Translations under genes and position numbers: made by a program
In this document: in pieces, positions 1 through 64,000 of the stretch
How the letters are laid out: each line of letters begins with the position of its first letter
How positions within the stretch are numbered: position 1 is the first letter of the stretch
UHGV virus genome: UHGV-1364441
Direction: 5' to 3' (one strand)
Length of the DNA stretch: 64,000 bases
Origin: a virus
Notes under the pieces: generated by a model
Database searches by the model: none
Told to the model about the DNA's origin: nothing
Seen by the model: only the letters and a program-made list of their open reading frames with translations

Positions 1-1493
1 GTACTCAACAGGGGGATCTTTTCACCGCTGGTACCGAGTTCTCTTAAACCAAGGTATTGGATAACAGCAAGAACGCTTGTTTTGGCCAGAATATCGCGAC
101 CGACTGACGTTAAGTCAGTCTGAGAAACAGTGTCTGTACCGGTAAAGTACGGCAATTTATTTGCGCCTGTCGCAAGACCAGCAAGCGCGGTTAAAGTTGC
201 ATCAAGTGGCTGTTTCCCTGCCAGCGCATTTGTCATTGTTGTCGCAAAGTTCGGGTCATTGCCCAGTGCTGCTGCAAGCTCATTCAGGGTATCAAGAGCT
301 TCTGGTGATGAACCAACCAATGCGGATATGGCAGCTCTTACATAAGCGGTCGTAGCAATCTGCGTGTTATTCGTACCCTGTGCAGCGGTAGGCGCAGTAG
401 GTATTCCCGTTAATGCAGGACTTGCCAAAGGCGCTTTGAGAGCCAGGGAATTGTTGATAGTTGTGCTGAAATTCGGGTCGTTATTGATCGCAGCCGCTAT
501 TTCTTTCAGCGTATCCAGTGTGCCAGGTGCGCCGTTGATAAGTGCCGTTATAGCTGCCTTAACAAAGGCTGTATTTGCAATCTGCGTGCTATTTGTGCCT
601 TGTGAGGCCGTAGGTGCTGTCGGCGTACCTGTGAACGCCGGGCTTGCCAAAGGCGCTTTGAGAGCCAGGGAATTGTTGATAGTTGTGCTGAAATTCGGGT
701 CGTTATTGATCGCAGCCGCTATTTCTTTCAGCGTATCCAGTGTGCCAGGTGCGCCGTTGATAAGTGCCGTTATAGCTGCCTTAACAAAGGCCGCATTTGC
801 GATCTGTGTGTTGTTTGTACCGGGTTCAGGTGTCGGCGAAGTCGGCGTACCTGATAGATGTGGACTATCGAGCGGAGCTTTTGTATCAACCAAATCATGG
901 AGAGTTTTGACAGCCAGAGGTGTAGCCGCTTTTCTTTCTTCTGTACTGCTTATTTCATTAGAGAATTCGACACCAACAGCACGGTTAACCCGGTATTTAA
1001 GCACAATCATTTCTTTCGTCACAGCCGTTGCGCCGTTAGGCACGATAACTCGACATAATTCAATTTGATTCTGCCCAATAGTATTGTCCGTACGCGCGTA
1101 AATTCTTGCAGCACTGACAGAAGATGCGCTCTCTACCTGTGTCGTTTTTACACCATGTTCAAAATTGGCTTCTAGCACAATAATGTTGGTAGCCCCAGCC
1201 TTTACCGAGACAGTCACATCTTCTATTTGCTGAACGGATATCTGAACATTATTTACATCTACTGAAGCAGCCCCTTTACCTTCTGAGTTTTCAGAAGTTA
1301 TACGGACGCTCAACCCTGTGCCGGGAACTGGTTCAAATCCACAGTAAAAGCCCGGCAAAACAATATTTTTAAGTTTTCTGTTAAGAGCCGAACTACTATA
1401 GAGTTCGAAATATTGAACATCAGCAAGCAACGGCTGTGAGACACCAGAGGATAGTGTCATTATGTTGTTCGTTTTATCAGCACCCATAATCAT
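1..1493 (-). CDS. tail fibre protein, N-terminal ~497 aa (partial; continues past window start)
   Basis: Minus-strand frame open from ATG at 1493 (ATGA overlap with stop of upstream gene) to the window edge; absent from ORF track because truncated. Hand translation gives MIMGADKTNN... then 74-aa tandem units (NTQIANxAFVKAAITALINGAPGTLDTLKEIAAAINNDPNFSTT) and LDTLNELAAALGNDPNFATTMTNALAGKQP, which I recognise as the conserved block of enterobacterial side tail fibre (Stf / P1 S-like) proteins. Confidence 0.8.
   Translation of the reverse strand, partial: MIMGADKTNNIMTLSSGVSQPLLADVQYFELYSSSALNRKLKNIVLPGFYCGFEPVPGTGLSVRITSENSEGKGAASVDVNNVQISVQQIEDVTVSVKAGATNIIVLEANFEHGVKTTQVESASSVSAARIYARTDNTIGQNQIELCRVIVPNGATAVTKEMIVLKYRVNRAVGVEFSNEISSTEERKAATPLAVKTLHDLVDTKAPLDSPHLSGTPTSPTPEPGTNNTQIANAAFVKAAITALINGAPGTLDTLKEIAAAINNDPNFSTTINNSLALKAPLASPAFTGTPTAPTASQGTNSTQIANTAFVKAAITALINGAPGTLDTLKEIAAAINNDPNFSTTINNSLALKAPLASPALTGIPTAPTAAQGTNNTQIATTAYVRAAISALVGSSPEALDTLNELAAALGNDPNFATTMTNALAGKQPLDATLTALAGLATGANKLPYFTGTDTVSQTDLTSVGRDILAKTSVLAVIQYLGLRELGTSGEKIPLLS
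139..857. repeat. tandem ~222-bp direct repeats (three copies plus a partial), two nearly identical, inside the tail fibre gene
   Basis: Copies starting near 361 and 583 share ~150 bp of identical sequence (ggcttgccaaaggcgctttgagagccagggaattgttgatag...); a diverged copy lies at 139-360. Confidence 0.85.
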
Positions 1494-1936
1494 CCCTCAA
1501 CTTGCTCGATTGTCATGAGAATACTGTAACGTTTACCTTTATAGAGGGTGTCTTGCTGGGTGCAAAGCACAGCAAAAGCCTGTTCCTCAGCATCAACAAG
1601 CACAAGCGTGTTAAAGTCGTAAGGCGTGTTATCCGGCATTCTTTCTTGAGGGAAGGCTGCATTGATAGTGATAATCCCATCCACACTGGACAATATCAGA
1701 TCGGACACAGCAAACTGTTGAGCGTTACTCAATTTAAAATCGAGTGGAATGTCCGCTATATTCCAGCCTCCTGCACCATTAGCAGTTACCAGACTAGATT
1801 TGCACCAATACGCCTTAGAGATAACAAAACGCGCACCTTTGCCGATCGCCGACTCAGCGCGGCGTGAATAATAGTAGGAAAGCAATTGCGCCTTATACAG
1901 GCGGTTACCATCTCTTGCCTTTAAATTTTCAGCCAT
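1490..1936 (-). CDS. hypothetical protein in tail fibre/baseplate module
   Basis: 148-aa ORF translationally coupled to tail fibre start; position corresponds to a tail-fibre-adjacent gene (P1 R-like position); no motif recognised. Confidence 0.5.
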   Translation of the reverse strand: MAENLKARDGNRLYKAQLLSYYYSRRAESAIGKGARFVISKAYWCKSSLVTANGAGGWNIADIPLDFKLSNAQQFAVSDLILSSVDGIITINAAFPQERMPDNTPYDFNTLVLVDAEEQAFAVLCTQQDTLYKGKRYSILMTIEQVEG

Positions 1937-2001
1937 ACGAACATAGCCCCTTCATAAGCAATGAACCAAAGGAGAGTATGCTCAGTTTGTGATTTCCGTT
2001 G

Positions 2002-2027
2002 TTCTTCCCCCGCATTTGGGGGAAGAA
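2002..2027. other. perfect 10-bp stem-loop (ttcttccccc-gcattt-gggggaagaa) directly after stop of 2031..2876
   Basis: Inverted repeat read in sequence; no clear U-run on the coding (minus) strand, so may be a processing or attenuation hairpin rather than a terminator. Confidence 0.4.
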
Positions 2028-2030
2028 TTA

Positions 2031-2876
2031 TTAAACAGGTTGAAGGTGGTAATCCAAAGGCCACGCATCGAGTGGGGTTACATCAAGATGTAATTGCTTT
2101 TCTGCCGTTCTGTTCGGTATGGCGTTAAGAGAAATATTGTTTACCTGGCAGGAGGTATCACTACGGGATAGCATATCAGCCATACTCTCAGTAACATAAA
2201 CACCTTCAATTACCGAAACATCCGTAGACAGGCAATTTAGTATTTCTGCCACTTCAGGGAATACAGCACTAAGCCGAAACGAGACGCCATCAAAAACAAT
2301 ATGCAATGGCAACAAAGGGGCTATTACTGTTTCGAAGTCAGATAACAATTTCTGCACAGCGGCTTCTTTATCCTGCTCTCCATATGAGCGATATAGCTTG
2401 TTCTGATCAACAACGACCAGCCCCCTTGATGTCAGGAAGAACTCACCGAATTGAGCCTGTGCCGTAGGTATTTCTATTTCTGTCGCAAAATATGAACCAT
2501 AGGGGTGTTTTTCTATATTTACAGGTGCATATAGCGGTTCCCAACTAACAGGAATACAACCGAATTCACGCCAGAATGTCTGCTCAATAGGCAAGATAGT
2601 GCCTTTAAAGTGCACTTCATCTAATCGTTGCGCCAGCAGCATTGGCCTACGGGCCTTATCTTTTTCAGTGATAACGAAAAAACGCCCGTATTCAGCAATG
2701 CGGGCATCCATATCCTCACTGTCCATAGTGAAGAAGGATTTTCTGTTACTTATTCTTGTTAATATTGGTTCTACTGCCTCATTCCAGACATCTTGCAAAG
2801 CGTCTATAAAGGCACTCCAGAGATGGGAATCCTGTTTTACTTTAGTTAATCGTTCCTTAAGCCAATTATCTTTCAT
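2031..2876 (-). CDS. putative baseplate protein
   Basis: 281-aa ORF in the colinear minus-strand baseplate cluster between J-like gene and tail fibre; assignment by position only. Confidence 0.45.
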   Translation of the reverse strand: MKDNWLKERLTKVKQDSHLWSAFIDALQDVWNEAVEPILTRISNRKSFFTMDSEDMDARIAEYGRFFVITEKDKARRPMLLAQRLDEVHFKGTILPIEQTFWREFGCIPVSWEPLYAPVNIEKHPYGSYFATEIEIPTAQAQFGEFFLTSRGLVVVDQNKLYRSYGEQDKEAAVQKLLSDFETVIAPLLPLHIVFDGVSFRLSAVFPEVAEILNCLSTDVSVIEGVYVTESMADMLSRSDTSCQVNNISLNAIPNRTAEKQLHLDVTPLDAWPLDYHLQPV

Positions 2877-2886
2877 GCTAACCTCA

Positions 2887-4317
2887 TTACGGGTAAGAAA
2901 TGCTGAACGTTGAAGATTTCACGTCAAGATAAATGAAGTCATTAAAGTAAACAGCATCTTTCATATTTTGTATTGTTATGTCGTAAGACAGAAACATATC
3001 CAGAGACTCTATTACTCGCCAAATATCTTTAACTTTTACCTGTGCATAACATTGCTGGGAATCATCATCACTCTGTAGTAATAAACTGAATGATGACGAA
3101 TCACGGCCAAAATTATCTTCCAACGCTGCTTTAATAGCATTTTGAGCATCGTCTATCAGAACATTTTTACGTGCAATACCTATAAAATTTATAGTAAATG
3201 GCTGTTCATTTGTATCTACATACTCGAACCGCTTGTTCAACTCATTTGGAACATTCTCTAGAGCTTTCAGTATTTCTGATTTTAGCTGAGCCTGGCTTAC
3301 ACCCGGCTTATGTCCGCAAAAGAAAATTTTGTTGATGTTTCGAACGTCAAACCCAGTTATTTTCTCTTGTAACGCTTCGCCCCAAACGTTCAACCATGAA
3401 GTTCCATGAACAACATTCTGAATGAATTGGCGATAATCACCGCCCCATACCACTTGTTCATCGTATGCAACATAATACTGAGCACGATTTCGAGTTTCTT
3501 CTGTAGTTTCCATACCACTACCACCGGTAATGATCGAATCAGTTTTAAACTCAAGTGACTCCACATATTGAGCGATATTTCCAGCCGGTTCTAACTTTTG
3601 TCCTTCAGCCAAAGTATAGTCGCCAAGGCTAGCCATAACATCGATTCGAACCTGACAGCCTGCTGGAGGCATCATACCCATAGAACCATCACCAAACTTG
3701 ACTCCAAGTTGTTCTGTAGGTTTATATGCCAATGAATAGTGCTTACTCTTGTCTCTGGACATTCTAAATAATGGGTTATATGTCCATTTTTCTTCTACGC
3801 CATCTGTAATAACATAAACATCCAGGCTAGAGACTTCTTTTGTTAACTCTCTGGAAAGCAACAATGTCAGAAATAAAGTTTCCTTCTCAATATCAAATGT
3901 AACGCTAACAGCTTCATGCTGTTTAGTTTCTACGCCAGAAACTGTTCCTCCAGCAGGAATTACAACACTGTTAATAATTGCCAAAGGTGTTTGGTCATTG
4001 GCAAGCAATTCAGCCCCGGCTGGTAATGTAATATCCCGATCAGTTTTATTGGTTATAGACGTTGTTCCGTATGAAGCACTAACAAATCGCCCTACGTAGC
4101 TACGATCTTCAGCAACCGCTAAAATACTTGAGCGGCGCGTAGCCGTTGAAATAAGTCCCTCAGTGAGGCCGCGGCTTGCAAATGTACGGGCAATATAAAT
4201 AAGCTGTGATCCGAATATAGCGTGCATCTGCACAAACTGACTATTTACAAATCGTGACCACCATGTGTTTTCATTTAACTTAGCGTTAAATTTGTCCAGT
4301 AATTCTGTAATCGTCAC
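2887..4317 (-). CDS. putative baseplate J-like protein
   Basis: 476-aa ORF, size and position typical of baseplate J/gp47-like wedge protein in W-J-I-fibre order; 4-bp overlap with upstream gene. Confidence 0.5.
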   Translation of the reverse strand: MTITELLDKFNAKLNENTWWSRFVNSQFVQMHAIFGSQLIYIARTFASRGLTEGLISTATRRSSILAVAEDRSYVGRFVSASYGTTSITNKTDRDITLPAGAELLANDQTPLAIINSVVIPAGGTVSGVETKQHEAVSVTFDIEKETLFLTLLLSRELTKEVSSLDVYVITDGVEEKWTYNPLFRMSRDKSKHYSLAYKPTEQLGVKFGDGSMGMMPPAGCQVRIDVMASLGDYTLAEGQKLEPAGNIAQYVESLEFKTDSIITGGSGMETTEETRNRAQYYVAYDEQVVWGGDYRQFIQNVVHGTSWLNVWGEALQEKITGFDVRNINKIFFCGHKPGVSQAQLKSEILKALENVPNELNKRFEYVDTNEQPFTINFIGIARKNVLIDDAQNAIKAALEDNFGRDSSSFSLLLQSDDDSQQCYAQVKVKDIWRVIESLDMFLSYDITIQNMKDAVYFNDFIYLDVKSSTFSISYP

Positions 4318-4688
4318 GCGCCCACCCCACTTGATTTCTGCATAACAATATCCATGCTCCCACCTTTCGCATAAAAACTAATTAATAAAGAATCTTCAGA
4401 AATTGATGTGCAACGAATCCCCTGCACATCCAAACCTGGCAAGTCTTGCCGTAGTTTTTTCATCATTCTCCCTTCAATAGCCACTTCAACTATGTGCGAA
4501 GTTTCAGAGCCGAATGGTTCATGCTTAAATTCTTCCATTGGATTCCCCCAAGAGGGTAAACCATAAACACTCCCTTCAGGGGTTCGTAACCACTCGTCAA
4601 GTCGGGCCATCCATGCTGCGGTACTTCCTTCTGCAATAATGACACCGCTCTCATTCGTTTGAAGTCTTGCGTCTATTTCATAAAGCAT
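4314..4688 (-). CDS. putative baseplate W / gp25-like protein
   Basis: 124-aa ORF immediately upstream of J-like gene; size and order consistent with gpW/gp25 family. Confidence 0.45.
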   Translation of the reverse strand: MLYEIDARLQTNESGVIIAEGSTAAWMARLDEWLRTPEGSVYGLPSWGNPMEEFKHEPFGSETSHIVEVAIEGRMMKKLRQDLPGLDVQGIRCTSISEDSLLISFYAKGGSMDIVMQKSSGVGA

Positions 4689-4693
4689 CTGTA

Positions 4694-7600
4694 TTAATCC
4701 TCAAGCAGAGCATCCAGCGACGGGTCATTAATAGTTGTGCTAGCACGTGGTCGCGGTTGCGGCTGCGATGTTTTGACAACCTTATCCGGATCGCCTTTTG
4801 TATTGTTCTTGTTCACATTCAGAAGATCGTTCAGGATAGAGCAGATGTTATCCAGCGCCTTCAACATAGCAGGATCGTTATTTATAGTGTCAGTAGTTAA
4901 TGGTTGTCTTATTCCGCTTCGTGCGAGATCTGTTACAGTAGGAAGCTGTGGTGGCATAGCAAGAAAAGGTTCTTGCACAGCTGAAGCAGAGCCAAATATG
5001 GCGTTATTGGCACCAGTTGCTATTCCCCTAATGCTATTAGCGGTTTGTTGAATCCCCCCATTCAGCCAGTCTCCAACATTTCTTGTTAATGGGCTAATAG
5101 CTCGCGCAATCGCACTATTCTGTCCAGTAGACTGCATTACAAGATCGTTCAATATCCCTGTACTATCAATCCCCCCAACAAGTCGTGAAAGGTTATCGCC
5201 AACGGCAGGAATTACTGCGGTTCCTGTCTGTTTAAGCCCTGACACCGTGGAATCAAATAGCGAACCAAAGAAGCTCTTATCCTCACCTGTAACCACCTTG
5301 TAGCCGTTGTCATAAATCTGCACATCACTTGGTGCCGTGATAGTTCGTTTTCCAGAGGTAACTACTGGCGCAGCTCCCGCCATAGCCTGGTTGATTGCTA
5401 GAGCCTGCTCCTGCTGTGGAGTTTTCGGTGCTGGCGCTGCAGACGAAAAGCCCTCCATAGCCTGGCTGATTGCCAGAGCCTGCTCCTGCTGTGGAGTTTT
5501 CGGAGTAGAAGGGGATACTTGATCTCCCGGAAGTAGATCAATGATTTCTGTATCGTGATTAACAGTGCGTTTTTGTTGTATGGCTGTTGCGATATCAGCC
5601 ACTTGAGAAGCTTTTTTAAATCCAAAAGATTTACCGGTTAAGCCGGATATCTTTTCAGTAAGAGCCTGATCCATTCCTTTCGCTTTTTCGGAAAGCGAAG
5701 ATATAGAACCAAACGAAGTAGCTAACGCAAAATCCTTTCCCAGGTCCAGACTTGTTCCAGCAAGGCTGGTAGCCGCGCCGCCAAATAAATTACTTGCACC
5801 ACTGATTCCGCTTTCATTTATTGTGATTAACCGCTCAAGCAAACTCGATGGAAAGCCGGTATTAACATCAGCGTTCTCTGGATTAATCGGTTGTGGTTGG
5901 TTACCTGTTTTTTGTGGCTTTTTGGCGGCCTGGGCATGTTGTGCAACTTCAATTGGCTTAGGTGTTGCTGTTGGAACTGCATTCAATACAGGTTGTGCTG
6001 GAGATGTACCATCAGCATATTTCACCTTGCGACCAACGCTATATTGCGAATCACGAGCAATTAGTTGACCACCATTCTCTTGCTGAATTTTATTAAGCCG
6101 CGCCAATGTTTCATCGGAGAACCGCCCTTCCCAACGACCAGTATTTGCGTTGAATGCCCCAAGAGCATTCTTTATGAACTCATTGTTAACCGCCGGGTTT
6201 CCACCTTCTTTCGTCGCTATTGCACGAACTAATTGCGTCATAACCTCTGGGTTGCTGACGTCTATTTTTTCATTAGGCGAGACGCCAAGATATTTACTGA
6301 CGTTATCAATATATTGATTGGTATTGTTCTCATTTGGCGGCGCCCATTTGGAAATGATGCTTGATACCGTCTGTAACTTCTGATGTCCTGCTGCGGCACT
6401 GGTGCCGTTGTAATAGCTTGACACTTGGTTTGCCAACGCCCTGATCCCTTCTTCAGGTGTGTTAAATCGCGCAAAACGTTGTTCACCTTTTGCATTTGGC
6501 GATTCCAGCGTCGCCCCTTCCTGGTTGGCAAAAACAAGATTGCCGAGATTATTATTTCGGTAATTGCGGTTTTTAGCGTTGCTGCCGCCAATATTCAGAT
6601 CCGCTGCAATGGTGTTGTTGGCAGGTGCACTAAATTCTGTTGGAGAAGTATACCCGTGCTCACCAACTCCATCCTCGCCATTACGCCCACCTTGTAATTG
6701 TTCACCAAGAGAATGAATCGCATCGACAGTTTTTTTTGTGCCGTCTTCAACAGCTTTTTTTACTTGTTTCGTGTTTTCGTCAGTGGATAAAAATGTATCC
6801 TTAAGGTTACCAAAAACAGATTTGGTGATATCTACCGCGCCGTTAACACCACGAGCAATATCTCCGGTATCAAAATTCTGAAGTTTTTCACCTGCTCTTT
6901 CAAATCCTAGCGCAGAAATTCCTTTCCCTATCAAGTTCGTTGCGCCCGACACCAAGCCCCCCATATCGAGCACATTAGCTGTTGCGTAAGCCGTTTTTTG
7001 CTGTTCGGATACAGCATCATCGTCACTTAATCCAAAGGCTGCCTTTTGCGCATCTGTATCAGTGTAACCATCTATAGCGTCATATCCCGCCATAGCCAGC
7101 GATCCGATGATCGGGATAGCTCTTGCAGCTGTAGAAGCAGCTGATTTAACACCTATTTTTGCAGCACTTTTGAGGGCTACGGATTCGGTTTTTTTCTTTG
7201 CAACAGTTTCACCTGTTTTAATTGTGGCCTCTTCGGCAACAACACCTGCTGGCTTAACTGCCTTTGCTGTGTTTTTTGTTTCTTTAGCAATACCCTTAGA
7301 TGCGTCGCTTGTGGTGCTGATGTCTTTGGCTTTACTAACCTTTGTTTTAACAGTCTTTGCAGCTCCGGCACCAGCTCCAGCAGCAGCGGTTCCGGCAGCG
7401 GCTTTTTCACCAACAGAAAGGGCTTTTTTCCCCAGATTGCGACCTTTCCTTTTCGGTTTGTTCCGTTTATTTTTACCAGCCTGATCGCCAATATTGATTT
7501 TATTTCTTCTGCTTGCTCGATTTCTCCAGAGATCACTTAAGCCGAACTTATTCCCAGAAGATACTGATTTGCGTAGCTTAACTACTTCGTCGGAGACATT

Positions 7601-8638
7601 TTCCAGACCATCAATTATTTTGTTGTCATTGGTCTGAAGAATTTTTGTTTGCTCTTCTACTGCTTGTGCTGATTTTGTCTCAACAGCATTATTAAATGCT
7701 GTTGCAGAGGTTGCTTTTTGAGTATTCACCACCGCCGGATAAGTGATAGCTGGTGATGTCGCTTTCGAAGATAAAGCCTCACCTTTCCCCTTTTCTACCC
7801 ATTCTTTAAGAGATTCTGCTTTACCTGTGATCTCTTTAGTAATGTCGTACATGCCGCGAGCAGCCATCCACAACGGACCACCAGCGCCGACACCTGCGGC
7901 ATCTGTTAAAGACTCTTCACTGGAAGACTGATTGCCATCTACCCCTATAATGGAGCCTAATTTCCGGAGGAAGCCTTCTTGTAGTTTGGCGTCGGCCTTA
8001 CGTGCGTTCTGCCATTCTTTTTTTCTGGCTATATCTTCGTTGTTTTTCTGGGATACAAAGCGTCCATTACTATCCCGAAGCGGTCCTTTTTGGCTTTGGG
8101 GGGATTGTGGTTCAAGAGGAGCAGAATTAGCGGCTACTGGCACAGAACCTTTCAACTTTTGGGCGGACTGGCGTGATGACGCAAAATGAACGCGCTCTGA
8201 TGTGTTGGTTGCAACAATGAGACGTTCTTCTCCGTTGTTGACCTGCGTCCTCCCTTTTTTCATCGGAAGGCGTTTTATATATGGGTTAGCTTGGGTATTC
8301 TTGGCATCACCAGAGACATAGGGTTCGCTTGCTATGCGTCTACGGGATAGTCTTTGACTTACTTTACCTTGATTTTCACCAAGTTGAGTTATAGACCCTC
8401 TATCAGAGAGAATGGCGTTTTTGATCTCAGCAAGAGCCTTAAGTTCGTTTGTGCTCGCCCCCTGTATAGCGTCAATTATTGCGATACGGTCTTTATTCTC
8501 TTTCAAAATAACCTCTCTTTTGCCAGCGCGATCAACGTTTCCCGGCTTGAGCTTTGTATTTTTCTTCCAGGGCTTTTGACATATGGAGTGCTCGCCATTG
8601 CGGTAATTGTTCAACGTCGCTAACGGGCTGATATCCAT
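4694..8638 (-). CDS. large tail protein (tape-measure / P1 Sit-like by size and position)
   Basis: 1314-aa ORF, Ala/Gly/Lys-rich with internal duplicated segment (QALAISQAMEGF...QALAINQAMAGA), upstream of baseplate genes; I could not confirm a lytic transglycosylase motif. Confidence 0.55.
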   Translation of the reverse strand: MDISPLATLNNYRNGEHSICQKPWKKNTKLKPGNVDRAGKREVILKENKDRIAIIDAIQGASTNELKALAEIKNAILSDRGSITQLGENQGKVSQRLSRRRIASEPYVSGDAKNTQANPYIKRLPMKKGRTQVNNGEERLIVATNTSERVHFASSRQSAQKLKGSVPVAANSAPLEPQSPQSQKGPLRDSNGRFVSQKNNEDIARKKEWQNARKADAKLQEGFLRKLGSIIGVDGNQSSSEESLTDAAGVGAGGPLWMAARGMYDITKEITGKAESLKEWVEKGKGEALSSKATSPAITYPAVVNTQKATSATAFNNAVETKSAQAVEEQTKILQTNDNKIIDGLENVSDEVVKLRKSVSSGNKFGLSDLWRNRASRRNKINIGDQAGKNKRNKPKRKGRNLGKKALSVGEKAAAGTAAAGAGAGAAKTVKTKVSKAKDISTTSDASKGIAKETKNTAKAVKPAGVVAEEATIKTGETVAKKKTESVALKSAAKIGVKSAASTAARAIPIIGSLAMAGYDAIDGYTDTDAQKAAFGLSDDDAVSEQQKTAYATANVLDMGGLVSGATNLIGKGISALGFERAGEKLQNFDTGDIARGVNGAVDITKSVFGNLKDTFLSTDENTKQVKKAVEDGTKKTVDAIHSLGEQLQGGRNGEDGVGEHGYTSPTEFSAPANNTIAADLNIGGSNAKNRNYRNNNLGNLVFANQEGATLESPNAKGEQRFARFNTPEEGIRALANQVSSYYNGTSAAAGHQKLQTVSSIISKWAPPNENNTNQYIDNVSKYLGVSPNEKIDVSNPEVMTQLVRAIATKEGGNPAVNNEFIKNALGAFNANTGRWEGRFSDETLARLNKIQQENGGQLIARDSQYSVGRKVKYADGTSPAQPVLNAVPTATPKPIEVAQHAQAAKKPQKTGNQPQPINPENADVNTGFPSSLLERLITINESGISGASNLFGGAATSLAGTSLDLGKDFALATSFGSISSLSEKAKGMDQALTEKISGLTGKSFGFKKASQVADIATAIQQKRTVNHDTEIIDLLPGDQVSPSTPKTPQQEQALAISQAMEGFSSAAPAPKTPQQEQALAINQAMAGAAPVVTSGKRTITAPSDVQIYDNGYKVVTGEDKSFFGSLFDSTVSGLKQTGTAVIPAVGDNLSRLVGGIDSTGILNDLVMQSTGQNSAIARAISPLTRNVGDWLNGGIQQTANSIRGIATGANNAIFGSASAVQEPFLAMPPQLPTVTDLARSGIRQPLTTDTINNDPAMLKALDNICSILNDLLNVNKNNTKGDPDKVVKTSQPQPRPRASTTINDPSLDALLED

Positions 8639-8652
8639 ATAGAGTCAGGTTG

Positions 8653-9474
8653 TTAATAATGGTTAGCCATCCATTCAGATCTAATTGATGGGATAAACTC
8701 TCTATTGAGAAAGGGGACGTACAGTGTGGTTGTCACATCTGCACCCTCCTTAGCGTTTTTGCAATGTTGCGGAGGCAGGATCAGTCGGCTTGTGCCTCTC
8801 TCAATAGACATTTTCAGGCCGTGGCGTAGGTCTTTTTGCATAAGCTGTATGCGAGCCACAAGCGGAGTAAATTCGGTTTCAAGCGCCATGCTTTCAATGA
8901 TGTCAAAGCGTCGGTTAGCGGCCTGCGTGAAGTCCTCCGGATCGTCTTCAAGCGCCGTGCATAAAGCGAGTTCAGCAATTCGCATCCGTGCCACGCCAGC
9001 ACTGTATTCGGGGCTTTTCATATCAGGAAGTGACGCTCGCATTCGTTCAAGGAGTTCCGCGCCTTTCCCGGTTAATGGTTTAAGTATCCAGTCAGTTGGT
9101 ACTCCATTTACTGGTACGTTGGTTTTCACGTAAGGAGGTACAGTGAGTATTTCTACTGTTTGGGCCAGGTCGCTCAGGTTAATATCTGCATGATGCGTAT
9201 TACCGCAGTGACTGCACTCATAGGAGTAGGTCATTACTGCATCGGGGCGCGAATTAACAAATATCCACCAAAGAGCAGTTCTGCGATCCTGAACTGTCCA
9301 GTTAGCACTGTCGTTAATTTCACCATCCTGCATAGAGTTAAGGTACTCTGTAGTAGTAGCCTCATCTTCTGCCGGGTTCAGGTCAGAATATTTCAGCGCA
9401 TCCTTCACGGTAGGTGCGTGGAACTGAATTTCTGTCTCAGGACGGGAAGGCAATGGGAATTTTGGAATGTTCAA
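8653..9474 (-). CDS. hypothetical tail-associated protein
   Basis: 273-aa ORF heading the minus-strand tail operon; contains CSHCGNTHH Cys/His cluster. Confidence 0.45.
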   Translation of the reverse strand: MNIPKFPLPSRPETEIQFHAPTVKDALKYSDLNPAEDEATTTEYLNSMQDGEINDSANWTVQDRRTALWWIFVNSRPDAVMTYSYECSHCGNTHHADINLSDLAQTVEILTVPPYVKTNVPVNGVPTDWILKPLTGKGAELLERMRASLPDMKSPEYSAGVARMRIAELALCTALEDDPEDFTQAANRRFDIIESMALETEFTPLVARIQLMQKDLRHGLKMSIERGTSRLILPPQHCKNAKEGADVTTTLYVPFLNREFIPSIRSEWMANHY

Positions 9475-9569
9475 TTATTCCTCCGAAAAGCAGGTATCTG
9501 TTCATTTTCCAGAGGATAGGGAGTGTGTGATTTGCGATGGGGATTGAATGAAGATCTTTGCCGGTCGAG

Positions 9570-9839
9570 AAGCGATTATTGAGGGTGATTTTTACACCTT
9601 AAGTGACGCTACTCACATATCCACAGAGTATTTTTATAAACCTTTTTCCATTTTTAATCCTTTTTAGATCCTTTTTAGGCGTCGCTGGAGCCAGTAGTGG
9701 CGCGGGCTGTAGAGGAGGCTGGTGTAAGATTTGCCCTCAATTAAATACGATCGGTGTAAGATTTGCCCTCAAAAGGTGTAAGATTTGCCCTCAAAAGGTG
9801 TAGTAATTGCCCTCAAAGTGATGTAAAAATTGCCCTCAC
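9570..9839. repeat. iteron array upstream of rep gene (one inverted copy at 9570-9589, five direct ~20-bp copies at 9721-9839)
   Basis: ggtgtaagatttgccctcaa x3, ggtgtagtaattgccctcaa, gatgtaaaaattgccctcac; shares the ATTTGCCCTCA core I recall from F plasmid ori2 iterons. Confidence 0.8.
9611..9700. promoter_or_regulatory. origin-proximal AT-rich region with DnaA-box-like sequence (ATATCCACAG)
   Basis: catatccacagagtatttttataaacctttttccatttttaatcc; lies between an inverted iteron copy and the direct iteron array. Confidence 0.4.
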
Positions 9840-9862
9840 CATTTGAAGGATCACACAGGGTT

Positions 9863-10618
9863 ATGAACAGAGCGGAATTAACAGCAAAAGCCGTCAGCCT
9901 GATTGAGTCAGCGACACCTATTAGTCGTAGTTTGGCACAAGCCAATGAGATCACGGAGGCTGCTTATCACCTGACTCGCGACCAAAAGCGACTGTTGTTT
10001 ATTGTGGTGGGAAGACTTCGCTATGCTTCTAAGGATGGCGTTCTTGGTTCAGGTGCCTGTGAGTTGACGGTCAACGAATATGCAGAGATGTATAATTTGC
10101 CCTCTGCTGAAGCCAGCAAGGATATTCGTAAGGCCATTTCAGGGCTTAGCGAGAAGAAAGTTACGATATATAACCCTGATGAATCGACCGAATCAGAAGA
10201 CAGTTATGAGTCTTATCCTTGGATGATTAAGGATGCCTATTCACCACGGCGCGGGACTTACATTATTCATCTTAATCCATATCTCATGCCGTTTTTTACT
10301 CTGCTTGATAAGAGATTCACAAGGCTGAATTTTACCGAAGTATCTCGCCTTACAAATCCTTATTCTATGCGGCTTTATGAGTCCTTATGCCAGTACAGGA
10401 AGGATGATGGAAGCGGCTTTGCCATACTTGGCGTCGAATGGATGCGGGAGCGTTATGGGTTACCAAAAAGCTATCAGCGGTATGCCGAATTTAAGAGAAG
10501 TTTTTTAACGAAGGCTGTAGCAGAGATTGAAAAAAATACAAAAATGAAAATAGTCTTCTCAGAGGTGACGGAAGGCGGCAAAGTTACCAGGATAAAATTT
10601 ACCTATCAGCAGTCTTAA
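9863..10618 (+). CDS. repE: RepE/RepA-family (Rep_3) iteron-binding replication initiator
   Basis: Protein aligns along most of its length with F plasmid RepE as I recall it (TEAAY.L.RDQKR, AEASKDIR, YESxPW.IK, NPY.MRLYESLCQYRK.DGSG, LP.SYQR); start taken at MNRAEL (ORF track starts 9830). Confidence 0.9.
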   Translation: MNRAELTAKAVSLIESATPISRSLAQANEITEAAYHLTRDQKRLLFIVVGRLRYASKDGVLGSGACELTVNEYAEMYNLPSAEASKDIRKAISGLSEKKVTIYNPDESTESEDSYESYPWMIKDAYSPRRGTYIIHLNPYLMPFFTLLDKRFTRLNFTEVSRLTNPYSMRLYESLCQYRKDDGSGFAILGVEWMRERYGLPKSYQRYAEFKRSFLTKAVAEIEKNTKMKIVFSEVTEGGKVTRIKFTYQQS

Positions 10619-10912
10619 GGGCAATTTTTACACCCCTCTCAAGGTGTAGAATTTGCCCTTAACGATCGGCAATTGAGGGCAATTTTTACATCTTAATTGC
10701 ATGTATCTTGTTATTAGCAAGTTGTGTTTTTATATAACGTATTGATATGTAAGGACTATGTAAAAATCGCCCTCAACCAATATCGTGCGTATCGTGCATT
10801 CTTATTGCGCTTTTTTATTATCATTCACTGTGTTAACTGATTGATATTATTGAAATGTGTAAAGAATGCCTTCATTACAGATGAATTGATGATGTAAAAA
10901 ATGCCCTCAAAA
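10617..10912. repeat. downstream iteron cluster (inc-like), mixed orientation, interspersed with AT-rich DNA
   Basis: Copies at ~10617 (inverted), 10643, 10674 (inverted), 10759, 10893 of the same GTGTAnnAATTGCCCTCAA family. Confidence 0.7.
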
Positions 10913-10999
10913 TTGCGCTACCTTCCCTACCCGCTATCGTTGAGGGCGTGGGTGCTGACGGGAAATGAGCAACCCTCCAGCACACATAATTAAAGCTAT

Positions 11000-11707
11000 T
11001 CAGAATTTGATCACTCCACTCACAGCCCCCTTTAACGCACTTGTAGCCATGCCAGCGGCACCGTTGACCAAAGCAGAAACACCTGAGCCTGCGGATGTGT
11101 ATTTCTGGAAAGTGATTGGGTATGACAAGAACTCTGACACCTGATCACGTGAGCGTGTGATTTCCCCAAGTTGCGTAGGAAATACGCGCATTTCTTCTTC
11201 CAGTTCTTTTCCGCCGTCCTGAGTCACCCGGTAGACACGGATTTTCATCAGATATTCAGGAGGAAGGTTTATTGTTCCATCAGGATTTGTTACACGAGAA
11301 CGACGCTCTTTGAACCAGTCCATGATCTTGCCATCTTCGGTATCCCTCACGGTCATAGTGACCGGTCCGGCGCTAACATAGGTTGGCTTGCTGAATTCTA
11401 CGCTGCCGATCACCTTGCTTTCTGTCTCAATGTTTCCACTGCTGTAGGTGATATCCTTCACGAACATATCGAAGCCGTTCAGGCCATCCACTTCAACGGT
11501 CCACTGCCACCCCTGGGCGTAACGGATACGCATAGCGGCAGCAACAATATTTTTCCCGTAGGCAATATCGCTACTGTAATTCCCGCTTACCCCGCCGCCT
11601 GATATGGCTTTATCAAGAATGTCGCTAATGAGGTTGCTGGTGAATGATTTCGTGTTAAATGACAATGCGGTGGTCAACGTTCTACCAACGCTGCTGAAAA
11701 TACTCAC
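11000..11707 (-). CDS. hypothetical structural protein
   Basis: 235-aa ORF at the 3' end of a colinear minus-strand structural operon. Confidence 0.45.
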   Translation of the reverse strand: MSIFSSVGRTLTTALSFNTKSFTSNLISDILDKAISGGGVSGNYSSDIAYGKNIVAAAMRIRYAQGWQWTVEVDGLNGFDMFVKDITYSSGNIETESKVIGSVEFSKPTYVSAGPVTMTVRDTEDGKIMDWFKERRSRVTNPDGTINLPPEYLMKIRVYRVTQDGGKELEEEMRVFPTQLGEITRSRDQVSEFLSYPITFQKYTSAGSGVSALVNGAAGMATSALKGAVSGVIKF

Positions 11708-11722
11708 TCTGCGCCTCCAGCG

Positions 11723-12274
11723 TTAAAAAATGGTAGCCCCCGGAATAATGGCCCGGTTTGAGGACATTTTTTCCTCAATCTCCTGCACGCGGGCATATAG
11801 CGTGGCTTCATCGGGCAGATCGGAGTAGTCAAATTTCCCGTCGATGGACGCTCTACGCTGCCGGGCGACATTTCTTACATTGATAAGCGCCTCCAGATAT
11901 TCCTCCAGCATTCCAATGATTGCAGGAGGCACTTGCCATTCATCCAGCTCTCTGTCGCGTAGATTAACCAGATACAGCATTCGAAAAGGCCAGCGTTCTG
12001 AACCTGTTAGCTCTAATTCAATAAATCCGGATAATTCATCCGAATAGACCAACAAGCCGTTGTTGTCGGTAACATGAACCAGAGAGAGATAATCTTCTGG
12101 CAACGGGATTGCAGTACCACCAGCTTTTTCAAGTTTTAACGTTTTCACTACCCCTGCCCTGTCCTGATACGTGGTCAGAGCTTTGATCAGGAATGCTTTC
12201 AACGTTTCTTCTTCACGCACAAGCAGCGGATTAAATCGCTCTTTAACGCTTTCTAATAATTCAATTGGTGTCAT
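11723..12274 (-). CDS. hypothetical structural protein
   Basis: 183-aa ORF in structural operon. Confidence 0.45.
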   Translation of the reverse strand: MTPIELLESVKERFNPLLVREEETLKAFLIKALTTYQDRAGVVKTLKLEKAGGTAIPLPEDYLSLVHVTDNNGLLVYSDELSGFIELELTGSERWPFRMLYLVNLRDRELDEWQVPPAIIGMLEEYLEALINVRNVARQRRASIDGKFDYSDLPDEATLYARVQEIEEKMSSNRAIIPGATIF

Positions 12275-12328
12275 TGTTGCCTACAACTCAATAACAAGGA
12301 TGTTCCCGCCACAAGGGCGGGATAGGGA

Positions 12329-12820
12329 TTATTCCGCCCAGTTGTAAACAATGCGCAGGGAAGGTTTAACGACCGCCGTTACGTCTTCGGATGAGAAGTC
12401 CACGGCGTCGGAATACACTTTGCAATGAGAATATGTGCGGATCAGACCTTTATGGTTACCGCTATTCGATTCAGCCGCCGCCTGTAAGGTAATTTCCAGA
12501 TATTCTTTTCCGTATACCATCTGTTTTACAGCGGCGAGAACTGCGCCTTCGATAGTTTCCGCGCATGTGACCTGAAATTCACCAGAGTTGCGTAATGGTC
12601 CGTGCTGGTTGAATTTCATGCCACCGGGGGCGTAATCCTCCACATCTTCACGTGTCATTTCTGGTAACTGAGCTGTACGAACTAGTACAGACAGATGTTC
12701 GTAACCCTTAATGGTCATCCAATATTCAGAACCAATAAGTTTTTCGCCTGCAGCCAGGTTTTTATTAAACCGGGATTTTAGAAAGGCCATATCGGCTTTT
12801 GTATTTGCAAAACCGGACAT
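12329..12820 (-). CDS. hypothetical structural protein (tail tube candidate by size/position)
   Basis: 163-aa ORF downstream of sheath-like gene. Confidence 0.4.
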   Translation of the reverse strand: MSGFANTKADMAFLKSRFNKNLAAGEKLIGSEYWMTIKGYEHLSVLVRTAQLPEMTREDVEDYAPGGMKFNQHGPLRNSGEFQVTCAETIEGAVLAAVKQMVYGKEYLEITLQAAAESNSGNHKGLIRTYSHCKVYSDAVDFSSEDVTAVVKPSLRIVYNWAE

Positions 12821-12828
12821 AAATACTC

Positions 12829-13419
12829 CTACACAAAAACAGATGAGATATTGCTACGGTTGATCGATGTGTTACCGCTGCATTGCAGGGTTACCGTGTT
12901 ATGAGTGAAATAGCCTTCCGGTGTGCGCGGGGCGTCCAGTTGGTAACTCACGCTTTTGATAACAACGTCGGTAAGGGCTATGTTCCTACCTATGTTTAAC
13001 GTTACTGTCTCCGGGCGACGACCGAATGGCGCTACATTGTTCAGTTCCGGCGATTCCATCTTTAGCAATGCTGTAATGGCTGCGTTCACTTCAAGTTGCG
13101 CGTTCGTTGTCGCCATGAAATCAATTACCAGATTAAATTCAGGCGGTTGCTGACCTTCCCAAACAAGCATTGAGTTGAAGAGGGTTTTTGTTGTTACGCC
13201 GGTTGCGGTCTGAAGCGTATCTGCAAGAGAGCCAGCCGCAGCGCTAATACCACCAAGCAAACCTCCTACTGACTGGTTTTCAAATGGTGATTGCCACATT
13301 GATGACAGTTCTGCGGTAGATCCTTCACCGATATAACCGACGACCATATCCTCTGAAGAGAGGATATAAACCTTCATTAACGGACTTATTCCGTCAGGCA
13401 TTATCGCGCCGCAAATCAA
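12829..13419 (-). CDS. hypothetical structural protein
   Basis: 196-aa ORF in structural operon. Confidence 0.45.
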   Translation of the reverse strand: MICGAIMPDGISPLMKVYILSSEDMVVGYIGEGSTAELSSMWQSPFENQSVGGLLGGISAAAGSLADTLQTATGVTTKTLFNSMLVWEGQQPPEFNLVIDFMATTNAQLEVNAAITALLKMESPELNNVAPFGRRPETVTLNIGRNIALTDVVIKSVSYQLDAPRTPEGYFTHNTVTLQCSGNTSINRSNISSVFV

Positions 13420-13468
13420 ACGCTATTTCTCCCAGGTAGAGGCCACCTTTGCAGGCGGCCTATGTCAC

Positions 13469-14209
13469 TTACAAACCGCGTTTTTTGCGAATGCGCATTG
13501 ATTTTTTGCGGTTGATATTCGCTACGGATGTATGTGCTTTGCGGCGTGCTTTTTTCAGCGCCTGTTTTTGCAATGACGTCATGCGGCGAGGACGCGGGCG
13601 TTTACGGATGATGGTAACCTTGCCATCACGAACCACTTTTTTACGTACCGCTTCCAGCATTGCGCTATCACCACCAGCAACGGTGTAAATGGCAATAGCT
13701 GTTTCCATCATGTCGGTGTCGCTTTCGGAAAGAGCGTCATAAACACGTTCGGCAGCTGAGTCATCTTCATCGTCGATCATTTCGGTTACATCGTCCTGAT
13801 CAGCGCCAAGCGCAACAGCTGCATCAGCAAGAGCTGCGAGAGCATCGTTATAAGCATCGATTTGCTCATCGGTGAAATCGGTGTCTTCATCGATATCAGC
13901 CAGGCCAGCCATAGTGATTGCTAATGCATCAAATGAGTCAGCCTCCGGATCACCATCTTCAACCCAACCAGCAAGCATGGAAGCTGCCAGGCTGCGCATA
14001 TCACCTTGTGCTCGGGATTCAACTGCTTCCATCATCGCGGTTTCAATGTCGTCTTTGGGCTTTGGTTGAGTGTCCTTTCCTTTCTGTCCTGCGCTTTCCA
14101 GCATGGCGTTATCATTATTGTCCTGCGTGGATTTATCACCGCTTTCAAAGCAGCCAGAACCGAAAATCGCACGCATAAAAGGATCAGCAGTATAATTTTT
14201 CATATTCAA
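13469..14209 (-). CDS. strongly acidic protein with Lys/Arg-rich C-terminal tail
   Basis: 246 aa; long Asp/Glu-rich segment followed by RKRPRPRRMTSLQKQALKKARRKAHT...RKKRGL. Confidence 0.5.
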   Translation of the reverse strand: MNMKNYTADPFMRAIFGSGCFESGDKSTQDNNDNAMLESAGQKGKDTQPKPKDDIETAMMEAVESRAQGDMRSLAASMLAGWVEDGDPEADSFDALAITMAGLADIDEDTDFTDEQIDAYNDALAALADAAVALGADQDDVTEMIDDEDDSAAERVYDALSESDTDMMETAIAIYTVAGGDSAMLEAVRKKVVRDGKVTIIRKRPRPRRMTSLQKQALKKARRKAHTSVANINRKKSMRIRKKRGL

Positions 14210-14246
14210 ACCTCTCTCCCCCGCATCATTTAGCGGGGGTTATAAA

Positions 14247-15905
14247 TCAGCGCATCAGAATTGGCTTACCGACGATTCGGCGAGCTGTACCGGTCGGACA
14301 AACAGACCAGGACACCTCCCACAGATCGATGTCCTTTTGGACAACCTGAACAACATATGGATCTTCACCCTGGGACTTGTCACGTGGAGTAACCAGCGCA
14401 CCGGCTGCAACGTAACGGTCAAGCAATTCAGTCATTGCTTTCATTAGCGTTTCTTTGGTAATGCCATCCGGTTCGTGCTTAATCGCCTGAGCTACTTCAT
14501 AGAAATCTCTGGCGATGGCGTTCATCAAGGAAGACACATGCTGGAATCGCAGATAGTTGTTTTTGCTGTAAGTTGTTAAAGAGTCGTCAATGTAAACGGA
14601 CCCGTCAGCAGCAACTGAAACTGGATTAATGCGCGCAAGAACGAACGCTTCACGATCAACTGCACCGATATTTGGAATTCGGGCAATGTTCTGTCGATCA
14701 ATAATCGCGCGTGATATACCTGCCGGTGCGTAATGCCAACCACCAACATCCGGTACCAGCGCCACTCCTTTTGCCTTCGCTACGAATGCGTCGCAGCTAA
14801 TGCCATAGACGACATTCATTCCAGTGAAAGTATCTCGGCAGGAGAGCGGGAAGTAGTAACGGCTTGGTTGATGTGAGCCGCCAAAACTATGGCTTTTCGC
14901 TTCTGAAATAGCGTTTTCAGGTGTCTGGTTGCCCTTCAGGTCATAGAACATGTCTACGCGAACATCTTCAGCCAGCTTTTTGATTGCGGCTAAGGCGGAT
15001 GCGTCATAACAACCCAATGACAGCAATGCGGTGTAATTAACCTCTGAAGCTTCGAGAACCTTTAATGCTTCCAGATAGTCTGCAGCGTTAATTTCGGACA
15101 GATTTCCATCAGTACCACCTTCAAAAGCTACATCCTCAAAAATGAGTTGAGCAGCGGATGCTTCTGCATTATCTGCCAGTACGGCACCAATTCGAGTGGA
15201 CTGGCTTTCAAGCAGTGTCGGAATCCATGCTGGCTGGCCCATGTCGTTAGTGCCTTCTGGATTGAAAGACACCTGGTGGCTTTCCAGCACCTCAATGGAC
15301 CCATCGGTTTGTTTTTCTTTCAGCGTCAGCGTAAAGAGTTCGCTTTCTTCATCATCGCGAGTTAGTGATAACGTGCGATTTTGAGATGCATCACCATCTT
15401 TGATGAAGAATAATGCCTTCTCTTCACCTTTAATCTGGGGCGTCTCTTTGGGTGTGAAGGTCACTGATTGAGTCGTTGCAGTTGAAGCAACACCAACGCT
15501 TAATGTGTCACCTGGGTTTACTGTGGTTTCAGTAGGTTCAACGGAAAGTTCTTTGCTCGCCTTTGCCGCTTTTGCTTTGCCCACAACGGAAACAGAAATA
15601 CCCGGCACCTTCATGTCTTTAGCGCAAACTCGAACGACATATCCGGAGCCGCCTTTTACTGCGCGCTCCACGTGGCGATATGGTTCAAATGCCGCGCCCT
15701 GGCGAGGGTGAATCGGTGAACCTAATACGCTTTGATAAGTCGTATCGTCAACTTTCAGTACCTTACCCGGTGCGCCACGACGCGATATTACAAGCCCAGC
15801 AAAGACGGATGCGCCACCGCTGGTATTGGTGAGGGTAGCGTCAGCATTTACTGACATTACAGCAACGCCAGCTGCCTGCCCTACCGAAAAACTAATCTTA
15901 TTCAT
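14247..15905 (-). CDS. putative tail sheath protein
   Basis: 552-aa ORF adjacent to putative head gene, by analogy with P1 gene order 22 (sheath) - 23 (head); not confirmed by motif. Confidence 0.45.
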   Translation of the reverse strand: MNKISFSVGQAAGVAVMSVNADATLTNTSGGASVFAGLVISRRGAPGKVLKVDDTTYQSVLGSPIHPRQGAAFEPYRHVERAVKGGSGYVVRVCAKDMKVPGISVSVVGKAKAAKASKELSVEPTETTVNPGDTLSVGVASTATTQSVTFTPKETPQIKGEEKALFFIKDGDASQNRTLSLTRDDEESELFTLTLKEKQTDGSIEVLESHQVSFNPEGTNDMGQPAWIPTLLESQSTRIGAVLADNAEASAAQLIFEDVAFEGGTDGNLSEINAADYLEALKVLEASEVNYTALLSLGCYDASALAAIKKLAEDVRVDMFYDLKGNQTPENAISEAKSHSFGGSHQPSRYYFPLSCRDTFTGMNVVYGISCDAFVAKAKGVALVPDVGGWHYAPAGISRAIIDRQNIARIPNIGAVDREAFVLARINPVSVAADGSVYIDDSLTTYSKNNYLRFQHVSSLMNAIARDFYEVAQAIKHEPDGITKETLMKAMTELLDRYVAAGALVTPRDKSQGEDPYVVQVVQKDIDLWEVSWSVCPTGTARRIVGKPILMR

Positions 15906-15972
15906 GCTGGTTCTTATCCTCTAAAGCGAGAGAACGAGGCAAGGCTACCCACGGTTAATGGGCAGCCTCTGA

Positions 15973-16251
15973 TCAGGATTCGCTTACCGTGAAGTTGTCG
16001 CCTACGGTTACTTCTTTCGTAGTTGGTTCAACACTGACGGCGCTTACGCTTTTAGATGCCTCCCTAACAGTGACTGTGCACTGTGCGGTTTTATTGCCGT
16101 CATTTGTTTTGATTGTCAGCACTGCCTGCCCGGCCTTAAGAGCGGTACATGTAGTGCCATCAACCCGGACAATTTCAGGGTGATCTGACTCAACAGTGAA
16201 AGATTTGTCTGTTGCGTCAGATGGCGTGATAGTTACTTGAATGTTTGCCAT
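15973..16251 (-). CDS. Ig-like (Big_2-type) domain protein, possible decoration protein
   Basis: 92 aa; pattern TVTPSDATDKSFTVES...ALKAGQAVLTIKTNDGNKTAQCTVTV typical of bacterial Ig-like domain 2. Confidence 0.6.
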   Translation of the reverse strand: MANIQVTITPSDATDKSFTVESDHPEIVRVDGTTCTALKAGQAVLTIKTNDGNKTAQCTVTVREASKSVSAVSVEPTTKEVTVGDNFTVSES

Positions 16252-16397
16252 TTTTTCTCCTGAACGCCCCTTAATCAGGGGCGTGTTTTTGCCTTACTTC
16301 TGCTTTGTTTTTTTCTGTGCCTTTGAAGTGTTCGCGGCGATAGTTTCACCTTCATCTACGTCAAGTGACGTTGGTGATACCGACACGTTCGCCACCA

Positions 16398-18095
16398 TCA
16401 CTTTTTTTCGTTAACCTTGCCTGTCAGCATGTCGATAGCACCTTCTTTGGCACGAGTCAGACGCAGGCGGGCGAAATAATTCTCACCGTTGCGCGGGTGG
16501 ACTTCGTTGATAGCACTACCCCAGAGAGTGGTGCGGTTAACGAGAGATGGATTGGTTTCGTGCACATACGGGATTGCTGGGACCGCATCACCAGCGATCA
16601 GCCCGGCTTTACCGATGCCTTCACCGCGACCATAGAAATAAATGTCATCCAGACCTAAGTCATATCCCTGAGCCTTGAATTGCTCACACACAGGCTGCGG
16701 CACTTCGTAAATACGAATCGTGCCAAACAGGGTGCCGATGTACTGCACATACGGTGACTGAACGTAGCCCGGCGCGATTTGGAAGTGCTGTGGAGGCAAA
16801 GAACGCAGGAAGTTAGCTGCGTCACCACCTGCGAAGCCACCGCGAATACCTGTGGTCAGGGTGCGGTTTGCCATTTCCTGAGACAGGGCGTTTACTGCGT
16901 GGCGCAGGAGGCCGACCCAGGACTCATAGTTTTGAGCTTCAGGCAGAGCCACATCAAATTCACGACCATAAACGGTATGGAATACCAGGGTGCGCAGACG
17001 CATGATGTCGGTTTCATGGGAGATCCAGTTCCGCATTGCGGAGAACTGAAGTGCCGCCAATTCAAGGCCGTGTTCACGGCTTAAATCGGAAGCGGACATT
17101 ACGGTGTGTTCGGAAGCAATTACGTACTGAGACGGTCGAACTTCATACTTACGCATAGCCTGGTTGATTACCGGAATCAGGCTTGGATTGCGCTCGATGT
17201 TAATTTCGACCTGAACCGCAATTTCAGTCCCTTCTGCTGGCGCTTGAGTGAAGGTAATGTCGATGACACCAGTGTCATAAGCGACTTTTGCGGTAGCTGA
17301 GAATGCATTGCCTTTGCAGTCTTTATCATTGAAATAAAGGTTGCCATCGCCGTCGTCAACCTTGGACGGTTTGCGGTTGATAAGCAGCTTGTTATAACCA
17401 GCACGCAGCGGGCAGGACTGCCCCTCAAAATTTTGGATGTCGAACTGGAAAGTTTTGGTGCTGCCGTCCCCTTTCGTGGAAAGGGTATACAGGCGCTTCA
17501 TTTGAGAATAAACACCAGCGGATTGCATATTCAGTTCGTCACCTTGCTCGAAGGTGCCGAATTTTGTGCCTGCTACGTTGACCAGTTCATAAATATTTGA
17601 CTCATCACGATCACAAGGAACAAAAGTACAGGCATCACTGGTAGCAGCACCCAGAGAGGCAGGCAGAATTAGTGCAGCATATTGAGCAACTTTCATTACG
17701 CCGTCAGAGCTACGCATTGATTGCGCGACAGACTCAAACATTGCCTTGCCAGTGCCTACGTGTGTATCGCTGGCACATTCAGTCATCAGGCGTTCAAGTG
17801 CCATGTGTGCGTTTGCCAGGATATCGCTTGCCGGGTAGTGACCATGCTGGCGCTTGTACTCATGCAGAGACATAGCCCACCCACCAGCGATCTGACGTGC
17901 AACCTCTGGATTTACGCCTTCAAACATAGCCTCCTTCTGGATAGCTTTATCCAGGTTCTCCATCATCGCTGCCTGATCAGCAATCATATTGCCCGCAGCA
18001 TCGGTGGTCGGATCGACGGTCATAGCCATGACGCTTGCCGCCCGATTCATAATCTCGCGCTCGCGATCACGAGCTGGCTGAATGTTTTTATTCAC
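16398..18095 (-). CDS. putative major head (capsid) protein
   Basis: 565-aa ORF heading structural operon; assignment by size/position analogy to P1 gp23. Confidence 0.4.
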   Translation of the reverse strand: MNKNIQPARDREREIMNRAASVMAMTVDPTTDAAGNMIADQAAMMENLDKAIQKEAMFEGVNPEVARQIAGGWAMSLHEYKRQHGHYPASDILANAHMALERLMTECASDTHVGTGKAMFESVAQSMRSSDGVMKVAQYAALILPASLGAATSDACTFVPCDRDESNIYELVNVAGTKFGTFEQGDELNMQSAGVYSQMKRLYTLSTKGDGSTKTFQFDIQNFEGQSCPLRAGYNKLLINRKPSKVDDGDGNLYFNDKDCKGNAFSATAKVAYDTGVIDITFTQAPAEGTEIAVQVEINIERNPSLIPVINQAMRKYEVRPSQYVIASEHTVMSASDLSREHGLELAALQFSAMRNWISHETDIMRLRTLVFHTVYGREFDVALPEAQNYESWVGLLRHAVNALSQEMANRTLTTGIRGGFAGGDAANFLRSLPPQHFQIAPGYVQSPYVQYIGTLFGTIRIYEVPQPVCEQFKAQGYDLGLDDIYFYGRGEGIGKAGLIAGDAVPAIPYVHETNPSLVNRTTLWGSAINEVHPRNGENYFARLRLTRAKEGAIDMLTGKVNEKK

Positions 18096-18220
18096 GGTTA
18101 AGCCCTAAATTCGGGCGCGGCGTGAAGGTTCTTTTGACGCGCTAACAATACCAACTTTGTGATTTAGTCAATAGCATTAGTAAAATAAAATCTGTTAACA
18201 CACGTGTTGTTATGTGGTTT

Positions 18221-18240
18221 AATTTTAATTTTCTAACACA
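18221..18240. promoter_or_regulatory. operator-like motif (TGTTAGAAAATT family) overlapping promoter of 18254 gene
   Basis: aattttaattttctaacaca; same motif recurs in at least ten intergenic sites. Confidence 0.5.
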
Positions 18241-18253
18241 AATCATTACGGTT

Positions 18254-18646
18254 ATGGCGTATCGGATCTTTGTTTCGTATAAAAATGGCGCGAAAAGCCA
18301 CTCCCTGAACACAACGAGCCGCTTTCTTGTTGAGGCGCAACTGGCATCAATTCTTGCCGAAAGTGAGATACTCTCGCTCGCTGAACGGATCGTTATCCAG
18401 TTTTCTGGTAGAGATATACTCAATGTCCCCGCCCTCACCCCGGCCTCCGAAGTTATGGAATCAATTAAATGGCCTGTATGCGGATGTCCTGCCAGGGTTG
18501 AAGAGCCGGTAACAGCAACGCTCTACATGCCGAAAGCAGTAAGAGATTGGCTTGCTGTGATTGGCAACGGGAAAGTCAGTGCTGGACTGCGAAAGTTAAT
18601 TGAAATGGCAGATATTCCAGAGTTAAAAAACGCATGGCGACAATGA
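18254..18646 (+). CDS. hypothetical protein, operator-preceded
   Basis: ORF from MAYRIFVSY (ORF track starts 18212); operator motif immediately upstream. Confidence 0.45.
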   Translation: MAYRIFVSYKNGAKSHSLNTTSRFLVEAQLASILAESEILSLAERIVIQFSGRDILNVPALTPASEVMESIKWPVCGCPARVEEPVTATLYMPKAVRDWLAVIGNGKVSAGLRKLIEMADIPELKNAWRQ

Positions 18647-18665
18647 GTAAACAGGGGGGGGCAAA

Positions 18666-19124
18666 ATGAGTCACGCGAATCCATCAAAAACACAATATCG
18701 CTTAATGCTGGCGATCGCGTCAGCTATACCAACCAGCCTGAATCCCCCTGCTGGCTATCCCGCTGTTGTTGATGATTGTTTTCAGTATTACGGTGAAGAC
18801 ATTCTGGGACAGTCGAAAGCACTAAAACAGTTGTGCAAAGCCGGGATTCTTCACTGCATAGGCGATCCGGATGATTTTGTTGTCATGCTGGCAGATCGTG
18901 ACTCTTTTCTGCTGTCCTGGAAAGCCGGGGCGCGCGAAGCGCGTTTGGGGAATGGCATTGGCTACATAGACTATAGCGATTGCCCGCTGGCATTTGCTGG
19001 TGGATATATGCATTGGCATGAGCGAAATAGAGGCCGTCAGCGTCAGTATCGCTTGAGTGACTTTAACGTCTGTCACGGTTTCGAAGAAGCTGACAGCCAG
19101 GATATCTGGCTTCAGGAGCCGTGA
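18666..19124 (+). CDS. hypothetical protein
   Basis: 152-aa ORF following 18254 gene. Confidence 0.45.
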   Translation: MSHANPSKTQYRLMLAIASAIPTSLNPPAGYPAVVDDCFQYYGEDILGQSKALKQLCKAGILHCIGDPDDFVVMLADRDSFLLSWKAGAREARLGNGIGYIDYSDCPLAFAGGYMHWHERNRGRQRQYRLSDFNVCHGFEEADSQDIWLQEP

Positions 19125-19444
19125 TTACCCTTCCCTTCCCAAATCTCCCTATTCCTTTGGTTATTCAGTGCGTTTCGTTGGTTGCATTCATCGATCGTGC
19201 TGAATAACTGTTCAGTGTATGTTGGATACTTGTTTAACAGCACTGGCGTGTCCTCTGGCACCAGACAAGGGGAATAATCAATCAGATTTGCCTGCGGCTT
19301 GCTGGTGGCTTCTACGGTAATTTTCACTGGCACGCTGGTTGATGGCTTTTGCCCGTTCCCGCTGCATCCTGATAACGTCATCAGGCACACGCACATCGTT
19401 AATCCCAGCACGGCGTAACGCAGTTTCAAGACGAGTGATTTCAT
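19112..19444 (-). CDS. Rz1-like o-spanin lipoprotein (overlapped with Rz-like gene)
   Basis: Signal peptide with lipobox LSGC, Pro-rich mature part, starts inside the Rz-like gene in another frame. Confidence 0.55.
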   Translation of the reverse strand: MKSLVLKLRYAVLGLTMCVCLMTLSGCSGNGQKPSTSVPVKITVEATSKPQANLIDYSPCLVPEDTPVLLNKYPTYTEQLFSTIDECNQRNALNNQRNREIWEGKGNHGS

Positions 19445-19751
19445 TCTGGCTTTCCTCTCGTTGTTTGATTAGGTTGGCATTCAGTTCTGCTGTTTTGCGC
19501 TGGTACTCCTTTTCCAGTGCTTTAATTCTTTCGTTTTCGGTCAGCATGGCTGAGCGAGCGTTCTCACTTAACTGTAATGCGGTAGAAAGCGTGTTGTTCG
19601 TGCTTTCCAGTTGTGATTTTGAGTCTTCAAGCGATCGGACATACCTGATGTGTTCGATAACTGCCGTCGTTGTTCGGTAAATTCCAGAAATGGCTAAAAG
19701 CGCAATTACAATCAAAATTATCTTTTTCAAAACCATCCTCTCCAGGTTCAT
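19278..19751 (-). CDS. Rz-like i-spanin (lysis)
   Basis: N-terminal membrane anchor (KKIILIVIALLAISGIY), long coiled-coil region, overlapping +1-frame lipoprotein gene at its 3' end. Confidence 0.6.
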   Translation of the reverse strand: MNLERMVLKKIILIVIALLAISGIYRTTTAVIEHIRYVRSLEDSKSQLESTNNTLSTALQLSENARSAMLTENERIKALEKEYQRKTAELNANLIKQREESQNEITRLETALRRAGINDVRVPDDVIRMQRERAKAINQRASENYRRSHQQAAGKSD

Positions 19752-19806
19752 TTTTGGTGTTAAACATGTACCAATTTACATCCTTTTGTGTGCCTAAGTG
19801 GTGTTT

Positions 19807-20610
19807 CTATGGTTCCTTTTTGGTGTTCTTTTGGAGCGCATCGATAACGCCTTGTGGCATGATTAAACTGATTGCCGGACTCATTACTGCATCATCCAGT
19901 AGAGAACCAGTTAACGTGATGGCGACAGCGTTCTCTAAACCTTTGGTTGCCTGAGTGGTTGACGTTTTAATGCGACCTGTAAGGGCTACGACACCCTCAC
20001 TTGCTGAGTTAATTTCGGAGAGTAAAACTTCGGCGGCTGTCACTGCTTCCCGTAAAGCATCAATTTCATCCTGAGTAATGTCCGGAGCCTGTGTTGCCCC
20101 TCCACCAGCCTGTCCACCATCACTATCACCACCGGCACTCCCGGCAGCTTCAATTTTTGCGTTTATGGCGTTCATGGCGGTATTCAGATCGTCAAGTTTC
20201 AGCGCCGCCAATGCGTCCGTTAATGATTGCGGTATGGAAACATTCCCCATCCCCTCTACCAGGGCGAACGCTGGCGCGGGGATCAGTTCATTACCTTTTG
20301 CGTGGCACTCCCAGCCAATCTTCATCTGTAACAACTCTGATGGCGTGGTGTATGGGGAAAGAGAGTCAGCCAGTGATGAAGAAGACTTGCTGGCCTCATT
20401 GAGCTGTTCGGAAAATCCAAGCAATTGAGTCGTCCAGGCCGACACTGAATCAGGATAGGTTTTATCAGGGTGAACCATTTCCTGTATTGCGCTCGCGAGT
20501 GACGAGGCTTTTGAAGAAGCCGCCCGGCTTATGGTTATTGATTCCGGTGTGGAGGCACCAGCACCAGACAGAATTTGGAAGGCTTTAACTTCACCTATTG
20601 AATCAAGCAT
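19807..20610 (-). CDS. hypothetical protein (Ser/Ala/Gly-rich)
   Basis: 267-aa ORF translationally coupled to upstream PAAR-like gene. Confidence 0.45.
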   Translation of the reverse strand: MLDSIGEVKAFQILSGAGASTPESITISRAASSKASSLASAIQEMVHPDKTYPDSVSAWTTQLLGFSEQLNEASKSSSSLADSLSPYTTPSELLQMKIGWECHAKGNELIPAPAFALVEGMGNVSIPQSLTDALAALKLDDLNTAMNAINAKIEAAGSAGGDSDGGQAGGGATQAPDITQDEIDALREAVTAAEVLLSEINSASEGVVALTGRIKTSTTQATKGLENAVAITLTGSLLDDAVMSPAISLIMPQGVIDALQKNTKKEP

Positions 20611-20894
20611 TATGCGACCTGAAAAATATCCTCGCCGTTAGCGATAACAGAACCACAAGAAAGCGGATCGCCTACGCAGACTACTCCCTTTCCACCTATT
20701 GAATACCATGCCCGTGTCGATACAGCCGATCCGGGATGTGCACTGTTGCCATCTGTATGGCTGGGAAACATGGCACCATCCACAACAACTGGCTTACCGT
20801 TGACGGTGAACCATGGAACGGTTTCAGCTACCAGTCGCGGCGGAAATCCTCCGTGACCGGAACAAAGTGTGTCGCTGGTGGCTATTGCGCTCAT
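20610..20894 (-). CDS. PAAR-like repeat protein (putative spike tip)
   Basis: 94 aa with CSGHGG, VNGKPV, SCGSVIANG pattern resembling PAAR/gp5.4 spike-tip proteins; low-to-moderate confidence. Confidence 0.45.
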   Translation of the reverse strand: MSAIATSDTLCSGHGGFPPRLVAETVPWFTVNGKPVVVDGAMFPSHTDGNSAHPGSAVSTRAWYSIGGKGVVCVGDPLSCGSVIANGEDIFQVA

Positions 20895-20987
20895 TCTTCA
20901 TCTCCTGGTTATTCGCCTATTGTCATCACTTTGTTATTTCGTCACTCAAAGAGAGAGTGAAATCACGGAACATTTACAATTCCCGTT

Positions 20988-21157
20988 TTGTTCTCAAATT
21001 GTTCTCAAATTGTTCTCACTTCTATCCAAGTGCCCAGCAGGCGATTAAAGATATTCTCAAAACAACCTCAATTATGACTCTTATTTATCTCTAATTATGT
21101 GGATTTTCGATGCCTTCTCTTTTAAAATCATGATTTGATTCTCAAATGTGTCTCAGA
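20988..21157. repeat. parC-like centromere: three tandem 11-bp repeats (ttgttctcaaa) plus dispersed TTCTCAAA copies upstream of parM
   Basis: ttgttctcaaattgttctcaaattgttctcact at 20988-21020; further copies at ~21053 and ~21136 overlapping the parM promoter. Confidence 0.65.
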
Positions 21158-21171
21158 AGTGGAGCAAGAAG

Positions 21172-22128
21172 ATGCGCATTTTTATCGACGATGGTTCAAC
21201 AAATATCAAAATGCTGTGGGAACACGACGGGGAAACTCGCACGCACATCAGCCCTAACAGCTTTAAGCGCGGATGGTCAGCAACATTTGGTGCTGGCAAG
21301 ACATTTAACTATGTCATTGACGACGAAAAGTATTCGTATGATTTGATCTCGCCAGATGTTCTGCCGACGAATAACGTTGAATGGCAATACAGCCCGCTTA
21401 ACGTCCTGGCTGTTCACCACGCCCTGCTGACAAGTGGCATTGAGCCGCAGGAAGTAGAAATTGTGGTTACGCTGCCACTGGCGGAGTTTTACGACGACGA
21501 CGCGCAATACAATCTCGATAACATCGAGCGCAAGAAAGCCAGCCTTATGCGCCCCGTCACGCTGAATAAAGGCAATGTATTCACGATTAAGAAAGTCACG
21601 GTACGCCCGGAGTCTATTCCGGCAGGAATTGGCCTGTGCGACAATCTGACCCCTGCCCACTCTGTTCTTATCGTCGATTTGGGTGGAACTACCCTTGATG
21701 TTTCAATGGTCGCCGGGCAAATGACGGCAGTTTCCCGTGTTTTTGGCGATTCGAATCTTGGCGTCTCTCTGGTTACCAGGGAAGTAAGGCAAGCACTTGC
21801 CAGAGCCAATACCGAAACGTCAAATTACAATGTCGATCAGCTCATTATTAACCGCCACGATGAAGATTATCTGAACGACAATATCAATGACCCATCAGCT
21901 ATTGGTGATGTGAAAAAGGCCATTGCTGCAAGTATTGACCGTCTGCGTACCCGCGTTCTTGATGTGATTGGCGATTTTAAAGGATATACGCATGTCATGG
22001 TGATCGGTGGCGGCGCACCGCTGGTGGCTGATGCAATTCGCGAGCAAGTTAATATTCGCGATGACCGTTTCTTCGTGGCGGATGACCCGCAACTTGCTCT
22101 TGTTCATGGCCTGAAAGCAATCGGTTAA
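21172..22128 (+). CDS. parM: ParM/StbA actin-like plasmid segregation ATPase
   Basis: MRIFIDDGSTNIK..., HISPNSFK, ERKKA, PESIPAG, DLGGTTLD, YTHVMVIGGGA align with R1 ParM as I recall it; start at MRIF with GGAG RBS (ORF track starts 21148). Confidence 0.9.
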   Translation: MRIFIDDGSTNIKMLWEHDGETRTHISPNSFKRGWSATFGAGKTFNYVIDDEKYSYDLISPDVLPTNNVEWQYSPLNVLAVHHALLTSGIEPQEVEIVVTLPLAEFYDDDAQYNLDNIERKKASLMRPVTLNKGNVFTIKKVTVRPESIPAGIGLCDNLTPAHSVLIVDLGGTTLDVSMVAGQMTAVSRVFGDSNLGVSLVTREVRQALARANTETSNYNVDQLIINRHDEDYLNDNINDPSAIGDVKKAIAASIDRLRTRVLDVIGDFKGYTHVMVIGGGAPLVADAIREQVNIRDDRFFVADDPQLALVHGLKAIG

Positions 22129-22140
22129 CGAGGTATGTCC

Positions 22141-22479
22141 ATGTCTCAGGAACGTAAGAAAGTGATGATTTATCTTCGCCCAGGGGCTTATGCCAATGAA
22201 AAGGCGGCGAGCGAGAAGATAAAAAAACATAGCGATATGGCAAGAACTGCATTGTTGGCAGGGCTTGCGCTGGGAGAAGTCGATAGCAGGCTTCCTGGAT
22301 TACTGGCTTCCCTGCTGACCGAAGTCAATAACCCGGAGCAGATCCGAAAAATGCTGGCATCCTTCCTGGAATTACCTGCTGCTGTTGAGGAGCACCCTGC
22401 CGCCATTGAGCCAGCGAAGGAGCAAGTTGTTGCCAAAAGCGCGTCGGCGCGTAATCTTGCTGATTCTCTACCTGATTGA
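22141..22479 (+). CDS. parR: ParR-like centromere-binding protein
   Basis: Small gene immediately after parM; N-terminal region with ribbon-helix-helix-like pattern and ALLAGLAL segment resembling R1 ParR. Confidence 0.6.
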   Translation: MSQERKKVMIYLRPGAYANEKAASEKIKKHSDMARTALLAGLALGEVDSRLPGLLASLLTEVNNPEQIRKMLASFLELPAAVEEHPAAIEPAKEQVVAKSASARNLADSLPD

Positions 22480-22499
22480 TGGTCAAAACTCTATTTTAA

Positions 22500-22522
22500 G
22501 GCTGCAAATTGCAGCCTTTTTT
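22500..22522 (+). terminator. rho-independent terminator after parR
   Basis: ggctgca-aat-tgcagcc hairpin followed by tttttt. Confidence 0.7.
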
Positions 22523-22525
22523 GTT

Positions 22526-22740
22526 CCTTTTTGGTGTTAAAATGGCATCAAAGCGACACCAAATGGGAGTCGTTAATGTACTGGTGCATACTTGGTGCTA
22601 ATTTAGTGCTATTCAGGCGCAAAACGTGTACCAGTATCCATCGGATTTGATGTTATAGTTCCGGCATTAAGAATGGTGCTATTGCTGTACCGTTGATGTG
22701 TAAATGTGGTGCCGTTTTAGTGTAAAAATAGAGCCAAAAT
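22526..22740. repeat. array of degenerate TGGTGC / GGTACA hexamer-like boxes upstream of parA (putative second centromere/promoter)
   Basis: tttttggtgtta, gacaccaaa, tactggtgca, ttggtgcta, gtgtaccag, atggtgcta, gctgtaccg, tggtgccg; similar boxes recur at 23715-23800 and 19745-19830. Confidence 0.4.
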
Positions 22741-22751
22741 AAAGCCGAGGT

Positions 22752-23399
22752 ATGGACATGATTATCCTGGTAGCAAGTCAAAAGGGAGGCTGTGGCAAGT
22801 CAACCACCAGCGTCAATATTTGTGCCGAGCTGGCCCGAAAAAACAAAGATGTCGTCTTGATTGATGCTGATAAGCAGGGAACGGCAGCTCGATGGGCGTC
22901 AGACCGTAATTCGTCCGAAGTGACACCAGTTATTCATTGCGTCCAGAAGTTTGGAAATATTCGAGAAACTCTGCTCGATCTTAACAATCGATATGAATAC
23001 GTGGTTGTTGATACCGCAGGTCGTGATAGTAAAGAGATGCGCACAGGTATAACGGCGGCGGATATTCTATTGGTTCCATTCAGGCCGTCTCAGCCAGATT
23101 TGGACACGCTGGCACACTTTGTTGAGGTGTTTGAAGAGGCTTTGGATCTGATGCCTAATCCCAATATTAAGGCGTGCGCAGTCTTAACGATGGCCCCGTC
23201 AAATCCGGTTGTGAATGAAGCAAATGAGGCCAAAGAGTATCTGGCAGAATATCCGCAACTGAAATTGCTGAAAACCATTATTCGCGATCGCAAGGTTTAC
23301 CGCGACTGCATGGCTGAAGGAAAGGGTGTTGTTGAGATGGATAACGGTAAGGCGAAAGGTGAAATTCAGATGTTAGTTAAGGAGTTGCTAAGTGATTAA
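22752..23399 (+). CDS. parA: small ParA-family (type Ib) partition ATPase
   Basis: Deviant Walker A KGGCGKST, ~215 aa, followed by a small overlapping gene. Confidence 0.85.
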   Translation: MDMIILVASQKGGCGKSTTSVNICAELARKNKDVVLIDADKQGTAARWASDRNSSEVTPVIHCVQKFGNIRETLLDLNNRYEYVVVDTAGRDSKEMRTGITAADILLVPFRPSQPDLDTLAHFVEVFEEALDLMPNPNIKACAVLTMAPSNPVVNEANEAKEYLAEYPQLKLLKTIIRDRKVYRDCMAEGKGVVEMDNGKAKGEIQMLVKELLSD

Positions 23400-23676
23400 A
23401 CGTCGAGAACCAGCTAAAGCGCCTAAGGCTACTGATCCGGAACTTGAGCGAAGAATTGAAGAGTTCGCCAGCAAAGCGGATTTAATCCCGGATGAAATTA
23501 CAACGGGGAAGGTGCTTGATAAAGATGCGCCGCGCGACTTTAAATCCATACGCGTGAGCTTTAATGAATATGAGTACGGCGTACTCGATGATTTAAGCAA
23601 AAAACTGAACCGCAGCAAATTGAACTTGATTCGGCATGCAATCCTCATGTTAGCGGAGTCTGAGGAAGCAAAATAA
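23392..23676 (+). CDS. ParG-like small centromere-binding partner of ParA
   Basis: 94-aa gene, GTG start overlapping parA stop with AAGGAG RBS; basic N-terminus and C-terminal RHH-like segment (NLIRHAILMLAE). Confidence 0.5.
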   Translation: MIKRREPAKAPKATDPELERRIEEFASKADLIPDEITTGKVLDKDAPRDFKSIRVSFNEYEYGVLDDLSKKLNRSKLNLIRHAILMLAESEEAK

Positions 23677-23944
23677 TGTCTTTCAGGTTGGTTTTAGAAC
23701 TTAAAAATTCTTGAATCAAAGGTGTACCAATGTAGCACCGATTTGGTGCACCTTTACATCCTTTTTGGTGCCAATTGTGTACCATATAGCACTGGTTTAC
23801 TTATGAGCAGAAGTGGGCTTGATGAAAAAGCTCATTATTGAAATAACGATAGAAAGCAATTTCTAATCAACTAGTGGTTGTCAGCCTATTCGGCTTATAA
23901 GATCATACGCTGTTATACGTTTTTTACGCTTTGAGGAATCCACA

Positions 23945-25606
23945 ATGAGTGAGGCAGAAGCCCGCCCGACTAACTTTATTCGTCAGATCATCGATGAAGA
24001 TCTGGCAAGTGGTAAGCACACCACAGTACATACCCGTTTCCCGCCGGAACCGAATGGCTATCTGCATATTGGTCATGCGAAATCTATCTGCCTGAACTTC
24101 GGGATCGCCCAGGACTATAAAGGCCAGTGCAACCTGCGTTTCGACGACACTAACCCGGTAAAAGAAGATATCGAGTACGTCGAGTCGATTAAAAACGACG
24201 TTGAATGGTTAGGTTTTCACTGGTCTGGTAACGTCCGTTACTCCTCCGATTATTTTGATCAGCTCCACGCCTATGCTGTTGAACTGATCAACAAAGGCCT
24301 GGCGTATGTTGACGAACTGACGCCGGAACAGATCCGCGAATACCGCGGCACCCTGACGCAGCCGGGTAAAAACAGCCCGTACCGCGATCGCAGCGTTGAA
24401 GAGAACCTGGCGCTGTTCGAAAAAATGCGTGCCGGTGGTTTTGAAGAAGGTAAAGCCTGCCTGCGTGCGAAAATCGACATGGCGTCGCCGTTTATCGTGA
24501 TGCGCGATCCGGTGCTGTACCGCATTAAGTTTGCTGAACACCACCAGACTGGCAACAAGTGGTGCATCTACCCGATGTACGACTTCACCCACTGCATCAG
24601 CGATGCGCTGGAAGGTATTACGCACTCTCTGTGTACGCTTGAGTTCCAGGACAACCGTCGCCTGTACGACTGGGTGCTGGACAACATCACCATTCCTGTT
24701 CACCCGCGCCAGTACGAATTCTCGCGCCTGAATCTGGAATACACTGTGATGTCCAAGCGTAAGCTGAACCTGCTGGTGACCGACAAGCACGTTGAAGGCT
24801 GGGATGACCCGCGTATGCCGACCATTTCCGGTCTGCGTCGTCGTGGTTACACTGCGGCTTCTATTCGTGAGTTCTGCAAACGCATCGGCGTGACCAAGCA
24901 GGACAACACCATTGAGATGGCGTCGCTGGAATCCTGCATCCGTGAAGATCTCAACGAAAATGCGCCGCGCGCAATGGCGGTTATCGATCCGGTGAAACTG
25001 GTCATCGAAAACTATCAGGGAGAAGGCGAAATGGTCACCATGCCGAACCATCCAAACAAACCGGAAATGGGTAGCCGTCAGGTGCCGTTTAGCGGTGAGA
25101 TTTGGATCGACCGCGCCGATTTCCGAGAAGAAGCTAACAAGCAGTACAAACGTCTGGTGCTGGGTAAAGAAGTGCGTCTGCGTAATGCTTACGTCATTAA
25201 GGCTGAACGCGTGGAGAAAGATGCCGAAGGCAATATCACCACCATCTTCTGTACTTATGACGCCGACACCTTAAGCAAAGATCCGGCAGATGGTCGTAAA
25301 GTGAAAGGCGTTATTCACTGGGTGAGCGCGGCACATGCGCTGCCGGTTGAAATCCGCCTGTACGATCGTCTGTTCAGCGTGCCGAACCCAGGTGCTGCTG
25401 ATGATTTCCTGTCGGTGATTAACCCGGAATCGCTGGTGATCAAACAGGGTTTTGCTGAACCGTCGCTGAAAGAAGCGGTAGCGGGTAAAGCATTCCAGTT
25501 TGAGCGTGAAGGTTATTTCTGCCTCGACAGCCGCCATTCTACGGCGGAAAAACCGGTATTTAACCGCACCGTTGGGCTGCGTGATACCTGGGCGAAGTTA
25601 GGTTAA
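23945..25606 (+). CDS. glnS: glutaminyl-tRNA synthetase
   Basis: 553-aa protein with class I HIGH ([12 protein letters not shown]) and VMSKR motifs; matches enterobacterial GlnRS essentially end to end from memory; own promoter-like upstream region and terminator. Confidence 0.95.
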
Positions 25607-25632
25607 TAGGTATTTCGCCACATAAAAAAGTA

Positions 25633-25656
25633 AACGCCGCTACTGCGGCGTTTTTT
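25633..25656. terminator. bidirectional rho-independent terminator between convergent glnS and dam-like genes
   Basis: aacgccgc-tact-gcggcgtt flanked by A-run upstream and T-run downstream. Confidence 0.7.
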
Positions 25657-26560
25657 ACTTCATTATTGCAATTATATCGTTAGCAACTACACGTGTTGAC
25701 GCCTTGCAGGACACCGACCGTCTGGCTGCCATATGATGTACTTTAAACCCGTTTCCTTCATATAGTTCACGGATGTTTGGCGCACCACTATTTGTTATCA
25801 CTACCTTAGCGCCGCGCTGGTGGGCTTCCACCAATAGAGATACCAGCCGTTTCTGTTCGTCGAAACGGAAGCTATTTCCTGAATAACTGGTAAACCCTTC
25901 TGTATCCGGCAGCGGTTCATACGGCGGATCGCAAAAAATCACATCGCCTTCACCAGCCGCCTCGATGACGCCAGCAAAGTCACCTGATACAAAGGACGTG
26001 TTTTTGAGTACGTCATCAGCCAAAAATGCCTCCATCTCTGCATGTGGGAAGTAGGGCGCTTTGTATTTGCCATACCCCACGTTGAACTCGCCATTTTGGT
26101 TGTACCGCGTTACGCCATTAAAACAGTGCCGATTAAGGTACAAAAAGGCGGCAGCATGATGTAGCTGGTCATACTTTCCTCTGTTAAATGCCTCACGCAC
26201 TTCGAGGTAAGCGTCAGCGTTGTTGTAATTTTTGAAAAAACTATATGACAGCGTGACGAGCGAATGTCCTTCTCGCTGCAATGTCTGATAGAAGTTAATC
26301 AGGTCACCGTTAATATCATTAAGCAGGTTGTGGCGAAATCCTGCATTCGTAAATACGGAACCGCCACCAACGAATGGTTCTATTAACCGCTTACCGTGTG
26401 GTAGATGCTCAAGCACTGTAGGCAATTCTGAGAATTTACCACCTACCCATTTGAATATCGGACGCTCATATTCATCCGGAGTCCGAATGGTGCGCATATA
26501 GCTAATTTCAGCCATCGTATCCTGTTTTTCTATGGCTATGCGTGCTATAGATTTACTCAT
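25655..26560 (-). CDS. dam: Dam-like DNA adenine methyltransferase
   Basis: FKWVGGK and DPPY motifs, collinear with E. coli Dam; start placed at MSKSIAR (AAGGGGG RBS, overlaps stop of upstream ORF); ORF track starts 26656. Confidence 0.8.
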   Translation of the reverse strand: MSKSIARIAIEKQDTMAEISYMRTIRTPDEYERPIFKWVGGKFSELPTVLEHLPHGKRLIEPFVGGGSVFTNAGFRHNLLNDINGDLINFYQTLQREGHSLVTLSYSFFKNYNNADAYLEVREAFNRGKYDQLHHAAAFLYLNRHCFNGVTRYNQNGEFNVGYGKYKAPYFPHAEMEAFLADDVLKNTSFVSGDFAGVIEAAGEGDVIFCDPPYEPLPDTEGFTSYSGNSFRFDEQKRLVSLLVEAHQRGAKVVITNSGAPNIRELYEGNGFKVHHMAARRSVSCKASTRVVANDIIAIMK

Positions 26561-27305
26561 AGAGCACCCCCTTATTCGCTTCGAAAACTGCCTTTGCGAA
26601 TCCATGTGGAGTAGCACTTCGAAAATTAGCCCTGTCAGGCCCTGGTGGCGCGGCATGGATTCTGTTATCTGGCTTGCCTAATGATTCGTCCATTAGGGCA
26701 TCAGGCATGACAAAGCCCTGGCCGCTCCAGAGGCATGTTTTTTTGGTGTAGTTATCTTCCTGACAATATGCAGTGAAGAAGTAAGGGTGAAAGATGTGAT
26801 CTGGCTTACGCCAGAATGTCGATATTTTGCTGACCGGATTTTCAATCATGTACGGACAACCGATCATCTTTGCAATGTCATAACACTGCCAGACAACCTG
26901 CATTGCTTTGAACTGGAAAACCGGATCTTTATTAGCCTTGTCCGAAAACCAGCGCGCGCCGGAAACAGCCAGGTCAGTACACGGTGGGAACCCGGCCAGA
27001 AACACGATGCGCTGCAAATTCTTACGGAGAAAAGCGTATACTTCATCGCTATCGATGATCGCACTAATACGCGTCAGAACGGCACCTGATTGCATCCGCT
27101 CGTCACTGGTCGATAAGTGCTGTGGATCGACGATAGCGGCATCGACACCGTATTCCAGCCAGGGGGCAACCATTGCCCCCGTAAAATCACAAAGACTCAC
27201 AACAAGCGGTCGGTTATTATCGTTCTGCTTCACCGCCAATGGCCTCCACCAGCGCGTTAAACAGTGCAGATAATTCGCCCGTAAAGAGCACGAAATCAGC
27301 ATCAA
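26553..27305 (-). CDS. short C5 cytosine methyltransferase-like protein (start uncertain)
   Basis: Motif I-like DFTGAM, PC motif GFPPC, ENV-like ENPV; only ~215-250 aa so lacks an obvious target-recognition domain; ATG start would overlap rdgC by ~88 nt, alternative GTG near 27200. Confidence 0.5.
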
Positions 27306-28122
27306 ATCGTTGTGCTACATCCTCCCGGTCGATATCGTCGTTCTGGTCATAGAGATCATCACAGAATGTCAGGGCTTTGATACTCATATCATCGTTGACT
27401 CTGAACGACGCACGGTCCATCCAGTTAATTGCAACGGTCGTAGCTACTTTCCCCGCCTCAATGTGAGACATAATCTCGTCGGACTGTAGATCAACTTTGT
27501 TGCAGCGAACGGCACCACCATTATCGAGCAGACCCTTTAATGTGGCGTCTTCACCTGCTGTAAATCCGGCAGGGAAGCCGCTTTTAAACCACTCGGTCAT
27601 TGTAATCTCCAGCGGTTCGCGTGGTGTGAATGGAATGACAGGCAGGCTGCCGAGCGACTTTCGCAATAAAGCCAGCTGGTCCTCTGCCTTTTTGGCGCTG
27701 CTTGCCTCAACGAATACCAGATGGTTGCTGCGGTCGATCAGGATTTTGGCGAGTGATTTTCTCGTGAACGCGCGAGGCAAAAGTGAATGCAGGACTTCAT
27801 CTTTAAGACTGTCTCTTTCCGTTTTCTTCAGCTTGCGGGCTTGCTCTTCTTCGAGTTTCAGGACTTTTTTCTGCAACTCTTCCTTGAGCACCTGCGAGGG
27901 GAGAATTTTTTCTTCTCGCTTATGCTGTATTAGCAGAAAACCCTGGTATTCATGGGTGAGGTTGTCACCAAGAACAGGTGTCCAACCGACTTTAGCTGTG
28001 TCCTGAGAACCGCAAGGAGTAAACACGAATTTGCTAAGAGCATCGGATACTTCTGCGGCACTCCAGTTAACTTCACGTGAAAGACGATAGATGAAGATGT
28101 TTTTGAAAGCGACTGATCTCAT
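27217..28122 (-). CDS. rdgC: recombination-associated protein RdgC
   Basis: Aligns along full length with E. coli RdgC as recalled ([82 protein letters not shown]). Confidence 0.9.
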
Positions 28123-28135
28123 GTTTCACCAATTA

Positions 28136-28166
28136 TGTTAGAAAATTCTATTCAATTATCTAACAT
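28136..28166. promoter_or_regulatory. pair of inverted operator-like motifs 15-45 bp upstream of rdgC start
   Basis: caattatgttagaaaattctattcaattatctaacataattg: 12-bp perfect inverted repeat arms each containing the TGTTAGA core. Confidence 0.55.
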
Positions 28167-28181
28167 AATTGGATGTATTTT

Positions 28182-28835
28182 CTATCCCTTCTTGAAATCA
28201 AAGTTGCTTGCGATAGCCTGGAAGGTGCCTCCAGCCTTGAAATCAATATTTTCGTCGGCTGTCACAGTAATGTTTTTGCCATTAACGCTGATGTTATCGG
28301 CTGATTTGACGTTAACACTCCCTCCCGCATTCACTACTACATCAGCCGGACCAATGATGTATATCTGCCCTGATTCATTCATTCCAATCCTTGAGCCTGC
28401 TGCCGTATTCGCTATTTCATATCCACCGCCAGCCGTTCGCACTTCGAGCACATTGTTGCGGTGAATCACGAAATCTTTTGTCGCCGAAAATTGCGGGCGG
28501 GGAGGCGCTCCGTCTACTTCTGGTGGCGTCCAGCCGCTACCATTGCCTGACGCCTCCGGCGCGACGTTTGGTACTCCGCCAGGCGCATCCTGAGCTGCGC
28601 CAACTATCATTGGGCGTCTGGTATCAATTCGACCATTAACATCCAGATAAGGAAACTCTACCCATACCAGGTCGCCTTTTACTGTAGGTACAAACGCGTT
28701 ACCTATGGGTAACAGGTATTCTGCCCAGGGTAGATCGTCATCAGGAACGCCATTCCAGTCTGGTAAAACACGGACCTGAGCACGCATAAGCCCTGCCGGG
28801 TGCACAGTTCCAACAATTTGCGCTCTACGCTTCAT
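28182..28835 (-). CDS. baseplate spike/hub protein (gpV-like)
   Basis: 217 aa; N-terminal OB-fold-like pattern (GTVHP.G.MRAQVRV...WAEY...GDLVWVEF) then Gly/Asn-rich repetitive C-terminus, like P2 gpV-type spikes. Confidence 0.5.
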   Translation of the reverse strand: MKRRAQIVGTVHPAGLMRAQVRVLPDWNGVPDDDLPWAEYLLPIGNAFVPTVKGDLVWVEFPYLDVNGRIDTRRPMIVGAAQDAPGGVPNVAPEASGNGSGWTPPEVDGAPPRPQFSATKDFVIHRNNVLEVRTAGGGYEIANTAAGSRIGMNESGQIYIIGPADVVVNAGGSVNVKSADNISVNGKNITVTADENIDFKAGGTFQAIASNFDFKKG

Positions 28836-29812
28836 TTGTTCGGCACTCCTAATATCATTCGTGTTGTGTAGCCTACGCGGTCTTCAAAGTGCGCAACATT
28901 TTTTACTATCAGCTTGCGGGGCATTGATTCATCAATGCGGTTTTCCTGGTCATAGCGGTATACGATAATCTCTATTACCATTCCCGGTTTTATATCCGGA
29001 TTGCCTGCGACTTCTATATCCATTTTGGGGACGAGAGACAGCTGCATATTGCGAAGAGTTTCCATATCAGAGTCGGATATATAACGCACTGGGAGTGAGC
29101 TATCGCCATATTCGACGTAGCCATCGGTCATGGAATACCCAACAAAACGATATTGATTCTTTGCTGTTGTCGCATGTTCCTGTTGGAGTAGGCGCATTTT
29201 GGACAAAGTGTATTCTGCTTTAGGGTTATTCCCCTCGTAGGTAAATGATGGCGTTTGCTTCATCAGATCAGCCAGGGTGTAAAAGTTAAATTCCCCCCGG
29301 CATACCCAACATAATGCACCTTTGTCTCGCGCTATCTGCGAGAGCATTTTTGACGGTTTGTCGCCTGCGTTCAGGTGATATGTAACCGCACGCTTTAAGA
29401 CACTGCTGGAAATTTTAAGATTGCCGCTATACGCCTTGAATATGGTGTCCGGCGTTTTGTTCGTGTGTAGATTGGTGCGAGGGGAGGGGATCTTAAACCG
29501 ATGCACGTCTTCACTGACCGCAATAACGGTAACTACATCCCCAGCCAGCATTGCTGACGTAACAAAAAAAGTTGTTTTAAAAGTGCCTGCATTACCGTTT
29601 GGATCGCCCATTTCAGCCACCAGCGATGCACCGTATTTAGCTTTCCAGTCATCAATTATGGTGCCTGTCATGTCATGAATTTCCAGCTTCAATAACGGCG
29701 CTTTAAGGCTGCTCTTTTCCACGTACACTGCGGTAAAAATCCAGTCTCGTGGCACTTTGTTATCGTTAATTGTGACTGACTGGAGGAAGTATTGTTGTAA
29801 CTCCTGGGACAT
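28832..29812 (-). CDS. hypothetical structural protein
   Basis: 326-aa ORF coupled to the spike gene. Confidence 0.45.
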   Translation of the reverse strand: MSQELQQYFLQSVTINDNKVPRDWIFTAVYVEKSSLKAPLLKLEIHDMTGTIIDDWKAKYGASLVAEMGDPNGNAGTFKTTFFVTSAMLAGDVVTVIAVSEDVHRFKIPSPRTNLHTNKTPDTIFKAYSGNLKISSSVLKRAVTYHLNAGDKPSKMLSQIARDKGALCWVCRGEFNFYTLADLMKQTPSFTYEGNNPKAEYTLSKMRLLQQEHATTAKNQYRFVGYSMTDGYVEYGDSSLPVRYISDSDMETLRNMQLSLVPKMDIEVAGNPDIKPGMVIEIIVYRYDQENRIDESMPRKLIVKNVAHFEDRVGYTTRMILGVPNK

Positions 29813-29815
29813 TGA

Positions 29816-30583
29816 TTACCCCATAGCCAGCGAGGTTTCAGTAACAACGCGTTTCGCGTCCAATTCCCAGGCTGTGATTACATCCGCAATGACGCTTACA
29901 GGTGCCTGAGTAGCATAAATCCTCTCTTCTCCCACTGGTGCCGAAACATCCGTAAATCCAACGTCTTTAGCATCCTGAATGGAGCAAATCAGAGGAACAG
30001 GAACACGCACCAGGTTAGTGTTTGCCTCAAATTGTGTTCCGGTCATCAGGCGGAGCCGCGCGCCCAGCGAATTACACATCAGACTCATGGTTGCTTTATC
30101 AGTAGCCATTAACGTAACGTCATAAGTCAGGATAGCCTGGGTGTATTCCAGAGTCGCTAAAGGCATTCCAGTATCCGGGTTGCAAAAACTGGCAGTTTGC
30201 CTGCGGTCTATCTGCTGATCATCATTGATATAGCTGATATCCATAGACCGGGAGATGTTGATCAACGGCAAGGCATCGCGATTAATGTTCTGGTTTTCCG
30301 GTTTTCTTCCTTGCCCAGCATTTGCGCGACGAACTGCTTTAAGAAACTCGATCGCATTGTCGAAACGGGCCACATAGACACGCTCTGCTGGTGGACGATT
30401 CAGGAATGACGCAAAGCGTTTTTCTTCCGGCGCGGGGGCCACCAGTAAGATATCAGAAAAGATATTGCTGATTAGCGTAGCAAACGCGTTATCCACGTTT
30501 TCAAAGCCCGTGGTCTGGAATTTCCCTGTGCGTGAGGTTTGCCATTCACCTGTTCGCGCCAGGAGGGTTTTATTTGAAGTCAT
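29816..30583 (-). CDS. hypothetical protein
   Basis: 255-aa ORF in same operon. Confidence 0.45.
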   Translation of the reverse strand: MTSNKTLLARTGEWQTSRTGKFQTTGFENVDNAFATLISNIFSDILLVAPAPEEKRFASFLNRPPAERVYVARFDNAIEFLKAVRRANAGQGRKPENQNINRDALPLINISRSMDISYINDDQQIDRRQTASFCNPDTGMPLATLEYTQAILTYDVTLMATDKATMSLMCNSLGARLRLMTGTQFEANTNLVRVPVPLICSIQDAKDVGFTDVSAPVGEERIYATQAPVSVIADVITAWELDAKRVVTETSLAMG

Positions 30584-31494
30584 TCGATCACTCCGTTTTG
30601 AGTCGTATCAAAATTCCTGGCAGGTATGCAGTAGTAAAGCGAACCAACATGCTGTGTGCCGTAGCTAAAAATACGGTGCACGTACCACCAGCGGCGGGCT
30701 ACGCCGTTTACCATCTCTTCATTCCATTCAAGAATTGACCCGACGGGGACGTTATTTGCTGCAATACGCAGAATCAGAACATCATCGGTTAAGCCATCCT
30801 GCTCACCGTCTGCGTCAATCGCATGGAAAGAGTCACGCCCGTCCGGGTTATCCAGCACATAAACGATTTCAGGTTCCTGGTAAGTCAGTTCGCGCTGGTT
30901 GTTATCCAGTTCAGTGAATGACTCTTCTCCTGTTTCGTCGCTGACTACCCCATATGTGCCAACATCTGGTCGATATAAGAGAGCCTGAAACGCGTCTGGG
31001 CTGGATTCAATAATCAGCATCCAGTCTGCGCGGATTTGGTCGTTAAAGGCTTTATGCCCGTTATAGCGCGCTTTTAGCTGTGGAGTTGGTTCTCTGCCTG
31101 CCAGGGAAGGTGGAAGTATGGCTATATCTGATTCGCCAGCATCTGGAGTAAGGCCACCGTTGCTATCAGCAAAATTATCATGGCTATCAGCTTTGGCGGC
31201 GGGTTGCTCTTCCAGAATGCTGAATGAATCCGAACTGGTATTGCCATGTTCCGGCGCGCCTCCTGCATTCGCTTCAATCGGCGCTGGCGTTTCTCTCTGC
31301 GTGCTGTCATGTTCTGACCCCTTACTTGCCAGGTTTGCATCGTCAGAAAACCATTCGTCAAAACGGCCCATAAGCATCCTCAAAGGTCGATTTATCAGGT
31401 ATCGAGGGGCATTGTCTGGAGATTGTGATTTCACATGAACAAGCTCAAGTTGCACTTGCACTTGCGCATGGTGAATTGGGTTACAATTCATCAC
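30580..31494 (-). CDS. hypothetical protein (acidic, low-complexity N-terminal region)
   Basis: 304-aa ORF; start uncertain. Confidence 0.4.
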   Translation of the reverse strand: MMNCNPIHHAQVQVQLELVHVKSQSPDNAPRYLINRPLRMLMGRFDEWFSDDANLASKGSEHDSTQRETPAPIEANAGGAPEHGNTSSDSFSILEEQPAAKADSHDNFADSNGGLTPDAGESDIAILPPSLAGREPTPQLKARYNGHKAFNDQIRADWMLIIESSPDAFQALLYRPDVGTYGVVSDETGEESFTELDNNQRELTYQEPEIVYVLDNPDGRDSFHAIDADGEQDGLTDDVLILRIAANNVPVGSILEWNEEMVNGVARRWWYVHRIFSYGTQHVGSLYYCIPARNFDTTQNGVIE

Positions 31495-31677
31495 AAAGCC
31501 ATCTTTTATGCTACATTTGCATTTTTTTATTGTTATTATATCATTATTCGTGTCTTAGGCTGATTGTTGTACTATTGCTTGTTGCGAAGTGAATTTGTGC
31601 ATAAGTAACCAGTTGAGTAGAGAGACACGTCGCTCAGAGCGTGGAAAGTATTGAGTGCAATAGAGAGATAATACAAA

Positions 31678-31878
31678 ATGAGGAAGATTCTTTTGACATC
31701 AGAGGTCAAGACCTTGCTACGCATCAAGTCTGATCGGACCCTGACGAAGATGATTAATAGAGGCGAGTTCCCCAAAGGATTCCGTATCGGGCTGCGTCGC
31801 ATTGGCTGGTATGAAGACGAGGTGCTAGCTTGGTTGAAAGAGCGTGAGGAAGAAGCTCGTGGCGGAGAGATGTCATAA
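31678..31878 (+). CDS. AlpA-family phage transcriptional regulator / excisionase-like DNA-binding protein
   Basis: 66 aa with ...RIGLRRIGWYEDEVLAWL... pattern typical of AlpA/Xis HTH proteins. Confidence 0.65.
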   Translation: MRKILLTSEVKTLLRIKSDRTLTKMINRGEFPKGFRIGLRRIGWYEDEVLAWLKEREEEARGGEMS

Positions 31879-31935
31879 TCTCCAACCAGAAGAACTGGAA
31901 TGAGTTCATCCCCGCCCAGAAGGGCGGGGATGACG

Positions 31936-33138
31936 TTAAGTTTTAGCATTGTTCTTCACATATTCCACAAACATCTTTTCTGCTTGTGCTGGTGGCGTGC
32001 CCGTCATGATAAGAGCATCAATAAACGCCTGCTTCTTCAGTGCGAACTGATCAGCAAGGCGTTGCTGAAGTTCCTTGTTTTTCTGTTTCTCTCGTTGCAA
32101 AGCTGCTTCTTTTGCCTCCGCCCGTTTTTTCTGTGCGTCTGACAACTTTCTGGCCCTGGTCAGTTGGTCACGTAGCTTGTCGATCTTGCCGTTGTCCTTT
32201 GCCAGTTTTGTACTTAAAGCGGTCTGGCGCTTCTGATAGAGCCTCCATTCGCGCTTGGCGGCGTCAACGTTCGTTTTACTGCTACGATTGCGATTAAACT
32301 CCTTCTCGTCTTCTTTTGAGAAGTGTTTGGTTGTACGGCGCCGATCGTCACCAAATGCAATTTGCGTTGCGGCCTTTTGTAACGCACGAGCAATACTCAT
32401 TTGCCAACTGGCGGACTGTAACCGCGTCATTGAGTGGATCACGTGTTTACAGGCGACGCCTTGTAGCTTAGGGTTACGAACTTTTGGATAGGCGTATTCT
32501 TTTGGCGGGGCCAGGGCAAAGTTACCCGCAGTAGCAATGTAACGATACCAGTATTGATGACGACCACAGTCACAATCGAAAGACACTCGCCCGGCGCACA
32601 GTGATTTAGTGATTTTGAGAGCTGATTTATCGTCTTCTGCGATGTCATCAACCATCTGATCCCATTCTTCAAAGCGTATACGGACGATATGGTGCTGGTG
32701 GACGGATATATCCGATGCTTCTACGCGGATATTAATCACATTGTGGCGAAGAGATACGGGTGTAGCTCTTTTGATACCAGATCCGTCATCCACGGCGTTA
32801 TTTGCACGCTTAATATCGATTGCCTGGCTGGATGCCACCAGCTGGGCGTATGTGATGCCAGCCGTCTTGCTGTCATATTTTTCGCGCGTTTTACTCCGTA
32901 GCTTTTCGAAACCTTTCAGGTCGTCTCGCGTGAAGAACGTGCCGCCTTTTTTCTTCCCTAACTTGAGAATATCTTCGGCGGATTTGTTCCTCAGTCTACC
33001 TGGCGTCAGCGTCCGGTGAGCTTGTCGGCGCTTACGGGTTTGTTCTTTCCTGATAAGCTCGAATAAACGCGTGAAGTCCTTAGAGGACAGGCCGTCAGTG
33101 ATATAGCGCCCGTCCTGGTTTTTCAGGAAATCAGGCAT
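31936..33138 (-). CDS. SWIM-type zinc-finger protein with basic coiled-coil C-terminus
   Basis: 400 aa; CAGRVSFDCDCGRHQYWYRYI...ACKHVIH gives a CxCx(n)CxH arrangement; C-terminal ~90 aa Lys/Arg/Glu-rich. Confidence 0.5.
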   Translation of the reverse strand: MPDFLKNQDGRYITDGLSSKDFTRLFELIRKEQTRKRRQAHRTLTPGRLRNKSAEDILKLGKKKGGTFFTRDDLKGFEKLRSKTREKYDSKTAGITYAQLVASSQAIDIKRANNAVDDGSGIKRATPVSLRHNVINIRVEASDISVHQHHIVRIRFEEWDQMVDDIAEDDKSALKITKSLCAGRVSFDCDCGRHQYWYRYIATAGNFALAPPKEYAYPKVRNPKLQGVACKHVIHSMTRLQSASWQMSIARALQKAATQIAFGDDRRRTTKHFSKEDEKEFNRNRSSKTNVDAAKREWRLYQKRQTALSTKLAKDNGKIDKLRDQLTRARKLSDAQKKRAEAKEAALQREKQKNKELQQRLADQFALKKQAFIDALIMTGTPPAQAEKMFVEYVKNNAKT

Positions 33139-33460
33139 TTTCTATCTCCGGTTCCGCGCTCGCGTAATCACGGATCTTGTTCCTCAGCCATGCGACATCA
33201 GGAAGAGTTAACGTGGTCCCGGCGGGCATTTCTTCCATTTCTGACTCATGGCCCACCAGCACCCGGAATACCCAGCGCAAATCTGCATTGCCATACGCCC
33301 TGTAGGCTGCAAGGTCTGAACGATATACTTCATCAATCTTTATCGTGTACTGGAAATTATCAGAGTGATACTCCGATACCCGCTTAATCATTTCCTGGTG
33401 AAACAGCGCACGAAAAATATCGTCTTCAATGTACCTATCGTCGAGTCTGCTATAGCCCAT
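33131..33460 (-). CDS. hypothetical protein
   Basis: 109-aa ORF overlapping start of SWIM gene by 8 nt. Confidence 0.45.
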   Translation of the reverse strand: MGYSRLDDRYIEDDIFRALFHQEMIKRVSEYHSDNFQYTIKIDEVYRSDLAAYRAYGNADLRWVFRVLVGHESEMEEMPAGTTLTLPDVAWLRNKIRDYASAEPEIENA

Positions 33461-33551
33461 AACAAAGCTCCTCAGTCATAACCTGGGGAAACTTTATGGA
33501 GGATGTGAAATGCGAGAAAGCAGCGTCACCAGGGCGGGTGACGCTGTGAAA

Positions 33552-33845
33552 TTAAGCGTGGAAAAATAACGGGCGGATATTTGGGCGAGCGGTTTGTGAA
33601 GCGACCCAAAGCTCATACTGGGATTGCATACCAGTCCACATCTCGGCACTGGTTCCCAGAGCAGATTCCAGACGAAGCGCCATATCAGCAGAAATCCCTG
33701 CTTTCTCGTTCAGAATCCGAGAAAGCGCCGTGCGAGTAATGCCTAATGCGGCAGCTGCATCTGTGACTGATATGTCTCCCAGATACTCACGAAGAACCGC
33801 GCCAGGATGCGCGGGATTATGCATACGACTCATAGTGTTCCTCAA
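33552..33845 (-). CDS. higA: HigA-family antitoxin (XRE HTH)
   Basis: [15 protein letters not shown]...[37 protein letters not shown] is the characteristic HigA/VapI pattern; overlaps toxin gene by 4 nt. Confidence 0.8.
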
Positions 33846-34123
33846 TGATAATCCTGATAGTCAACAAGAATTGCGTCTTCGCCTTCAAATCGGAAGGTAA
33901 GTCGCCAGTTACCGTTTACTGATATTGCCCAGTGACCTTTAAGGTCTGCCCCCTTTAGTGGGTGCAATTCCCATCCCGGCGCAGACATATCGTCCGGGCG
34001 TTTAGCTGCATTAAGAGCAGTCAATTGAATGCGTAGCTTAATCGCATGTTTAGCTTGAATGCCTGCTGTTGATCCTGTCTTGAAAAATCGTTCAAGCCCT
34101 TTATGGCGAAATGACTTAATCAA
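33842..34123 (-). CDS. higB: HigB-family toxin (RelE/ParE superfamily)
   Basis: (M)[17 protein letters not shown]... with C-terminal [14 protein letters not shown]; start assigned to TTG at 34123 (ORF track extends to TTG at 34186 through the palindromic operator). Confidence 0.75.
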
Positions 34124-34147
34124 AATAACTTCATCCGTGCCTGTATC

Positions 34148-34161
34148 CTGTGTATACACAG
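34148..34161. promoter_or_regulatory. 14-bp perfect palindrome (ctgtgtatacacag) upstream of higB, putative HigA operator
   Basis: Read in sequence ~25 bp upstream of proposed TTG start. Confidence 0.5.
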
Positions 34162-34459
34162 TACACACGGAGAGGGCAAAGTGCAAGCACTATTCGGATG
34201 AACAGAGTTAGTTCGTTGTTCTGGAATTTATTGATTGTCAACAAGTGACTTTCATTAAACTTAAGGCATGGACCAGCTCGATAGTGAGCTGGTTGTTATC
34301 TACAGATCGAAGGGATTCGACAAGATGAATACTTTTAATAAGCTGATTGATTTATTGAATAAATTCATTAGCGCCTCTTTAACTAAGCAGGTGTCCACGT
34401 CAGTGTTTTTGTTACTCTTCTACCTGGTATTGCGGGAGTTAACAAAGCTACTGATGTGA

Positions 34460-35113
34460 TCAAAGTATCACTGTATCTTCATCAACTTCTTTCCCAGCCA
34501 GTGAATTTGGCTGGGGACTGCCTGCTTTAACCTTTTCATGCCCAATAATGGACAGGAACGAAGCGAGGATGCCTGTTTTGTGCTCTTTCTCGACTGTACC
34601 TGTCATCTGTTCCACGTAATCCGCACTGGCAACGTTGTGGTATACGGTCGCGTAGCAACACAGGATCATAAGAATATGTTCCGGCCTGATGTCCTGCCAG
34701 TTCACCCGGTAGACTTCTTCTCCGTTACCGTTGTATTCGGTGTCAACGATGGAGTCGGGGATTTCGAAAGCACCTTTGTTATTTTGCGGCAGGGATAATA
34801 GCTTCTGGAGTTTTAGCTCTCTGTATCTTTCCATCCCGACGATGATCGCAGCTCTGCCGTCGGCATGACGTGTCTTGAGTGTTACCTGGCTTGCTCCGGT
34901 GCCAGCGGAGATCGTTGGCGTAATTTCGTCTACCAGCACCTTAAATTTGCTTTTCCGCAGGGCTGCTATAGCTGGAGGAATTTTTTGCTTTTGTTCCAAT
35001 GCTGACGCGGGAAGGGGTTTTACTTCGTTAATCACGAGAGCGCCGTCTTTCAGTATTGCAGTGAGCATTTGCGGTTTGCTGGTGGTCAGGCTGAATATTG
35101 CGATCTTTTCCAT
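34460..35113 (-). CDS. hypothetical protein
   Basis: Start at MEKIAIF with GGAGGAAGG RBS; ORF-track start at 35155 lies inside a terminator hairpin. Confidence 0.5.
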   Translation of the reverse strand: MEKIAIFSLTTSKPQMLTAILKDGALVINEVKPLPASALEQKQKIPPAIAALRKSKFKVLVDEITPTISAGTGASQVTLKTRHADGRAAIIVGMERYRELKLQKLLSLPQNNKGAFEIPDSIVDTEYNGNGEEVYRVNWQDIRPEHILMILCCYATVYHNVASADYVEQMTGTVEKEHKTGILASFLSIIGHEKVKAGSPQPNSLAGKEVDEDTVIL

Positions 35114-35140
35114 TGTCCTTCCTCCACGGATGACGGATAC

Positions 35141-35164
35141 AAAAAAAGGCCGCACATGGCGGCC
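35141..35164 (-). terminator. rho-independent terminator on minus strand immediately upstream of 34460..35113
   Basis: ggccgc-acatg-gcggcc followed on the minus strand by seven U. Confidence 0.55.
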
Positions 35165-35381
35165 TGCTTTGGCGTTATGACTCCCTACCGCGCTTCGGCT
35201 GAAAGTTAATCGTCAAAAGAACCTTCAACGGGAGCCGTTAGCGCGATGGATTATGTGCAGTTTGTGATTTCCAGAATAGTGTCAACTACTTTTTTGTGGA
35301 TTTTTTATTTGCCTGAAATTTGGCCTAAATCATGTTGATGTAGCTTGTTGTTTTTATAACATAAAACTTCATTTTGTTTAC

Positions 35382-36005
35382 ATGAAGGACGGTGTAGTGA
35401 AGTTAAGGGTTTTGGGGGCCGCGCTCGCGGCTATGCTGGGATGTGTATCTGTAAATACAGCCACTGCAACTGCGTTACCCGCACAATTCAGGGCAGGGAA
35501 GCAGGTTATGAATAATGCTGGCGGGGATCGTTCGCAGGCGGCGATATTGGACTTTTGCAAGAGGGAGGGCATCCCATTGCGGCCTGTTGGCACTCAGTTT
35601 GTTGGCAATTCTGACTTTTGCGTTTTTGCATATACAGCGTATCTGACTGATAAAGCTATAACAAAAACAGGTTATTCAACTAAAGATACTCTTGCCAGAT
35701 TAAGTCAGGGATGGCAGCAATTCGAAGTGTATCGCCAGCAAGGATTAGGTGAGCTATTGCAGCCACTTTTTATGCTTGCCTTGGTGCCAGAAGGGCAGCA
35801 ATTTTTGGTTAAAAAGAGAATGCTTCGCCAAAGCGATGTTGCCGGGTTCGATAGCATGATGGCTTATGAGCGCCAACTAACTGAGCAGCGCAATAAAAAA
35901 CCATCTGCATCATGTGTGCAAAGTAAAACAGCAGAATACAGTGCAGTGGCTGGTCCTTTAGCCAAACAAATGGCAGAGCAATGGTGTAAAAAGTACGGGC
36001 AATAA
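35382..36005 (+). CDS. secreted protein / possible lipoprotein
   Basis: N-terminal signal peptide (LRVLGAALAAMLGC); no family recognised. Confidence 0.5.
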   Translation: MKDGVVKLRVLGAALAAMLGCVSVNTATATALPAQFRAGKQVMNNAGGDRSQAAILDFCKREGIPLRPVGTQFVGNSDFCVFAYTAYLTDKAITKTGYSTKDTLARLSQGWQQFEVYRQQGLGELLQPLFMLALVPEGQQFLVKKRMLRQSDVAGFDSMMAYERQLTEQRNKKPSASCVQSKTAEYSAVAGPLAKQMAEQWCKKYGQ

Positions 36006-36025
36006 GTTACGTAGCGGAGGCAAAA

Positions 36026-36418
36026 TTGAAAAAATTAGCTATTGCTTTATTGGCTGCTTTTCCTTTGCTGGCAGACGCTGGGAATCTGCAAGTGAAATGC
36101 GGTCAGTTTGATATAAAAATCTATCCAAACGCTATATTTCTGAACGGGAATAAGGTCGATAACGCACATCGTAAAACTGAATCTGACGTAATGAGTTATG
36201 TGTTCCAGGAATATGCAGAGATGGGAGGCACTTATACGCTGTACTCGCTTGATGTTCCTTCTCGCGGTGATATGACATTATCCCATCAATGGCAGAATGC
36301 CGATGGCGAAGCTCTGCGCGAGGTGAAGACAGAAAAATGTGGCACTTTCCATTCTTTTGAGGGTAAAGCGCCAAATGTTAAATCTGTGCTTGAAAAACAG
36401 CGTGCAGGTGAGTTTTAA
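36026..36418 (+). CDS. secreted protein
   Basis: Signal peptide MKKLAIALLAAFPLLADA; 130 aa. Confidence 0.5.
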   Translation: MKKLAIALLAAFPLLADAGNLQVKCGQFDIKIYPNAIFLNGNKVDNAHRKTESDVMSYVFQEYAEMGGTYTLYSLDVPSRGDMTLSHQWQNADGEALREVKTEKCGTFHSFEGKAPNVKSVLEKQRAGEF

Positions 36419-36432
36419 CCAGTATTAATTAT

Positions 36433-36470
36433 GCCGCCCCACCTTATAGCGGAGTGGGGCGGATTGTTCC
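36433..36470 (+). terminator. rho-independent terminator after secreted-protein pair
   Basis: ccgcccca...tggggcgg hairpin followed by T-rich tract. Confidence 0.5.
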
Positions 36471-36964
36471 CATTGTTATTTTTTTCTTTTCATTTTCATG
36501 GATTGTTTACAGGCATAAGCCAACGCCTTAGCTTTCACTTCATCCAGTTTCCCTGTAATCACTTCTTTTCCGAGAGTGACAAACCAGTCATAGCAACCGC
36601 CAGTGATGTTCTGGATTTGATAATTCAGGTAGCGAACGGTCATTTTGATACTCCCTCCAGTTTTGATGGGAGCAAAGAACGCAGGTTATTGCGTGAGTAG
36701 ACGGTGAGTGATGGGAAAAGTTTGTAATTGTTCATAGTGACTCCTTGCTTTCGAAGCCGTCACAGACTGTTCCACGGTCTGGTGGCGGCGCAATACAGGT
36801 TGGAACACCGTGAGTCAACGGGGGCTTTTAGCCACCTGTATTGCGCTGCCATAACTATGACATTGGCAATCATACGAAATCCTTGAGGATTTGTCTCGTT
36901 GCGTCGAGCGGTGAACCAATCTAATCAAAATGTACAATCAGTAAATTTCAAACTCAACATAAAA

Positions 36965-36976
36965 TGTTAGAAAATT
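36965..36976. promoter_or_regulatory. operator-like motif tgttagaaaatt
   Basis: Member of recurring motif family; overlaps stop of ref-like gene. Confidence 0.4.
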
Positions 36977-37553
36977 AATTCACCATTTCTTGCACCGTCT
37001 GATAGAGCGTCATCTCTTCGGCATTGTGCCGTATAAAATCTGCTTTCCCGCCTATTTTTCCATCAGCATGAACAGGAACCAACCAGGGATATTGTTCGCG
37101 GATCTCTGCTGGCGCTGCGTGCTGGTGGTGCCATTTACACAAAGGGAGAACGTATTTATGGGCATCTTTAGCCGTTCTGCCAAATATGTGGTGGAGAGAT
37201 ACGACAGGGCTATGCTTCCCGTGAAGATGGCAGGCAATACAGGGGAGTTTGCCTATAGCGTCCTGTATCCGGCGCTCTTCTGCTGTGAGTGATCTCCCTT
37301 TTAATCCGCGTGACGGGCGCGTTTTTTTGGGGAGGGCTGACGCCGCCCTCTCTCTTCTGCGCTGTTCACTTTGCCTCACTTTTTCAAGTTTCTTTTGACG
37401 ATATTCAGGCGATGCGGCTTTTTCCCTTGCGCGTTGCTGCTGGCGTTGAGCCTGCTGAAGACGTTTTGCCCTTTGCTCTTCCCGCCATTCCGGATCAGCC
37501 AGTTTTTGCATGGCTTTTTGTCTCTGTTTCTCCCAATAACTCTGTCTCTGCAT
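36975..37553 (-). CDS. ref: Ref-like HNH endonuclease (P1 recombination enhancement function-like)
   Basis: Arg/Gln-rich N-terminus then HNH zinc-finger block LPCIACHLHG...VSLHHI.GRT...LPLCKWHHQHAAP...YPWLVPVHADG, matching P1 Ref as recalled. Confidence 0.7.
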   Translation of the reverse strand: MQRQSYWEKQRQKAMQKLADPEWREEQRAKRLQQAQRQQQRAREKAASPEYRQKKLEKVRQSEQRRRERAASALPKKTRPSRGLKGRSLTAEERRIQDAIGKLPCIACHLHGKHSPVVSLHHIFGRTAKDAHKYVLPLCKWHHQHAAPAEIREQYPWLVPVHADGKIGGKADFIRHNAEEMTLYQTVQEMVN

Positions 37554-37600
37554 GTTGGCTGCCTCTTACTTATCAGCGATTTTTTTATGATTGATCATCT

Positions 37601-37631
37601 TTGTTAGATATTCAAAATTGATTTTCTAACA
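37601..37631. promoter_or_regulatory. inverted pair of operator-like motifs in divergent promoter region between ref-like gene and 37827 gene
   Basis: tgttagatattcaaaattgattttctaaca. Confidence 0.5.
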
Positions 37632-37826
37632 TAAAACATTAATATCAGTCGCTGTTTACTGTTTGGAGGACATGATGCTTATAGCCTTAAGTGCGATCCA
37701 CCAGCCACCTGTGAATGAGATCGGCCTGTTTTATGTGCTGTTTTTCGGCGCGTTGGCGCTACTTGAGCTTGGTATTGAGCTTTTTGCAGTGCTTATGTTT
37801 TGCGTCACGATGCTGGGGAAATTTTG

Positions 37827-38450
37827 ATGGTGAAACGTGTTTTGAAAATTTACATCGCGGGTCCGATGACTGGTTATCCAGATTACAACCGCGCGGCGTT
37901 TAATGCGAAGGCGAGTGAGCTGACGGCTGAAGGGCATATCGTTCTGAATCCAGCGGTGTTACCTGGTGGCCTTTGTCAGAGTGAATACATGGATATTTGC
38001 CTGGCAATGGTGCGTTCTGCTGATGCTATCTATCTGCTTAAGGGCTGGGAAGCGTCCGCAGGAGCACGAGCAGAACACGCCCTGGCTGAAAAACTGGAGC
38101 TGACGGTAATTTATGAAGCGCCATCTGACACAGATTGCAGAATGGCAGCGCATATTTACCGCGAACTGGTCGATGCGTTACGTGATGTTGCTATTGAATG
38201 TCACGGCACGGATCAGCTTCGCGCTCGCTTAAGCAATACCCTTTCCAGTTACCTGTCTTTAGCCGAAGGATACAACCTCCGACAGCGGAGAATGGTCAAA
38301 TTAATCACGCGTTTATCTCAATCCCTGGCAAATGCCGAACCAACTAATCCGCTACCTAATGACGCAATGAATTATCTGAAGTCATGCGGCGTTGTTTCTG
38401 AAGATGCAGTTCGTTTTGTGGAGTTTATGTCTCAGAGGATGTCGGCGTGA
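37827..38450 (+). CDS. DUF4406-like (nucleoside 2-deoxyribosyltransferase-like fold) protein with extra C-terminal domain
   Basis: N-terminus KIYIAGPMTGYPDYN... typical of DUF4406; start at MVKR with GGGGAAA RBS (ORF track 37800). Confidence 0.5.
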   Translation: MVKRVLKIYIAGPMTGYPDYNRAAFNAKASELTAEGHIVLNPAVLPGGLCQSEYMDICLAMVRSADAIYLLKGWEASAGARAEHALAEKLELTVIYEAPSDTDCRMAAHIYRELVDALRDVAIECHGTDQLRARLSNTLSSYLSLAEGYNLRQRRMVKLITRLSQSLANAEPTNPLPNDAMNYLKSCGVVSEDAVRFVEFMSQRMSA

Positions 38451-38764
38451 GCTGGCGGGGATGGGGAAGGGCGGAAATCATGATACTCCGCCAGTGCGCC
38501 GGAACTATGACAGTCGAGACTATTGGGAGACTGATCGGACGTACCGGTGGCGCAGTCAGGACTAAAGCGCGGCAACTGCGGATCAGCATGATTCTGAAAG
38601 GAGACTTTCACCAGTCAGCCAAATACCGGCAGAGCGATATAGAACTGGCGCGGCAGCTTCATCAGTGTGGTGTTCCCCGCCGTGAGATCGCAGAAAAACT
38701 CGAAATGCCCCTGGGAATGATTAATCAGTACGTTTATTTCGAAAGGAGAGTGCATGAAGTCTGA
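38447..38764 (+). CDS. hypothetical small protein, possible DNA-binding
   Basis: 105 aa, GTG or internal ATG start; two HTH-like segments. Confidence 0.4.
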
Positions 38765-39116
38765 AGGTTTAACGCCCGCACAACTGGCAGAGCGTAACGC
38801 TGAATTACCCAGGATTACCCAGGAAAAAGCCTTCCACATACTCGAACGATTAGAAACGCTCGCTACGGAGGAGAAGATATCCCCGGAGATGCTGGTCGAG
38901 TGCAGCCGTGTGATATTGCGTCGCAAGAACGACATCGCGCGGCTGACATCTGGCGCACCATCCGTATCAGCCAGTCCAACGCTTTATTGCAGCTTCTGCA
39001 ACAAATCCCAGCACACCGTTAAAAAGTTAATTGCCGGGGACAACGTTTTCATCTGCAACGAGTGCGTGAAAGATTGCAACAACATTATCCAGGAAGAGCA
39101 AAGGGAATCAGCATGA
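38754..39116 (+). CDS. small protein with C-terminal ClpX-type C4 zinc-binding domain
   Basis: [39 protein letters not shown] closely parallels the ClpX N-terminal zinc-binding domain ([39 protein letters not shown] as recalled); AAGGAGAG RBS. Confidence 0.6.
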
Positions 39117-39829
39117 AATTTTCCAAATTTTCTGAGTTGGTGAATCGTATTTTGTCCAACAACCACAGCCATCGTCGCGATATGGATGTAACGATCGTTG
39201 TTCATTCGCCTGGCAGCATTGGTTCAACACCTTCAGTTGAGGTTCAGTCAATTCACGCTGGTTTTGATTGGGATTCCGGGAAAGTGCTGATTTTCCCAGC
39301 ACAGCCACTGACCACGCTAACACCAGAACAGATTACTGATATCACGGATAGTGTGCGCAAAGGTCAGTCTTGGCACGCATATCAGGAATACAAGAAGCAT
39401 AAAGAGCAGTTGGAAAAATTATCGATTGAACTTGATGCCGCAAAACAGCGCATTGCAGAACTGGAGAGCGAACGCGTGGTGCTGGCGGCGGAGAATGTGG
39501 AGCTGAAGTCTGTGCACCCTCAACCATTCGGAGCTGAGATGATGAAGGCTCTTGATGCGTATGAGAAGCATCAGGATGAAGTGCCAGAGACAGGAATGCT
39601 CAATGCATTTTTCATCTTGCGCGACAGCATCCGTGTTGAAACCCCAGCCACCGACGCTTTCCTGGCTGAAGTGCGTGCGCAGGGGGTAGAGATGTACGCA
39701 GATAACCTCGACAACGCAGCAGACGACGCAGAACGAGGTGGTTTTGATTATGCCGTTAAGTTTCTACGCAGTGAAGCGTCTGGTGTACGTTTGTTCGCCG
39801 ACCAGCTTCGCAAAGGAGGCAACCAGTGA
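39113..39829 (+). CDS. Ea22-like protein (lambdoid early-region family)
   Basis: Coiled-coil [31 protein letters not shown] and [14 protein letters not shown] block shared with 43105 paralog; ATGA coupling with previous gene. Confidence 0.5.
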
Positions 39830-40101
39830 ATATCGACACGACAATAACGATCGATACGCTCCTAAATACCGGTCTGGCACTTCTCGGTTGGTTTTACATC
39901 ATGTTCAGTGCGGGGAAGTGGGCGGCCTCTGTTTTTCTAAAGCAGTGGGGAAAGCGCCGCAAACAGGAAAAACGCCAGAAAGCGTTGGAGGCGTTCTATG
40001 ACGCATTTGAACTTAGCCGCATTGAACCAGGCACAACAGCGAGGATAGCGACAAAAGGCGACCTGATGATAGTGATGTTCAGACAGGAGAAAACCAAATG
40101 A
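39826..40101 (+). CDS. small membrane protein
   Basis: 91 aa with one hydrophobic segment. Confidence 0.4.
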   Translation: MNIDTTITIDTLLNTGLALLGWFYIMFSAGKWAASVFLKQWGKRRKQEKRQKALEAFYDAFELSRIEPGTTARIATKGDLMIVMFRQEKTK

Positions 40102-40322
40102 CAGAACAGACGATGACAAATCGCGAACTTGTTGATGCCGCGATTGAACTTGCTGGCGATTTTTATTCCATGATGGGTTACGAGCATCGACCTGGTTTTA
40201 AGTATTGGGAGTCACCGCATCCGCAAGAACAACAGGTGTTTGAAATGGCCTGCCGTGCTTTTGAGGTTATTCGCGGTTCTGATGTGATGGATGCCGTTGC
40301 CGACTTGGAGGATGAAGAGTGA
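40098..40322 (+). CDS. hypothetical small protein
   Basis: 74-aa coupled ORF. Confidence 0.4.
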   Translation: MTEQTMTNRELVDAAIELAGDFYSMMGYEHRPGFKYWESPHPQEQQVFEMACRAFEVIRGSDVMDAVADLEDEE

Positions 40323-40630
40323 GCATCATTAAAGAAATGCCGGTAGAACGTGATGAATATGGCTGCTGGACACATCCGGAGTATGAAAAGTTTTGCGCAG
40401 GTCGTGAATATATATCCACTGAGGAATTTGACGCCTGGATGAAGGAAAATAATCTTCAGTGGACTATTCGCAGTATGGATGAAGATGATTTTGATCTGGA
40501 CGCAGCTGGTCCCGATATTGCCGCCTGGGAACCGGAGCGACCAGAGGGTGAAGGCTGGTTTGTTGGCTCTATTCATGACACTGAAGATGGTCCAGTTTGT
40601 ATCTGGCTGCGGGAGAAGGTTGCCGCATGA
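40319..40630 (+). CDS. hypothetical small protein
   Basis: 103-aa coupled ORF. Confidence 0.4.
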
Positions 40631-41319
40631 TCCAGGCTCTGCATGAAGTGAATTTATATAGCCGTATTGATGGTTCAGGCTACAGAAACATATGGGTTGT
40701 TGGTGATTTGCACGGTTGCTACACCCTACTTATGAATGAACTCCATCGTGTGGATTTTGACCCGACACAGGATTTACTGATATCGGTTGGCGACCTTATC
40801 GATCGCGGCGCCGAAAATGTTGAATGCCTGGAGCTATTGCAGATGCCCTGGTTCAGGGCAGTAGTGGGGAACCATGAGCTGTTGATGCTCGATGCGTTAA
40901 GTCCTGATGGCAACGTGAATAACTGGCTAATGAATGGCGGTCAATGGTTCTTCATGCTGGACGCTGATCAGGAAATATTAGCCAGGGCGCTGGTGGAGTT
41001 GGTAAGACGACTGCCCTATATCATTGAGTTGAACACCGGGCAAGAAACTATCGTTATAGCCCATGCCGACTATCCGGATAATGAATATCAATTCGGTAAG
41101 GAGGTGCCGCTTTTCAACGTTGTCTGGGCGCGCGAGCGTATCAGTGATTCGATAGATGGCATTGGTGGAGAAATCACAGGCGCAGATCGCTTTATCTTTG
41201 GGCACACACCGGTACGAAGACCAAAAGCATACTGGAATCAGCACTACATAGACACGGGCGCGGTTTTTTGCGGAAATCTGACGCTAATGCAGGTGAAGGG
41301 AGGACAGCTTAAAGTCTGA
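40627..41319 (+). CDS. Ser/Thr protein phosphatase (lambda PPase / PrpA-like)
   Basis: [59 protein letters not shown] metallophosphatase motifs; start at MIQALHE coupled to previous stop. Confidence 0.85.
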
Positions 41320-41343
41320 TCAAATCATTTACGCACTCAAAAT

Positions 41344-41376
41344 GTGTTAGAACATTGATTTTAGTTTTCTAACATA
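41344..41376. promoter_or_regulatory. inverted pair of operator-like motifs upstream of 41417 gene
   Basis: tgtgttagaacattgattttagttttctaacat. Confidence 0.5.
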
Positions 41377-41416
41377 TTATTTTACCGCTCGGAACAAAAC
41401 AGAGTCGGTATACATT

Positions 41417-42412
41417 ATGAGTGCAATAATCACACCTCATTTCGTAAACGGAGCTGGTGTGGCTGTCTTTCCGGTAGACAAGCCCACCAGTAACTACATT
41501 GGCGTAGGTCGCCGTTTCATTATCTCCCCACTTCCGCGTGAACAGGCTGAAAACACGCCAGATGGCGTAGTGGATCTGAATTATTCGCTGGTTGCCAACC
41601 AGTCTCTGAAACCGTTTTTTCAAAGCGAGCGCGTATTTAACGCGTTGGGCGGTGAAGATTCGCTTGTTCATTGGGTAAGTTCCAATATCCACGATTGCCA
41701 GGCGCACGATAAGCGCGATTGCAGCCACCAGCTAACCACTCATTTCTATAACGGCTCTGCCGTTCGCCTGTGCTGGAAGCATGATGCGGAATACATGATG
41801 AAGGGGTACAGCAAGCTGGACGACCAGTTATCCCTGAATCGTGCCAACTGGGTTATGAACTGGGCTGCGAGCGAGTTAAAACTACCGCCAGAACGCGATC
41901 TGAGCATGGTTGAACTCACTTTTTGGGCCATTCGCCGGAATCTGAAAGATGAGCTGCCAGATGAAGCCGGTCGCATTGCATTTTGTCAGCCAAAAACTGA
42001 AATCCCTACCGGTACGCTGAAAGAATCAGATATCACCTGGGAGCACAGTACCCGCGAGCTGGTGGACATAACCGCAGAGCAGATCGTCAACCTGTCTGTA
42101 GATGAGGATTCCGGCCTGCTTTATATGCGCCGACCAAAAGCGGTCCTCGGTAAAAGCCCGGCTTATCTCCGGTTTGTGGTTTCTCGTCCGTGCATCGGAT
42201 GCGGTGGCAAAGTTAACCACCCGTTCATATACCGCGCCCGCTCGTTAAACGAACACGACCGCTGGGCTGTTCCTCTTTGCGATGACTGCGCCAGAAGCGC
42301 AGAAAACGATGTCCGGGCATGGGAAAAAGCACATGGCATACGCCTTTACGTAGCCGCTAACCAGCTTTTTGACTTCGCCATCGAGCGCGGAGTGATCACT
42401 TTCAATAACTGA
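41417..42412 (+). CDS. hypothetical protein with C-terminal Cys cluster (prophage DUF968-like?)
   Basis: 331 aa; CIGCGG...HP...PLCDDCA suggests zinc-binding; family guess is weak. Confidence 0.45.
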   Translation: MSAIITPHFVNGAGVAVFPVDKPTSNYIGVGRRFIISPLPREQAENTPDGVVDLNYSLVANQSLKPFFQSERVFNALGGEDSLVHWVSSNIHDCQAHDKRDCSHQLTTHFYNGSAVRLCWKHDAEYMMKGYSKLDDQLSLNRANWVMNWAASELKLPPERDLSMVELTFWAIRRNLKDELPDEAGRIAFCQPKTEIPTGTLKESDITWEHSTRELVDITAEQIVNLSVDEDSGLLYMRRPKAVLGKSPAYLRFVVSRPCIGCGGKVNHPFIYRARSLNEHDRWAVPLCDDCARSAENDVRAWEKAHGIRLYVAANQLFDFAIERGVITFNN

Positions 42413-42428
42413 TGAGGTGGATCAAAAA

Positions 42429-43118
42429 ATGAAAGAACGCGGGATGATTTTTAACGATGAGATGGTCAGGGCCATCCTCGAAGGAGGGAAGACGCAGACT
42501 CGCCGACCTGTAAAAAATGTCAGGGCCGATAACTGCCTGGTTATCCGTAAACCGACAAAGAAACGCAATGGTGTCTATACCCACGTTATGGATGCACCTG
42601 AACATGGTTTATGCCCGTTCGGTAACGTTGGTGATCGCATATGGGTCCGTGAGGCGTGGGCGATATTAGGCAATGAGGATGGTTGCAGTGTGGACTGGAA
42701 CGACAACCTTTGTCGTGGCGATGAGAAGAACGCAGCAAGGATTTATCGGGCCAGTTGTGAGCAAAAGCCGGGTGATTACGGCTTGTGGTCGATACCCGAT
42801 GATGCCGACTGGAAACCTCACACTGTGAATGAAAAATTTGATGGCGGGTGGTGTCCATCAATTCACATGCCGCGCTGGGCATCGCGCATTCTTCTGGAAA
42901 TTACCAACGTGCGCGTTGAGCGGTTGAACGATATCAGCGAATGCGATGCAAGGGCTGAGGGCGCACCAACAGAATCGACCCTCATTGGCGATAAGCATTA
43001 CCCAAGTTTCCGTAGCCTATGGAAATCAATTTATGGCGAAGATAGTTGGAACGCTAATCCCTGGGTGTGGGTAATCGAGTTTAAGCGTATTCAGGGGGCA
43101 ACCAGTGAGCAAAATTAA
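42429..43118 (+). CDS. hypothetical prophage protein
   Basis: MKERGMIFNDEMVRAILEGGKTQTRRP N-terminus common in lambdoid prophage proteins; GAGGTGG RBS. Confidence 0.45.
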   Translation: MKERGMIFNDEMVRAILEGGKTQTRRPVKNVRADNCLVIRKPTKKRNGVYTHVMDAPEHGLCPFGNVGDRIWVREAWAILGNEDGCSVDWNDNLCRGDEKNAARIYRASCEQKPGDYGLWSIPDDADWKPHTVNEKFDGGWCPSIHMPRWASRILLEITNVRVERLNDISECDARAEGAPTESTLIGDKHYPSFRSLWKSIYGEDSWNANPWVWVIEFKRIQGATSEQN

Positions 43119-43803
43119 CTATCAAGAACTGCGCGAGGCGGCGGAACAGGCAACGCAAGATGAATGGGTAGCATATATTTTGCCGGGTCATAACGGCATT
43201 TATCCTGCGCGCACGTCTGAGGGTAGGCATTGCGGATACTTTATTGACTGGCCTGGCATTGATGGACAAAGGAATGCTGGTGCTAATGCCCGTTATATCG
43301 CGGCCATCCCACCAAAAGTTGCGCTGGCACTCCTGGGCGAAATTAAGCGCCTGGAGGACACAAATATTGATGCTATGTGCCGAATAGCACCGCTTGAGAC
43401 TAAGCTCGCGGCTCTGGTGGCAGAGAACGCCGGGCTGAAACTCGCAATGGCTGTAACTCTTGATCATGTGTCGGTCACGGATGCAGGGCAGGCCGGAGTT
43501 GCTGCAATGATTATCAACGATGCTCTGCACCACAGCGAAACCCCAGCCACCGATGCTTTTCTGGCTGAAGGGAAGACTGAAGCACGCAAGGAAGGCGCTT
43601 ATTTTGTGGCGAACAGAATGTTGGCAGCCTGGAAAGCTGGTTTTATTGATGATACTGCGAAGAACGCTGCGGATATTGCCCGGATGATCCTTACCTCTAC
43701 TGAGTTTATGACTAATGCGCCGGAAAGCCATTTTGATCGCTCATTCTCTGATGGCGTTCTCGAAGATATCGCCGAACAGCTTCGTAAAGGAGTCATCCAA
43801 TGA
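43105..43803 (+). CDS. Ea22-like protein, paralog
   Basis: GTG start; shares SKI(N/D)YQ.LREAAE N-terminus and [10 protein letters not shown] block with neighbours. Confidence 0.5.
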   Translation: MSKINYQELREAAEQATQDEWVAYILPGHNGIYPARTSEGRHCGYFIDWPGIDGQRNAGANARYIAAIPPKVALALLGEIKRLEDTNIDAMCRIAPLETKLAALVAENAGLKLAMAVTLDHVSVTDAGQAGVAAMIINDALHHSETPATDAFLAEGKTEARKEGAYFVANRMLAAWKAGFIDDTAKNAADIARMILTSTEFMTNAPESHFDRSFSDGVLEDIAEQLRKGVIQ

Positions 43804-44303
43804 GCAAGATTGACTATCAGGCACTGCGTGAGGCGGCAGAGAAAGCAACGTGGGGAGACTGGGACTCATATAAACCACACCGTGGCGCACGTGGTTATGA
43901 GGTCCGACTAAGTAGTCAGGCCATCGCGCAACACGTTCTGAAAAACAACGCTGAATTTATTGCTGCCTTTAATCCAAAGATTGCATTGGCACTACTGGAT
44001 GAACGGGAAAGGAACCAGCAATACATCAAATCCCGCGACCAGGAGAACGAGGATATTGCGCTAACGGTAGGGAAGCTGCGCGAGAAGCTGGAAGCCGCAG
44101 AGAAGCGCATTGCAGAGTTAGAAAGTGGTTCTCAGGCACAAAAGTTAGTTGAAGCAATCATTGTTGCGATAGAAAACGAACAGGAAAGGCTTTTTGATGA
44201 AGATTACCTAATGGATTCGAAAGAATGCATTGACGTAATTCGTGAAGAAGTAAAGCGATGGAATGATTCCCGTGCCGCTGGCATTCGCATCAAAGGAGAG
44301 TGA
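43800..44303 (+). CDS. Ea22-like protein, paralog
   Basis: MSKIDYQALREAAEKAT... N-terminus near-identical in pattern to 43105 gene; coiled-coil. Confidence 0.5.
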   Translation: MSKIDYQALREAAEKATWGDWDSYKPHRGARGYEVRLSSQAIAQHVLKNNAEFIAAFNPKIALALLDERERNQQYIKSRDQENEDIALTVGKLREKLEAAEKRIAELESGSQAQKLVEAIIVAIENEQERLFDEDYLMDSKECIDVIREEVKRWNDSRAAGIRIKGE

Positions 44304-44304
44304 T

Positions 44305-44499
44305 ATGGCAACCAACAACCGTAAAGCAAAGATTCTGTTAGTTCGTAGAAACGCTCCTGGCGTCTGGCAGTGGGTGAGACTCAGCAACCGACGGATGGGG
44401 TTGATGAAATATTACGGGATGATGGATTGTGGTTTTTGCAAAAAGCCCAGCGCGGCGCAAAACCGCTGGAAAAACCATTTGCGCACTAAAGGAGAGTGA
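44305..44499 (+). CDS. hypothetical small basic protein
   Basis: MATNNRKAK...; preceded by aaaggagagtgatATGgc cassette. Confidence 0.35.
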   Translation: MATNNRKAKILLVRRNAPGVWQWVRLSNRRMGLMKYYGMMDCGFCKKPSAAQNRWKNHLRTKGE

Positions 44500-44500
44500 T

Positions 44501-44710
44501 ATGGCTATTGCCGCAAGTTACACCATGCATCTCTATTGTGACTGCCGCCAGTGTACGGAAGGTGTATATCCAGTGCCAGACTTCGGTGAATATATCGGTA
44601 CGTCATGGGCTGGCTGTGCAAAAGAGGCACGTAAGGATGGCTGGCGAATAAGCAAAGACAAAACACGTGCTTTTGCGCCCGGGCATAAAGTTTTGAGGAT
44701 TAACAAATGA
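44501..44710 (+). CDS. hypothetical small Cys-rich protein
   Basis: MAIAASYTMHLYCDCRQCTEG...; preceded by the same 18-bp aaaggagagtgatatggc cassette. Confidence 0.35.
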   Translation: MAIAASYTMHLYCDCRQCTEGVYPVPDFGEYIGTSWAGCAKEARKDGWRISKDKTRAFAPGHKVLRINK

Positions 44711-45396
44711 CCACTTTAACCGACAAAGAACTGATTAAAGAAATCAAAGAGCGTATCAGCAGCCTGGACGTTCGAGACAATATTGAACGCCGGGCTTATG
44801 AAATTGCACTGGCATCGCTGGAAGCAGATCCAGTTGCTTATATTTTCAAACATCCGGCCGGGAAATTATTCTGGGCTTTAACGGATGAAAGCAATAAAGA
44901 GCAACCGGACGTTATTCCTGTTTATGCTGCCGCGCCTGCGTCGGTTGTGCCGGATAATGCATCAGAGCCTCTTGCTTATGCTTACAAAGAGCTTACGCCT
45001 GAGATTATGCGCAACCAGGCTGCCGAATCCAATCGCGGTAATGAGTGGACCGGCAATCCTGATATTGATAACGCCATCATCATGCTCGACCGCATAGATA
45101 CGCTGGAAAATTGCGATGATGACCGTATTGAGGCTGTTAAGGCTGTTTTGCGTAGACTGGCTGGCAACTCTCCGGTAACTCCGGATGGTTGGATAAGCTG
45201 TAGTGAGCGAATGCCGGATAGCAAAACAGCCGTTCTTGTTGCCAGGGAGTTTGACAGGAAAGGTGACTGGCGAATGAAATGGGCGACTTACATCCCGGGG
45301 CATCCTGACGCTAATGATGGGTGGATAATTCCAGGTGCGTCGTGGATACCATCACACTGGATGCCGCTACCAGAACCGCCGCAGGAGGCGAAATGA
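44707..45396 (+). CDS. DUF551-domain prophage protein
   Basis: C-terminal DGWISCSERMPD...WMPLPEPP pattern typical of DUF551. Confidence 0.5.
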   Translation: MTTLTDKELIKEIKERISSLDVRDNIERRAYEIALASLEADPVAYIFKHPAGKLFWALTDESNKEQPDVIPVYAAAPASVVPDNASEPLAYAYKELTPEIMRNQAAESNRGNEWTGNPDIDNAIIMLDRIDTLENCDDDRIEAVKAVLRRLAGNSPVTPDGWISCSERMPDSKTAVLVAREFDRKGDWRMKWATYIPGHPDANDGWIIPGASWIPSHWMPLPEPPQEAK

Positions 45397-45653
45397 TGGA
45401 TGTAAAAGAGAAGGTTTTGCAGGTGATGCGTTCCCGGGCTGCCCTGCAAGATAAAGCTCTCGGCGGGGAATATCCATTCAGGATGGCAACCTGGAATTTG
45501 CGGTTGGCAATGGAGAAGGAATTTCCTGATGAAGAATGGCGCTCGGCAGATTTGCGCAAAATTCTTATGGAGCTGGCTAAAGACGGAACAGTATCCAAAG
45601 ATACCCATGCCAGCCGGATTGGTCAGGCGGTATGGAGACTGGAGGTGAGGTAA
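45393..45653 (+). CDS. hypothetical small protein
   Basis: MMDVKEKVLQ... with GGAGG RBS (ORF track starts 45321). Confidence 0.4.
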   Translation: MMDVKEKVLQVMRSRAALQDKALGGEYPFRMATWNLRLAMEKEFPDEEWRSADLRKILMELAKDGTVSKDTHASRIGQAVWRLEVR

Positions 45654-45934
45654 TGGCTAACCTGCAACTTGCCGTCAAAGGTGAATACTTCGATGACATG
45701 ATTCGCGGGGAGAAAACGGAAGAGTATCGCCTGTGTAATGGCTACTGGAATAAGCGAATCATGTTCCGGGAATATGACCGCCTGATTATCACAAAGGGAT
45801 ATCCGAAGCGCGACGATTCCAGTCGCAGAATAGACGTCCCGTATAACGGATATGAAATCAAGACAATCACACATCCGCACTTCGGTGATAAACCGGTAAA
45901 GGTGTACGCGATAAAGGTGAATATCAATGGCTAA
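45653..45934 (+). CDS. hypothetical small protein
   Basis: MANLQLAVKGEYFDDMIRGEKTEEYR...; RBS GGTGAGG. Confidence 0.4.
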   Translation: MANLQLAVKGEYFDDMIRGEKTEEYRLCNGYWNKRIMFREYDRLIITKGYPKRDDSSRRIDVPYNGYEIKTITHPHFGDKPVKVYAIKVNING

Positions 45935-46379
45935 ATTTCAAAGAGCTATTATTTTTCTGGCTATGTTATCAGCCAGTCATTTATCCCACGCGTCAGTTAT
46001 TGCCGCTGGAGCGGCGGCAACAGCGGCGGCAACAGCGGCGGCAACAGCAGCGGCAACAGCAGCGACCACGGCGGCAGTAAATGCTTCTATCGCCAGCGAG
46101 CAAGCGCGGCGTGCTGCAACCAATGCTTCCGCAAACACCACCACGGTATCAGTCACACAATCAAAACCGAATATAGGCTTTGTTACTTGCGGAAAGAGGA
46201 ATAGCGAAATGGTTGGTTCTCTTGGTTGTGTAATGTGGCAAGAGGACGATAGACCTGAAATCCCGTGGAACTCATGGCCTGGTTACATTCTTGGTAAGAA
46301 GATACCCACCAGCTATGAAGTAAATGCTATTTCATTCGACCAATATAACGGTGTTGCAACGGTGTATTTTCTGTATTAA
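45927..46379 (+). CDS. secreted protein with Ala/Thr repeat tract
   Basis: Signal peptide then AAATAAATAAATAAATAATTAA encoded by tandem 9-bp gcggcggca/acagcggcg repeats. Confidence 0.5.
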   Translation: MAKFQRAIIFLAMLSASHLSHASVIAAGAAATAAATAAATAAATAATTAAVNASIASEQARRAATNASANTTTVSVTQSKPNIGFVTCGKRNSEMVGSLGCVMWQEDDRPEIPWNSWPGYILGKKIPTSYEVNAISFDQYNGVATVYFLY

Positions 46380-46391
46380 CACGGAGTAATT

Positions 46392-46685
46392 ATGTGGCGT
46401 GGTAATAGTCATGGCAGAAGCCAGATGATACTTACCGAATATACGTTAGACCACAAAACCAATAAATCACGCTCAGTATATTTGCTTCGGCACAATAGCC
46501 GCGTAAGGAATACCGTGCTGGAGCAAAATCTGACCGTTGAAATGGATAATTTTGGGAACTTCAAGCCAACAATAGCGCTTGATGATTTTCCGCGTGGTTT
46601 AAGCGAAAGAGAAGCAATGCTTAAATTAGCAGAATGGCTACAGAGATTAAGTATTGCTATTGAAGATAACTGGAGCAATCCGTAA
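46392..46685 (+). CDS. hypothetical protein
   Basis: 97-aa ORF. Confidence 0.4.
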   Translation: MWRGNSHGRSQMILTEYTLDHKTNKSRSVYLLRHNSRVRNTVLEQNLTVEMDNFGNFKPTIALDDFPRGLSEREAMLKLAEWLQRLSIAIEDNWSNP

Positions 46686-46925
46686 TGAAAAATAAAAAGT
46701 TTTGGTCTACGTTTTTATTTGTCTGTGTTTGTGGCTTTTTTGTTGCTTTAGCTGGTGGCGTAGAATGGGGAACGGAGAACTGCGGCGTAATGGTTGGTGA
46801 CACCTTATTACTCGCGGGCATGTTAGCTTTTATTCGTTCATGAGAAAGATTCAAACCACCAGCAATATTATTACCCCTGTCGTTACGGCAGGGGGCTGCA
46901 ACACTGTGTAATTGAGTAATTTTAT

Positions 46926-47300
46926 ATGATGACATTCAAACATTTTCTTGACCGTCCATTATGGGCGGCAGCCGCAGGCTATGACTTTAATTATATGGAT
47001 TGCATGTCTTATACCGCCAATGCATACGACCATTCCTTCAGTCTGCTGTTTAATTCTTTAAGAATATTGCCGCAAACAGAAGTTGGAGAGCTTCATTTAT
47101 GGCTATTGGGCTTTATCGCGGCTGGAGTTGGTATTGCTGTATGGCCTTTTATTTTCTGGCTGGTGGCTGTTGTAGTGTGGTTTAAGTGCAAGGCATACCG
47201 GAATAAGTATTTCTTAGGTGATGGAATGACTGATATTGCCAAAAGGAACATTGAAAATTGGACCAAAGAATGCGAAAAGAAATGGAGCAACAAGAAATGA
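46926..47300 (+). CDS. membrane protein
   Basis: Hydrophobic stretch LWLLGFIAAGVGIAVWPFIFWLVAVVVWF. Confidence 0.45.
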   Translation: MMTFKHFLDRPLWAAAAGYDFNYMDCMSYTANAYDHSFSLLFNSLRILPQTEVGELHLWLLGFIAAGVGIAVWPFIFWLVAVVVWFKCKAYRNKYFLGDGMTDIAKRNIENWTKECEKKWSNKK

Positions 47301-48013
47301 CCAGAATCACTAAATTGCGCATATCAGAGATTATTGCACGCATCGAAATGTATGGACACGGTGCTGGATATACGGCAGATGAGGTGTTGGAGCTTGCCAA
47401 AATAGCGTTAGCAACCTGCAAGGATGGTGAAACCATAAAGCTGATTGACTTGTTGGTGCAGGAGCTGCCAAAGCGTGGAGGGTGGCCTGATGATGTGCTC
47501 GATTGTCGCATGGTTAGAGAGGACGAGTATGAACCATCATATGGCCTCTTTGCTTTTGGCTCTGACCCAGCAAAAAGCCTGCGAGGACGCCATTTTTGCC
47601 TTGAGGTCAGACTCCCGATAAGTAACCTTGATCGTGAGGAATACACGGAAATAATTTCGCGCAAACAATACGAAGAGGCTCTAGAAGCATCCAGTAAGTT
47701 AAATTTTGAGCAATGGCTGGAACAGCAACGCGGGAAAATCGATGTGGACTGTGGTTGTGTGTCCACTGAAACATTCATGCACTGGCTGCGGGTAGCTTAC
47801 GAGGCTGGCAACCATCCGGATTTTCCGGATAGTTCCCAACAATCGCCCAAGAAAAGCGTAAAAACCACTCTGGAAAGAGGCTATCTTGAGGCCGCATTAA
47901 AGATTAAGCCGGGCCATACGCTAGGCGTCATTGATGCCATGTTGGTTCATGAAATGGCGAAGGCTTTATTGCCGCTGGTGGCTGATAAAATTCCGAATAA
48001 AGCCGATATCTGA
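47297..48013 (+). CDS. hypothetical protein
   Basis: Start MTRITKL by ATGA coupling (ORF track 47258). Confidence 0.45.
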   Translation: MTRITKLRISEIIARIEMYGHGAGYTADEVLELAKIALATCKDGETIKLIDLLVQELPKRGGWPDDVLDCRMVREDEYEPSYGLFAFGSDPAKSLRGRHFCLEVRLPISNLDREEYTEIISRKQYEEALEASSKLNFEQWLEQQRGKIDVDCGCVSTETFMHWLRVAYEAGNHPDFPDSSQQSPKKSVKTTLERGYLEAALKIKPGHTLGVIDAMLVHEMAKALLPLVADKIPNKADI

Positions 48014-48052
48014 TCACCATGCTAAAATCCCCTCAATTCACAGAGGGGATTT

Positions 48053-48325
48053 TTGTATATGTTGCATAGAGTTTTATGGAAAAGCGTTATTGTCGGCGCG
48101 ATCTTGGCTATGTCTGGGTGTGCTATGGTGCAATACAATGACGGAGAAAAGGTTAGCATCCAGTCAGATGGTTGGTATGGCCTGGATAGCCTGCAAAAAA
48201 CAGCGGATAAAGCCTGCCAGCAATACGGAAAGTCTAAAGCCGTATATCAGCATAGTGCTAACGCTAATCCTCATCTTGCGCCCGGAACAGGCGTTCAGAA
48301 TACCATCTGGAAATGTGAGCCTTAA
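48053..48325 (+). CDS. lipoprotein
   Basis: Signal peptide with lipobox (AILAMSGC). Confidence 0.5.
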
Positions 48326-48327
48326 AT

Positions 48328-48579
48328 ATGAGCGACTGGAATATTGCAGCTAAAAGTCAGGAAGAACGGGATAAGGTTAACGTTGATCTGGCTGCCAGCG
48401 GTGTGGCGTACAAAGAGCGATTGAACATACCTGTCATAGCTGAACAGGTAGCCCGCGAGCAACCAGAGAATCTGCGCACCTATTTCATGGAACGGCTACG
48501 GCACTACCGGCAGTTAAGCCTCCAGTTGCCAAAAGGGAGCGATCCGGTGTATCAGAACGAGGATGCACCAAAAAAATAA
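48328..48579 (+). CDS. hypothetical protein
   Basis: 83-aa ORF. Confidence 0.4.
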
Positions 48580-48702
48580 CGGCAAGATGGGGGAGAAATG
48601 TGATTAGCCCCCAGCGTGGCGCGCCTACAAACCCAGCTTTCACAAACTATGCCTTTTCAATGTATACTGTATGAATAAACAGTATCATTAAGGTAAAACG
48701 CT

Positions 48703-49092
48703 ATGGGCTTCCCTTCTCCTGCGGCGGATTATGCAGAGAGCCGCATTTCTCTTGATCAGCAACTAATCAGACATCCTTCCGCGACCTACTTCATGCGGGC
48801 GGCAGACAGCCATCACCGTGAGGGAATATTGCAAGGTGCTTTGCTGGTGGTTGATTCCTCACTTACTCCGGTTGATGGTTCACTGCTTATATGCGCTATG
48901 GAGGGTGAATATCGCATAAAGAGATACAGGAAATATCCGCGCCAGCACCTGGAGGATTTAAGCACCGGGAAGAAAGAGGCGTTACCAGTAGATGACGATG
49001 GATGCACGGGCAGTAATGCTGTTTTTGGTGTGATCACTTATGTCATTAATGATGCCAGAAGTGGGGAGTTTGATTATAGACCTGTGATTTAA
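48703..49092 (+). CDS. humD: HumD/UmuD'-like S24 peptidase-fold protein
   Basis: GFPSPAADY...HPSATYF..A.DS...G.L.G.LLVVDSS collinear with UmuD lacking the N-terminal arm, as in P1 HumD. Confidence 0.75.
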   Translation: MGFPSPAADYAESRISLDQQLIRHPSATYFMRAADSHHREGILQGALLVVDSSLTPVDGSLLICAMEGEYRIKRYRKYPRQHLEDLSTGKKEALPVDDDGCTGSNAVFGVITYVINDARSGEFDYRPVI

Positions 49093-49137
49093 GGCGCATA
49101 AAGAAGCCCGCCAGACCAGGCGGGCTTTTTGTTGATA

Positions 49138-50232
49138 TCATTCAATGATTTTTTCGGCTGTCAGCCAGCTAATTTCATGCCTGTCTTTCGGCGGTTTTAG
49201 CATGTGAGCATATTCAGCGACATGCTCCCACGGAATTGTTTTTGCCCACTCAACGATAGCATTGTGATCTGCAGTGAAGAGTGGAATAGTGTGCGATTTC
49301 AACCATTCTAATGTCGTGACGCCATGTTTTTTGGCGTGGTGCTGCGCATGATGCCGGGCTATCACTCGTAATGGCATTGTCCATTCACTACCATCAGGCA
49401 TCGAAAAGCGCATTGTCTTCGGCATATCTGATTCAAGAACAGCCTCCCTAATACCAGGGAACTCACCAAGAATCATACGACGATAGTCATCACTATTTCG
49501 CCCGCCATACCTTTCGGCAAAATGATCAAGATATTCTTGGGTAATAAATGGTGAATCCTCCGCACTCAGCTTAATGGCTTTATATACACCACTCGTATTA
49601 TCTTCAGCTAAAGCACGTCCATGATGTGAATCATAAAAAAAGCCTATTTCCTCTGGTGACGGAATTGAAGTGAGCAATATGCGTGAATCACCACTAGTCA
49701 TGCTTGCCCACACAATGCTGTATGCCCGATCGCTGATATGTGCGGAATCCACAATAATGAATAAAAGATGGTCGGCGTAGTGACCTGCAATGCTATCTTC
49801 ATAGTTAAGGCGGTAGTTACAAAAGCACATTCCCCAAAATTCATTGAACATCAGACCGCTATCACCGACCTTAAAATACTCAATGATAAAAGGTTGTTTT
49901 TTCAGCAATGCCTCCCAACATTGCCACACATATGCAACAATTCCTCTTTTGCAAGCATTTGATTTTGGATAAACAATTACTGTCCGGGAATCAGGATACA
50001 TAATCGTATAAAGGGTACTAATAACAGCAAGCACTTGCGGTCGTCCGATCCCATACGGAGTGGTGACAGTAGCTTTTGCATTATTGGGCTGTATAGCTTC
50101 AACAATTTGTTGTTGCTGGTGGCTTAAATCAATATCAAACAATTCTTTTGCTGCCAGTACCCAATTGTCTTTATATTTCTCCACCAGCGACAGCCAGCGC
50201 GGATCTTTATAAATATTGCTCTTAGTCGCCAT
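49138..50232 (-). CDS. terminase large-subunit paralog with degenerate ATPase motifs
   Basis: Collinear with the PacB-like TerL at 55532..57040 (DPRW..., SHQQQ.I...Q, AGHYADHLLFIIVDSA, GFFYDSHH, ED.PF.T..., YGGR) but Walker A GHGTGKS replaced by TPYGIGRP and Walker B ILDEAS by IIVDSA; shorter C-terminus. Confidence 0.6.
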   Translation of the reverse strand: MATKSNIYKDPRWLSLVEKYKDNWVLAAKELFDIDLSHQQQQIVEAIQPNNAKATVTTPYGIGRPQVLAVISTLYTIMYPDSRTVIVYPKSNACKRGIVAYVWQCWEALLKKQPFIIEYFKVGDSGLMFNEFWGMCFCNYRLNYEDSIAGHYADHLLFIIVDSAHISDRAYSIVWASMTSGDSRILLTSIPSPEEIGFFYDSHHGRALAEDNTSGVYKAIKLSAEDSPFITQEYLDHFAERYGGRNSDDYRRMILGEFPGIREAVLESDMPKTMRFSMPDGSEWTMPLRVIARHHAQHHAKKHGVTTLEWLKSHTIPLFTADHNAIVEWAKTIPWEHVAEYAHMLKPPKDRHEISWLTAEKIIE

Positions 50233-50989
50233 CTGCCACTTCCTTAACTTCTTCTTTGGCCTGTTCTGCAATCGCCGCACGGCATTTCGCCCTGGCTGTA
50301 GCGATTGCTTCAGCTCGCACATCGTCTGGAATCGTTGACGTGATATACATATCCAGTTCTTCGGCACGGAATACTGTTTGGTCCAGATATTCGCGTAGCA
50401 TCCAGGTAAATTCGAAATCACACGCGATAATCTCTGCGCTACCTTCTGCACCATTTGGGAAATGAATAAATGCCTGTTTAGCCAAACCGATAACACGACA
50501 TGCGGTTGCCAAAACAGCGACAACCAGGTTTACATTTTCACACGCTACGGGCTGATTAACGCCGGAGATTACTCCATTTAACTGTCGGTTATATGGAAGG
50601 TAGTTTGAGATGCGTTCTACGCGCCATGTGCCAGTCAGGCTGCCATTTTTAAATATAATTGGTGTAACGGATAGCCCAAGCTCGCGTATAAGTCGTTGCG
50701 CTATAGCAGGATCATTAAACAGGTCTAATGCTACACATTCGAAAGACTGCGCAAGGGCAAACAGTTCTTCCAGAGAGTAGTCTTTGCCCCTGGCGGTGAT
50801 GTAACGACGAACGCCGCTGTCTGCATCACTCCATATAGCTACGCCATGCTCTTCATTCAGCTCTTCATTAAAGCCGAGATACGTCATGATAGTGCGTTCA
50901 ATCGTGTCAAACGGCAGTGACATGTCGGCGTTAACAGCCACCAGCAGGCCATTACGCAAGCGGTATTGAATTGTTTTAGTGCTTTCCAT
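50222..50989 (-). CDS. hypothetical protein
   Basis: 255-aa ORF overlapping start of TerL paralog. Confidence 0.45.
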   Translation of the reverse strand: MESTKTIQYRLRNGLLVAVNADMSLPFDTIERTIMTYLGFNEELNEEHGVAIWSDADSGVRRYITARGKDYSLEELFALAQSFECVALDLFNDPAIAQRLIRELGLSVTPIIFKNGSLTGTWRVERISNYLPYNRQLNGVISGVNQPVACENVNLVVAVLATACRVIGLAKQAFIHFPNGAEGSAEIIACDFEFTWMLREYLDQTVFRAEELDMYITSTIPDDVRAEAIATARAKCRAAIAEQAKEEVKEVADGD

Positions 50990-50995
50990 GTCAAA

Positions 50996-51658
50996 TCACT
51001 CCACAACAAACCAGTCACAGGCCAGCAGGTCGCCAACTGAAGGCACCCACGGAACAACTACACCTTGTGCATTTTTTAAGGCGAAATAAGCACCATACGG
51101 AACGAGGTCGCCGGGGAAATATCCCTTAATGGCTTCCATTCGTGCCGGGTACTGTCCTTCGGGAACCAGCCAGCAGAATTGGTTTTCGCCGTTCCACCCG
51201 CGTCGAGCAACTTTCTTGCCATCCTTCAACCACATCAGCGCGTCAGAAAAGTCGGCTGCTTCAAGGTCGATTTCTTCTTGTAGAGTAGCGATACCGCCAG
51301 CAGAAATAGTTACGTCCCTGGCTGTAATGAATGTCACCCCATTGTGACCTTCAATGCTGAGCGATACCCCATTTTCGGAGGCGTCGTTAACCCGGCTATA
51401 GCATTTTTCAAATGCTTTCTCTGGCACATAGACCAGATAACCATTTTCAGCAGTGACGAGATATCCTCCTATTTGCGGTCGGAACTTTTCCAAGAACACA
51501 CCATCAACACGAAGCGTCATTCCTTTTGGCTCCACGACTTCGATGCTGCCAAAAATGGGCGCATAAGCTTTGCCGACAATAACAATATCTTTGATTTTCG
51601 ATGCCCGAATGATGCTGTGGCATTTGTATTTGGGGAACACCTGAAAAGTGCTGGCCAT
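50996..51658 (-). CDS. two-domain protein with possible DUF2829-like C-terminal domain
   Basis: C-terminal FSDALMWLKDGKKVARRGWNGENQF...GDLLACDWFVV resembles DUF2829 consensus as I recall it; family call tentative. Confidence 0.4.
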   Translation of the reverse strand: MASTFQVFPKYKCHSIIRASKIKDIVIVGKAYAPIFGSIEVVEPKGMTLRVDGVFLEKFRPQIGGYLVTAENGYLVYVPEKAFEKCYSRVNDASENGVSLSIEGHNGVTFITARDVTISAGGIATLQEEIDLEAADFSDALMWLKDGKKVARRGWNGENQFCWLVPEGQYPARMEAIKGYFPGDLVPYGAYFALKNAQGVVVPWVPSVGDLLACDWFVVE

Positions 51659-51672
51659 AATCCTTCCTCTAC

Positions 51673-52167
51673 TTAAAACTTTGCGTACTGAAGCGGTGTA
51701 CGCTTGATTTCAACGCGGCCTTCCGATGTGCTACCAAAGCCACCAGCACCACGCTCCGTTTCGTTGAGTTCCTCAACCTCGACTAGTGAGACTTGTTCAA
51801 CACGCTCAAAAATTCCTTGCATGACAGCCATTCCAGGCTTGAGACAAACGCCTTCCCCGCCTGGATCAGTAATCAGTTTTGCCATGATTTCGCCGCGATA
51901 ATCGGAGTCGATAATTCCTACGCAGTTAGCCAGGCGAGTATGTTTTTTGCAGCCCAATCCTGATCGCGGATAGAGTTTCAGACACCAGCCGGGCGGGATC
52001 TCCATAGCCAGTCCGGTATACACCCACCAGCTTGAGGAAATTGCACCATTGCTATCGACGCATGGTTTTATTTCAACAGCCTCAAAATCCATCGCCGCCG
52101 ATCCGGAGGTGGCATAAGCTGGAAGTTTTGCTGCCGGATGTAGGCGTTTCACTTTTACGTAAATCAT
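51673..52167 (-). CDS. dut: dUTP diphosphatase (trimeric dUTPase)
   Basis: AYATSGSAAMD, PRSGLG, GIIDSDYRGE, RGAGGFGSTS motifs. Confidence 0.85.
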   Translation of the reverse strand: MIYVKVKRLHPAAKLPAYATSGSAAMDFEAVEIKPCVDSNGAISSSWWVYTGLAMEIPPGWCLKLYPRSGLGCKKHTRLANCVGIIDSDYRGEIMAKLITDPGGEGVCLKPGMAVMQGIFERVEQVSLVEVEELNETERGAGGFGSTSEGRVEIKRTPLQYAKF

Positions 52168-52640
52168 TGTTTTTTAGCTCTCTGCGTGAAGGTGTAAACC
52201 CGACGTTTGATATGTGGAACGGTAGGAACAGGAAGACAGGAACTTTCAATAACTCCTTGCTCCTCCAGCGATCGCACCGCCCGCAAGAACTGCGACGTGT
52301 CGCCGCCAAACTGGCGGGCATAGGTGCTGCCGTTATGAAGTATTTGAGCTATTACCCGAGCTTTTGTCTGGCTGTCACGATATGCGAATAGCCGCACGGC
52401 CTCTTCTGGCGCAATCGCTAACTGATAGCCTTTCCCGGCACGGTGTCGAATGAATCCATGCGCCAGTAGGTTTTTGAGTTCGTTACGAGTGCGAACAGAT
52501 CCGTAATCCAGGAAGTGTGGATTGATAACGACTGGCTTAAACCATTCCGTAGGTGCTTTAGCTAATAGAGCTAACAGCTTCCCGGACAATTCTGGATAGG
52601 AAGACGGGTAACAATTCAGAGATGGGTAATAAGTTTTCAC
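52164..52640 (-). CDS. hypothetical protein
   Basis: 158-aa coupled ORF. Confidence 0.4.
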   Translation of the reverse strand: MKTYYPSLNCYPSSYPELSGKLLALLAKAPTEWFKPVVINPHFLDYGSVRTRNELKNLLAHGFIRHRAGKGYQLAIAPEEAVRLFAYRDSQTKARVIAQILHNGSTYARQFGGDTSQFLRAVRSLEEQGVIESSCLPVPTVPHIKRRVYTFTQRAKKQ

Positions 52641-52981
52641 CGACGCCCCCTTGCCGGATATCGACCTGCATTAGTATCCGGTGCAATAAAGCCGGTAGTG
52701 GGGCGAGTGAAAGCGAGATTAATCTTCTCGACCATAGTGCGATAATTTTCCTGATAGTGGGCCAGGAGTTTTTCGGCGGCAATGATGGTTACTTTCCGGA
52801 CGTAGCTTTCTGCTTCCTCCAGATTTCGCCAGTTTTTTTCGAGGGTAAACACAGGGACGGCCTCAAGCCCGGTCATGATGCCGAACACAACGACAGCATG
52901 ACTGTTCTTAACACCAGCGGCGAAGGTTACGGTGTAACCATCCACCTTGAAGCGTCTTGATTCCGTGATTTGACTCTGCAA
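52637..52981 (-). CDS. hypothetical protein
   Basis: 114-aa ORF, first gene of operator-controlled operon. Confidence 0.4.
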   Translation of the reverse strand: MQSQITESRRFKVDGYTVTFAAGVKNSHAVVVFGIMTGLEAVPVFTLEKNWRNLEEAESYVRKVTIIAAEKLLAHYQENYRTMVEKINLAFTRPTTGFIAPDTNAGRYPARGRR

Positions 52982-53037
52982 AGCACCCTCCTAAATAGGC
53001 GAGGGTACTTTACAGCAAAGGCGTTAATCTAAAAAGA

Positions 53038-53051
53038 TGTGTTAGAAATTT
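53038..53051. promoter_or_regulatory. operator-like motif upstream of 52981 operon
   Basis: tgtgttagaaattt. Confidence 0.5.
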
Positions 53052-53054
53052 AAT

Positions 53055-54083
53055 TTACGAATCCATCAGGCGGCTATTAGCCCCCACAGACACGCCACCA
53101 CGGCGAAGATACCGCATAAGTGTTTCCGGTTTCTTCCAGGTTCCTTCCTGCATGATCTCCACCATAGACACCTGCTTTTCAGCCATATCAATAGCGGCCC
53201 CGACGCGTGCACTATGCCCGGTCCACGTCCGGTATCTTCCTTTGTTTGGCGTAGCATCTCTTTTATTCAGCAACACCCAGGCGTCGCTGAATATTTTCTC
53301 CATTGCAGGTGCAGTAAGGGGCGTTGTCGTGATCCTGGCCTTATTGCTACGGTGTATCGGCGGGAACAGCACTGCGTCAGGATGTTCGCGAAGCCCGGAA
53401 ACATCCAGCCAGTCATTCAGCACAGCGGTAGTGCGACGGGAAAGCACCTTATCAAGCCCGGCGGCGGTCGTTATTGTCTTCGTGTGTGAAATATGTAGCG
53501 TGACAGTGTCACCTGTTTGGTCCAGATCTCCTACACGAATACGCGAGATTTCCGACATACGCATCAGCGTATTGTATGCAACAAAGAGAAAAGCCCGGTT
53601 GCGCAGATCCACCAGCCGTTCTGACCTGGACAACAGGACGTCGAGCAGTTTCAGATCGTCCCACCGCAGCGGTATAGCCTGGCCTGTTCGTTCGCCTTTT
53701 TCAGTTGCCGCTTCGCGCCGGATGCGCCGCATAGCCAGAGAAACACTTTTATCATCCGAAAGTGGCGGAAGGCCACAATGCGAAAGCAGCATGTTCAGCA
53801 TGGCGTAGTGCTTATCAATGGTGGTCGAAGCCAGATCGGCATCATGCAGCTGAAGAAAATACTCGCGGGCCATTTCTGGTGAGATCGGAAACCAGGCAAG
53901 CTGGCGAGCGTGACACCAGCGCGCCCAGGAATGAAACACCAAACGGAGGTCGCGCAGAGTATTCGGCGCATAAGCTCCCTGGTCATTCATGAACCGCATA
54001 AAGTTTTCTGCGGCTTCCTGGTACTCTTTGCCAATGTTGCGCAGAAAACCACCGGAACTGCCAGAGATAATTAATTCACTCAT
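53055..54083 (-). CDS. cre: Cre-like tyrosine recombinase
   Basis: Collinear with P1 Cre as recalled: WFP..PE..R.Y.L.L, SVSLAMRRIRRE, RMSEISRIRVGDL, HISHTKT, WTGHSARVGAAIDMA, EIMQEGTW; catalytic R-H-R-Y context retained. Confidence 0.85.
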   Translation of the reverse strand: MSELIISGSSGGFLRNIGKEYQEAAENFMRFMNDQGAYAPNTLRDLRLVFHSWARWCHARQLAWFPISPEMAREYFLQLHDADLASTTIDKHYAMLNMLLSHCGLPPLSDDKSVSLAMRRIRREAATEKGERTGQAIPLRWDDLKLLDVLLSRSERLVDLRNRAFLFVAYNTLMRMSEISRIRVGDLDQTGDTVTLHISHTKTITTAAGLDKVLSRRTTAVLNDWLDVSGLREHPDAVLFPPIHRSNKARITTTPLTAPAMEKIFSDAWVLLNKRDATPNKGRYRTWTGHSARVGAAIDMAEKQVSMVEIMQEGTWKKPETLMRYLRRGGVSVGANSRLMDS

Positions 54084-54439
54084 GAAACTATTTAACCTCT
54101 ATATACAGATGACGCTACGCGAAAAATATAAAAATGACAGGGTAGCTATAAGTTAATTTTCAAGATTCAAGCCTTTGATTCGAGGCACGTATTTTCAGTG
54201 ATGTCAATACTGATCATCTACCCATGATTATAGCCTAACTTTAAATAATGCCAATTATCTAAAGTTAGAAATTTAGGAATTTTTTTTCTTTCCGCGCAGA
54301 TGGGCAATGCATTGCTGGTGTGGGCTTTAAGTTATGCCTGGCAGTTTTTAAGCAGAATTTTCTAAATTGGATGATAAAAAAATGCATCTTGATCCTTTAC
54401 TCACCCTGTTATTCGGCATAGATTTGTCATAGTAATTTT

Positions 54440-54452
54440 ATGTTAGAAAACT
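54440..54452. promoter_or_regulatory. operator-like motif 17 bp upstream of 54469 start
   Basis: atgttagaaaact; a second partial copy at ~54262. Confidence 0.5.
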
Positions 54453-54468
54453 AAATCGAGTAGGAATA

Positions 54469-55506
54469 ATGAGTAAGAAGTCGATCGAGAAAGAGTACAA
54501 ACGGTTCCTGCAAACCGCTGAACGGTGGAAAGAGCTGGTGGTCGCAAACTCTGTTTTCCATGATACCAGTTATTCCGGCGAGGAATTCCGCCATGTTGCA
54601 CTAACACATGATCAGAATGTGCTAGAAGAAGCTGAAAAGTGCCTCACAGAATGGAAAGCCTTTGTTGACTTGTGCCGTAACGCTGACGGCAAAGCGTCTA
54701 ACATTGTTGAGTCTGTATATTCTCCGATCCCATTCATTATCGAGGACACAAATCAAAGCACGCATATTGTTGTGCAAAGCGCGACCACCACCCGCTCATT
54801 TACGCGCGAAAATCTGCTCAAAAAATATGATGCAATTATAAAGAAAAGCCTGAAAAACAAGATATTTTCGCAGATTGTTGGTGCACTTGAAGAAGAGCGC
54901 CGTTTTTTCGCATCAGAACCTGAAGGGGAAGTTTACCGGGCGCGCAAAGATGGATACACAGATGTAGTGCTTACAACAAACATTGAAGGCAGCAATGCTC
55001 TGTCACGATTCAGGGTAGGCGCACACGGAGCCTTAGTGTTCGCAAAACTTCCGAACACCACAGTGCCCGTTGTTAATAATGTCGGCGAACGTCGCAGCAT
55101 TACTATTTATTCTGGGGTTGAGTCGATACCTTGCGGCCTGCTTGGTGACTTTAGTCTCTATCGCGTTCGCGATCTGGAGAAACACCAACCAAGCTATGTT
55201 GCGAAGTCATACATCTTGCGAAACATCGACATCCGCAATGAGAGCTTAAAGAACAAATCAGCCAAAATGCTTGAGGAAGCCGATCCGGCTATTCGCCATA
55301 TCATTGAGCGTAAAATACAGACAGCACGCGAAGCGATGGCGCGACTGAATAAAATGGATCTGGAGTTGTTAGACGTAATGATGACATCCGGAGATGACCT
55401 GACAGGCATAAAACTGACAGACGCGCGGAAAAGATACGGTAAAACCATAGAAGAACGTTACGGGTTCACTTTCTCCCAAACACAGCACGCCGCTAAACTC
55501 TGGTAA
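54469..55506 (+). CDS. hypothetical protein (candidate regulator in the pacB-cre interval)
   Basis: 345-aa ORF with operator motifs in its own promoter; no family recognised. Confidence 0.45.
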   Translation: MSKKSIEKEYKRFLQTAERWKELVVANSVFHDTSYSGEEFRHVALTHDQNVLEEAEKCLTEWKAFVDLCRNADGKASNIVESVYSPIPFIIEDTNQSTHIVVQSATTTRSFTRENLLKKYDAIIKKSLKNKIFSQIVGALEEERRFFASEPEGEVYRARKDGYTDVVLTTNIEGSNALSRFRVGAHGALVFAKLPNTTVPVVNNVGERRSITIYSGVESIPCGLLGDFSLYRVRDLEKHQPSYVAKSYILRNIDIRNESLKNKSAKMLEEADPAIRHIIERKIQTAREAMARLNKMDLELLDVMMTSGDDLTGIKLTDARKRYGKTIEERYGFTFSQTQHAAKLW

Positions 55507-55531
55507 TCATAAGCCCCGCATTGCCGGGGCT

Positions 55532-57040
55532 TTATATATCCAGATCTGGCATTTCCACATCTGCAAGAACCTGATCGCGGAAGGTAGCCATTTCAGCGCC
55601 GATATCTTCATTAGCAGGAACATAGTCCACCAGCATTGTAAAGCAGTAGGTATCCCATCGGTCAGGTGATTTGATGTTCAGCTTTTGCCGCATGTGCTCC
55701 TTGCGCATCATCGCCATCTTCCCTTCTTCATTAAGTAAAAAGGGGATTTTTGACGCTTGCTCTGCCGTTTTAGGGTCACTGTCTATTCGCATACGACCTG
55801 ACTTTATGGCATCACGAGCCATAATATTTGCGTAGGCACGCTGGTTAACAAAACGCTCCTTGTCTTTGTTCGAAAACATGGGTTTCCCCCACCGAATCCG
55901 TACCGGATTAGCCCCACGGCGCACCAGCTGCGCACAGGTATCTGAACCAAAACCGTCTGCGTCAACCGCGATTGTAATATTCGGGTATTTATCCGGCGTG
56001 CATTCGTTGTATATAAAGTCAGCAAAAGCCAGCGGGTCCATAGTCCCTGGCATTTCCATTACCTTAAAGTTAACAACACGCCGCTTTTCCCGGTGACCAG
56101 ACACTTTACAGATATTAAGAACTGACTTGTCTCGCCCGTTACCAACGTCAGCAGTAGCCACCCATCCCCAGTTTTTCTCCAACAACACCTTGCGCCGCGC
56201 AGCGCGATCGCATTCATCACGACCAAGCAAATAGCCGTTAATCTCCCGAGGAAACTGACCAAGAACCTTGACCATGTACTCAATAGAATCGCGCCCGCCA
56301 TATTCCAGGAGTTTCTGCCTGATGAATTGTGGTGTGACGAACGGTGATTCTTCTGAGTTAAGAACAATTGCTGTCCAGATCCCTTTCGGGTTGTCTGGGG
56401 TTTTAGCTTGAGAATGGTGCGAATCGTAGAAATAACCACTTGGCCTTGTTGGCTGGGATAGCATCAACATTCGGTTATCTTCTTCAGTCAGAGCGCCAGT
56501 CATTACGCCGATCGCTTTATCAGATATACCTGATGCTTCATCCAGAATTAGAAGCAAATGTGCCGCGTGCTCCCCCGCCAGAGCTTCTTCGTTACCGAGT
56601 CGATAGCCTTTGCAGAGAACTTCCCAGATCCCCTTTCGAGAGCGTTCATAAAACATGGTGTCAGACAGGACAAAATAGGTCTGTAACCACCCATGACGCT
56701 TAACGGCATTCGCCCAATACTGTTTAACGTATTTAAATACACCTGTCTTAACCTGACCTATTTTGTTAGCAACAATGATGACACGGGCATCGGGGAACAG
56801 AATCAAATAAATCAGCAACAACATAGCCGTTAGCGACGATTTCCCTGTACCGTGACCAGAGGTAACAGTGGTTCTGCTCCCTTTTTGCTGTACGGACTGG
56901 ATAATCTCCTGCTGCTGGTGGGAGGGAAACATCCCGAATATATCAACAACAGCCTGGGTAAAGTTGTAGCGGTATTTGATTACCATATCGCGCCAGCGTG
57001 GATCGCTGGTGACGCATTTAATCTTGCGCCCACCAGCCAT
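55532..57040 (-). CDS. pacB: terminase large subunit (PacB-like)
   Basis: Walker A GHGTGKSS, Walker B LLILDEAS, ~500 aa, directly downstream of small-subunit-like gene. Confidence 0.8.
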   Translation of the reverse strand: MAGGRKIKCVTSDPRWRDMVIKYRYNFTQAVVDIFGMFPSHQQQEIIQSVQQKGSRTTVTSGHGTGKSSLTAMLLLIYLILFPDARVIIVANKIGQVKTGVFKYVKQYWANAVKRHGWLQTYFVLSDTMFYERSRKGIWEVLCKGYRLGNEEALAGEHAAHLLLILDEASGISDKAIGVMTGALTEEDNRMLMLSQPTRPSGYFYDSHHSQAKTPDNPKGIWTAIVLNSEESPFVTPQFIRQKLLEYGGRDSIEYMVKVLGQFPREINGYLLGRDECDRAARRKVLLEKNWGWVATADVGNGRDKSVLNICKVSGHREKRRVVNFKVMEMPGTMDPLAFADFIYNECTPDKYPNITIAVDADGFGSDTCAQLVRRGANPVRIRWGKPMFSNKDKERFVNQRAYANIMARDAIKSGRMRIDSDPKTAEQASKIPFLLNEEGKMAMMRKEHMRQKLNIKSPDRWDTYCFTMLVDYVPANEDIGAEMATFRDQVLADVEMPDLDI

Positions 57041-58404
57041 TAGTCATCCTCCGGCGGTTCTATCGCAATATCATCATCTCCGGCGTCATACCCTGCATCT
57101 GATGCATCATAATCACCGTAAATTTCAGCCGTTGCCGAAGGGTCAATGTCCAACTCTTCATCGTTGGCCTCGAATTCCCCAGCCTTACGCTCGCCATTGT
57201 GGTCGTAATCTCCGCACCCCAGATCTTCAACAATGGTTGCCACATCCGCCCGGCGCTCTGCCAGCCATTGCGGATGGTTAGCCTGAAGCGATGCAAACTC
57301 CTTCGCTTCTTTGTCCAGCTGTTCATCATCAACATCATTGATGTCAGAAACTGGAGGTTCGAGAAGAGTGATAGCTTTCGCCGCGCGCGCCGCGAGGATA
57401 GCCGGGACACTGACACCCTGACGCTCGATGTATTCAGCAACACCGATATCGTCCAGCTCCTCGCGCTCACGCATACGTATAGCGGCGGCGATAACTCTGG
57501 CTGCGCGTGCGTCAGCGCCAATGCGATATTCAATCTCTTTGCCACGCTGTTCGGCCTGTAGGCGTGCTAATTCGAGTTTTTCTCTGGCCTCGGCCTCTCT
57601 GAATGCTTGCTGGCGAGCACCCTGACGAAGTTTTTCATCACCCTGTCGCAGCTTTTGTTCGGACTGATATATCGCTGCCAACCTACTGATAAAATCGTTC
57701 ATGTAGTAGGCCGCGTCACTGATTAGACCGAGAAGTCGCTGCCCAGGGTGCATTCCTTCTGGCTGTTCATCACCCAGGGCGTCTATCTCCGCCTGTAGGC
57801 GTTCGGCCTCCTGATCAACAATGCTTTGGTACTGAAGTGCGCGTTCTTGCGCCATTTGAATTGCTAACCGCAGGTGCTCTTCTGCGCCGTTCTTCATCAT
57901 GTCGCGAGCCACACTCGTAGTGGGCAACGTGGCACGCTGCACAGCACCGCCAGGGATCATTGCTGAAGATCCCTCGATTTTTGAGGCGCATTTATCTTCG
58001 GTGGGGATCATTTTCGCCATTTTTTCGCGCAATGATCTCCTGACAGATTCTTTTATCTCATTGTTATTATTTGCATTATTTTCATGATCCGAAGTTTTCT
58101 TTCTCGGCATACTTCGGAAAGAACCTGTGCCCTGTGAATTGTCAATTTCTGTAAATTTTGTTGTTTCTGTACCCTCTTCTGGTCTTTTTTTTGCTCTTCC
58201 TGCCCGTTTTTTTTGAGGTGATTTGGTGCTTTTTTTTGTAGTCTTCACCTGCGACCGCACCTCATTTTTTTTCATATTGAGATGCTTTCTGGCGGTATTG
58301 AAGCTAAGGTCGTGTTGCTCGCAGTATTCCTTTACGGTGATCCCTTTTTCTTCACGCAACGCTATAAATTTGGCGCGGTGCTCTTCCCAATTAACCAGAC
58401 TCAT
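57040..58404 (-). CDS. pacA: terminase small subunit / pac-recognition protein (PacA-like)
   Basis: N-terminal HTH-like segment, Lys-rich linker, acidic C-terminus; contains a GATC-rich pac-like cluster within its coding sequence as in P1 pacA. Confidence 0.55.
   Translation of the reverse strand: MSLVNWEEHRAKFIALREEKGITVKEYCEQHDLSFNTARKHLNMKKNEVRSQVKTTKKSTKSPQKKRAGRAKKRPEEGTETTKFTEIDNSQGTGSFRSMPRKKTSDHENNANNNNEIKESVRRSLREKMAKMIPTEDKCASKIEGSSAMIPGGAVQRATLPTTSVARDMMKNGAEEHLRLAIQMAQERALQYQSIVDQEAERLQAEIDALGDEQPEGMHPGQRLLGLISDAAYYMNDFISRLAAIYQSEQKLRQGDEKLRQGARQQAFREAEAREKLELARLQAEQRGKEIEYRIGADARAARVIAAAIRMREREELDDIGVAEYIERQGVSVPAILAARAAKAITLLEPPVSDINDVDDEQLDKEAKEFASLQANHPQWLAERRADVATIVEDLGCGDYDHNGERKAGEFEANDEELDIDPSATAEIYGDYDASDAGYDAGDDDIAIEPPEDD
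57955..58089. other. pac-like cluster of five GATC sites in TGATC(A/G)-type contexts
   Basis: GATC at 57955, 57968, 58006, 58034, 58086 within 135 bp, two on one side and three on the other of a ~35-bp core. Confidence 0.5.

Positions 58405-64000: not shown

Follow-up and report, generated by a model that had tools for sequence, protein, structure and literature searches.

The hrdC-dam locus of a D6-like plasmid prophage: very likely a D6-type version of the P1-family early operon

The locus described here lies in the virus genome UHGV-1364441, a D6-like plasmid prophage (the 64,000-nucleotide sequence analysed is referred to as the window). It is very likely the early operon hrdC-(cytosine-methylase module)-dam of the P1 family in its D6-type version. 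The operon is already annotated in phage D6 and the finding is, in that respect, ordinary and known. The cassette variant present is intact and conserved, and should not be taken for a broken copy of the P1 Dmt gene, nor for a reordered one. Three co-directional open reading frames (ORFs) on the minus strand code for an RdgC homologue, a protein resembling C5-cytosine methylases (hereafter orf64, as in D6) and a Dam methylase (Table 1); the first two overlap by 17 nt and the last two by 8 nt. The stretch showed 97% identity to phage D6, in which the same three genes are annotated (orf65-orf64-orf63, GenBank MF356679) with identical order and overlaps and with the same flanks, glnS downstream and baseplate gene 5 upstream. 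DNA identity to D6 was 100% for orf64, 99.8% for dam and 92.9% for rdgC. The two differ only as alleles, by a recombination boundary within or close to rdgC and by a small number of substitutions in the arms of the operator. The depositors of MF356679 had noted D6 orf63 to resemble the C-terminal half of P1 dmt only. Matches to the stretch were found in 120 PLSDB plasmids; in 97, they covered at least 80% of its length. The genes of the rdgC-methylase operon go unmentioned in the paper on a D6-like Salmonella plasmid.

Table 1. Features of the hrdC-orf64-dam locus (positions in the window)
Feature	Position	Strand	D6 counterpart	Description
Bivalent operator-like inverted repeat	28129..28172	.		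Two tail-to-tail copies of (A/G)TGTTAGAAAAT(T/C)
Candidate sigma-70 promoter	28155..28184	-		-35 TAGAAA (28184-28179), 18-nt spacer, -10 GATAAT (28160-28155)
hrdC, RdgC-family recombination-associated DNA-binding protein	27217..28122	-	orf65 (hrdC/RdgC)	301 aa; PF04381, E 5e-103
orf64-type C5-cytosine-methyltransferase-like protein	26553..27233	-	orf64 (putative cytosine methylase)	226 aa; GTG start; 17-nt overlap with the rdgC stop
Exchangeable cassette	26486..27216	-		All of orf64 except its first 17 nt, with dam codons 1-25; blastn breakpoints against L005 and L006
Dam-family N6-adenine DNA methyltransferase	25655..26560	-	orf63 (Dam; site-specific DNA-adenine methylase)	301 aa; 8-nt overlap between its ATG and the orf64 stop (TATGAGTAA)
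Bidirectional intrinsic-terminator-like hairpin	25632..25653	.		9-bp stem, 6 G-C pairs, T-runs on both strands

An earlier note on this DNA had read rdgC and the two overlapping methyltransferase ORFs as a single unit preceded by an operator. With the operator as a putative one, this reading is supported, the layout being homologous to that of P1, where the order is Odmt (Op68, a C1 operator), Pdmt, uhr, hrdC and dmt (GenBank AF234172). In both P1 and the window, an early operon encodes an RdgC homologue followed, in the same direction, by cytosine-methylase and then Dam functions. The two differ in that P1 has one monovalent operator whereas the window has a bivalent operator-like repeat of different sequence, and in that P1 has an extra first gene, uhr, while the operon in the window lacks it and directly follows baseplate gene 5. 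Further, P1 Dmt is a single 754-aa fusion with a canonical PF00145 C5 part, whereas the cytosine-methylase module of the window is a separate, unrelated small protein.

The first gene codes for a member of the RdgC family. The match to PF04381 was full length (344.9 bits, positions 3-298 of 298), model NF001462 gave 381 bits (cut-off 330), and the similarity to E. coli RdgC (2OWL) also spanned the full length (372 bits), bearing out the earlier description of this protein as a host-like RdgC. Its identity to P1 HrdC was 51%, with dN/dS values for rdgC of 0.05-0.13. The third gene belongs to the Dam family (D12 class, TIGR00571), with full-length profile matches above the curated cut-offs (PF02086, E 2e-56, 191.9 bits, cut-off 22; TIGR00571, 249.3 bits, cut-off 114.85) and with the FxGxG and DPPY motifs in its translation (EPFVGGGSVF and CDPPYEPL). 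It scored 201 bits against E. coli Dam structures and was 69% identical to residues 478-753 of P1 Dmt. By this sequence comparison it is orthologous to the C-terminal domain of Dmt, and the 69% identity suggests the adenine of GATC as its target. PMC12707154 cites literature in which GATC methylation by the Dam domain of P1 Dmt is required for pac cleavage. PADLOC matched Dam to generic methyltransferase models only, and none of its defence-system models matched the RdgC homologue or orf64.

The second gene, orf64, is a full-length, typical member of phrog_757 (E 3e-78), a widespread family of small phage proteins labelled 'DNA methyltransferase', with more than 2,600 clusters at 50% identity and proteins of about 220 aa, for which neither Pfam nor NCBIfam has a model. 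The ORF had been regarded as unusually short, but its 226 aa fall within the 205-250 aa range of the family (the relatives of orf64 measure 215-230 aa). The start, described in the earlier note as ambiguous, resolves as GTG 27233; this GTG is kept in all variants, and in Shigella plasmid L014 the orf64 frame is closed one codon upstream of it. An alignment of 41 sequences revealed the invariant motifs LCD..G, DPQH, FPPC, ENP and RSATP.GF, with motifs I, II, IV (PC), VI (EN-) and an X-like motif in canonical order. The catalytic-type cysteine, which the earlier note had wanted checked by alignment, is present and invariant (FPPC); in one homologue (P0216) an intein is inserted exactly before it. 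The best fold matches of the AlphaFold model (pLDDT 86) were DNA C5-methyltransferases in both the PDB and the viral libraries, and the BFVD matches carry cytosine methylase names. The modelled protein is thus predicted to have the C5-methyltransferase fold, with a Pro-Cys nucleophile, an ENV-type motif VI and an AdoMet-binding motif I.

At the level of sequence profiles, orf64 does not belong to the C5 family PF00145: Pfam yielded neither this nor any other match up to E 10, NCBIfam yielded none, and HMMER found no match among PDB sequences with either the single sequence or the 41-sequence profile. With the canonical enzymes (PF00145; M.HhaI, DNMT3, Dcm) it has in common a catalytic fold of the Rossmann type and the succession of motifs, among them the Pro-Cys nucleophile and the E-N-x motif. 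It differs from them in showing no sequence homology by HMMER or hhalign, in being some 100-250 residues shorter, and in its minimal and conserved target-recognition region. Elsewhere, phrog_757 genes were mostly solitary in the genomes sampled, for example between ninB and ninE/ninF, whereas the copy in the window is translationally coupled to dam. In T1-like, phiKO2 and SHWT1 phages, members of the family go under the labels Dcm or cytosine methylase. Enterobacterial phages very commonly carry this family of small methylases, and its biochemical characterisation was not found in the literature: paper searches returned no experimental report of 5mC production by any phrog_757 member, and a search for characterised nin-region orphan cytosine methylases returned nothing relevant.

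It is possible, if rather unlikely, that orf64 is not a DNA 5-methylcytosine methyltransferase at all, but an enzyme with another chemistry or substrate (transfer of a carboxymethyl or other group, or action on RNA) or a Dam-dependent subunit. The absence of PF00145 or NCBIfam matches, even at E 10, would fit such a role, and so would the very short segment at the position expected for the target-recognition domain, whose conservation throughout the family is unusual; a conserved 'recognition' segment would imply one common specificity, a very relaxed specificity, or chemistry beyond plain 5mC. A natural fusion of an orf64-type protein with Dam also exists (homologue P0121). However, orf64 relatives stand alone, without Dam, in the nin regions of lambdoid prophages, and the orf64-type protein therefore does not need Dam. 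Also against this alternative are the fold matches led by DNA C5-methyltransferases, the canonically ordered motifs with their invariant cysteine, and the fact that the slot occupied by orf64 is that of a canonical C5 domain in sister plasmids. A bolder and likewise rather unlikely proposal is that orf64/phrog_757 forms a distinct clade of minimal C5-methyltransferase-fold enzymes which, in D6-like elements, provides the swappable half of a cytosine-plus-adenine unit with Dam. If true, Dam would be the second module, translationally coupled or, elsewhere, fused, and the cytosine module would be swappable against a canonical C5 domain. The preferred reading is that orf64 is a small stand-alone C5-methyltransferase-like enzyme of phrog_757, with DNA cytosine modification as its predicted function.

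The inverted operator pair proposed upstream of rdgC proved to be a real inverted repeat, with 19-nt arms (28129-28147 and 28154-28172; one mismatch, 6-nt spacer) that contain two copies of a dispersed motif (28135-28147 on the plus strand and 28166-28154 on the minus strand, 6 nt apart). The core ATGTTAGAAAAT, allowing one mismatch at most, had 10 occurrences in the window, where shuffles gave an expectation of 0.27. A PWM scan of the window returned 12 sites above 25 bits and none between 12 and 25 bits. The motif was found upstream of c1 (gene start near 54478), lpa, ref, pdcB and hrdC, and its paired geometry is identical at three of these loci (hrdC, pdcB and ref). This distribution agrees with the C1-operator map of P1, in which uhr-hrdC-dmt is controlled from operator Op68. 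The repeat is conserved in five variants, with symmetric changes in both arms, and the half-site TGTTAGATAATT is invariant in all five. From these observations, the repeat probably binds the C1-type repressor of the element. The operator word differs from that of P1, the P1 C1 consensus ATTGCTCTAATAAATTT having no match in the window at three or fewer mismatches. The D6-type repressor appears to use the word (A/G)TGTTAGAAAAT, which allows the immunity regulon to be mapped in these widespread plasmids. The motif emerged only with a core of 12-13 nt; when the exact 14-mer of the repeat arm was used, all matches outside the arms had three mismatches and did not exceed chance. A site at 54262 was not counted as an operator since it is part of the rox (lox-like) inverted repeat (54235-54268).

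The candidate promoter ahead of the hrdC operon was recognised by a consensus scan match only (9 of 12 positions), and its -10 element lies inside the promoter-proximal operator copy; the predicted transcription start is near 28150, a short distance downstream of this element. At the other end, the terminator-like hairpin between the convergent glnS and dam genes closes the operon. No terminator was found between the upstream baseplate gene 5 and hrdC, and late read-through could therefore also express the operon.

The 19-nt repeat might instead act mainly as an RNA or DNA hairpin, masking the hrdC Shine-Dalgarno sequence (GGTGA), serving as a processing site or extruding as a cruciform, although this appears improbable. 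As a processing site, it would act on transcripts that read through from the late tail operon upstream. The symmetric changes of the arms and the unusual stability of the RNA hairpin (-24.1 kcal/mol, z -4.55; none of 200 shuffles folded as well) make a role as a nucleic-acid structure possible too. Outside the invariant core, changes in one arm are matched in the other in all five variants, keeping the palindrome, and the GG of the Shine-Dalgarno sequence forms the end of the 3' arm; the lack of a terminator between gene 5 and hrdC is also compatible with it. However, a perfect palindrome of operator half-sites always folds well on paper, and the symmetric changes could derive from quasipalindrome template-switch mutation, not from selection. 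Further, the arm motif is also found single and unpaired upstream of c1, lpa and elsewhere, at sites that cannot form hairpins, and the pdcB pair has the same geometry without extended complementarity. The operator and hairpin roles are, in any case, not mutually exclusive.

With the repeat taken as an operator, a C1-type repressor would in the lysogen probably occupy both tail-to-tail copies, which would cover the -10 element and start region of the weak sigma-70 promoter. On derepression, the three genes would be transcribed as one unit and their translation coupled through the 17-nt and 8-nt overlaps. The first product, an RdgC-like DNA-binding protein, would modulate RecA by analogy with E. 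coli RdgC; the second, the C5-methyltransferase-like enzyme, is predicted to modify DNA cytosines; and the third, Dam, is predicted to methylate GATC. By analogy with P1, this last modification would be needed for pac cleavage and packaging.

The earlier note had seen the methylase genes as a split and reordered Dmt. The order is in fact that of P1, in which Dmt carries the C5 domain N-terminally (PF00145, residues 8 to about 460) and the Dam domain C-terminally (PF02086, residues 493-725). The comparison with Dmt holds for the Dam ORF, the orthologue of the C-terminal part, but not for the upstream ORF, which is unlike the Dmt C5 domain: BLASTP against the N-terminal domain gave E 2.9, i.e. 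no similarity, and when the 41-sequence orf64 alignment was compared with the P1 C5 domain, hhalign returned a probability of 0.1%. In place of one polypeptide with PF00145 and PF02086, there are two ORFs with their own starts and stops, which are kept in relatives. Nor does a natural split of Dmt fit, the upstream ORF being of a different family, swapped in as a cassette. The homology breaks against L005 and L006 fall at 26485/26486 and 27216/27217. At the cassette, some sister plasmids carry 1.3-1.4 kb of P1-type C5 domain plus linker, in frame with the same Dam core. The fused Dmt proteins of D6-like plasmids (for example pZX30-94k, NZ_OR257471, 762 aa; NZ_CP066033, 691 aa) contain PF00145 and PF02086. 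These plasmids have the same locus, rdgC, operator and D6-type Dam core as the window, with 98-99% DNA identity up to 26485, and have in common with orf64 even its four initial codons (VKQN), at the overlap with the end of rdgC; they differ in that 26486-27216 is replaced by the P1-like C5 domain and linker. The existence of D6-like plasmids with a fused P1-type Dmt at this locus marks the difference as a cassette exchange. The two-gene arrangement is one allele of a polymorphic cassette, not a broken Dmt. Ahead of the conserved Dam core stands, in one form, a small methylase gene unrelated to Dmt (the window, D6) and, in the other, a fused canonical C5 domain (P1, some D6-like plasmids). With a constant Dam core and a swapped cytosine-methylase module, P1-family phage-plasmids offer a clean natural case of domain and gene cassette exchange. 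The N-terminal leader of Dam was considered as a remnant of the Dmt linker and rejected: the amino-acid resemblance is faint, there is no DNA similarity, and homology breaks at 26485/26486.

That a P1-type dmt was split by a frameshift, whether through an error of sequencing, through a mutation that recently made it a pseudogene or as a programmed frameshift giving a fused C5-Dam protein, is hardly credible and is refuted as far as sequence analysis goes, even though two overlapping methylase-like ORFs stand where P1 has a single gene and, in the window, the dam frame happens to have no stop in the roughly 100 nt before its ATG. In divergent relatives with DNA identity as low as 74-79%, each of the three genes is intact and under purifying selection (dN/dS 0.05-0.15), which argues against error, decay and programmed frameshift alike. 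Against a sequencing error, the architecture is identical in phage D6, which was sequenced independently, and in some 97 plasmids of PLSDB. The suspicion of a decaying gene is contradicted by a dN/dS of 0.07-0.085 for orf64, which is full length for its own family, and values of 0.07-0.15 speak against the split in general. As for a programmed frameshift, the junction TATGAGTAA is a standard 8-nt ATG/TAA coupling overlap in which no slippery heptamer was seen, dam has its own ATG, and the long dam-frame overlap is not conserved, since L014 closes the dam frame directly upstream of this ATG. In annotation, the locus is to be described as the hrdC-dmt operon of the P1 family in its D6 allele and not as gene damage, and the short ORF should be neither merged with dam nor flagged as a pseudogene.

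The operon formed by hrdC (rdgC), orf64 and dam is the D6 allele, annotated before, of an operon known from the P1 family. The 2.6-kb stretch carrying it showed 97% identity to Escherichia phage D6, a plasmid prophage of the P1 family. All three genes are annotated in the D6 record (MF356679), hrdC as orf65, orf64 as a 'putative DNA-cytosine methylase' and the counterpart of dam, orf63, as a 'site-specific DNA-adenine methylase, similar to C-term half of P1 dmt only'. On both sides the gene content is again that of D6, with a phage-borne glnS convergent with dam and the baseplate gene 5 upstream of hrdC. In PLSDB, 120 plasmids from E. coli, Salmonella and Shigella matched the operon stretch, nearly all of them ∼90 kb in size and non-mobilisable; at least 80% of the stretch was covered in 97 of them. 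The glutaminyl-tRNA synthetase gene (orf62 in the D6 annotation) is full-length (553 aa; 23945-25606, + strand) and was found in most of the matching plasmids.

HrdC showed 51% identity to P1 HrdC and scored 372 bits against E. coli RdgC (2OWL). Dam passed PF02086 and TIGR00571, contains the FxGxG and DPPY motifs, and scored 201 bits against E. coli Dam structures. In a Shigella plasmid with 79% DNA identity (L014), the frames of orf64 and dam are closed directly upstream of the GTG and ATG, respectively, which settles both starts; the orf64 GTG is kept by all variants, even where the gene is fused.

Features of the operon and operator-like sites in the window (sites assigned to genes by mapping onto the D6 annotation)
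Feature	Position	Strand	Description
Terminator-like hairpin	25632-25653	.	G+C-rich, T-runs on both strands; closes the unit against glnS
dam	ATG 26560 to 25655	-	301 aa; 8-nt overlap with orf64, TATGAGTAA
orf64	GTG 27233 to 26553	-	226 aa; 17-nt overlap with hrdC
hrdC	28122..27217	-	301 aa; PF04381, E 5e-103
Exchanged cassette	26486-27216	-	orf64 minus its first 17 nt (rdgC overlap), plus the first 25 codons of dam
Inverted repeat	28129-28147 and 28154-28172	.	19-nt arms, one mismatch, 6-nt spacer
Operator-like site	18227		between gene 23 and orf52
Operator-like sites	36964, 37620		flanking and upstream of ref
Operator-like pair	41344/41363		upstream of pdcB
Operator-like site	53039		upstream of the dUTPase operon
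Operator-like site	54440		just upstream of c1
Operator-like site	58871		upstream of lpa
Operator-like sites	62588, 62739		near the tRNA cluster

The earlier note had considered that the separate methylase frames might stem from a decaying gene or a programmed frameshift; a sequencing error was another possibility. D6 and three more variants (88%, 79% and 74% DNA identity) have all three ORFs intact, which argues against an error. Decay is contradicted by the same intact ORFs together with the pairwise dN/dS values for orf64 (0.07–0.085; those for rdgC and dam were 0.05–0.13 and 0.07–0.15). As for a frameshift, the 8-nt start/stop overlap between orf64 and dam is conserved, while the additional length over which the dam frame stays open in the window is not. 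Judging from these sequences, the two-ORF arrangement is neither error, decay nor frameshift.

The arrangement had also been read as a split and reordered version of Dmt, the fused C5 and Dam protein of phage P1. In the P1 record, Odmt (formerly Op68, a monovalent C1 operator) is followed by Pdmt, uhr, hrdC and dmt. The 754-aa Dmt protein of P1 has an N-terminal PF00145 domain and PF02086 at residues 493–725, so the order, C5 then Dam, is that of the window and nothing is reordered. The Dam ORF of the window is 69% identical to P1 Dmt residues 478–753. orf64, however, showed no similarity to the N-terminal domain of Dmt (BLASTP E 2.9; hhalign with a 41-sequence profile, probability 0.1%) and is thus not a piece of Dmt. 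The observation was real, but its interpretation as a split or reordered Dmt was wrong.

Several D6-like plasmids matched the query as two pieces, the middle being absent. Plasmids pZX30-94k (NZ_OR257471) and NZ_CP066033 have one gene at the locus, 762 or 691 codons long, with glnS, rdgC and the baseplate gene around it. Both fused proteins contain PF00145 and PF02086; N-terminally they are almost the same as P1 Dmt, but their Dam part is of the D6 type. At the DNA level the fused alleles are similar to the window from glnS through 26485, and again from the rdgC stop at 27217 onwards, breakpoints that delimit an exchanged cassette. The first four codons (VKQN) are common to both kinds of allele. 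What remains of interest is this polymorphism of the cassette, together with the small methylase family of orf64, which is uncharacterised.

orf64 matched PHROG 757, labelled 'DNA methyltransferase' (E 3e-78), and had no match in Pfam (even at E 10), NCBIfam, PADLOC or PDB sequences. In tblastn searches the family matched 1,580 phage records; it comprises more than 7,600 proteins in 90% clusters, nearly all labelled 'hypothetical', and 2,626 clusters at 50% identity. Most are 205–250 aa long, so that the 226 aa of orf64, earlier called unusually short, are normal. In a viral structure library the top matches were phage 'DNA-cytosine methylases', followed by canonical C5 enzymes. In the family alignment the LCD..G, DPQH, FPPC, ENP and RSATP.GF blocks are invariant and in canonical motif order; a catalytic-type Cys, whose absence would have told against the C5-like reading, is therefore present. 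In one homologue (P0216), an intein with Hint and LAGLIDADG domains is inserted directly before the conserved FPPC cysteine. A further homologue, the 563-aa P0121, is naturally fused: an orf64-type domain (56% identity) precedes a Dam domain (50% identity), as do the genes in the window. In lambdoid prophages (Cronobacter, Pseudomonas, metagenome; L008–L012) an orf64-family gene lies alone between ninB and ninE/ninF and so does not depend on Dam; no Dam or restriction gene adjoins it in these nin regions. A literature search found no biochemical study of the family.

The core of the inverted repeat upstream of hrdC, ATGTTAGAAAAT, occurs 10 times in the window (at most one mismatch) versus 0.27 expected in shuffles. 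A position weight matrix scan gave 12 sites scoring over 25 bits, with no site in the 12–25 bit range; although circular, since the matrix was built from the sites themselves, it sets these sites apart as a discrete class. The hrdC and pdcB pairs share the same tail-to-tail geometry with a 6-nt gap, and the ref pair (37600-37612, 37620-37632) is tail-to-tail with a gap of ∼7 nt. The distribution of the sites over the genes mirrors the known P1 C1 regulon, whose members include c1, lpa, ref and dmt/Op68. The P1 record lists Op68 and the ban operator; the other members of that regulon are established P1 knowledge. The operator-like word, (A/G)TGTTAGAAAAT(T/C), differs in sequence from the P1 operator, and its dispersed copies together form a candidate D6-type C1 regulon. 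The promoter-proximal half-site of the hrdC repeat, TGTTAGATAATT, invariant in five variants, creates a GATAAT -10 element that, with a TAGAAA -35, gives a candidate promoter with a 9/12 match. Operator control of the operon, as had been proposed, is therefore the most likely reading, with the repeat as a putative operator. Another inverted repeat (15 nt, 4-nt spacer; 54235-54268) corresponds to the rox site of D6, which is equivalent to lox, and lies beside the cre homologue; it contains AAGTTAG, and an operator-like match at 54262 within it was rejected as false.

A structural role of the hrdC repeat, e.g. in read-through transcripts from the tail operon, is possible. Outside the invariant core, comparison of 28129-28172 with D6, L005, L006 and L007 showed both arms always to change together (e.g. 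ATTATG/CATAAT, TTTGTG/CACAAA or AACTGTG/CACAGTT), and the RNA hairpin, which abuts the Shine-Dalgarno sequence, is unusually stable (-24.1 kcal/mol, z -4.55). The symmetric changes may come from selection on the hairpin or from quasipalindrome template-switch mutation.

According to Sternberg and Coulby (1990), as cited in PMC12707154, P1 dmt is essential in dam- hosts because pac cleavage requires Dam methylation of GATC; where the host is Dam+, CRISPRi showed that P1 can do without uhr, hrdC and dmt (PMC10695390). By analogy, the Dam of the window would methylate GATC for pac cleavage. The presumed role of the cytosine-methylase module is to protect or mark the element's DNA, and that of the RdgC homologue is to keep RecA action in check while phage DNA replicates.

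Relative to D6 the operon is mosaic: orf64 and dam (25655-27216) showed 100% and 99.8% DNA identity, and rdgC (27217-28122) only 92.9%, a contrast implying that a boundary of recent recombination lies close to where rdgC meets orf64. Elsewhere, a blastn map gave approximate segments lacking a D6 counterpart (31431-31942, 33523-34398, 35433-36500 and 42414-48607), which are putative accessory-gene replacements; the gap near 31431-31942 spans the position of the RelE/HigA modules in D6.

Follow-up and report, generated by a model that had tools for sequence, protein, structure and literature searches.

What a strong intrinsic terminator is doing a few tens of nucleotides ahead of a phage gene, with no evident gene of its own to end, is the question raised by positions 35141..35380 of the window, the 64,000-nt stretch of the virus genome UHGV-1364441 that we analysed. 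An earlier note, made from the letters of this DNA alone, had pointed to a minus-strand hairpin with a run of seven U residues beside some 200 bp of non-coding DNA, and had offered two readings of it, a small RNA or an attenuator of the gene downstream. By comparing the stretch with its relatives across phage-plasmid lineages, we identify it as a conserved, unannotated gene for a structured RNA of approximately 105 nt in P1-like phage-plasmids, and we trace a probable partner for that RNA in the messenger of the major capsid protein.

The locus ahead of mat

Phage-plasmids of the P1 and D6 type are common in Enterobacterales, and resistance genes are frequent among their cargo. Over the 301 bases that surround the finding, the window is 94–96% identical to Escherichia phage D6 and to approximately 100 Escherichia coli plasmids of about 90 kb; all matches found were plasmid or phage D6 records, with no chromosomal match among them. 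On the strength of this identity and of the mat annotation in those records, we assign the window to a D6-like member of the P1 family. Records of D6 and its RefSeq relatives give the name mat (maturation control protein) to the gene at 34460..35113 (minus strand) and call its divergent neighbour at 35382..36005 simB-like or hypothetical; the D6 and RefSeq plasmid records examined show no RNA annotation. Positions 35290..35380 are chiefly the divergent promoter region of that neighbour. In the Leclercia and Pantoea relatives, mat is followed directly by baseplate and tail genes with the P1 names 26, 25, 7, 24, 6 and 5. We found no Pfam family for Mat, and its AlphaFold model (pLDDT 79.8) is most like RNase H-fold nucleases (the nuclease domain of the large terminase, RuvC) at modest TM-scores; in view of this predicted fold, we set aside the idea of Mat as an RNA-binding protein or antiterminator.

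The terminator itself is real. A terminator scan placed the hairpin AGGCCGC-CAUGU-GCGGCCU at 35165..35147 and TTTTTTT at 35146..35140, both on the minus strand, so that the element at 35140..35165 has the G+C-rich hairpin (a 7-bp stem with 6 G-C pairs, and a 5-nt loop) and the immediate U-run (U7) of an intrinsic, Rho-independent terminator; folded alone, the hairpin has a free energy of −15.1 kcal/mol (z = −2.1). Its conservation, on which the earlier note had staked its reading, is complete: the hairpin is kept in all related elements, with 100% of cells paired, two covarying pairs and compensatory changes from G-C to A-U. The U-tails are shorter elsewhere (U5 in the Klebsiella type, U3 in the Pantoea type), so that terminators of these two types may be weak and Hfq binding to them is uncertain. 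As the note had stated, the terminator lies just upstream of mat, with 27 nt between the U-run and the ATG at 35113. This gap is too short to hold a further promoter, and mat could therefore be transcribed solely by read-through, which is the behaviour of an attenuator and bears out that half of the note's proposal.

That the stretch is non-coding was likewise upheld, as no conserved reading frame was found in 35141..35380. A 17-codon frame with a UUG start lies inside the RNA and is broken by 1-nt insertions or deletions in relatives; a small open reading frame or leader peptide was rejected for this lack of conservation. The claim of a 200-bp feature needs trimming: the stretch does hold a conserved, terminated RNA, but this RNA, on the minus strand at 35141..35247 with its 5′ end set from the −10 hexamer and its 3′ end at the U-run, ends at 35141 and does not fill the 240 bp. 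A block of approximately 110 nt, from just past the hexamer CATAAT to the U-run, is conserved far above both flanks, the coding start of mat included. An Enterobacter hormaechei plasmid has only a core of approximately 130 nt in common with the window, and the terminator stem within that core carries a compensatory change from G-C to A-U.

The same block precedes mat in Klebsiella and Raoultella plasmids, in Leclercia, in Pantoea and in further lineages reached through homologs of Mat. It was present at 51 of 55 metagenomic mat loci (the misses are three incomplete contigs and one deletion), and a pattern scan of viral-contig DNA returned 58 loci, 57 with the element beside mat and one chance match. 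The distance from the end of the RNA to mat is 12–35 nt in every lineage except for the Raoultella locus L074, where a short insertion brings it to approximately 70 nt. In all sampled lineages other than P1, the RNA thus precedes mat, and its synteny with mat is strict while the upstream neighbours vary. In P1 it is absent: a covariance-model search of approximately 92 kb gave at best 15.7 bits, at the terminator of the ref leader, and the −10 hexamer of the P1 promoter LPmat lies only 20 nt from the mat ATG. In the window, the same model scored 132.6 bits at 35141..35250, its sole copy there. The RNA matched no Rfam family, ribozyme or riboswitch, and we accordingly rejected any such identity for it.

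On the promoter, the first description had to be revised. The TTGACA element that it had named as −35-like is present on the same strand (35285..35280), its TTGAC is kept in most lineages and in P1 Pmat, and in one relative, RL465, homology to the window begins exactly at this element. It sits, however, 24 nt upstream of CATAAT (35255..35250), the sole good −10 hexamer, and so is no canonical −35. With this spacing, and with no sigma-70 promoter detected at the locus by a simple sigma-70 scan, a canonical promoter was rejected in favour of one of the late type at 35250..35272, composed of the box GGAAATCACAAACTG, a 2-nt spacer and CATAAT. As criteria for a late promoter of the P1 family we used a conserved box near −22 in place of the −35, a −10 hexamer TAnnnT, and repetition before late operons. 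The 15-mer box GGAAATCACAAACTG has nine matches in the window at up to three mismatches, against 2.35 expected, eight of them on the minus strand. Five stand just before a gene start, the promoter of the RNA included, and the other four precede tail and head genes, namely homologs of the tail-fibre assembly protein R, PmgB, a PAAR protein and a tail protein. With a wider motif, a sixth copy precedes the capsid gene, where the promoter at 18145..18171 (minus strand) comprises TTGACT, the box AAATCACAAAG and the −10 hexamer TATTGT and belongs to the same motif family. In the Leclercia and Pantoea relatives, the motif with a TAnnnT hexamer precedes capsid, lysozyme and baseplate genes. Across the three genomes, the box AAAKYACAMAC with its −10 hexamer thus stands before tail, head, lysis and capsid genes, as expected of late (Lpa-type) promoters.

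From this motif and its gene context, we infer a late promoter for the RNA. The late promoters of P1 are activated by Lpa (PMC10695390). The P1 late box AAGTGACTT-N4, at −22, is analogous to the box in the window, although its sequence is different, as is its distance from the −10 hexamer. The plasmid of the Pantoea relative carries a gene annotated as an Lpa homolog, and by analogy the promoter of the RNA is probably Lpa-dependent.

A covarying three-way junction

With a covariance model built on the comparative fold, we collected and aligned the RNAs of all lineages, 22 distinct sequences in total. The RNA folds into a three-way junction defined by covariation (35172..35244, minus strand). 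Helix P1 pairs GCGCUA (35244..35239) with UAACGC (35177..35172), with six pairs doubly compensated and 83% of cells paired, and helix P2 pairs GGCUCCC (35236..35230) with GGGAGUC (35185..35179), again with six pairs doubly compensated and with 92% of cells paired. Read by hand, P2 changes to GAUUCUUU/AAAGAAUC at locus L075 and to GCGAACC/GGUUCGU at L130. Next comes the stem-loop P3 (35201..35227), whose covarying stem joins GAAGGUU (35226..35220) to AACUUUC (35207..35201) and whose 12-nt loop CUUUUGACGAUU (35219..35208) is nearly invariant, with the consensus (C/U)UUUUG(A/G)C(G/A)A(U/C)U. Towards the 3′ end follow a small hairpin P4 (35199..35187), a short linker and the terminator. The hexamer GCGCGG (35188..35193), partly within P4, is invariant in 22 of 22 distinct sequences. 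Over these 22 sequences, in an alignment that was itself fitted to the structure, 91.6% of cells are paired and 18 of 31 pairs show double changes; in the same structure-fitted alignment, none of 500 shuffles matched the observed values, and sliding the partners out of register left 35–51% paired.

The minimum-energy fold of the single sequence, which contains a helix AUCGCGCU/AGCGCGGU, was rejected as unsupported across the family. One lineage carries a swap from U-A to A-U that agrees with this helix, which may be a transient alternative; its combination with P2 into a pseudoknot was also dismissed, as sterically unlikely and unsupported.

These folds bear on a rival account, in which the RNA is purely a leader in cis that sets or regulates read-through into mat and the baseplate genes, for instance as a platform for a phage antiterminator, the short RNA once released does nothing, and its complementarity to the capsid messenger, described below, is incidental. 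The strict synteny with mat despite variable upstream neighbours would follow naturally from such a role, as would the lack of room for a promoter between terminator and gene, and terminator strength differs between lineages. In P1, moreover, the leader of the neighbouring ref gene ends in a terminator and has been read as attenuator–antiterminator control, at least as that work is cited in PMC10695390. At our locus a terminator does stand between promoter and reading frame, yet we found no conserved antiterminator pairing: the terminator is present in all minimum-energy and suboptimal folds, and the sole alternative helix, AUCGCGCU/AGCGCGGU, has no covariation behind it and lies clear of the terminator. 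No conserved helix competes with the terminator, and a purely local role leaves unexplained why the P3 loop is invariant and why it covaries with the capsid leader, with one such variant predicted in advance. We therefore consider this account quite unlikely as the whole explanation, while an attenuator role as such is compatible with the model favoured here and already included in it.

Complementarity to the leader of the capsid messenger

To look for partners of the exposed loop, we scanned for duplexes with the P3 loop region in the window, in Leclercia pE1_003 and in the Pantoea plasmid (whole or near-whole genomes), and kept only sites at homologous positions across the three. The retained site is the leader of the gene at 16398..18095 (minus strand), a homolog of P1 gene 23 for the major capsid protein, whose homologs are named capsid protein or gp23 in their sources; we propose its messenger as the target. 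The site ranked 1, 4 and 4 in the three genomes, rank 0 being the antisense strand of the RNA itself. In the window, a 17-nt seed UGAAGGUUCUUUUGACG (35227..35211), which covers the 5′ strand of P3 and most of its loop, is the perfect complement of CGUCAAAAGAACCUUCA at 18123..18139 (site A), which begins a few nucleotides past the predicted transcript start of the capsid messenger, at its 5′ end. No exact complement of the RNA longer than these 17 nt exists in the window; of 30 shuffled versions, 28 reached 10–13 nt and one each 14 and 15 nt.

The complementarity is kept through changes on both partners in seven lineages, with RNA and leader taken from the same contig in all of them except E. 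hormaechei, where they come from different isolates. In the D6 type, GGUUC of the RNA faces GAACC of the leader in Watson–Crick pairs (UU:AA); in Pantoea, GGAAU faces AUUCC (AA:UU), also Watson–Crick, and target variants keep G-U pairs; in Klebsiella and Leclercia, GGUAC faces GUAAC (UA:UA) with one internal mismatch; and in Raoultella and E. hormaechei, GAGGGUUCUUUUGAC pairs with GUCAAAAGAACUUUC at 15 of 15 positions, two of them as G-U. The rule also held in advance: a loop UUUUGGC was predicted to occur with a target GCCAAAA, and this was confirmed in one phage with both loci on a single JGI contig, where the RNA GAGGUUUUUUGGCG and the leader CGCCAAAAAACCUC form 14 of 14 Watson–Crick pairs. 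Searches of plasmid collections returned no further relatives with this G-variant loop. When RNAs and leaders were crossed between lineages, those of Pantoea and of the G-variant phage clearly favoured their own leaders, and close lineages were interchangeable, with one non-cognate pair outscoring the cognate one.

Complementarity between two loci could also arise in DNA. If GTCAAAAGAACCTTC were an operator, inverted behind two late promoters and bound by one protein, the two copies would co-evolve with that protein and would look complementary as RNA; wherever the pairing is perfect, inverted identical double-stranded DNA is indistinguishable from RNA complementarity, and both copies do lie within approximately 40 bp downstream of late-type promoters. 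The imperfect pairs tell the two apart. Five of the six departures from Watson–Crick pairing (in a D6 variant, at two positions in Raoultella and E. hormaechei, and in two Pantoea variants) are transitions that preserve a G-U pair, which favours RNA–RNA pairing over a shared operator. One copy, moreover, sits in a covarying stem-loop with the motif in its loop, and the other lies against a covarying stem in which the ribosome-binding site is sequestered. A shared operator thus seems to us very improbable.

Nearer candidates gave nothing comparable. The flanks, the ribosome-binding site of mat and the ref gene hold no conserved complementary site; a 13-nt match inside ref was rejected as specific to the window and to locus L064, and pairing with the C4 RNA of D6 was rejected since inspection showed no meaningful complementarity. 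Taken together, a putative promoter, a terminator, a conserved structure, an exposed seed and a target that covaries in seven lineages are the sequence features of a trans-acting small RNA, and the first half of the earlier proposal, a small RNA, is thus supported on comparative grounds as a conserved, structured, terminated RNA with a covarying target in trans.

The capsid leader has a conserved fold of its own, which is self-inhibitory. In seven of seven lineages, a stem-loop that lies at 18091..18126 (minus strand) in the window makes up all or part of the minimum-energy structure. The GUG start codon at 18095..18093 is buried in its outer helix, formed by UUCACG (18126..18121) and CGUGAA (18096..18091), and the Shine–Dalgarno sequence in its inner helix, formed by GCCC (18116..18113) and GGGC (18105..18102). 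In an RNAalifold consensus of 13 sequences, two pairs of the outer helix are compensatory (UUCAC/GUGAA versus CUCAC/GUGAG) and covary with the second codon. Abutting the anti-Shine–Dalgarno strand lies CCGCGC (18120..18115, site B), which is invariant in every capsid leader and complementary to GCGCGG of the RNA, making the latter a candidate second contact site. That these two can pair is suggested by their being invariant, complementary hexamers; in the lowest-energy cofold, GCGCGG remains within the RNA's own fold.

As a separate observation on P1, in which the RNA is absent, AUGGAUCCCUUUUC, at the start of the mat messenger, complements GAAAAGGGAUUCA in the gene-23 leader of P1 itself, in a genome where 10-nt matches are common, and the 5′ end of that leader can pair with its own Shine–Dalgarno sequence. 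A link between the 5′ region of mat and the capsid leader may conceivably be ancestral.

Proposed role and relation to known systems

The duplex between RNA and capsid leader spans UUCACG and reaches 17–19 bp in the window phage. Six of the seven lineages gain between 7.5 and 16 kcal/mol when RNA and leader are cofolded; the Klebsiella-type pair, with its internal mismatch, shows no net gain. In the cofold model the start codon is freed and the Shine–Dalgarno hairpin stays closed. The arrangement is that known from DsrA, with a leader that masks its own Shine–Dalgarno sequence and start codon and an RNA that pairs with the masking strand.

We consider it somewhat better than an even chance that the element is at once a late small RNA and the attenuated leader of the mat operon, and that it activates capsid translation; late transcription, accumulation of the RNA and activation as the direction of its effect are the steps that we infer. 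According to this model, 35141..35272 (minus strand) would be a late-expressed gene transcribed from the late-box promoter, and most transcripts would run through the three-way junction and end at the terminator 27 nt ahead of mat. The fraction that reads through would be the sole source of mat mRNA and, in relatives, also of mRNA for the downstream baseplate and tail genes, which would make the element both an attenuating leader and a small-RNA gene. The exposed 12-nt loop of P3, with its YUNR-type UUGA motif, would nucleate pairing with the outermost 5′ nucleotides of the capsid mRNA, from where the duplex would spread into the 5′ strand of P3 to its full 17–19 bp. In doing so it would take up UUCACG, and GCGCGG could pair with CCGCGC beside the anti-Shine–Dalgarno strand, so that the start codon, and possibly the Shine–Dalgarno sequence, would be freed and capsid translation turned on by an anti-antisense mechanism. 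The RNA would thereby probably switch on capsid synthesis late in infection.

The same duplex could instead be destructive, with RNase III cleavage and decay, or another form of repression, limiting or delaying capsid synthesis. A perfect helix of 17–19 bp is long enough for RNase III, and the Shine–Dalgarno hairpin is still closed in the cofold model. The site nevertheless has the geometry seen in known activators, lying 5′ of the ribosome footprint and sharing sequence with the strand that masks the start codon, and a late RNA that destroyed the messenger of the most abundant late protein would seem counter-productive; we regard repression as unlikely. Information might also flow the other way, the abundant capsid leader pairing with P3 and GCGCGG of the nascent mat leader while this is being transcribed, and changing its folding and the efficiency of termination there, so that capsid transcription would license the mat and baseplate genes. 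The same complementarity fits this reversal, which would also account for the constant fusion of the RNA to mat. The paired segments, however, are clear of the terminator stem, no antiterminator structure was found, and the self-inhibitory fold of the capsid leader would have no explanation; we give this reversal very little credence.

In a bolder reading, to which we give a probability well short of even, capsid translation in D6-like phage-plasmids of the P1 family may be gated by a dedicated late small RNA that is at the same time the leader of the mat and baseplate operon. Transcription of the tail and baseplate operon would in that case license the synthesis of head protein, an RNA-based coupling of head and tail morphogenesis, and the 'maturation control' phenotype of mat may in part be an effect of this RNA. 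To our knowledge, late regulation in P1- and D6-like phages has been thought to depend on the activator Lpa alone, and small RNAs that a phage aims at its own structural-gene mRNA have rarely been described. If such an RNA, unannotated and conserved across nine or more lineages, pairs with the capsid mRNA, late control would gain a post-transcriptional step, and the placing of a terminator ahead of mat would be explained. The RNA–target pair comes with natural compensatory variants, offers a new family for RNA databases, and could provide a handle for uncoupling capsid synthesis in P1-type vectors.

Among known systems, the order of promoter, RNA, terminator and protein gene recalls type III toxin–antitoxin loci (ToxI/ToxN), where the terminator sets the ratio of RNA to protein. 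Unlike ToxI, with its tandem direct repeats of approximately 36 nt, the RNA is, judged by reading its sequence, a single unit without tandem repeats, and mat, which serves phage morphogenesis, is listed as essential in work on P1.

Closer in phylogeny are the C4 RNA of P1 and P7 (RF01695) and the isrK-like immI leader (RF01394), small structured RNAs of the same phage family. C4 uses two short recognition sites (a and b) on its target leader, and in D6 a terminated leader lies just upstream of C4. Neither family model recognises the present RNA: RF01695 has no match in the window at its threshold of 45 bits, nor in 34000..36500 at E ≤ 10, while the same model finds the C4 of D6 itself at 76 bits elsewhere, and RF01394 reaches 14.7 bits (E = 5) against a threshold of 50 bits, with the terminator alone aligned. 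C4 is cut from a longer transcript and represses icd and ant in immunity, whereas the RNA described here would be a primary transcript from a late promoter, ended by a terminator and directed at a structural gene.

The ref attenuator of P1 (Windle, Laufer and Hays 1988, as cited in PMC10695390) adjoins mat and resembles the element in layout, with a promoter, a leader of approximately 85 nt, and a strong G+C-rich hairpin with U8 placed 6 nt before the start codon. The likeness to our covariance model there (15.7 bits, E of approximately 0.1) is confined to the terminator, and ref is controlled by the C1 repressor with no known target in trans, in contrast to the late promoter of the RNA.

The regulation of rpoS by DsrA and RprA offers the nearest precedent for the proposed effect. 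DsrA activates rpoS translation by an anti-antisense mechanism (PMC2831331); there, too, the leader folds back on the region of the ribosome-binding site, base pairing of the small RNA to the inhibitory strand upstream sets that site free, and the resulting duplex is possibly an RNase III site as well (PMC2831331). Those are different RNAs acting on host genes with the help of Hfq, whereas in the window phage the duplex starts right at the 5′ terminus of the mRNA, is perfect and is far longer.

For the way in which the RNA would be made, the closest parallels are StxS and the lambda 6S RNA, short late-promoter RNAs (PR′ to tR′) that end at a terminator directly before the late genes. In the case of StxS, a transcript terminated just past the phage late promoter acts as a regulatory small RNA, and this terminated product base-pairs with its targets, with anti-antisense activation among its effects (PMC7547250). 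The resemblance is one of design: there is no sequence or Rfam kinship, and a covarying three-way junction sets the window RNA apart. In lambdoid phages the promoter is constitutive and Q antiterminates; the promoter here is of the P1 late (Lpa) type, with no antiterminator known. Lastly, the targets described there for StxS are Stx1 and RpoS (PMC7547250), whereas the target proposed for the window RNA is the capsid mRNA of the phage itself.

Variation around mat on plasmids and in phage relatives

Many large conjugative Klebsiella/Raoultella plasmids carry a prophage remnant that adjoins an ars operon and comprises a ref fragment, the predicted structured late RNA, the maturation control gene mat and the baseplate/tail genes 26 and 25 (P1 names). 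Such remnants were found in the Klebsiella-type loci L010 and L012 and in L108 (1380..1500). At L108 a deletion has removed the body of the RNA, leaving the terminator and mat alone. At a Raoultella locus (L074 1931..2000), an insertion of approximately 45 nt separates the terminator from mat and holds a second late-box-like sequence, ATTTCACACTTCATACATAG; mat might have its own promoter in this lineage.

The Mat protein itself (34460..35113, minus strand) has no Pfam family. Its AlphaFold model (pLDDT 79.8) is closest to nucleases with an RNase H fold, specifically RuvC resolvase and the nuclease domain of the large terminase (TM about 0.45). Mat may therefore process DNA as a nuclease and not be a regulator. 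Downstream in the window, a HigB/HigA-like toxin–antitoxin pair (33552..34186, minus strand) is inserted between mat and the homologue of baseplate gene 26; these two genes directly overlap in Leclercia, Pantoea and Klebsiella-type relatives.

Late-promoter motif and a loop complement within ref

Five sites in the window, all on the minus strand (1975..1997, 9513..9535, 18145..18165, 20919..20941 and 31411..31433), share a late-promoter motif in which a TAnnnT-like −10 hexamer comes after AAA(G/T)(C/T)ACA(A/C)A... The genes immediately 3′ of these copies encode tail-fibre assembly, pmgB-like, capsid, PAAR-like and tail proteins, and the recurring motif appears to be the D6-clade equivalent of the P1 Lpa box. 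Elsewhere in the window, an Rfam scan identified three tRNA genes (60327..61518, minus strand).

An exact 13-nt complement of the P3 loop of the RNA, AUCGUCAAAAGAA, also lies within ref (37392..37404, minus strand), in the part coding for the lysine/arginine-rich N terminus. Because phage D6 and most relatives are mismatched at this site, the match is probably due to chance or specific to this strain.

Comparison with phages D6 and P1

In D6 (L001 2807..3017, compared with window 36419..36975), the C4 RNA comes after an isrK-like terminated leader bearing the C4 target sites, and icd and the antirepressor gene lie downstream of the C4 RNA. Between ref and mat, the window contains none of C4, icd and ant, and its full 64 kb yielded no match to C4. 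The window ref gene (36975..37553) has no upstream terminator of the P1 type, whereas P1 ref has a leader of approximately 85 nt (L008 1985..2076) ending in a strong terminator, GGCGGCC-AUUA-GGCCGCC-U8, only 6 nt from the ref ATG, the attenuator described in 1988 (Windle, Laufer and Hays, as cited in PMC10695390).

The RNA is absent from P1. There, the mat start region, AUGGAUCCCUUUUC, is complementary to the leader of gene 23, GAAAAGGGAUUCA, over 13 bp including one G-U (L008 2713..2729 and L135 790..830), and CUCUUCC at the 5′ end of this leader can pair with the leader's own Shine–Dalgarno sequence, GGAAGAG. The P1 complementarity may represent an ancestral connection of mat to the capsid leader.

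Follow-up and report, generated by a model that had tools for sequence, protein, structure and literature searches.

The window analysed here, a stretch of 64,000 nucleotides, belongs to the D6 type within the P1 family of phage-plasmids and shows about 95% DNA identity to Escherichia phage D6 around the gene under study, the gene itself excepted. As originally predicted, this gene is an intact open reading frame, located on the minus strand and encoding 364 amino acids. It closes an accessory operon led by cre and lies about 5.3 kb from pacA-pacB, outside the packaging module. The features of the region are as follows.

49138..50232, minus strand: PacB/TerL-derived pseudo-ATPase paralog (open reading frame list; 364 aa plus stop; ATG at 50232)
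49456..50232, minus strand: N-terminal domain of the paralog, residues 1-259, predicted TerL ATPase fold with dead motifs (AlphaFold model and Foldseek)
50038..50064, minus strand: Walker A remnant TTPYGIGRP, residues 57-65 (PacB: TSGHGTGKS)
49741..49767, minus strand: Walker B remnant LLFIIVDSA, residues 156-164 (PacB: LLLILDEAS)
49621..49638, minus strand: FYDSHH motif, residues 199-204, near-invariant in PacB and the paralogs
49141..49455, minus strand: C-terminal domain X, residues 260-364, about 100 aa long and in the position of the nuclease
50239..50245, minus strand: Shine-Dalgarno-like AAGGAAG, 6 nt upstream of the paralog ATG (direct reading of the sequence)
49098..49125, minus strand: intrinsic terminator GCCCGCC-TGGTCT-GGCGGGC followed by TTCTTTAT, starting 13 nt past the paralog stop codon
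50222..50989, minus strand: isaA-like gene, 255 aa, conserved upstream partner of the paralog (phrog_2326)
50996..51658, minus strand: Tad2-like/DUF2829 protein (Pfam Tad2-like, E 1.6e-22)
51673..52167, minus strand: dUTPase (open reading frame list, D6 annotation)
52164..52640 and 52637..52981, minus strand: two hypothetical genes of the operon (open reading frame list)
53055..54083, minus strand: Cre-type recombinase (open reading frame list, D6 annotation)
54227..54254, minus strand: promoter-like site TTGGCA-16 nt-TATAAT upstream of cre (consensus match alone, 11/12 positions)
54469..55506, plus strand: C1-like repressor, 345 aa
55532..57040, minus strand: resident functional PacB (TerL), 502 aa, with intact motifs (phrog_2 terminase large subunit, E 2e-40)
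57040..58404, minus strand: pacA (small terminase)
58401..58793, minus strand: lpa
18229, 28133, 28156, 35352, 36962, 37622, 41365, 54438 and 58869: starts of the ATTTTCTAACATAA 13-mer

The genes of the operon are separated by gaps of at most 14 nt, save for 73 nt after cre, and transcription likely starts at the promoter-like site upstream of cre. At the distal end, the start of the paralog and the end of the isaA-like gene share 11 nt, and the terminator separates the paralog from humD, which converges on it from the plus strand. We took the ATG at 50232 as the start because a ribosome-binding site is present and the start in homologues agrees; a longer reading frame from TTG 50523 (461 aa; 438 aa in one record), which would overlap the isaA-like gene out of frame, was rejected. 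An N-terminally extended paralog model of 438 aa, overlapping the isaA-like gene, is nevertheless carried by one public record. The paralog matches phrog_5902 from end to end (E 2.5e-163). The isaA-like protein shares 48% identity with P1 IsaA, and also with the product of the isaA-like gene that precedes the paralog in P1-type elements. We also considered IsaA as a paralog of PacA, which would make the pair a duplicated pacA-pacB, and rejected it, since BLASTP returned nothing and hhalign gave a probability of 0.2%.

Other differences between the window and its relatives were seen nearby. The 220-aa protein encoded at 50996..51658 carries a C-terminal Tad2-like domain (anti-Thoeris family, DUF2829), its N-terminal 90 or so residues match a different PHROG, and in phage D6 a shorter gene corresponds to the C-terminal half alone. 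In the closest relatives a phd-doc addiction module lies between the paralog and humD (L009 6131..6803, L012 4131..4803); tblastn finds no match to phd-doc anywhere in the 64 kb window, and the phd-doc-less junction (49093..49100) falls at the shared terminator.

The original prediction had placed the gene in a repressor-controlled operon, which finds no support in the window. The P1 C1 operator consensus does not occur in the window, even with 3 mismatches allowed. The motif ATTTTCTAACATAA, which resembles the P1 C1 operator TCTAAT.AAATTT and is present in nine copies in the window at no more than 2 mismatches (rough chance expectation 1-2), is a candidate for the operators of the D6-type repressor. 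Two of the copies lie just upstream of the c1-like repressor gene and of lpa; none of the nine falls between 49000 and 54300, where the paralog operon lies. Only a weak match links the repressor encoded at 54469..55506 to the NCBIfam P1 C1 equivalog (E 3.8e-5; 23 bits, with the cut-off at 500), which fits a putative immunity type distinct from that of P1. For P1-type copies of the paralog, C1 control is probable, because two such elements (L002 and L010) present the P1 C1 operator Ossb upstream of ssb, with the paralog homologue downstream.

The similarity between the paralog and the resident PacB is real and well beyond chance. Residues 7-264 align with PacB at 37% identity and 62% positives over 258 aa (BLASTP E 6e-61), which bears out the predicted collinearity with 55532..57040, although the collinear stretch covers about 258-262 residues and not the 300 or so first proposed. 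Across PacB types, overall identity is 32-41% over about 260 residues; the closest segment comprises residues 191-259 (38-53% identity), within which FYDSHH lies. No signal of co-variation with the resident PacB type was detected, the paralog being 33-41% identical to every PacB type. The AlphaFold model of the paralog (mean pLDDT 74.7) returned only large-terminase structures as significant PDB matches in Foldseek (22/22 at E<=0.001), among them T4 gp17, Sf6 gp2, D6E, the P74-26 ATPase domain and the Avs3-bound PhiV-1 terminase, with alignments of about 250-340 columns. By both BLASTP and Foldseek, the protein thus carries an ASCE ATPase domain with the TerL fold. Pfam, NCBIfam and PADLOC yielded no match for the paralog, the IsaA-like protein or domain X, and PDB sequence searches none either; in PADLOC-DB v2, the paralog and the isaA-like protein had no match at E<=0.1.

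To compare motifs, we aligned 105 full-length PacB orthologues, ranging from Enterobacterales to Vibrio, Aeromonas and Photobacterium, with eight paralog representatives. Walker A (SGHGTGKS) and Walker B (DEAS) are invariant in 105/105 PacB orthologues. All eight paralogs instead present TTPxGIG, with T, P and I fixed, and none has an in-register Lys, the position being occupied by R, Q, E, C or H. In place of the Walker B Asp the paralogs have V, I, T, P or A, and where PacB has the catalytic Glu they have N, D or E. The window's copy reads TTPYGIGRP where PacB has TSGHGTGKS, so that the predicted replacement of Walker A stands. The predicted alteration of Walker B also stands, but its reading as DE to DS was one residue off: in register, PacB L-I-L-D-E-A faces paralog I-I-V-D-S-A, which gives D to V and E to D.

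More broadly, 71 columns of the N-terminal domain are at least 95% conserved in PacB, of which the paralogs keep 26, mostly structural G, W, F, Y and P together with the FYDSHH motif, and lose another 26, including positions of Walker A, Walker B and the SQPTR motif that follows strand beta-5. The fold, the N-terminal helical arm, part of the Q-motif region and the lid-side FYDSHH segment are retained. Such a pattern, in which the core is kept and the catalytic sites are lost, is the usual signature of a pseudoenzyme. Alignment and predicted fold together show the paralog to be a non-catalytic derivative of the ATPase domain of the large terminase PacB.

The C-terminal part of the protein is another domain altogether. 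What had been described as a shortened nuclease region is, by alignment, a replacement: residues 260-364 do not align by BLASTP with the RNase H-like nuclease of PacB, whose place is taken by the unrelated domain X of about 100 aa. An exhaustive phmmer search with 104 residues of domain X returned 199 cluster representatives at E<=1e-3, mostly stand-alone proteins of about 100 aa, and a profile search returned 618 matches. Alignments of the family show invariant W, A and F columns and conserved Trp, Pro and Ala positions. Domain X matches the C-terminal part of phrog_17928 (E 4.7e-13); we found no Pfam model, no PDB sequence relative and no solved fold for it. As a stand-alone gene, X is found in early regions of phage and prophage genomes, outside packaging modules. 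In 5/7 contexts a replication or recombination gene is close by, and two contexts showed no neighbours that could be recognised. Examples include a gene directly after SSB and near YqaJ, genes near DUF3799 exonucleases, near Rad52/NinB and near DnaB/primase, and one after an N-antiterminator gene; in Cronobacter phage JK004, X is a separate protein of 98 aa.

A second arrangement was found in another P1-like element (L020), where the protein P0015 begins with X and continues with a PacB-like domain, the reverse of the order in the window. Its P-loop, GSGTGTTT, has no Lys, its ATPase-like part is nearest to the Citrobacter paralog (46% identity), and its X is 32% identical to that of the window. 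The occurrence of both orders, with distantly related X domains, suggests that X and a dead PacB-like domain were fused twice independently and that they are functionally linked and work together. The same fusions suggest that stand-alone X proteins might also act on TerL-fold ATPases.

Several observations on individual X-containing genes were made alongside. The P0015 gene (L020 6001..6741) is cut short by an insertion carrying an opposite-strand ORF of 548 aa (6738..8384), which we take to be a Tn3-family transposase from its appearance; the gene is transcribed divergently from ref, with an AbiH gene nearby. Two proteins from the phmmer search, P0051 (248 aa) and P0139 (506 aa), show X in other company, joined to a Lar-like domain for restriction alleviation and as the C-terminal part of DUF1351-containing proteins (phrog_17928). 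These fusions hint at a portable partner module of early phage proteins. An allele of 266 aa (P0007 type, L015 4001..4801), in the same D6-type operon, has lost most of X through a deletion of about 270 bp; six database members carry this X-deletion allele.

The paralogs form a single clade set apart from all PacB orthologues. This separate clustering, together with TTPxGIG, delimits a clade of PacB-derived pseudo-ATPases (part of phrog_5902) to which the window's copy belongs. Paralogs are more diverse than PacB, with a minimum identity of 33% among them versus 44% among PacB proteins. In seven close or moderately diverged pairs, Nei-Gojobori estimates of dN/dS range from 0.06 to 0.44 and hold for both domains, which marks a selected pseudo-ATPase and not a decaying copy. 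These comparisons show the paralog to be the product of an old duplication, kept by purifying selection. Loss of the motifs in 8/8 representatives, selection and the exclusively terminase structural matches all uphold the prediction of a catalytically inactive TerL copy maintained as an intact gene.

The N-terminal domain has a history of its own. Between subtypes its DNA identity is 51-65%, the lowest in the operon, and that of domain X is 91-95%; for the window against L009, synonymous divergence amounts to 1.47 in the N-domain and 0.19 in domain X. The N-domain does not follow the resident PacB type. These values point to an N-domain that may be exchanged, or diverge rapidly, as a module. 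With regard to conservation across related phage-plasmids, a full-length paralog was found in 163 of 749 P1-family plasmid records (about 22%), the 749 being plasmid records with a PacB-like match. The subtype of the window occurs in 36/5426 complete E. coli genomes; in every case the carrier is a plasmid of about 90 kb and the annotation reads hypothetical.

Two main genomic settings were observed. In D6-type elements (the window, L009, L012 and L015), the isaA-like gene and the paralog end the operon led by cre; phage D6 itself has the isaA-like gene and lacks the paralog. In P1-type elements (L002, L010, L013 and L014), the order is ssb, isaA, paralog, hxr, and Dar anti-restriction genes adjoin the paralog. 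The pairing of an isaA-like gene with the paralog thus recurs in relatives of both types. The Citrobacter subtype departs from this and pairs with ref instead: on the Citrobacter freundii plasmid NZ_CP115618.1 (L011 4333..5789), a paralog of 263 aa that consists of the N-domain only overlaps the stop of the gene for a Ref-family RecA-dependent nuclease, a third gene partnership.

In canonical P1, isaA-IS1-isaB holds the slot that isaA and the paralog hold in P1-type relatives, in agreement with the expectation that P1 lacks such a gene. The presence of IS1 and isaB in the slot suggests why P1 lacks the paralog and makes P1 a natural null background for complementation. We tried P1 isaB as a remnant of the paralog and rejected it: BLASTP with IsaB gave E 0.084, and tblastn in P1 found pacB alone. 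The slot corresponds to the region of difference RD-2 of P1-like plasmids, for which "orfs of unknown function" are listed and a relationship to PacB is not mentioned (PMC6906374). The isaA module of P1 is dispensable for lytic growth (PMC10695390), which fits an accessory role.

With the Walker Lys and Asp and the nuclease domain lost, neither ATP hydrolysis nor DNA cutting is to be expected, and we infer that the paralog probably works by binding rather than by catalysis. Our tentative proposal is that it is a binding-only modulator or inhibitor of pacase assembly. The likeliest targets would be the partners of a TerL ATPase domain, namely PacA, PacB (through ring or lid contacts) and the pac-DNA complex, and by binding them the paralog could titrate or modulate assembly of the pacase, either that of the element itself or that of a competing P1-family phage, while domain X would contribute a second binding activity. 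The surfaces that it retains, the N-terminal arm and residues 191-259 with FYDSHH, are candidate contacts for the small terminase and neighbouring subunits. The ribosome-binding site, the overlap with the upstream gene and the terminator likewise count in favour of this reading. Its patchy distribution, accessory operon and fast-evolving N-domain speak for a part in conflict or regulation and against one in core packaging.

Several points count against a partner of the terminase. The paralog is equidistant from all PacB types, so that no co-variation signal singles out a cognate terminase partner. Its neighbours ssb, ref, cre and dut are early or recombination genes and not packaging genes, stand-alone X genes are likewise early and outside packaging modules, and some paralog variants lack X. 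In addition, the C-terminal domain of TerL, which docks on the portal in many phages, is absent from the paralog. A wider reading, which we regard as doubtful, would have the dead terminase domain serve as a weapon (a poison subunit or titrator of competitors' pacase) or as a nucleotide-free decoy for Avs1-3 and Upx, with domain X as a widespread partner module of early phage proteins.

The gene neighbourhoods bear on a different explanation, in which the dead TerL-like domain and domain X would form a non-catalytic adaptor in early DNA metabolism, working with SSB, the Ref-type nuclease, RecA or recombination intermediates and having nothing to do with packaging. The P1-type order ssb, isaA, paralog lies downstream of the C1-controlled ssb promoter/operator, the N-domain-only Citrobacter paralog overlaps the end of ref, the X-plus-N-domain form of L020 adjoins ref, and stand-alone X genes keep company with SSB/YqaJ, DUF3799 exonuclease, Rad52/NinB and DnaB/primase genes. 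Adjacency is weak evidence, however, because temperate phages pack many unrelated accessory genes into their early regions, and two of the stand-alone X contexts have no recognisable neighbours at all. No sequence feature of the paralog points to DNA binding, and the dispensability of P1 isaA for lytic growth (PMC10695390) also speaks against a role of this kind, which we consider unlikely.

The proteins that sense terminases offer another possibility: a TerL-fold surface without ATP might occupy Avs1-3 and Upx without activating them and so shield the real PacB. The ATPase domain by itself is what EcAvs2 and Upx recognise, and recognition by EcAvs2 uses both terminase-bound ATP and a bridging ATP (bioRxiv 10.64898/2026.04.30.721860), so that a nucleotide-free copy could bind without triggering the sensor. 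The Avs3-bound terminase among the structural matches, the Tad2-like neighbour, the Dar genes next to P1-type copies, the X homologue fused to a Lar-like domain, and the patchy distribution and rapid N-domain divergence would all be consistent with such a decoy. Against it, an early TerL-like fold might equally well trigger the sensors, as T4 vs.8 activates EcAvs2 (bioRxiv 10.64898/2026.04.30.721860); no PADLOC or anti-defence family matches the paralog, and our literature searches found no such decoy described. We therefore rate shielding of PacB as quite improbable.

A decaying duplicate, left open by chance, could explain the loss of all catalytic motifs, the X-deleted variants and the copy truncated by a transposon, but this would be most surprising and is effectively refuted by the selection analysis: reading frames stay intact across lineages only 33-50% identical, dN/dS is as given above in both domains, the paralogs have their own fixed signature TTPxGIG, and in both main genomic settings the gene still overlaps the isaA-like one. 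Equally hard to credit is an active NTPase with a non-canonical P-loop. In its favour, GIG leaves the loop rich in glycine, a Lys follows one position further on in some subtypes (GIGQKT, GIGHKS, GIGCKH) and the Q-motif region is partly kept. Against it, the window's copy reads GIGRPQ with no Lys, P1-type copies read GIGETS, and in all copies the Walker B Asp is hydrophobic or absent, with a variable catalytic Glu position.

Modulation or inhibition of pacase assembly by binding thus remains the reading that we tentatively favour. Our literature searches found no described PacB paralog or dead-terminase inhibitor, and databases carry the paralog as hypothetical or mislabel it as a terminase; the P1-type copy at MH422554.1 16006..17100 (L002 6995..8089) and the protein P0002 are both annotated "terminase large subunit". 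Mislabelled genomes appear to have two TerL genes, and typing or phylogeny based on TerL can be confused as a result. A pseudoenzyme derived from the packaging motor, conserved and under selection, would add a new type to the accessory proteins of phages. It would offer a handle on the regulation of packaging and on competition among P1-family elements, on phage decoys against terminase-sensing immunity, and on the role of domain X, which is found in more than 600 proteins and has no annotation.

Among known systems, the PacB proteins of P1, P7 and D6-type elements share with the paralog the ATPase fold, the N-terminal arm, FYDSHH and the YGGR...GxFP end of the domain. Unlike PacB, the paralog lacks the Walker A Lys, the Walker B Asp and SQPTR, has X in the place of the nuclease, belongs to an accessory operon at a distance from pacA and is optional, being present in about 22% of elements. 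The isaA-IS1-isaB arrangement of P1 (RD-2, PMC6906374) occupies the same slot, from isaA to hxr, as the P1-type paralog, and IsaB is unrelated to it. The only comparable case that we found is T4 vs.8, a stand-alone homologue of the T4 terminase ATPase domain that is uncharacterised and has its motifs kept (bioRxiv 10.64898/2026.04.30.721860). Both vs.8 and the paralog are second, nuclease-less copies of a TerL ATPase domain encoded outside the phage packaging module. Compared by description, vs.8 is reported to keep Walker A and Walker B and to activate EcAvs2, whereas the paralog has lost these motifs and gained a domain. The packaging-interference proteins of satellites, such as SaPI Ppi and PICI Rpp, are non-enzymatic, bind a terminase subunit and block or redirect packaging; the likeness of the paralog to them would lie in the proposed mechanism, as a functional analogy alone. 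Ppi and Rpp are unrelated to TerL in sequence and fold and are encoded by satellites, whereas the paralog is a derivative of TerL encoded by the phage-plasmid itself.

Follow-up and report, generated by a model that had tools for sequence, protein, structure and literature searches.

A probably repressor-controlled early accessory operon with a dead terminase paralog, 3′ of dre in a D6-like phage-plasmid

Introduction

The viral genome UHGV-1364441 carries, 3′ of the gene for the Cre homologue Dre, six tightly packed minus-strand genes, amongst them a dUTPase gene and a paralog of the large terminase subunit gene pacB (TerL). What such a mixture of genes does, and when it is expressed, is the question addressed here. 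The window (the whole stretch analysed, 64,000 nucleotides) comes from a D6-like phage-plasmid of the P1 family, 99.6% identical to E. coli plasmids and about 97% to phage D6 (comparison records GenBank MF356679 and AY753669). The reading that we favour, and consider reasonably likely, is that these genes constitute an early accessory operon, non-morphogenetic and switched off in the plasmid-prophage state by the C1-like repressor of this D6-type element of the P1 family. Most of the operon is of a known kind; the dead terminase copy and IsaA, its partner, make up the whole of the unexplained remainder.

Results

Organisation of the six genes

A preliminary description of the sequence had proposed a minus-strand operon running from 52981 to 49138, its genes translationally coupled or closely spaced. 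All six co-directional ORFs are present (Table 1), in agreement with the PGAP annotation of near-identical plasmids, and the five junctions, in order, are a 4-nt overlap, a second 4-nt overlap, gaps of 14 nt and 6 nt, and an 11-nt overlap. For the TerL paralog gene, the longest ORF extends up to 50523, but translation in fact begins at the ATG at 50232, as the PGAP call, the N-termini of homologues and PHROG 5902 all show. Every one of the six genes is under purifying selection (pN/pS 0.04–0.33), and the six-gene order recurs in a lineage with alleles only 72% (IsaA) and 65% (paralog) identical. A scan within the six genes found no internal minus-strand promoter or terminator except one low-scoring promoter-like match (9/12; 49164–49137) at the 3′ end of the paralog gene.

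Table 1. Positions of genes and sequence features at and around the locus, numbered along the window
Feature	Position	Strand	Basis or remark
humD, convergent S24/UmuD-like gene	48703-49092	+	terminator-like hairpin in gap between humD and paralog
Terminator-like hairpin	49106..49121	-	promoter/terminator scan; 17 nt past paralog stop
PacB (TerL) pseudo-paralog, 364 aa	50232-49138	-	start overlaps isaA stop by 11 nt
IsaA-like, 255 aa	50989-50222	-	restricted to P1/D6-type phage-plasmids
X+Tad2 (DUF2829) fusion, 220 aa	51658-50996	-	PF11195 1.6e-22
dut, homotrimeric-type dUTP diphosphatase, 164 aa	52167-51673	-	PF00692 1.7e-14
orf116-like, 158 aa (D6 orf3/orf116)	52640-52164	-	phrog_6669 3e-98
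orf117-like, 114 aa (D6 orf2/orf117)	52981-52637	-	phrog_1968 4e-48
15-bp RNA hairpin	52976..53015	-	centroid fold -25.6 kcal/mol, z = -3.5 vs shuffles
Weak putative sigma-70 promoter	53007..53035	-	by eye; abuts operator on downstream side
D6-type C1 operator candidate, TAAATTAAATTTCTAACACATC	53036..53057	-	weight matrix, 29.6 bits
dre, Cre-like tyrosine recombinase	53055..54083	-	41% identical to P1 Cre; annotated dre in D6
rox recombination site	54236..54267	+	one T-to-C change vs annotated D6 rox
Operator-like site flanking rox	54259-54280	-	weight matrix, 20.9 bits
Operator-like site just upstream of c1-like gene	54437-54458		weight matrix, 18.8 bits
c1-like repressor gene, 345 aa	54469..55506	+	annotated C1 in D6

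The operator motif and control of transcription

The operator reported ahead of these genes does exist as a sequence feature. Seven occurrences of the 12-mer TAAATTTCTAAC (53041–53052), allowing up to one mismatch, compare with an expected 0.4, and a weight matrix derived from its sites returns 14 sites above 13 bits, followed by a gap, with the candidate between dre and orf117 scoring best. The motif also emerged from an unbiased 11-mer enrichment, in which only Chi ranked above its family. All 14 sites lie between ORFs or on terminal codons; those ahead of ref, at its stop, ahead of lpa, ahead of c1 and adjoining rox correspond in position to operators that the P1 record assigns to C1 (Oref, Omat, Olpa, Oc1ab and Oc1e). 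On positional grounds only, the motif is a putative binding site of the C1-like protein, which is 20% identical to P1 C1 over 239 aa (pairwise E 6e-8). From its start on the dre stop codon, the best site extends to a point 55 nt short of the orf117 TTG; its sequence is identical in D6, pB2C_96 and CP057047, whilst the flanking bases differ. The operator-like site flanking rox corresponds in position to Oc1e/P4cre, which adjoins lox in P1.

Between dre and orf117, a consensus scan gave no sigma-70 promoter. The weak putative promoter picked out by eye (-35 TTTTTA, 53035–53030; 17-nt spacer; -10 TAAAGT, 53012–53007) matches 7/12 consensus positions, under the scan threshold. An operator abutting the -35 is a layout like that of P1 Olpa/Plpa and Oc1e/P4cre. 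The predicted 15-bp RNA hairpin has the putative -10 in its 5′ arm, and its 3′ arm holds the orf117 Shine-Dalgarno sequence (GGAGG; 52991–52986) and TTG start; both arms are unchanged in four elements, with differences confined to the loop and the upstream spacer.

In the mechanism that we propose, C1 would be bound at the operator, just upstream of the weak promoter, and its loss after infection or induction would yield a single polycistronic mRNA from about 53000 to the hairpin at 49121–49106, as suggested by the spacing of the genes and the absence of internal signals. The overlaps show translation to be coupled at three of the five junctions. More speculatively, in RNA read through from dre the 15-bp hairpin might cover the orf117 ribosome-binding site, insulating the operon from dre expression. 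Early timing is proposed by analogy with P1. The locus is thus probably a repressor-controlled, non-structural, six-gene operon, and its earlier portrayal as an early or derepression-induced accessory module is well supported, albeit by inference and with no strong sigma-70 promoter visible. That it is an accessory operon behind an operator, rather than a morphogenesis operon, is supported by the placement of related cassettes under Ossb in P1 relatives, and by a P1 CRISPRi screen in which ssb, isaA and isaB scored nonessential (PMC10695390).

Products of the first four genes

The two leading genes belong to the D6 lineage. Neither the orf117-like product (searched in Pfam-A, PDB sequences and PADLOC at the thresholds used) nor the orf116-like product (Pfam, PDB) gave a match, and D6 is the only phage record in which either was found (tblastn for orf117). 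The GTG start of the orf116-like gene overlaps the orf117 stop.

The third gene had been called a trimeric dUTPase, an assignment upheld by the NCBIfam equivalog model NF001862 (121.5 bits; cut-off 103). Motifs III (GIIDSDYRGE) and V (RGAGGFGST) are readable, and many homologues have been solved. Judged by its sequence, the dut product is an ordinary canonical trimeric dUTPase, which would keep uracil out of replicating phage DNA.

The fourth product is, as had been suggested, a DUF2829-like fusion and a putative sponge. An N-terminal domain (X, about residues 8–100) precedes a C-terminal Tad2/DUF2829 sponge domain (residues 132–220) that scores 80 bits against PF11195 (cut-off 25) and aligns throughout its 88–89 residues with ModTad2, a His-ADPR sponge of solved structure (E 5.8e-20). 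Matches to ModTad2 (9EIB) and Tad2 (8V3E) have E values of about 6e-20, and AcrIIA7/HgmTad2 and SPO1 Tad2 are also matched. The X+Tad2 architecture is found in Klebsiella phage SopranoGao gp55, and the fusion has a pN/pS of 0.04. We regard the 220-aa protein as a candidate long-form Tad2 immune-signal sponge of the ModTad2 clade, which by ligand analogy would sequester TIR/Thoeris-type and possibly cyclic-nucleotide signals. An earlier survey reported Tad2 from 93% of the D6-like phage-plasmids and from 56% of the P1-like ones (bioRxiv 10.1101/2025.09.12.675607).

IsaA and the PacB paralog

The last two genes form a conserved pair, the paralog gene following isaA wherever the context was read. 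The earlier identification of the final product as a dead terminase paralog stands on both counts. Over residues 7–259 it is 37% identical to the element's own PacB (E 6e-61), and its best Foldseek match is the ATPase domain of T4 gp17, the TerL ATPase fold being kept. This dead ATPase-like region (residues 1–260) has Walker A GIGRPQ where PacB has GTGKSS, and Walker B IVDSA where PacB has LDEAS; throughout the family, neither the Walker A lysine nor the Walker B Asp-Glu pair is retained. The nuclease domain is gone, and a DUF5076-like domain of ~95 aa (residues 265–364) stands in its place. On these motifs the paralog is catalytically dead and cannot be a packaging motor; it would most likely be a non-catalytic binding protein on a TerL ATPase scaffold, with the added C-terminal domain as its functional tip. 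That domain hardly varies between lineages that share 64% identity in their N-domains, and belongs to a widespread family (197 representatives, 925 clusters) with no Pfam match.

Intact, full-length ORFs of the paralog occur in 164 plasmids, and 34 plasmids share the window's version at ≥95% identity. The alleles fall into three lineages, with identities of at least 95%, about 65% and about 52%, and the gene occupies two distinct genomic settings; D6 and canonical P1 lack it.

Discussion

Alternative readings of the locus

Rather than forming a unit of their own, the six genes could be the distal part of a dre operon, expressed at least at a low level in the prophage state from the strong promoter that drives dre and overlaps rox (TTGGCA-16-TATAAT, 54254–54227), with the "operator" only modulating or blocking read-through; they would then serve the lysogen, for instance through a dominant-negative terminase fragment that excludes related phages, or by shielding the resident plasmid against the immune defences of the host. 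This promoter is the sole consensus-grade one on the minus strand in 48.5–54.6 kb, and it too is flanked by an operator-like site, mirroring P1 Oc1e/P4cre ("may control expression of cra and cre"). Since it is strong, and the 73-nt dre–orf117 gap has no intrinsic (U-tract) terminator, the six genes could be partly co-transcribed with dre in lysogens. As a full account we nonetheless think a distal dre operon unlikely: the top-scoring operator of the window sits exactly between dre and orf117, read-through RNA would bury the orf117 ribosome-binding site in a stable hairpin, and P1 relatives carry the homologous cassette behind ssb, under Ossb, rather than behind cre. A regulatory-looking operon might also be explained if its dUTPase were mainly a signalling or derepressor protein. 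Staphylococcal phage Duts act on SaPI Stl repressors, and a large variable insertion mediates Stl binding. The general precedent of moonlighting phage dUTPases, given in the preliminary description, is joined by an 8-residue insertion and a 16-residue C-terminal tail relative to E. coli Dut (39% identical), but motifs III and V are intact, the equivalog model is passed, the protein has no large variable insertion of the Stl-binding kind, and no satellite or Stl-like partner was found in the window. Moonlighting of this canonical Dut is accordingly not borne out, and we find the idea barely credible.

Two further readings concern the paralog. Together with IsaA it could serve the packaging machinery as a functional auxiliary component, e.g. 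by binding PacA or pac DNA as a regulatory subunit that sets the timing of pac cleavage or limits it, which would make this end of the cluster a late/packaging function despite its location. The identity to PacB across the entire ATPase domain, the TerL fold, purifying selection (pN/pS 0.12) and the retention of non-catalytic blocks (N-terminal helices, HQQ, FYDSHH, GG..S..Y...LG.FP) where catalytic residues are gone all favour this. We still judge it improbable, as neither canonical P1 nor D6, deposited as an isolated phage (host E. coli C600), has a copy, the gene lies in an operator-preceded operon with dut and Tad2 and away from lpa-pacA-pacB, and no similarity of IsaA to PacA was found; the P1-type late-promoter motif is also absent from 49.0–53.1 kb, an observation of low power given one such motif in the entire window. 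The same loss of catalytic residues and nuclease domain, with the sporadic distribution, might instead mark a decaying pacB duplicate, a pseudogene-like remnant without function. This is very improbable for a gene with intact ORFs in so many plasmids, three allelic lineages and two contexts, a low pN/pS, a conserved overlap with isaA and the specific gain of a conserved extra domain. A derepressible early accessory operon is the reading that we retain.

Comparison with known systems

A close known counterpart is the D6 orf113–orf117 region 3′ of dre, which is 97–98% identical in nucleotide sequence, has the order dre, orf117, orf116, dut, DUF2829 gene, isaA, and shares an identical operator and hairpin. 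In D6, however, the fusion is represented by its C-terminal (Tad2) half alone (146 aa), the N-domain being missing, and pdcA-doc-phd stand in place of a PacB paralog. In P1, an experimentally defined C1-operator unit (Ossb/Op21) carries isaA after ssb, with the variants ssb-isaA-paralog in MH422554 and vB_EcoM-813R1 and ssb-Tad2 fusion-isaA in SJ46 and Ro157c2YLVW. Identities of the cassette to P1-type genes are 48% for IsaA, 52% for the PacB paralog and 81% for the X+Tad2 fusion (SJ46 protein). The P1-type cassette differs in lying after ssb rather than a recombinase gene, in its operator sequence and in lacking dut and orf116/117; none of the P1-type genomes examined has all three cassette genes together, and the place of the paralog is taken in canonical P1 by IS1 and an unrelated isaB.

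Amongst solved sponges, ModTad2/MoTad2 (PDB 9EIB, 8V3E) binds His-ADPR (type II Thoeris) and cUMP/cCMP (Pycsar), and residues 132–220 of the fusion align with ModTad2 end to end. Solved Tad2-family chains are mostly 88–104 aa, and SPO1 Tad2 is a single domain of 89 aa, whereas the 220-aa protein has an N-terminal extension of roughly 130 residues containing a separate phage domain. The paralog resembles PacB, the P1-family TerL, in homology over the whole ATPase domain and in fold, but lacks the catalytic Walker residues, has the unrelated ~95-aa domain in place of the RNase H-like nuclease, and is encoded by a dispensable gene in an early accessory operon. Its C-terminal domain is of the same family (about 30–40% identity) as stand-alone early/nin-region proteins of ~100 aa in lambdoid prophages (PHROG 17928-related, weakly DUF5076-like), with which it shares the motifs M-P-D-G-S-x-W...IA..RA..YA...P-L-F...DWA..NM.W; in those prophages they are independent genes between the replication genes and ninB, whereas in the paralog a dead terminase ATPase domain precedes it in one polypeptide.

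Gene order and relation to P1

The six ORFs that follow dre on the minus strand (orf117, orf116, dut, a Tad2 (DUF2829) fusion, isaA and a terminase paralog, here the PacB paralog) probably form an early accessory unit of the D6-type element, gated by its C1-like repressor. We favour this reading mainly because, in P1 relatives, cassettes drawn from the Tad2 fusion, isaA and the paralog sit directly after ssb, whose promoter in P1 carries the C1 operator Ossb/Op21, and because ssb, isaA and isaB were nonessential for plaque formation in a CRISPRi screen of P1 (PMC10695390). The order is ssb-isaA-IS1-isaB in P1 itself, ssb-isaA-paralog in MH422554 and 813R1, and ssb-Tad2 fusion-isaA in SJ46 and Ro157c2YLVW. 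The cluster is real, and the preliminary description, whose main reading was an early accessory module, is right in kind.

Successive junctions within the cluster measure −4, −4, +14, +6 and −11 nt, in keeping with the coupling or close spacing that had been claimed for its genes. The last gene begins at an ATG and encodes 364 aa, since PGAP, the N-termini of homologues and PHROG 5902 concur on this start; the longest ORF, which opens at a TTG further upstream, overextends it. The six-gene order persists in a lineage with alleles of just 72% (IsaA) and 65% (paralog) identity, and pN/pS against close relatives lies between 0.04 and 0.33 for all six genes, on small counts. Where the 3′ end of the paralog meets humD, the junction is a recombination hot spot. 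Searches with orf116 and orf117 gave no Pfam, NCBIfam, PDB or PADLOC match; D6 is their sole tblastn match among deposited phage records, and each matches a PHROG family. A PADLOC scan of all six proteins returned no defence-system match. Some relatives carry a phd-doc addiction module between humD and the paralog 3′ end (1666–2267 and 6631–7232 in the loci of two relatives); it is absent from the window, and in D6 it takes the place of the paralog.

About seven non-mobilizable E. coli plasmids (~90 kb) match a 4.2-kb query at 99.5–99.6% identity over its full length, and phage D6 matches it at 97% identity across 62% of its length. The Dre/rox recombinase system originates from D6, a relative of P1, and the deposited D6 annotation supplies the names of the genes neighbouring the cluster (Table). 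Dre is 41% identical to Cre, and the C1-like protein only 20% identical to P1 C1. The rox site of the window differs from the published D6 site by a single T-to-C change in one 14-bp arm (ATTATCTAAAGTTA versus ATTATTTAAAGTTA); it is overlapped or flanked by a strong promoter and an operator-like site, which mirrors the arrangement of Oc1e/P4cre at lox in P1.

Exact Chi sites (GCTGGTGG) number 47 in the 64 kb, against 1.9 expected, and Chi is the top family in an unbiased k-mer enrichment of the window. Richness in Chi is a published property of P1, evidently common to the present D6-type element. Elsewhere, a 262-aa ORF bordered on both sides by about nine TTGAGGGCAAT-like repeats resembles a plasmid replication gene flanked by iterons. 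The window also holds a full-length homologue of glutamine–tRNA ligase (glnS) and, according to the annotation of a near-identical plasmid, a HigB/HTH toxin-antitoxin pair and a PAAR-domain protein.

Table. Positions of the gene cluster, its neighbours and associated sequence features in the window
Feature	Position	Strand	Source or remark
Six-gene cluster	52981–49138	minus	orf117 to PacB paralog
PacB paralog	50232–49138	minus	ATG start
Terminator-like hairpin			promoter/terminator scan; between PacB paralog stop and convergent humD
Domain X of Tad2 fusion	51266–51658	minus	N-terminal domain
orf117 leader hairpin	52976–53015	minus	folding
Putative C1 operator ahead of orf117	53036–53057		22 nt
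dre	54083–53055	minus	D6 annotation; cluster comes next
rox	54236–54267		D6 annotation
c1	54469–55506	plus	D6 annotation
lpa-pacA-pacB	58793–55532	minus	D6 annotation
Further putative C1 operator sites (13)	18221, 28132/28148, 36937/36961, 37614, 41341/41357, 54259, 54437, 58868, 62582, 62738		weight matrix
Chi sites, examples	50115–50122(+), 50181–50188(−), 50938–50945(−), 51740–51747(−), 52024–52031(−)		exact matches
P1-type late-promoter motif	34242		one good match in window
262-aa ORF	9830–10618		putative replication gene
Repeats flanking 262-aa ORF	9730–9829 and 10615–10900		about nine copies
glnS homologue	23945–25606	plus	full length

Putative operator and promoter of the cluster, and its leader

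An operator ahead of the cluster had been proposed, and the site between dre and orf117 is the best of 14 related sites, the others of which lie at positions of P1 operators. It contains the 12-mer TAAATTTCTAAC, which occurs seven times in the window at ≤1 mismatch (0.4 expected), with TTTCTAAC as the candidate operator core. With a weight matrix, 14 sites scored more than 13 bits and were set apart from lower-scoring ones by a clear gap, this site ranking highest, and a blind 11-mer enrichment recovered the same motif, second behind Chi. All 14 sites are intergenic or on terminal codons. The 13 others include three inverted pairs. Some precede rdgC or a long early operon on the plus strand (from 41417), and some are found ahead of ref, lpa and c1, at the stop codon of ref and beside rox; for this second set, P1 has Oref, Omat, Olpa, Oc1ab and Oc1e annotated at corresponding positions. 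Because of this correspondence and of its enrichment, we read the motif (about AATTAAtTTTCTAACAyA) as the putative C1 operator of the D6 type. The cluster would thereby have an operator of the element's own repressor immediately upstream of its first gene; D6 and two other lineages share all 22 nt, with variation in adjacent bases. Together, the 14 sites outline a candidate regulon of the D6 immunity type and provide a testable operator consensus.

The promoter is the weak point of the operon reading. A consensus scan found no sigma-70 promoter in the 73-nt gap between dre and orf117; by eye, TTTTTA-17-TAAAGT is present directly after the operator, a weak sigma-70 candidate. An operator abutting a weak promoter candidate is a layout similar to that of Olpa/Plpa and Oc1e/P4cre in P1. 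The fold obtained for the orf117 leader is a 15-bp hairpin (−25.6 kcal/mol, z −3.5) which buries the Shine–Dalgarno sequence and TTG start of the gene, and the putative −10 element lies within the 5′ arm. Transcripts from the putative promoter would lack that arm, and read-through from dre would include it; this suggests that the hairpin may insulate orf117 translation from dre read-through, and it could tell transcripts apart according to the promoter that produced them. Covariation cannot test the hairpin because its arms do not vary in any of the relatives compared.

Tad2 fusion and dUTPase

The DUF2829 protein, earlier put forward as a putative sponge, stands as a candidate of that kind. 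Residues 136–219 match PF11195 at 80.2 bits, above the Pfam gathering score of 25, and ModTad2 (9EIB) is matched at 5.8e-20 and 8V3E at 7.6e-20, with the alignment to ModTad2 spanning 88–89 residues; further matches are HgmTad2/AcrIIA7 (1e-9 to 4e-10) and SPO1 Gp34.65 (6.5e-9). The ligands sequestered by ModTad2 are His-ADPR (type II Thoeris) and cUMP/cCMP (Pycsar; bioRxiv 10.1101/2024.01.03.573942, 10.1101/2025.08.24.671296), and Tad2 has already been surveyed in this group, where 93% of the D6-like phage-plasmids and 56% of the P1-like ones carry it (10.1101/2025.09.12.675607).

The present protein, which has 220 aa and one more domain at its N-terminus, is not the short single-domain Tad2 of ~90–100 aa. 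Its N-terminal ~100 residues (domain X) are a separate phage domain, with matches also in Ralstonia, Burkholderia and Pseudomonas PaBG phages; gp55 of the unrelated Klebsiella phage SopranoGao (2986–3582 of its locus) has the same X+Tad2 architecture, whereas the D6 protein keeps the Tad2 half only. No description of the long form was found in the Tad2 literature searched. Early and probably repressor-gated control of a long-form Tad2 would provide the timing required of a signal sponge.

Phage dUTPases that derepress staphylococcal SaPIs are marked by an extra variable insertion that binds the repressor and by a cognate Stl-type partner. The cluster's Dut, for which such moonlighting had been raised, exceeds E. 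coli Dut only by 8 inserted residues and a tail of 16, and no partner was identified; the suggestion was not borne out. Dut scores 121.5 against NF001862 (cut-off 103) and 119.2 against TIGR00576 (cut-off 102.55), its motif III (GIIDSDYRGE, with the Asp) and C-terminal motif V (RGAGGFGST) align with E. coli Dut, and the protein is a canonical homotrimeric dUTPase.

IsaA and the PacB paralog

The paralog is 37% identical to the element's own PacB over residues 7–259 and has the TerL-type ASCE ATPase fold, the top Foldseek matches of its model (pLDDT 74, moderate) being the TerL proteins of T4 (gp17), P74-26, D6E, HK97 and Sf6. Neither the Walker A lysine nor the Walker B acidic pair for ATP hydrolysis is retained: in an alignment of five family members, R, Q, Q, H or E stands in place of the lysine, and VD, TE, AE, MD or IN in place of Asp-Glu. 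The C-terminal RNase H-like nuclease is likewise missing, residues 265–364 being unalignable with PacB 265–502. These losses support the earlier description of the terminase copy as dead.

Residues 265–364 (the C-domain) belong instead to a large family of ~100 aa, with 197 representatives and at least 925 protein clusters; it has no Pfam family, and DUF5076 and 3IC3 appear only as sub-threshold hints. In lambdoid prophages of Enterobacter and others the homologue is stand-alone (6001–6315 of its locus) and encoded in the early region, between the DnaB/O-P replication genes and ninB, beside Ead/Ea22 and DUF551 genes.

IsaA is confined to P1/D6-type elements (465 plasmids), and its structure model gave no convincing fold match. 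The paralog is found in 164 plasmids (34 D6-type, 10 at 60–80% identity and 120 P1-type at ~52%) and comes after isaA in every locus read; among the matches listed, it overlaps a second annotated CDS. It is missing from D6 and canonical P1, and is therefore dispensable. With a pN/pS of 0.12 and a C-domain near-invariant between lineages whose N-domains are 64% identical, it is not decaying. Two further relationships were rejected: IsaA has no similarity to PacA, the small terminase, and IsaB of canonical P1 is unrelated to the paralog and so not its remnant.

Discussion

The P1-type late-promoter motif ACAAGTGAyT-N-TAnnnT is not enriched in the window and has no match near the operon, in a test of little power that used the P1 consensus, the D6 Lpa motif being undefined. 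As for what the IsaA–paralog pair does, we consider it rather improbable, if worth stating, that the two form a conserved early P1/D6 module in which the fusion of dead ATPase and C-domain acts purely by binding. Possible roles for such a fusion would be to titrate PacA or pac DNA and thereby time packaging, to interfere with the terminase of competing phages, or to engage host sensors of the terminase fold (Avs-type); a literature search found no terminase-derived decoy or regulator and no anti-Avs terminase fragment. If action by binding is true, a core virion-assembly motor has yielded a pseudoenzyme reused as an accessory factor. A function for the C-domain, if found, would also annotate a large family of lambdoid prophage early genes.

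Clinical and livestock E. coli and Salmonella commonly carry phage-plasmids of the P1 and D6 types, and the accessory operons of these elements determine which hosts they can enter and persist in. Much of what the cluster contains is known already, namely the phage lineage, the sponge family and a standard dUTPase, and most of the finding is ordinary. What known kinds do not account for, with functions that are hypothetical, are the long-form Tad2 and the IsaA–pseudoterminase pair with its small domain: a terminase ATPase copy that is conserved, under selection and, by its residues, enzymatically dead, and that is coupled both to IsaA and to an unannotated domain of very wide occurrence (more than 900 clusters).

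Follow-up and report, generated by a model that had tools for sequence, protein, structure and literature searches.

A dre gene and a natural rox allele in a D6-like plasmid prophage

Dre and its target site rox, of phage D6, were reportedly described by Sauer and McDermott in 2004 (Nucleic Acids Res 32:6086). The chemistry of Dre, its specificity for rox and its independence of host factors are covered in the literature (PMC4777119, PMC12331466, PMC7438526). The canonical site, as annotated in the D6 record AY753669 and as found in the literature, is TAACTTTAAATAAT GCCA ATTATTTAAAGTTA; the published sequence and its 14-4-14 description match (PMC4777119; PMC12331466; oligonucleotides in the PMC6486577 supplement). 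Formally, rox is a 14-4-14 site and loxP, the target of Cre, a 13-8-13 site (PMC4777119; GenBank AY753669 annotation). When rox is centred on loxP, it has 12-nt arms, three differing positions per half-site and an 8-nt crossover region (PMC7438526, PMC4777119). Mutagenesis suggests a functional crossover region of about 8 bp in both sites (PMC4777119), and Rec-seq handles rox as half-site positions 5–16 flanking an 8-bp core (PMC6486577). Because the centre-aligned arms match loxP save for three positions per half-site, and because the crossover region is about 8 bp, rox is lox-like in its geometry. The two systems are heterospecific (PMC7438526, PMC12331466), and K43, R259 and G263 of Cre are reported as the residues that discriminate rox from loxP (PMC7438526).

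Here we compare with these systems a recombinase locus in the viral genome UHGV-1364441, of which a stretch of 64,000 nt was analysed; we refer to this whole stretch as the window. We conclude with high confidence that the locus is the Dre/rox recombination module of an E. coli D6-like plasmid prophage of the P1 family, which would resolve multimers and circularise DNA, and that its variant rox allele is tolerated. The recombinase gene, the site and their neighbours are arranged as follows.

53055–54083, minus strand: dre, encoding the tyrosine site-specific recombinase Dre, 342 aa, 100% identical to D6 Dre.
54236–54267, no strand assigned: rox, 32 bp, with left arm 54236–54249, spacer GCCA 54250–54253 and right arm 54254–54267.
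54259, no strand assigned: top-strand T>C, the only departure from canonical rox, at site position 24 in the c1-proximal arm.
54469–55506, plus strand: c1, prophage repressor homologue and divergent neighbour of dre, 90% identical to D6 C1.
55532–57040, minus strand: pacB, terminase large subunit, collinear with D6 pacB.
57040–58404, minus strand: pacA, terminase small subunit, containing the densest GATC cluster of the window.

The recombinase had been assigned to the Cre family and called divergent from Cre in a first-pass annotation made from the sequence alone, and both statements hold. The protein matches the Pfam family Phage_integrase (PF00589, 5e-17), which places it among the tyrosine recombinases, and its best relatives of solved structure are Cre structures (E = 5e-69); it shares 41% identity with Cre across 322 aa and is not Cre itself. 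All 342 of 342 residues match D6 Dre (AAV84949 of AY753669; D6_118 of MF356679), so the enzyme is not a new divergent Cre relative but Dre itself, the already known recombinase of phage D6 that is widely used in genome engineering. A megablast search of the region against phage records returned Escherichia phage D6 as the sole match, and the matched D6 region carries the annotations "dre: tyrosine recombinase", "c1" and "region of crossover (rox) site for Dre recombinase". In a scan of genome contigs we found no close Dre, only relatives of 41–47% identity, of which Pantoea, Erwinia, Rahnella and Mixta genomes contain many.

Alignment to Cre places the catalytic set of Dre at R175, E178, K202, H290, R293, W316 and Y325, corresponding to R173, E176, K201, H289, R292, W315 and Y324 of Cre, and these residues agree with the published set (PMC4777119). 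In the alignment with Cre, which the first-pass annotation had proposed for the DNA-contact residues, Dre has R, P and K where Cre has the discriminating K43, R259 and G263. At the nucleotide level, dre differs from D6 dre by 27 substitutions, 27 of them synonymous and none nonsynonymous. Since all changes are synonymous, dre is under strong purifying selection in the lineage of the window. For c1, which is of similar length, the comparison with D6 gives 111 synonymous and 36 nonsynonymous codon differences.

The surroundings of dre are those of a D6-like plasmid. Of the 64,000 nt of the window, 52,969 (83%) are collinear with D6 (MF356679) at 84–97% identity, and the matched D6 span runs from 36.4 kb through the end and start of the record to 10.3 kb. 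The shared content comprises tail, head, pac, c1 and plasmid-maintenance genes, and the local gene order, namely dut, two ORFs, dre, rox, c1, pacB and pacA, is that of D6. E. coli plasmids such as pTB423 are about 99% identical to the window (99.1% for pTB423 over the dre/rox locus), and with a 6.5-kb probe, coverage reaches at least 80% in 108 PLSDB plasmids. Judged by sequence, the window belongs to a D6-like plasmid prophage of the P1 family and represents about 64 kb of its roughly 91 kb; the other 27 kb or so could carry a second site, though D6 has a single annotated rox. Within pacA, the densest GATC cluster of the window (57955–58080) holds five GATC, including TGATCC/GGATCA hexamers; by analogy with P1, we take it as a candidate for a P1-type pac site under Dam control, located about 3.7 kb from rox.

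Several stretches of the window depart from D6 or carry features of their own. A segment of about 6 kb (42415–48606) has no D6 match and is variable cargo of the phage-plasmid, with two Ead/Ea22-like proteins and a DUF551 protein; adjoining it, the D6-matching stretch 48703–49092 encodes an S24-peptidase protein (UmuD/HumD-like). From 49138 to about 50226 on the minus strand lies a paralogue of the N-terminal ATPase domain of PacB (37% identity over 258 aa) with degenerate motifs (GHGTGKSS to PYGIGRPQ and LILDEASG to FIIVDSAH); it has no Pfam match and sits in a stretch without a D6 counterpart (49085–50248). A 220-aa ORF at 50996–51658 on the minus strand carries a C-terminal Tad2-like (Thoeris anti-defence 2) domain (PF11195, 1.6e-22), and its D6 homologue is shorter. 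ARAGORN identified four tRNA genes at 60324–61518 on the minus strand (Met-CAT, Ser-TGA, Thr-TGT and Arg-TCT); the D6 annotation has three at collinear positions (Ser, Thr and Asn) on the plus strand, so that number, one identity and strand disagree. Finally, a perfect 12-nt GC-rich inverted repeat, TCATCCCCGCCC AGAA GGGCGGGGATGA, at 31906–31933 is probably a terminator; it lies in a 512-nt stretch without a D6 match, where D6 has RelE/HigA addiction genes.

The interval between dre and c1 extends from 54084 to 54468, as the first-pass annotation had it, c1 starting at 54469. That annotation had found no lox-like site there and had described only an inverted repeat with 9-nt arms and a 16-nt spacer. 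The repeat is present, as CTAACTTTA/TAAAGTTAG with 16 nt between the copies, although at 54235–54243 and 54260–54268 and not at 54236–54270. It forms the outer part of a larger dyad with 15-nt arms that are 93% complementary and separated by 4 nt. Read with 14–15-nt arms, one mismatch and a 4-nt spacer, this dyad is a lox-like site: the sequence TAACTTTAAATAAT-GCCA-ATTATCTAAAGTTA (in full, TAACTTTAAATAATGCCAATTATCTAAAGTTA) has 31 of its 32 bases in common with the annotated D6 rox (AY753669); left arm and spacer are exact, and the right arm carries one substitution. The substitution at 54259 is half-site position 8 from the centre and turns the canonical half-site TAACTTTAAATAAT into TAACTTTAGATAAT. 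Because this mismatch breaks the dyad, only 9-nt arms had been seen, and a single mismatch thus sufficed to hide rox from a search for perfect 13-8-13 geometry.

A systematic search for dyads, which had been suggested as a check on the absence of a lox-like site, overturned that absence. Allowing 14-nt arms with at most one mismatch and a spacer of 2–10 nt, we found dyads at two places in the 64-kb window; of 20 mononucleotide shuffles, 18 contained none and two contained one. The half-site TAACTTTAAATAAT, at up to two mismatches, occurs just twice in the 64 kb, both times within the rox dyad, and no loxP half-site (ATAACTTCGTATA arms, 34-bp site with an 8-bp spacer) exists within two mismatches in the window. 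The site sits between dre and c1 in the same spot and orientation as in D6, 152 nt from the ATG of dre and 201 nt from that of c1. The distance to dre is also 152–153 nt in relatives with 70–90% identical Dre, and both arms, apart from the T>C allele, are invariant in relatives with Dre down to 70% identity. The suggestion that the cognate site might have another architecture is correct for the formal description, 14-4-14 against 13-8-13, and fails for the geometry, which is the same as that of loxP once the centres are aligned.

To place the substitution among natural sites, we surveyed plasmid and viral sequences. Among about 190 PLSDB plasmid records with a rox-like site, 110 carry the canonical sequence, 33 an ACTA spacer and 28 the allele of the window; hosts of the last group are E. 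coli, Shigella, Salmonella and E. fergusonii. Our scan of IMG/VR viral contigs, which accepted a site if one arm was perfect and the innermost 5 nt of the second arm matched, recovered 31 true rox sites, 23 with two perfect arms and eight with one mismatch. In eight of eight, the mismatch is T>C in the c1-proximal arm; no other arm variant occurs among the IMG/VR sites with one perfect arm. The C allele accompanies both 100% and about 90% identical Dre alleles and three types of right flank. We rejected a strict association of the C allele with the lineage-specific block right of rox, as the window-type right flank accompanies the canonical T in CP149812 and L148, and the block is missing from four records with the C allele. 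Spacers vary as well: sites with perfect arms and other spacers (L078–L080, L102 and L126) include the ACTA form of the 33 plasmid records, GCTA occurs with a 70% identical Dre, and CCCC with a 99.4% identical Dre. Together these make up a catalogue of natural rox alleles, with one arm variant and several spacer variants, which is a by-product of modest practical value.

Published data offer some guidance on what the C allele would mean for Dre. The Rec-seq source data of PMC6486577 give the canonical base an enrichment of 1.93 at position 8 and 1.86 at position 8'; ordinary rox positions range from 1.5 to 1.9, and positions 6 and 7 are highest at 2.4–3.1 (PMC6486577). The changed base corresponds to A12/T64 in the numbering of PMC7438526 and is among the three positions at which each half-site of rox departs from loxP; it belongs to the modelled interface of R44 (R43 in that paper), P259 and K263 (PMC7438526). 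Since the base falls in this modelled specificity interface, some loss of affinity for the C allele is possible. The purifying selection on dre, the persistence of the allele, the weak specificity at position 8 and the module junctions within the site nevertheless argue that the C allele is likely functional. We infer that the window rox is a tolerated, recurrent natural allele on which Dre is active, and not a decayed site.

The module junctions emerged from comparisons of flanking sequence. To the left of rox and through its spacer, the window is 94–100% identical to D6, and the two first differ at site position 24; to the right, about 130 nt are unrelated (about 63% identity), followed by mosaic similarity. 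Contig L104 has the opposite relationship to the window. Over dre and its leader (window positions 53021–54235) its identity is 69–89%; here it shares the left flank of pTB422 and L141, without a difference, to within 3 nt of rox. Once rox begins, L104 is 95–100% identical to the window. L104 therefore combines the other dre module with the window-type c1 side, and D6 (L001) is the converse, with both junctions within the 32-bp rox. It follows from the comparisons of L104, D6 and the window that left and right modules occur in several combinations with the junction inside these 32 bp.

Both module types can reside in one cell. The E. coli strain ECCNB20-2 carries pTB422 (L090, NZ_CP034789), a 159-kb IncFIB plasmid in which a cassette flanked by IS903B/IS26 holds a dre-like gene and a canonical rox, together with pTB423 (L091, NZ_CP034790), a D6-like plasmid with the variant rox; the two share the same crossover core. 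An IS-flanked dre-rox cassette is also found on an IncHI1B plasmid (L086, AP024695). Because such IS-flanked cassettes lie on IncFIB and IncHI1B plasmids, the dre-rox module has been captured by plasmids that are not phages.

The junctions at rox are consistent with what Dre-mediated exchange between co-resident plasmids would be expected to produce. Homologous recombination could in principle generate the same breakpoints, if the conserved 32 bp served it as a brief stretch of identity. If Dre were responsible, the T>C polymorphism and the spacers GCCA, ACTA, GCTA and CCCC may be under selection as variants that modulate or restrict exchange, and spacer changes in particular could limit cross-recombination of co-resident plasmids. 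A broader proposal would have rox act as a natural junction at which D6-like plasmids and IS-borne cassettes swap halves, its arm and spacer variants being selected and a promoter in the rox spacer placing Dre under self-repression; we regard this combination as speculative and rather doubtful. The signs that rox marks module boundaries in phage-plasmids are a further by-product of the analysis.

Could the substitution instead have crippled the site? It would then abolish or strongly cut Dre binding at a specificity position, and the module would be decaying. Of the three base pairs that set rox apart from loxP (PMC7438526), one is indeed the changed one, and every other natural arm position is invariant, so the arms are normally under strong constraint. 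Even so, we judge a crippled rox to be very unlikely. A decaying module is at odds with the 27 synonymous and zero nonsynonymous changes of dre relative to D6, and a strong binding defect with the preference at 8/8', which at about 1.9-fold is at the Rec-seq baseline. The allele is also kept in 28 plasmid records from four species and in eight viral contigs, in several backgrounds, and a module junction falls inside a site that carries the C allele. The tolerated allele therefore remains our preferred reading of the window rox.

The dyad also has features of a control region, which involve a candidate promoter and a repeated motif.

54227–54254, minus strand: candidate sigma-70 promoter directed towards dre, with 11 of the 12 consensus positions matched.
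54436–54454, plus strand: best-scoring copy of the motif (A/G)TGTTAGAAA(A/T), a candidate C1 operator of the D6 type; 14 nt separate its end from the start codon of c1.

In the candidate promoter, the -35 hexamer TTGGCA (54254..54249) lies over the rox spacer and the -10 hexamer TATAAT (54232..54227) 3 nt outside the left arm, with a 16-nt spacing across that arm. The -10 hexamer is kept in both left-module types despite their diverged flanks. By its sequence, this promoter may function in dre expression; because its -35 hexamer coincides with the rox spacer, Dre bound to rox would then occlude its own promoter. Autoregulation of Dre through a promoter embedded in rox is thus a testable suggestion.

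The 19-nt motif (A/G)TGTTAGAAA(A/T) occurs in 11 copies at up to one mismatch in the window, where 1.7 are expected. A weight matrix separates 13 sites of at least 17 bits from a next-best score of 11.7. The motif is found at 18225, 28131/28152, 35348, 36960, 37618, 41340/41361, 53035, 54436, 58867, 62586 and 62742, with dyads at 28131–28170 and 41340–41379 and with copies just upstream of c1, upstream of an lpa-like gene and just 3' of dre. It is probably the D6-type C1 operator. The first-pass annotation had reported that the repeat overlaps operator-like motifs, which is partly borne out: a sub-threshold copy, TCTAAAGTTAGAAATTTAG (9.3 bits), spans 54258–54276, covering the outer end of the right arm and the lineage-specific flank, and this is probably what had been noticed. 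A P1-type C1 operator overlapping rox was sought and rejected, the P1-type consensus having no match in the window within three mismatches. Nor does T>C create a C1-operator-like sequence, as the score is 9.3 with C and 13.0 with T, both far below the clear sites.

On these features, the dyad might be taken as mainly a transcriptional control element, a promoter or operator serving dre, c1 or the two together, rather than a recombination site. Its best support is the 11/12 promoter match with the -35 hexamer on the spacer and the -10 hexamer beside the left arm, conserved across diverged lineages, together with the sub-threshold motif over the right arm. The promoter scan, however, yields about 1.7 sites per shuffle at the threshold used, and the operator-like match of 9.3 bits compares with at least 17 for the 13 clear sites. 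The sequence is moreover that of an experimentally defined Dre substrate (PMC4777119, PMC12331466), and any regulation would supplement its role in recombination without supplanting it. We consider it extremely improbable that control is the main role of the dyad. That the true cognate site lies elsewhere on the plasmid, with the dyad beside dre being incidental, as had also been proposed, has next to no chance of being correct, despite the roughly 27 kb of plasmid outside the window, because the dyad is rox and lies inside the examined interval 152 nt from the dre start codon, the 64 kb contain neither another rox half-site nor a loxP half-site within two mismatches, D6 has a single annotated rox at the same location, and the 152–153-nt distance to dre is kept in relatives with 70–90% identical Dre.

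As a site-specific recombination module, the locus would work as follows. One Dre monomer would bind each rox arm, and two rox sites would synapse in a Dre tetramer. Tyr325 would cleave within the central ATGCCAAT region, and strand exchange would proceed via a Holliday junction with no accessory proteins. This outline draws on publications about Dre and Cre (PMC4777119, PMC12331466, PMC7438526) and on what Sauer and McDermott reportedly described in 2004. In a plasmid dimer, the two directly repeated rox sites would be resolved to give monomers, allowing the low-copy prophage to segregate faithfully. After infection, rox copies in the terminal redundancy would support circularisation of the terminally redundant DNA, a role to which rox may be suited, given the distance of about 3.7 kb between it and the probable pac site. 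By analogy with P1, multimer resolution and circularisation are the most likely roles of Dre/rox here, and D6-like plasmids have been described as using Dre/rox for multimer resolution (PMC6799933).

The value of this analysis is mainly that of a correction: a Cre-like recombinase flagged as an "orphan" is the genome-engineering enzyme Dre, located beside its published target. The system itself, Dre/rox in a common D6-like phage-plasmid, is already known, and the understanding of it is unchanged.

The closest known system is Dre/rox of phage D6 itself (AY753669, MF356679), with which the window shares 342 of 342 residues, 31 of 32 site bases, the GCCA spacer, the orientation and the gene order. 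It differs from D6 in the T>C at 54259 and the 27 synonymous changes in dre, and also in the unrelated stretch of about 130 nt to the right of rox, a C1 of 90% identity and several cargo blocks. Cre/loxP of P1 is alike in having a Cre-type tyrosine recombinase with the same catalytic residues and a single site beside the recombinase gene, in the part of a plasmid prophage devoted to immunity and packaging; its arms, aligned by their centres, are the same save for three positions per half-site, the functional crossover is probably 8 bp in both, and multimer resolution and circularisation are the presumed roles. In contrast, the proteins are only 41% identical, rox has 32 bp (14-4-14) and loxP 34 bp (13-8-13), and the Cre specificity residues K43, R259 and G263 are replaced by R, P and K. 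The layouts differ too: in P1, as annotated, about 430 bp separate lox from the start of cre, an interval that holds cra and three promoters, all of them clear of lox, whereas in the window dre starts 152 nt from rox, the candidate promoter overlaps rox, and no loxP half-site with up to two mismatches is present. Because the window protein is identical to Dre, its heterospecificity with Cre/loxP would be expected to carry over. Panto/pox, Nigri/nox, Vika/vox and VCre/VloxP also belong to the Cre-type family and use lox-like dyad sites, but their enzymes are at most 41–47% identical, their sites are others, and none of them is encoded here. In VloxP, the two arms naturally differ at one position (PMC6486577), and the asymmetric natural rox of the window therefore has a precedent among the known systems.
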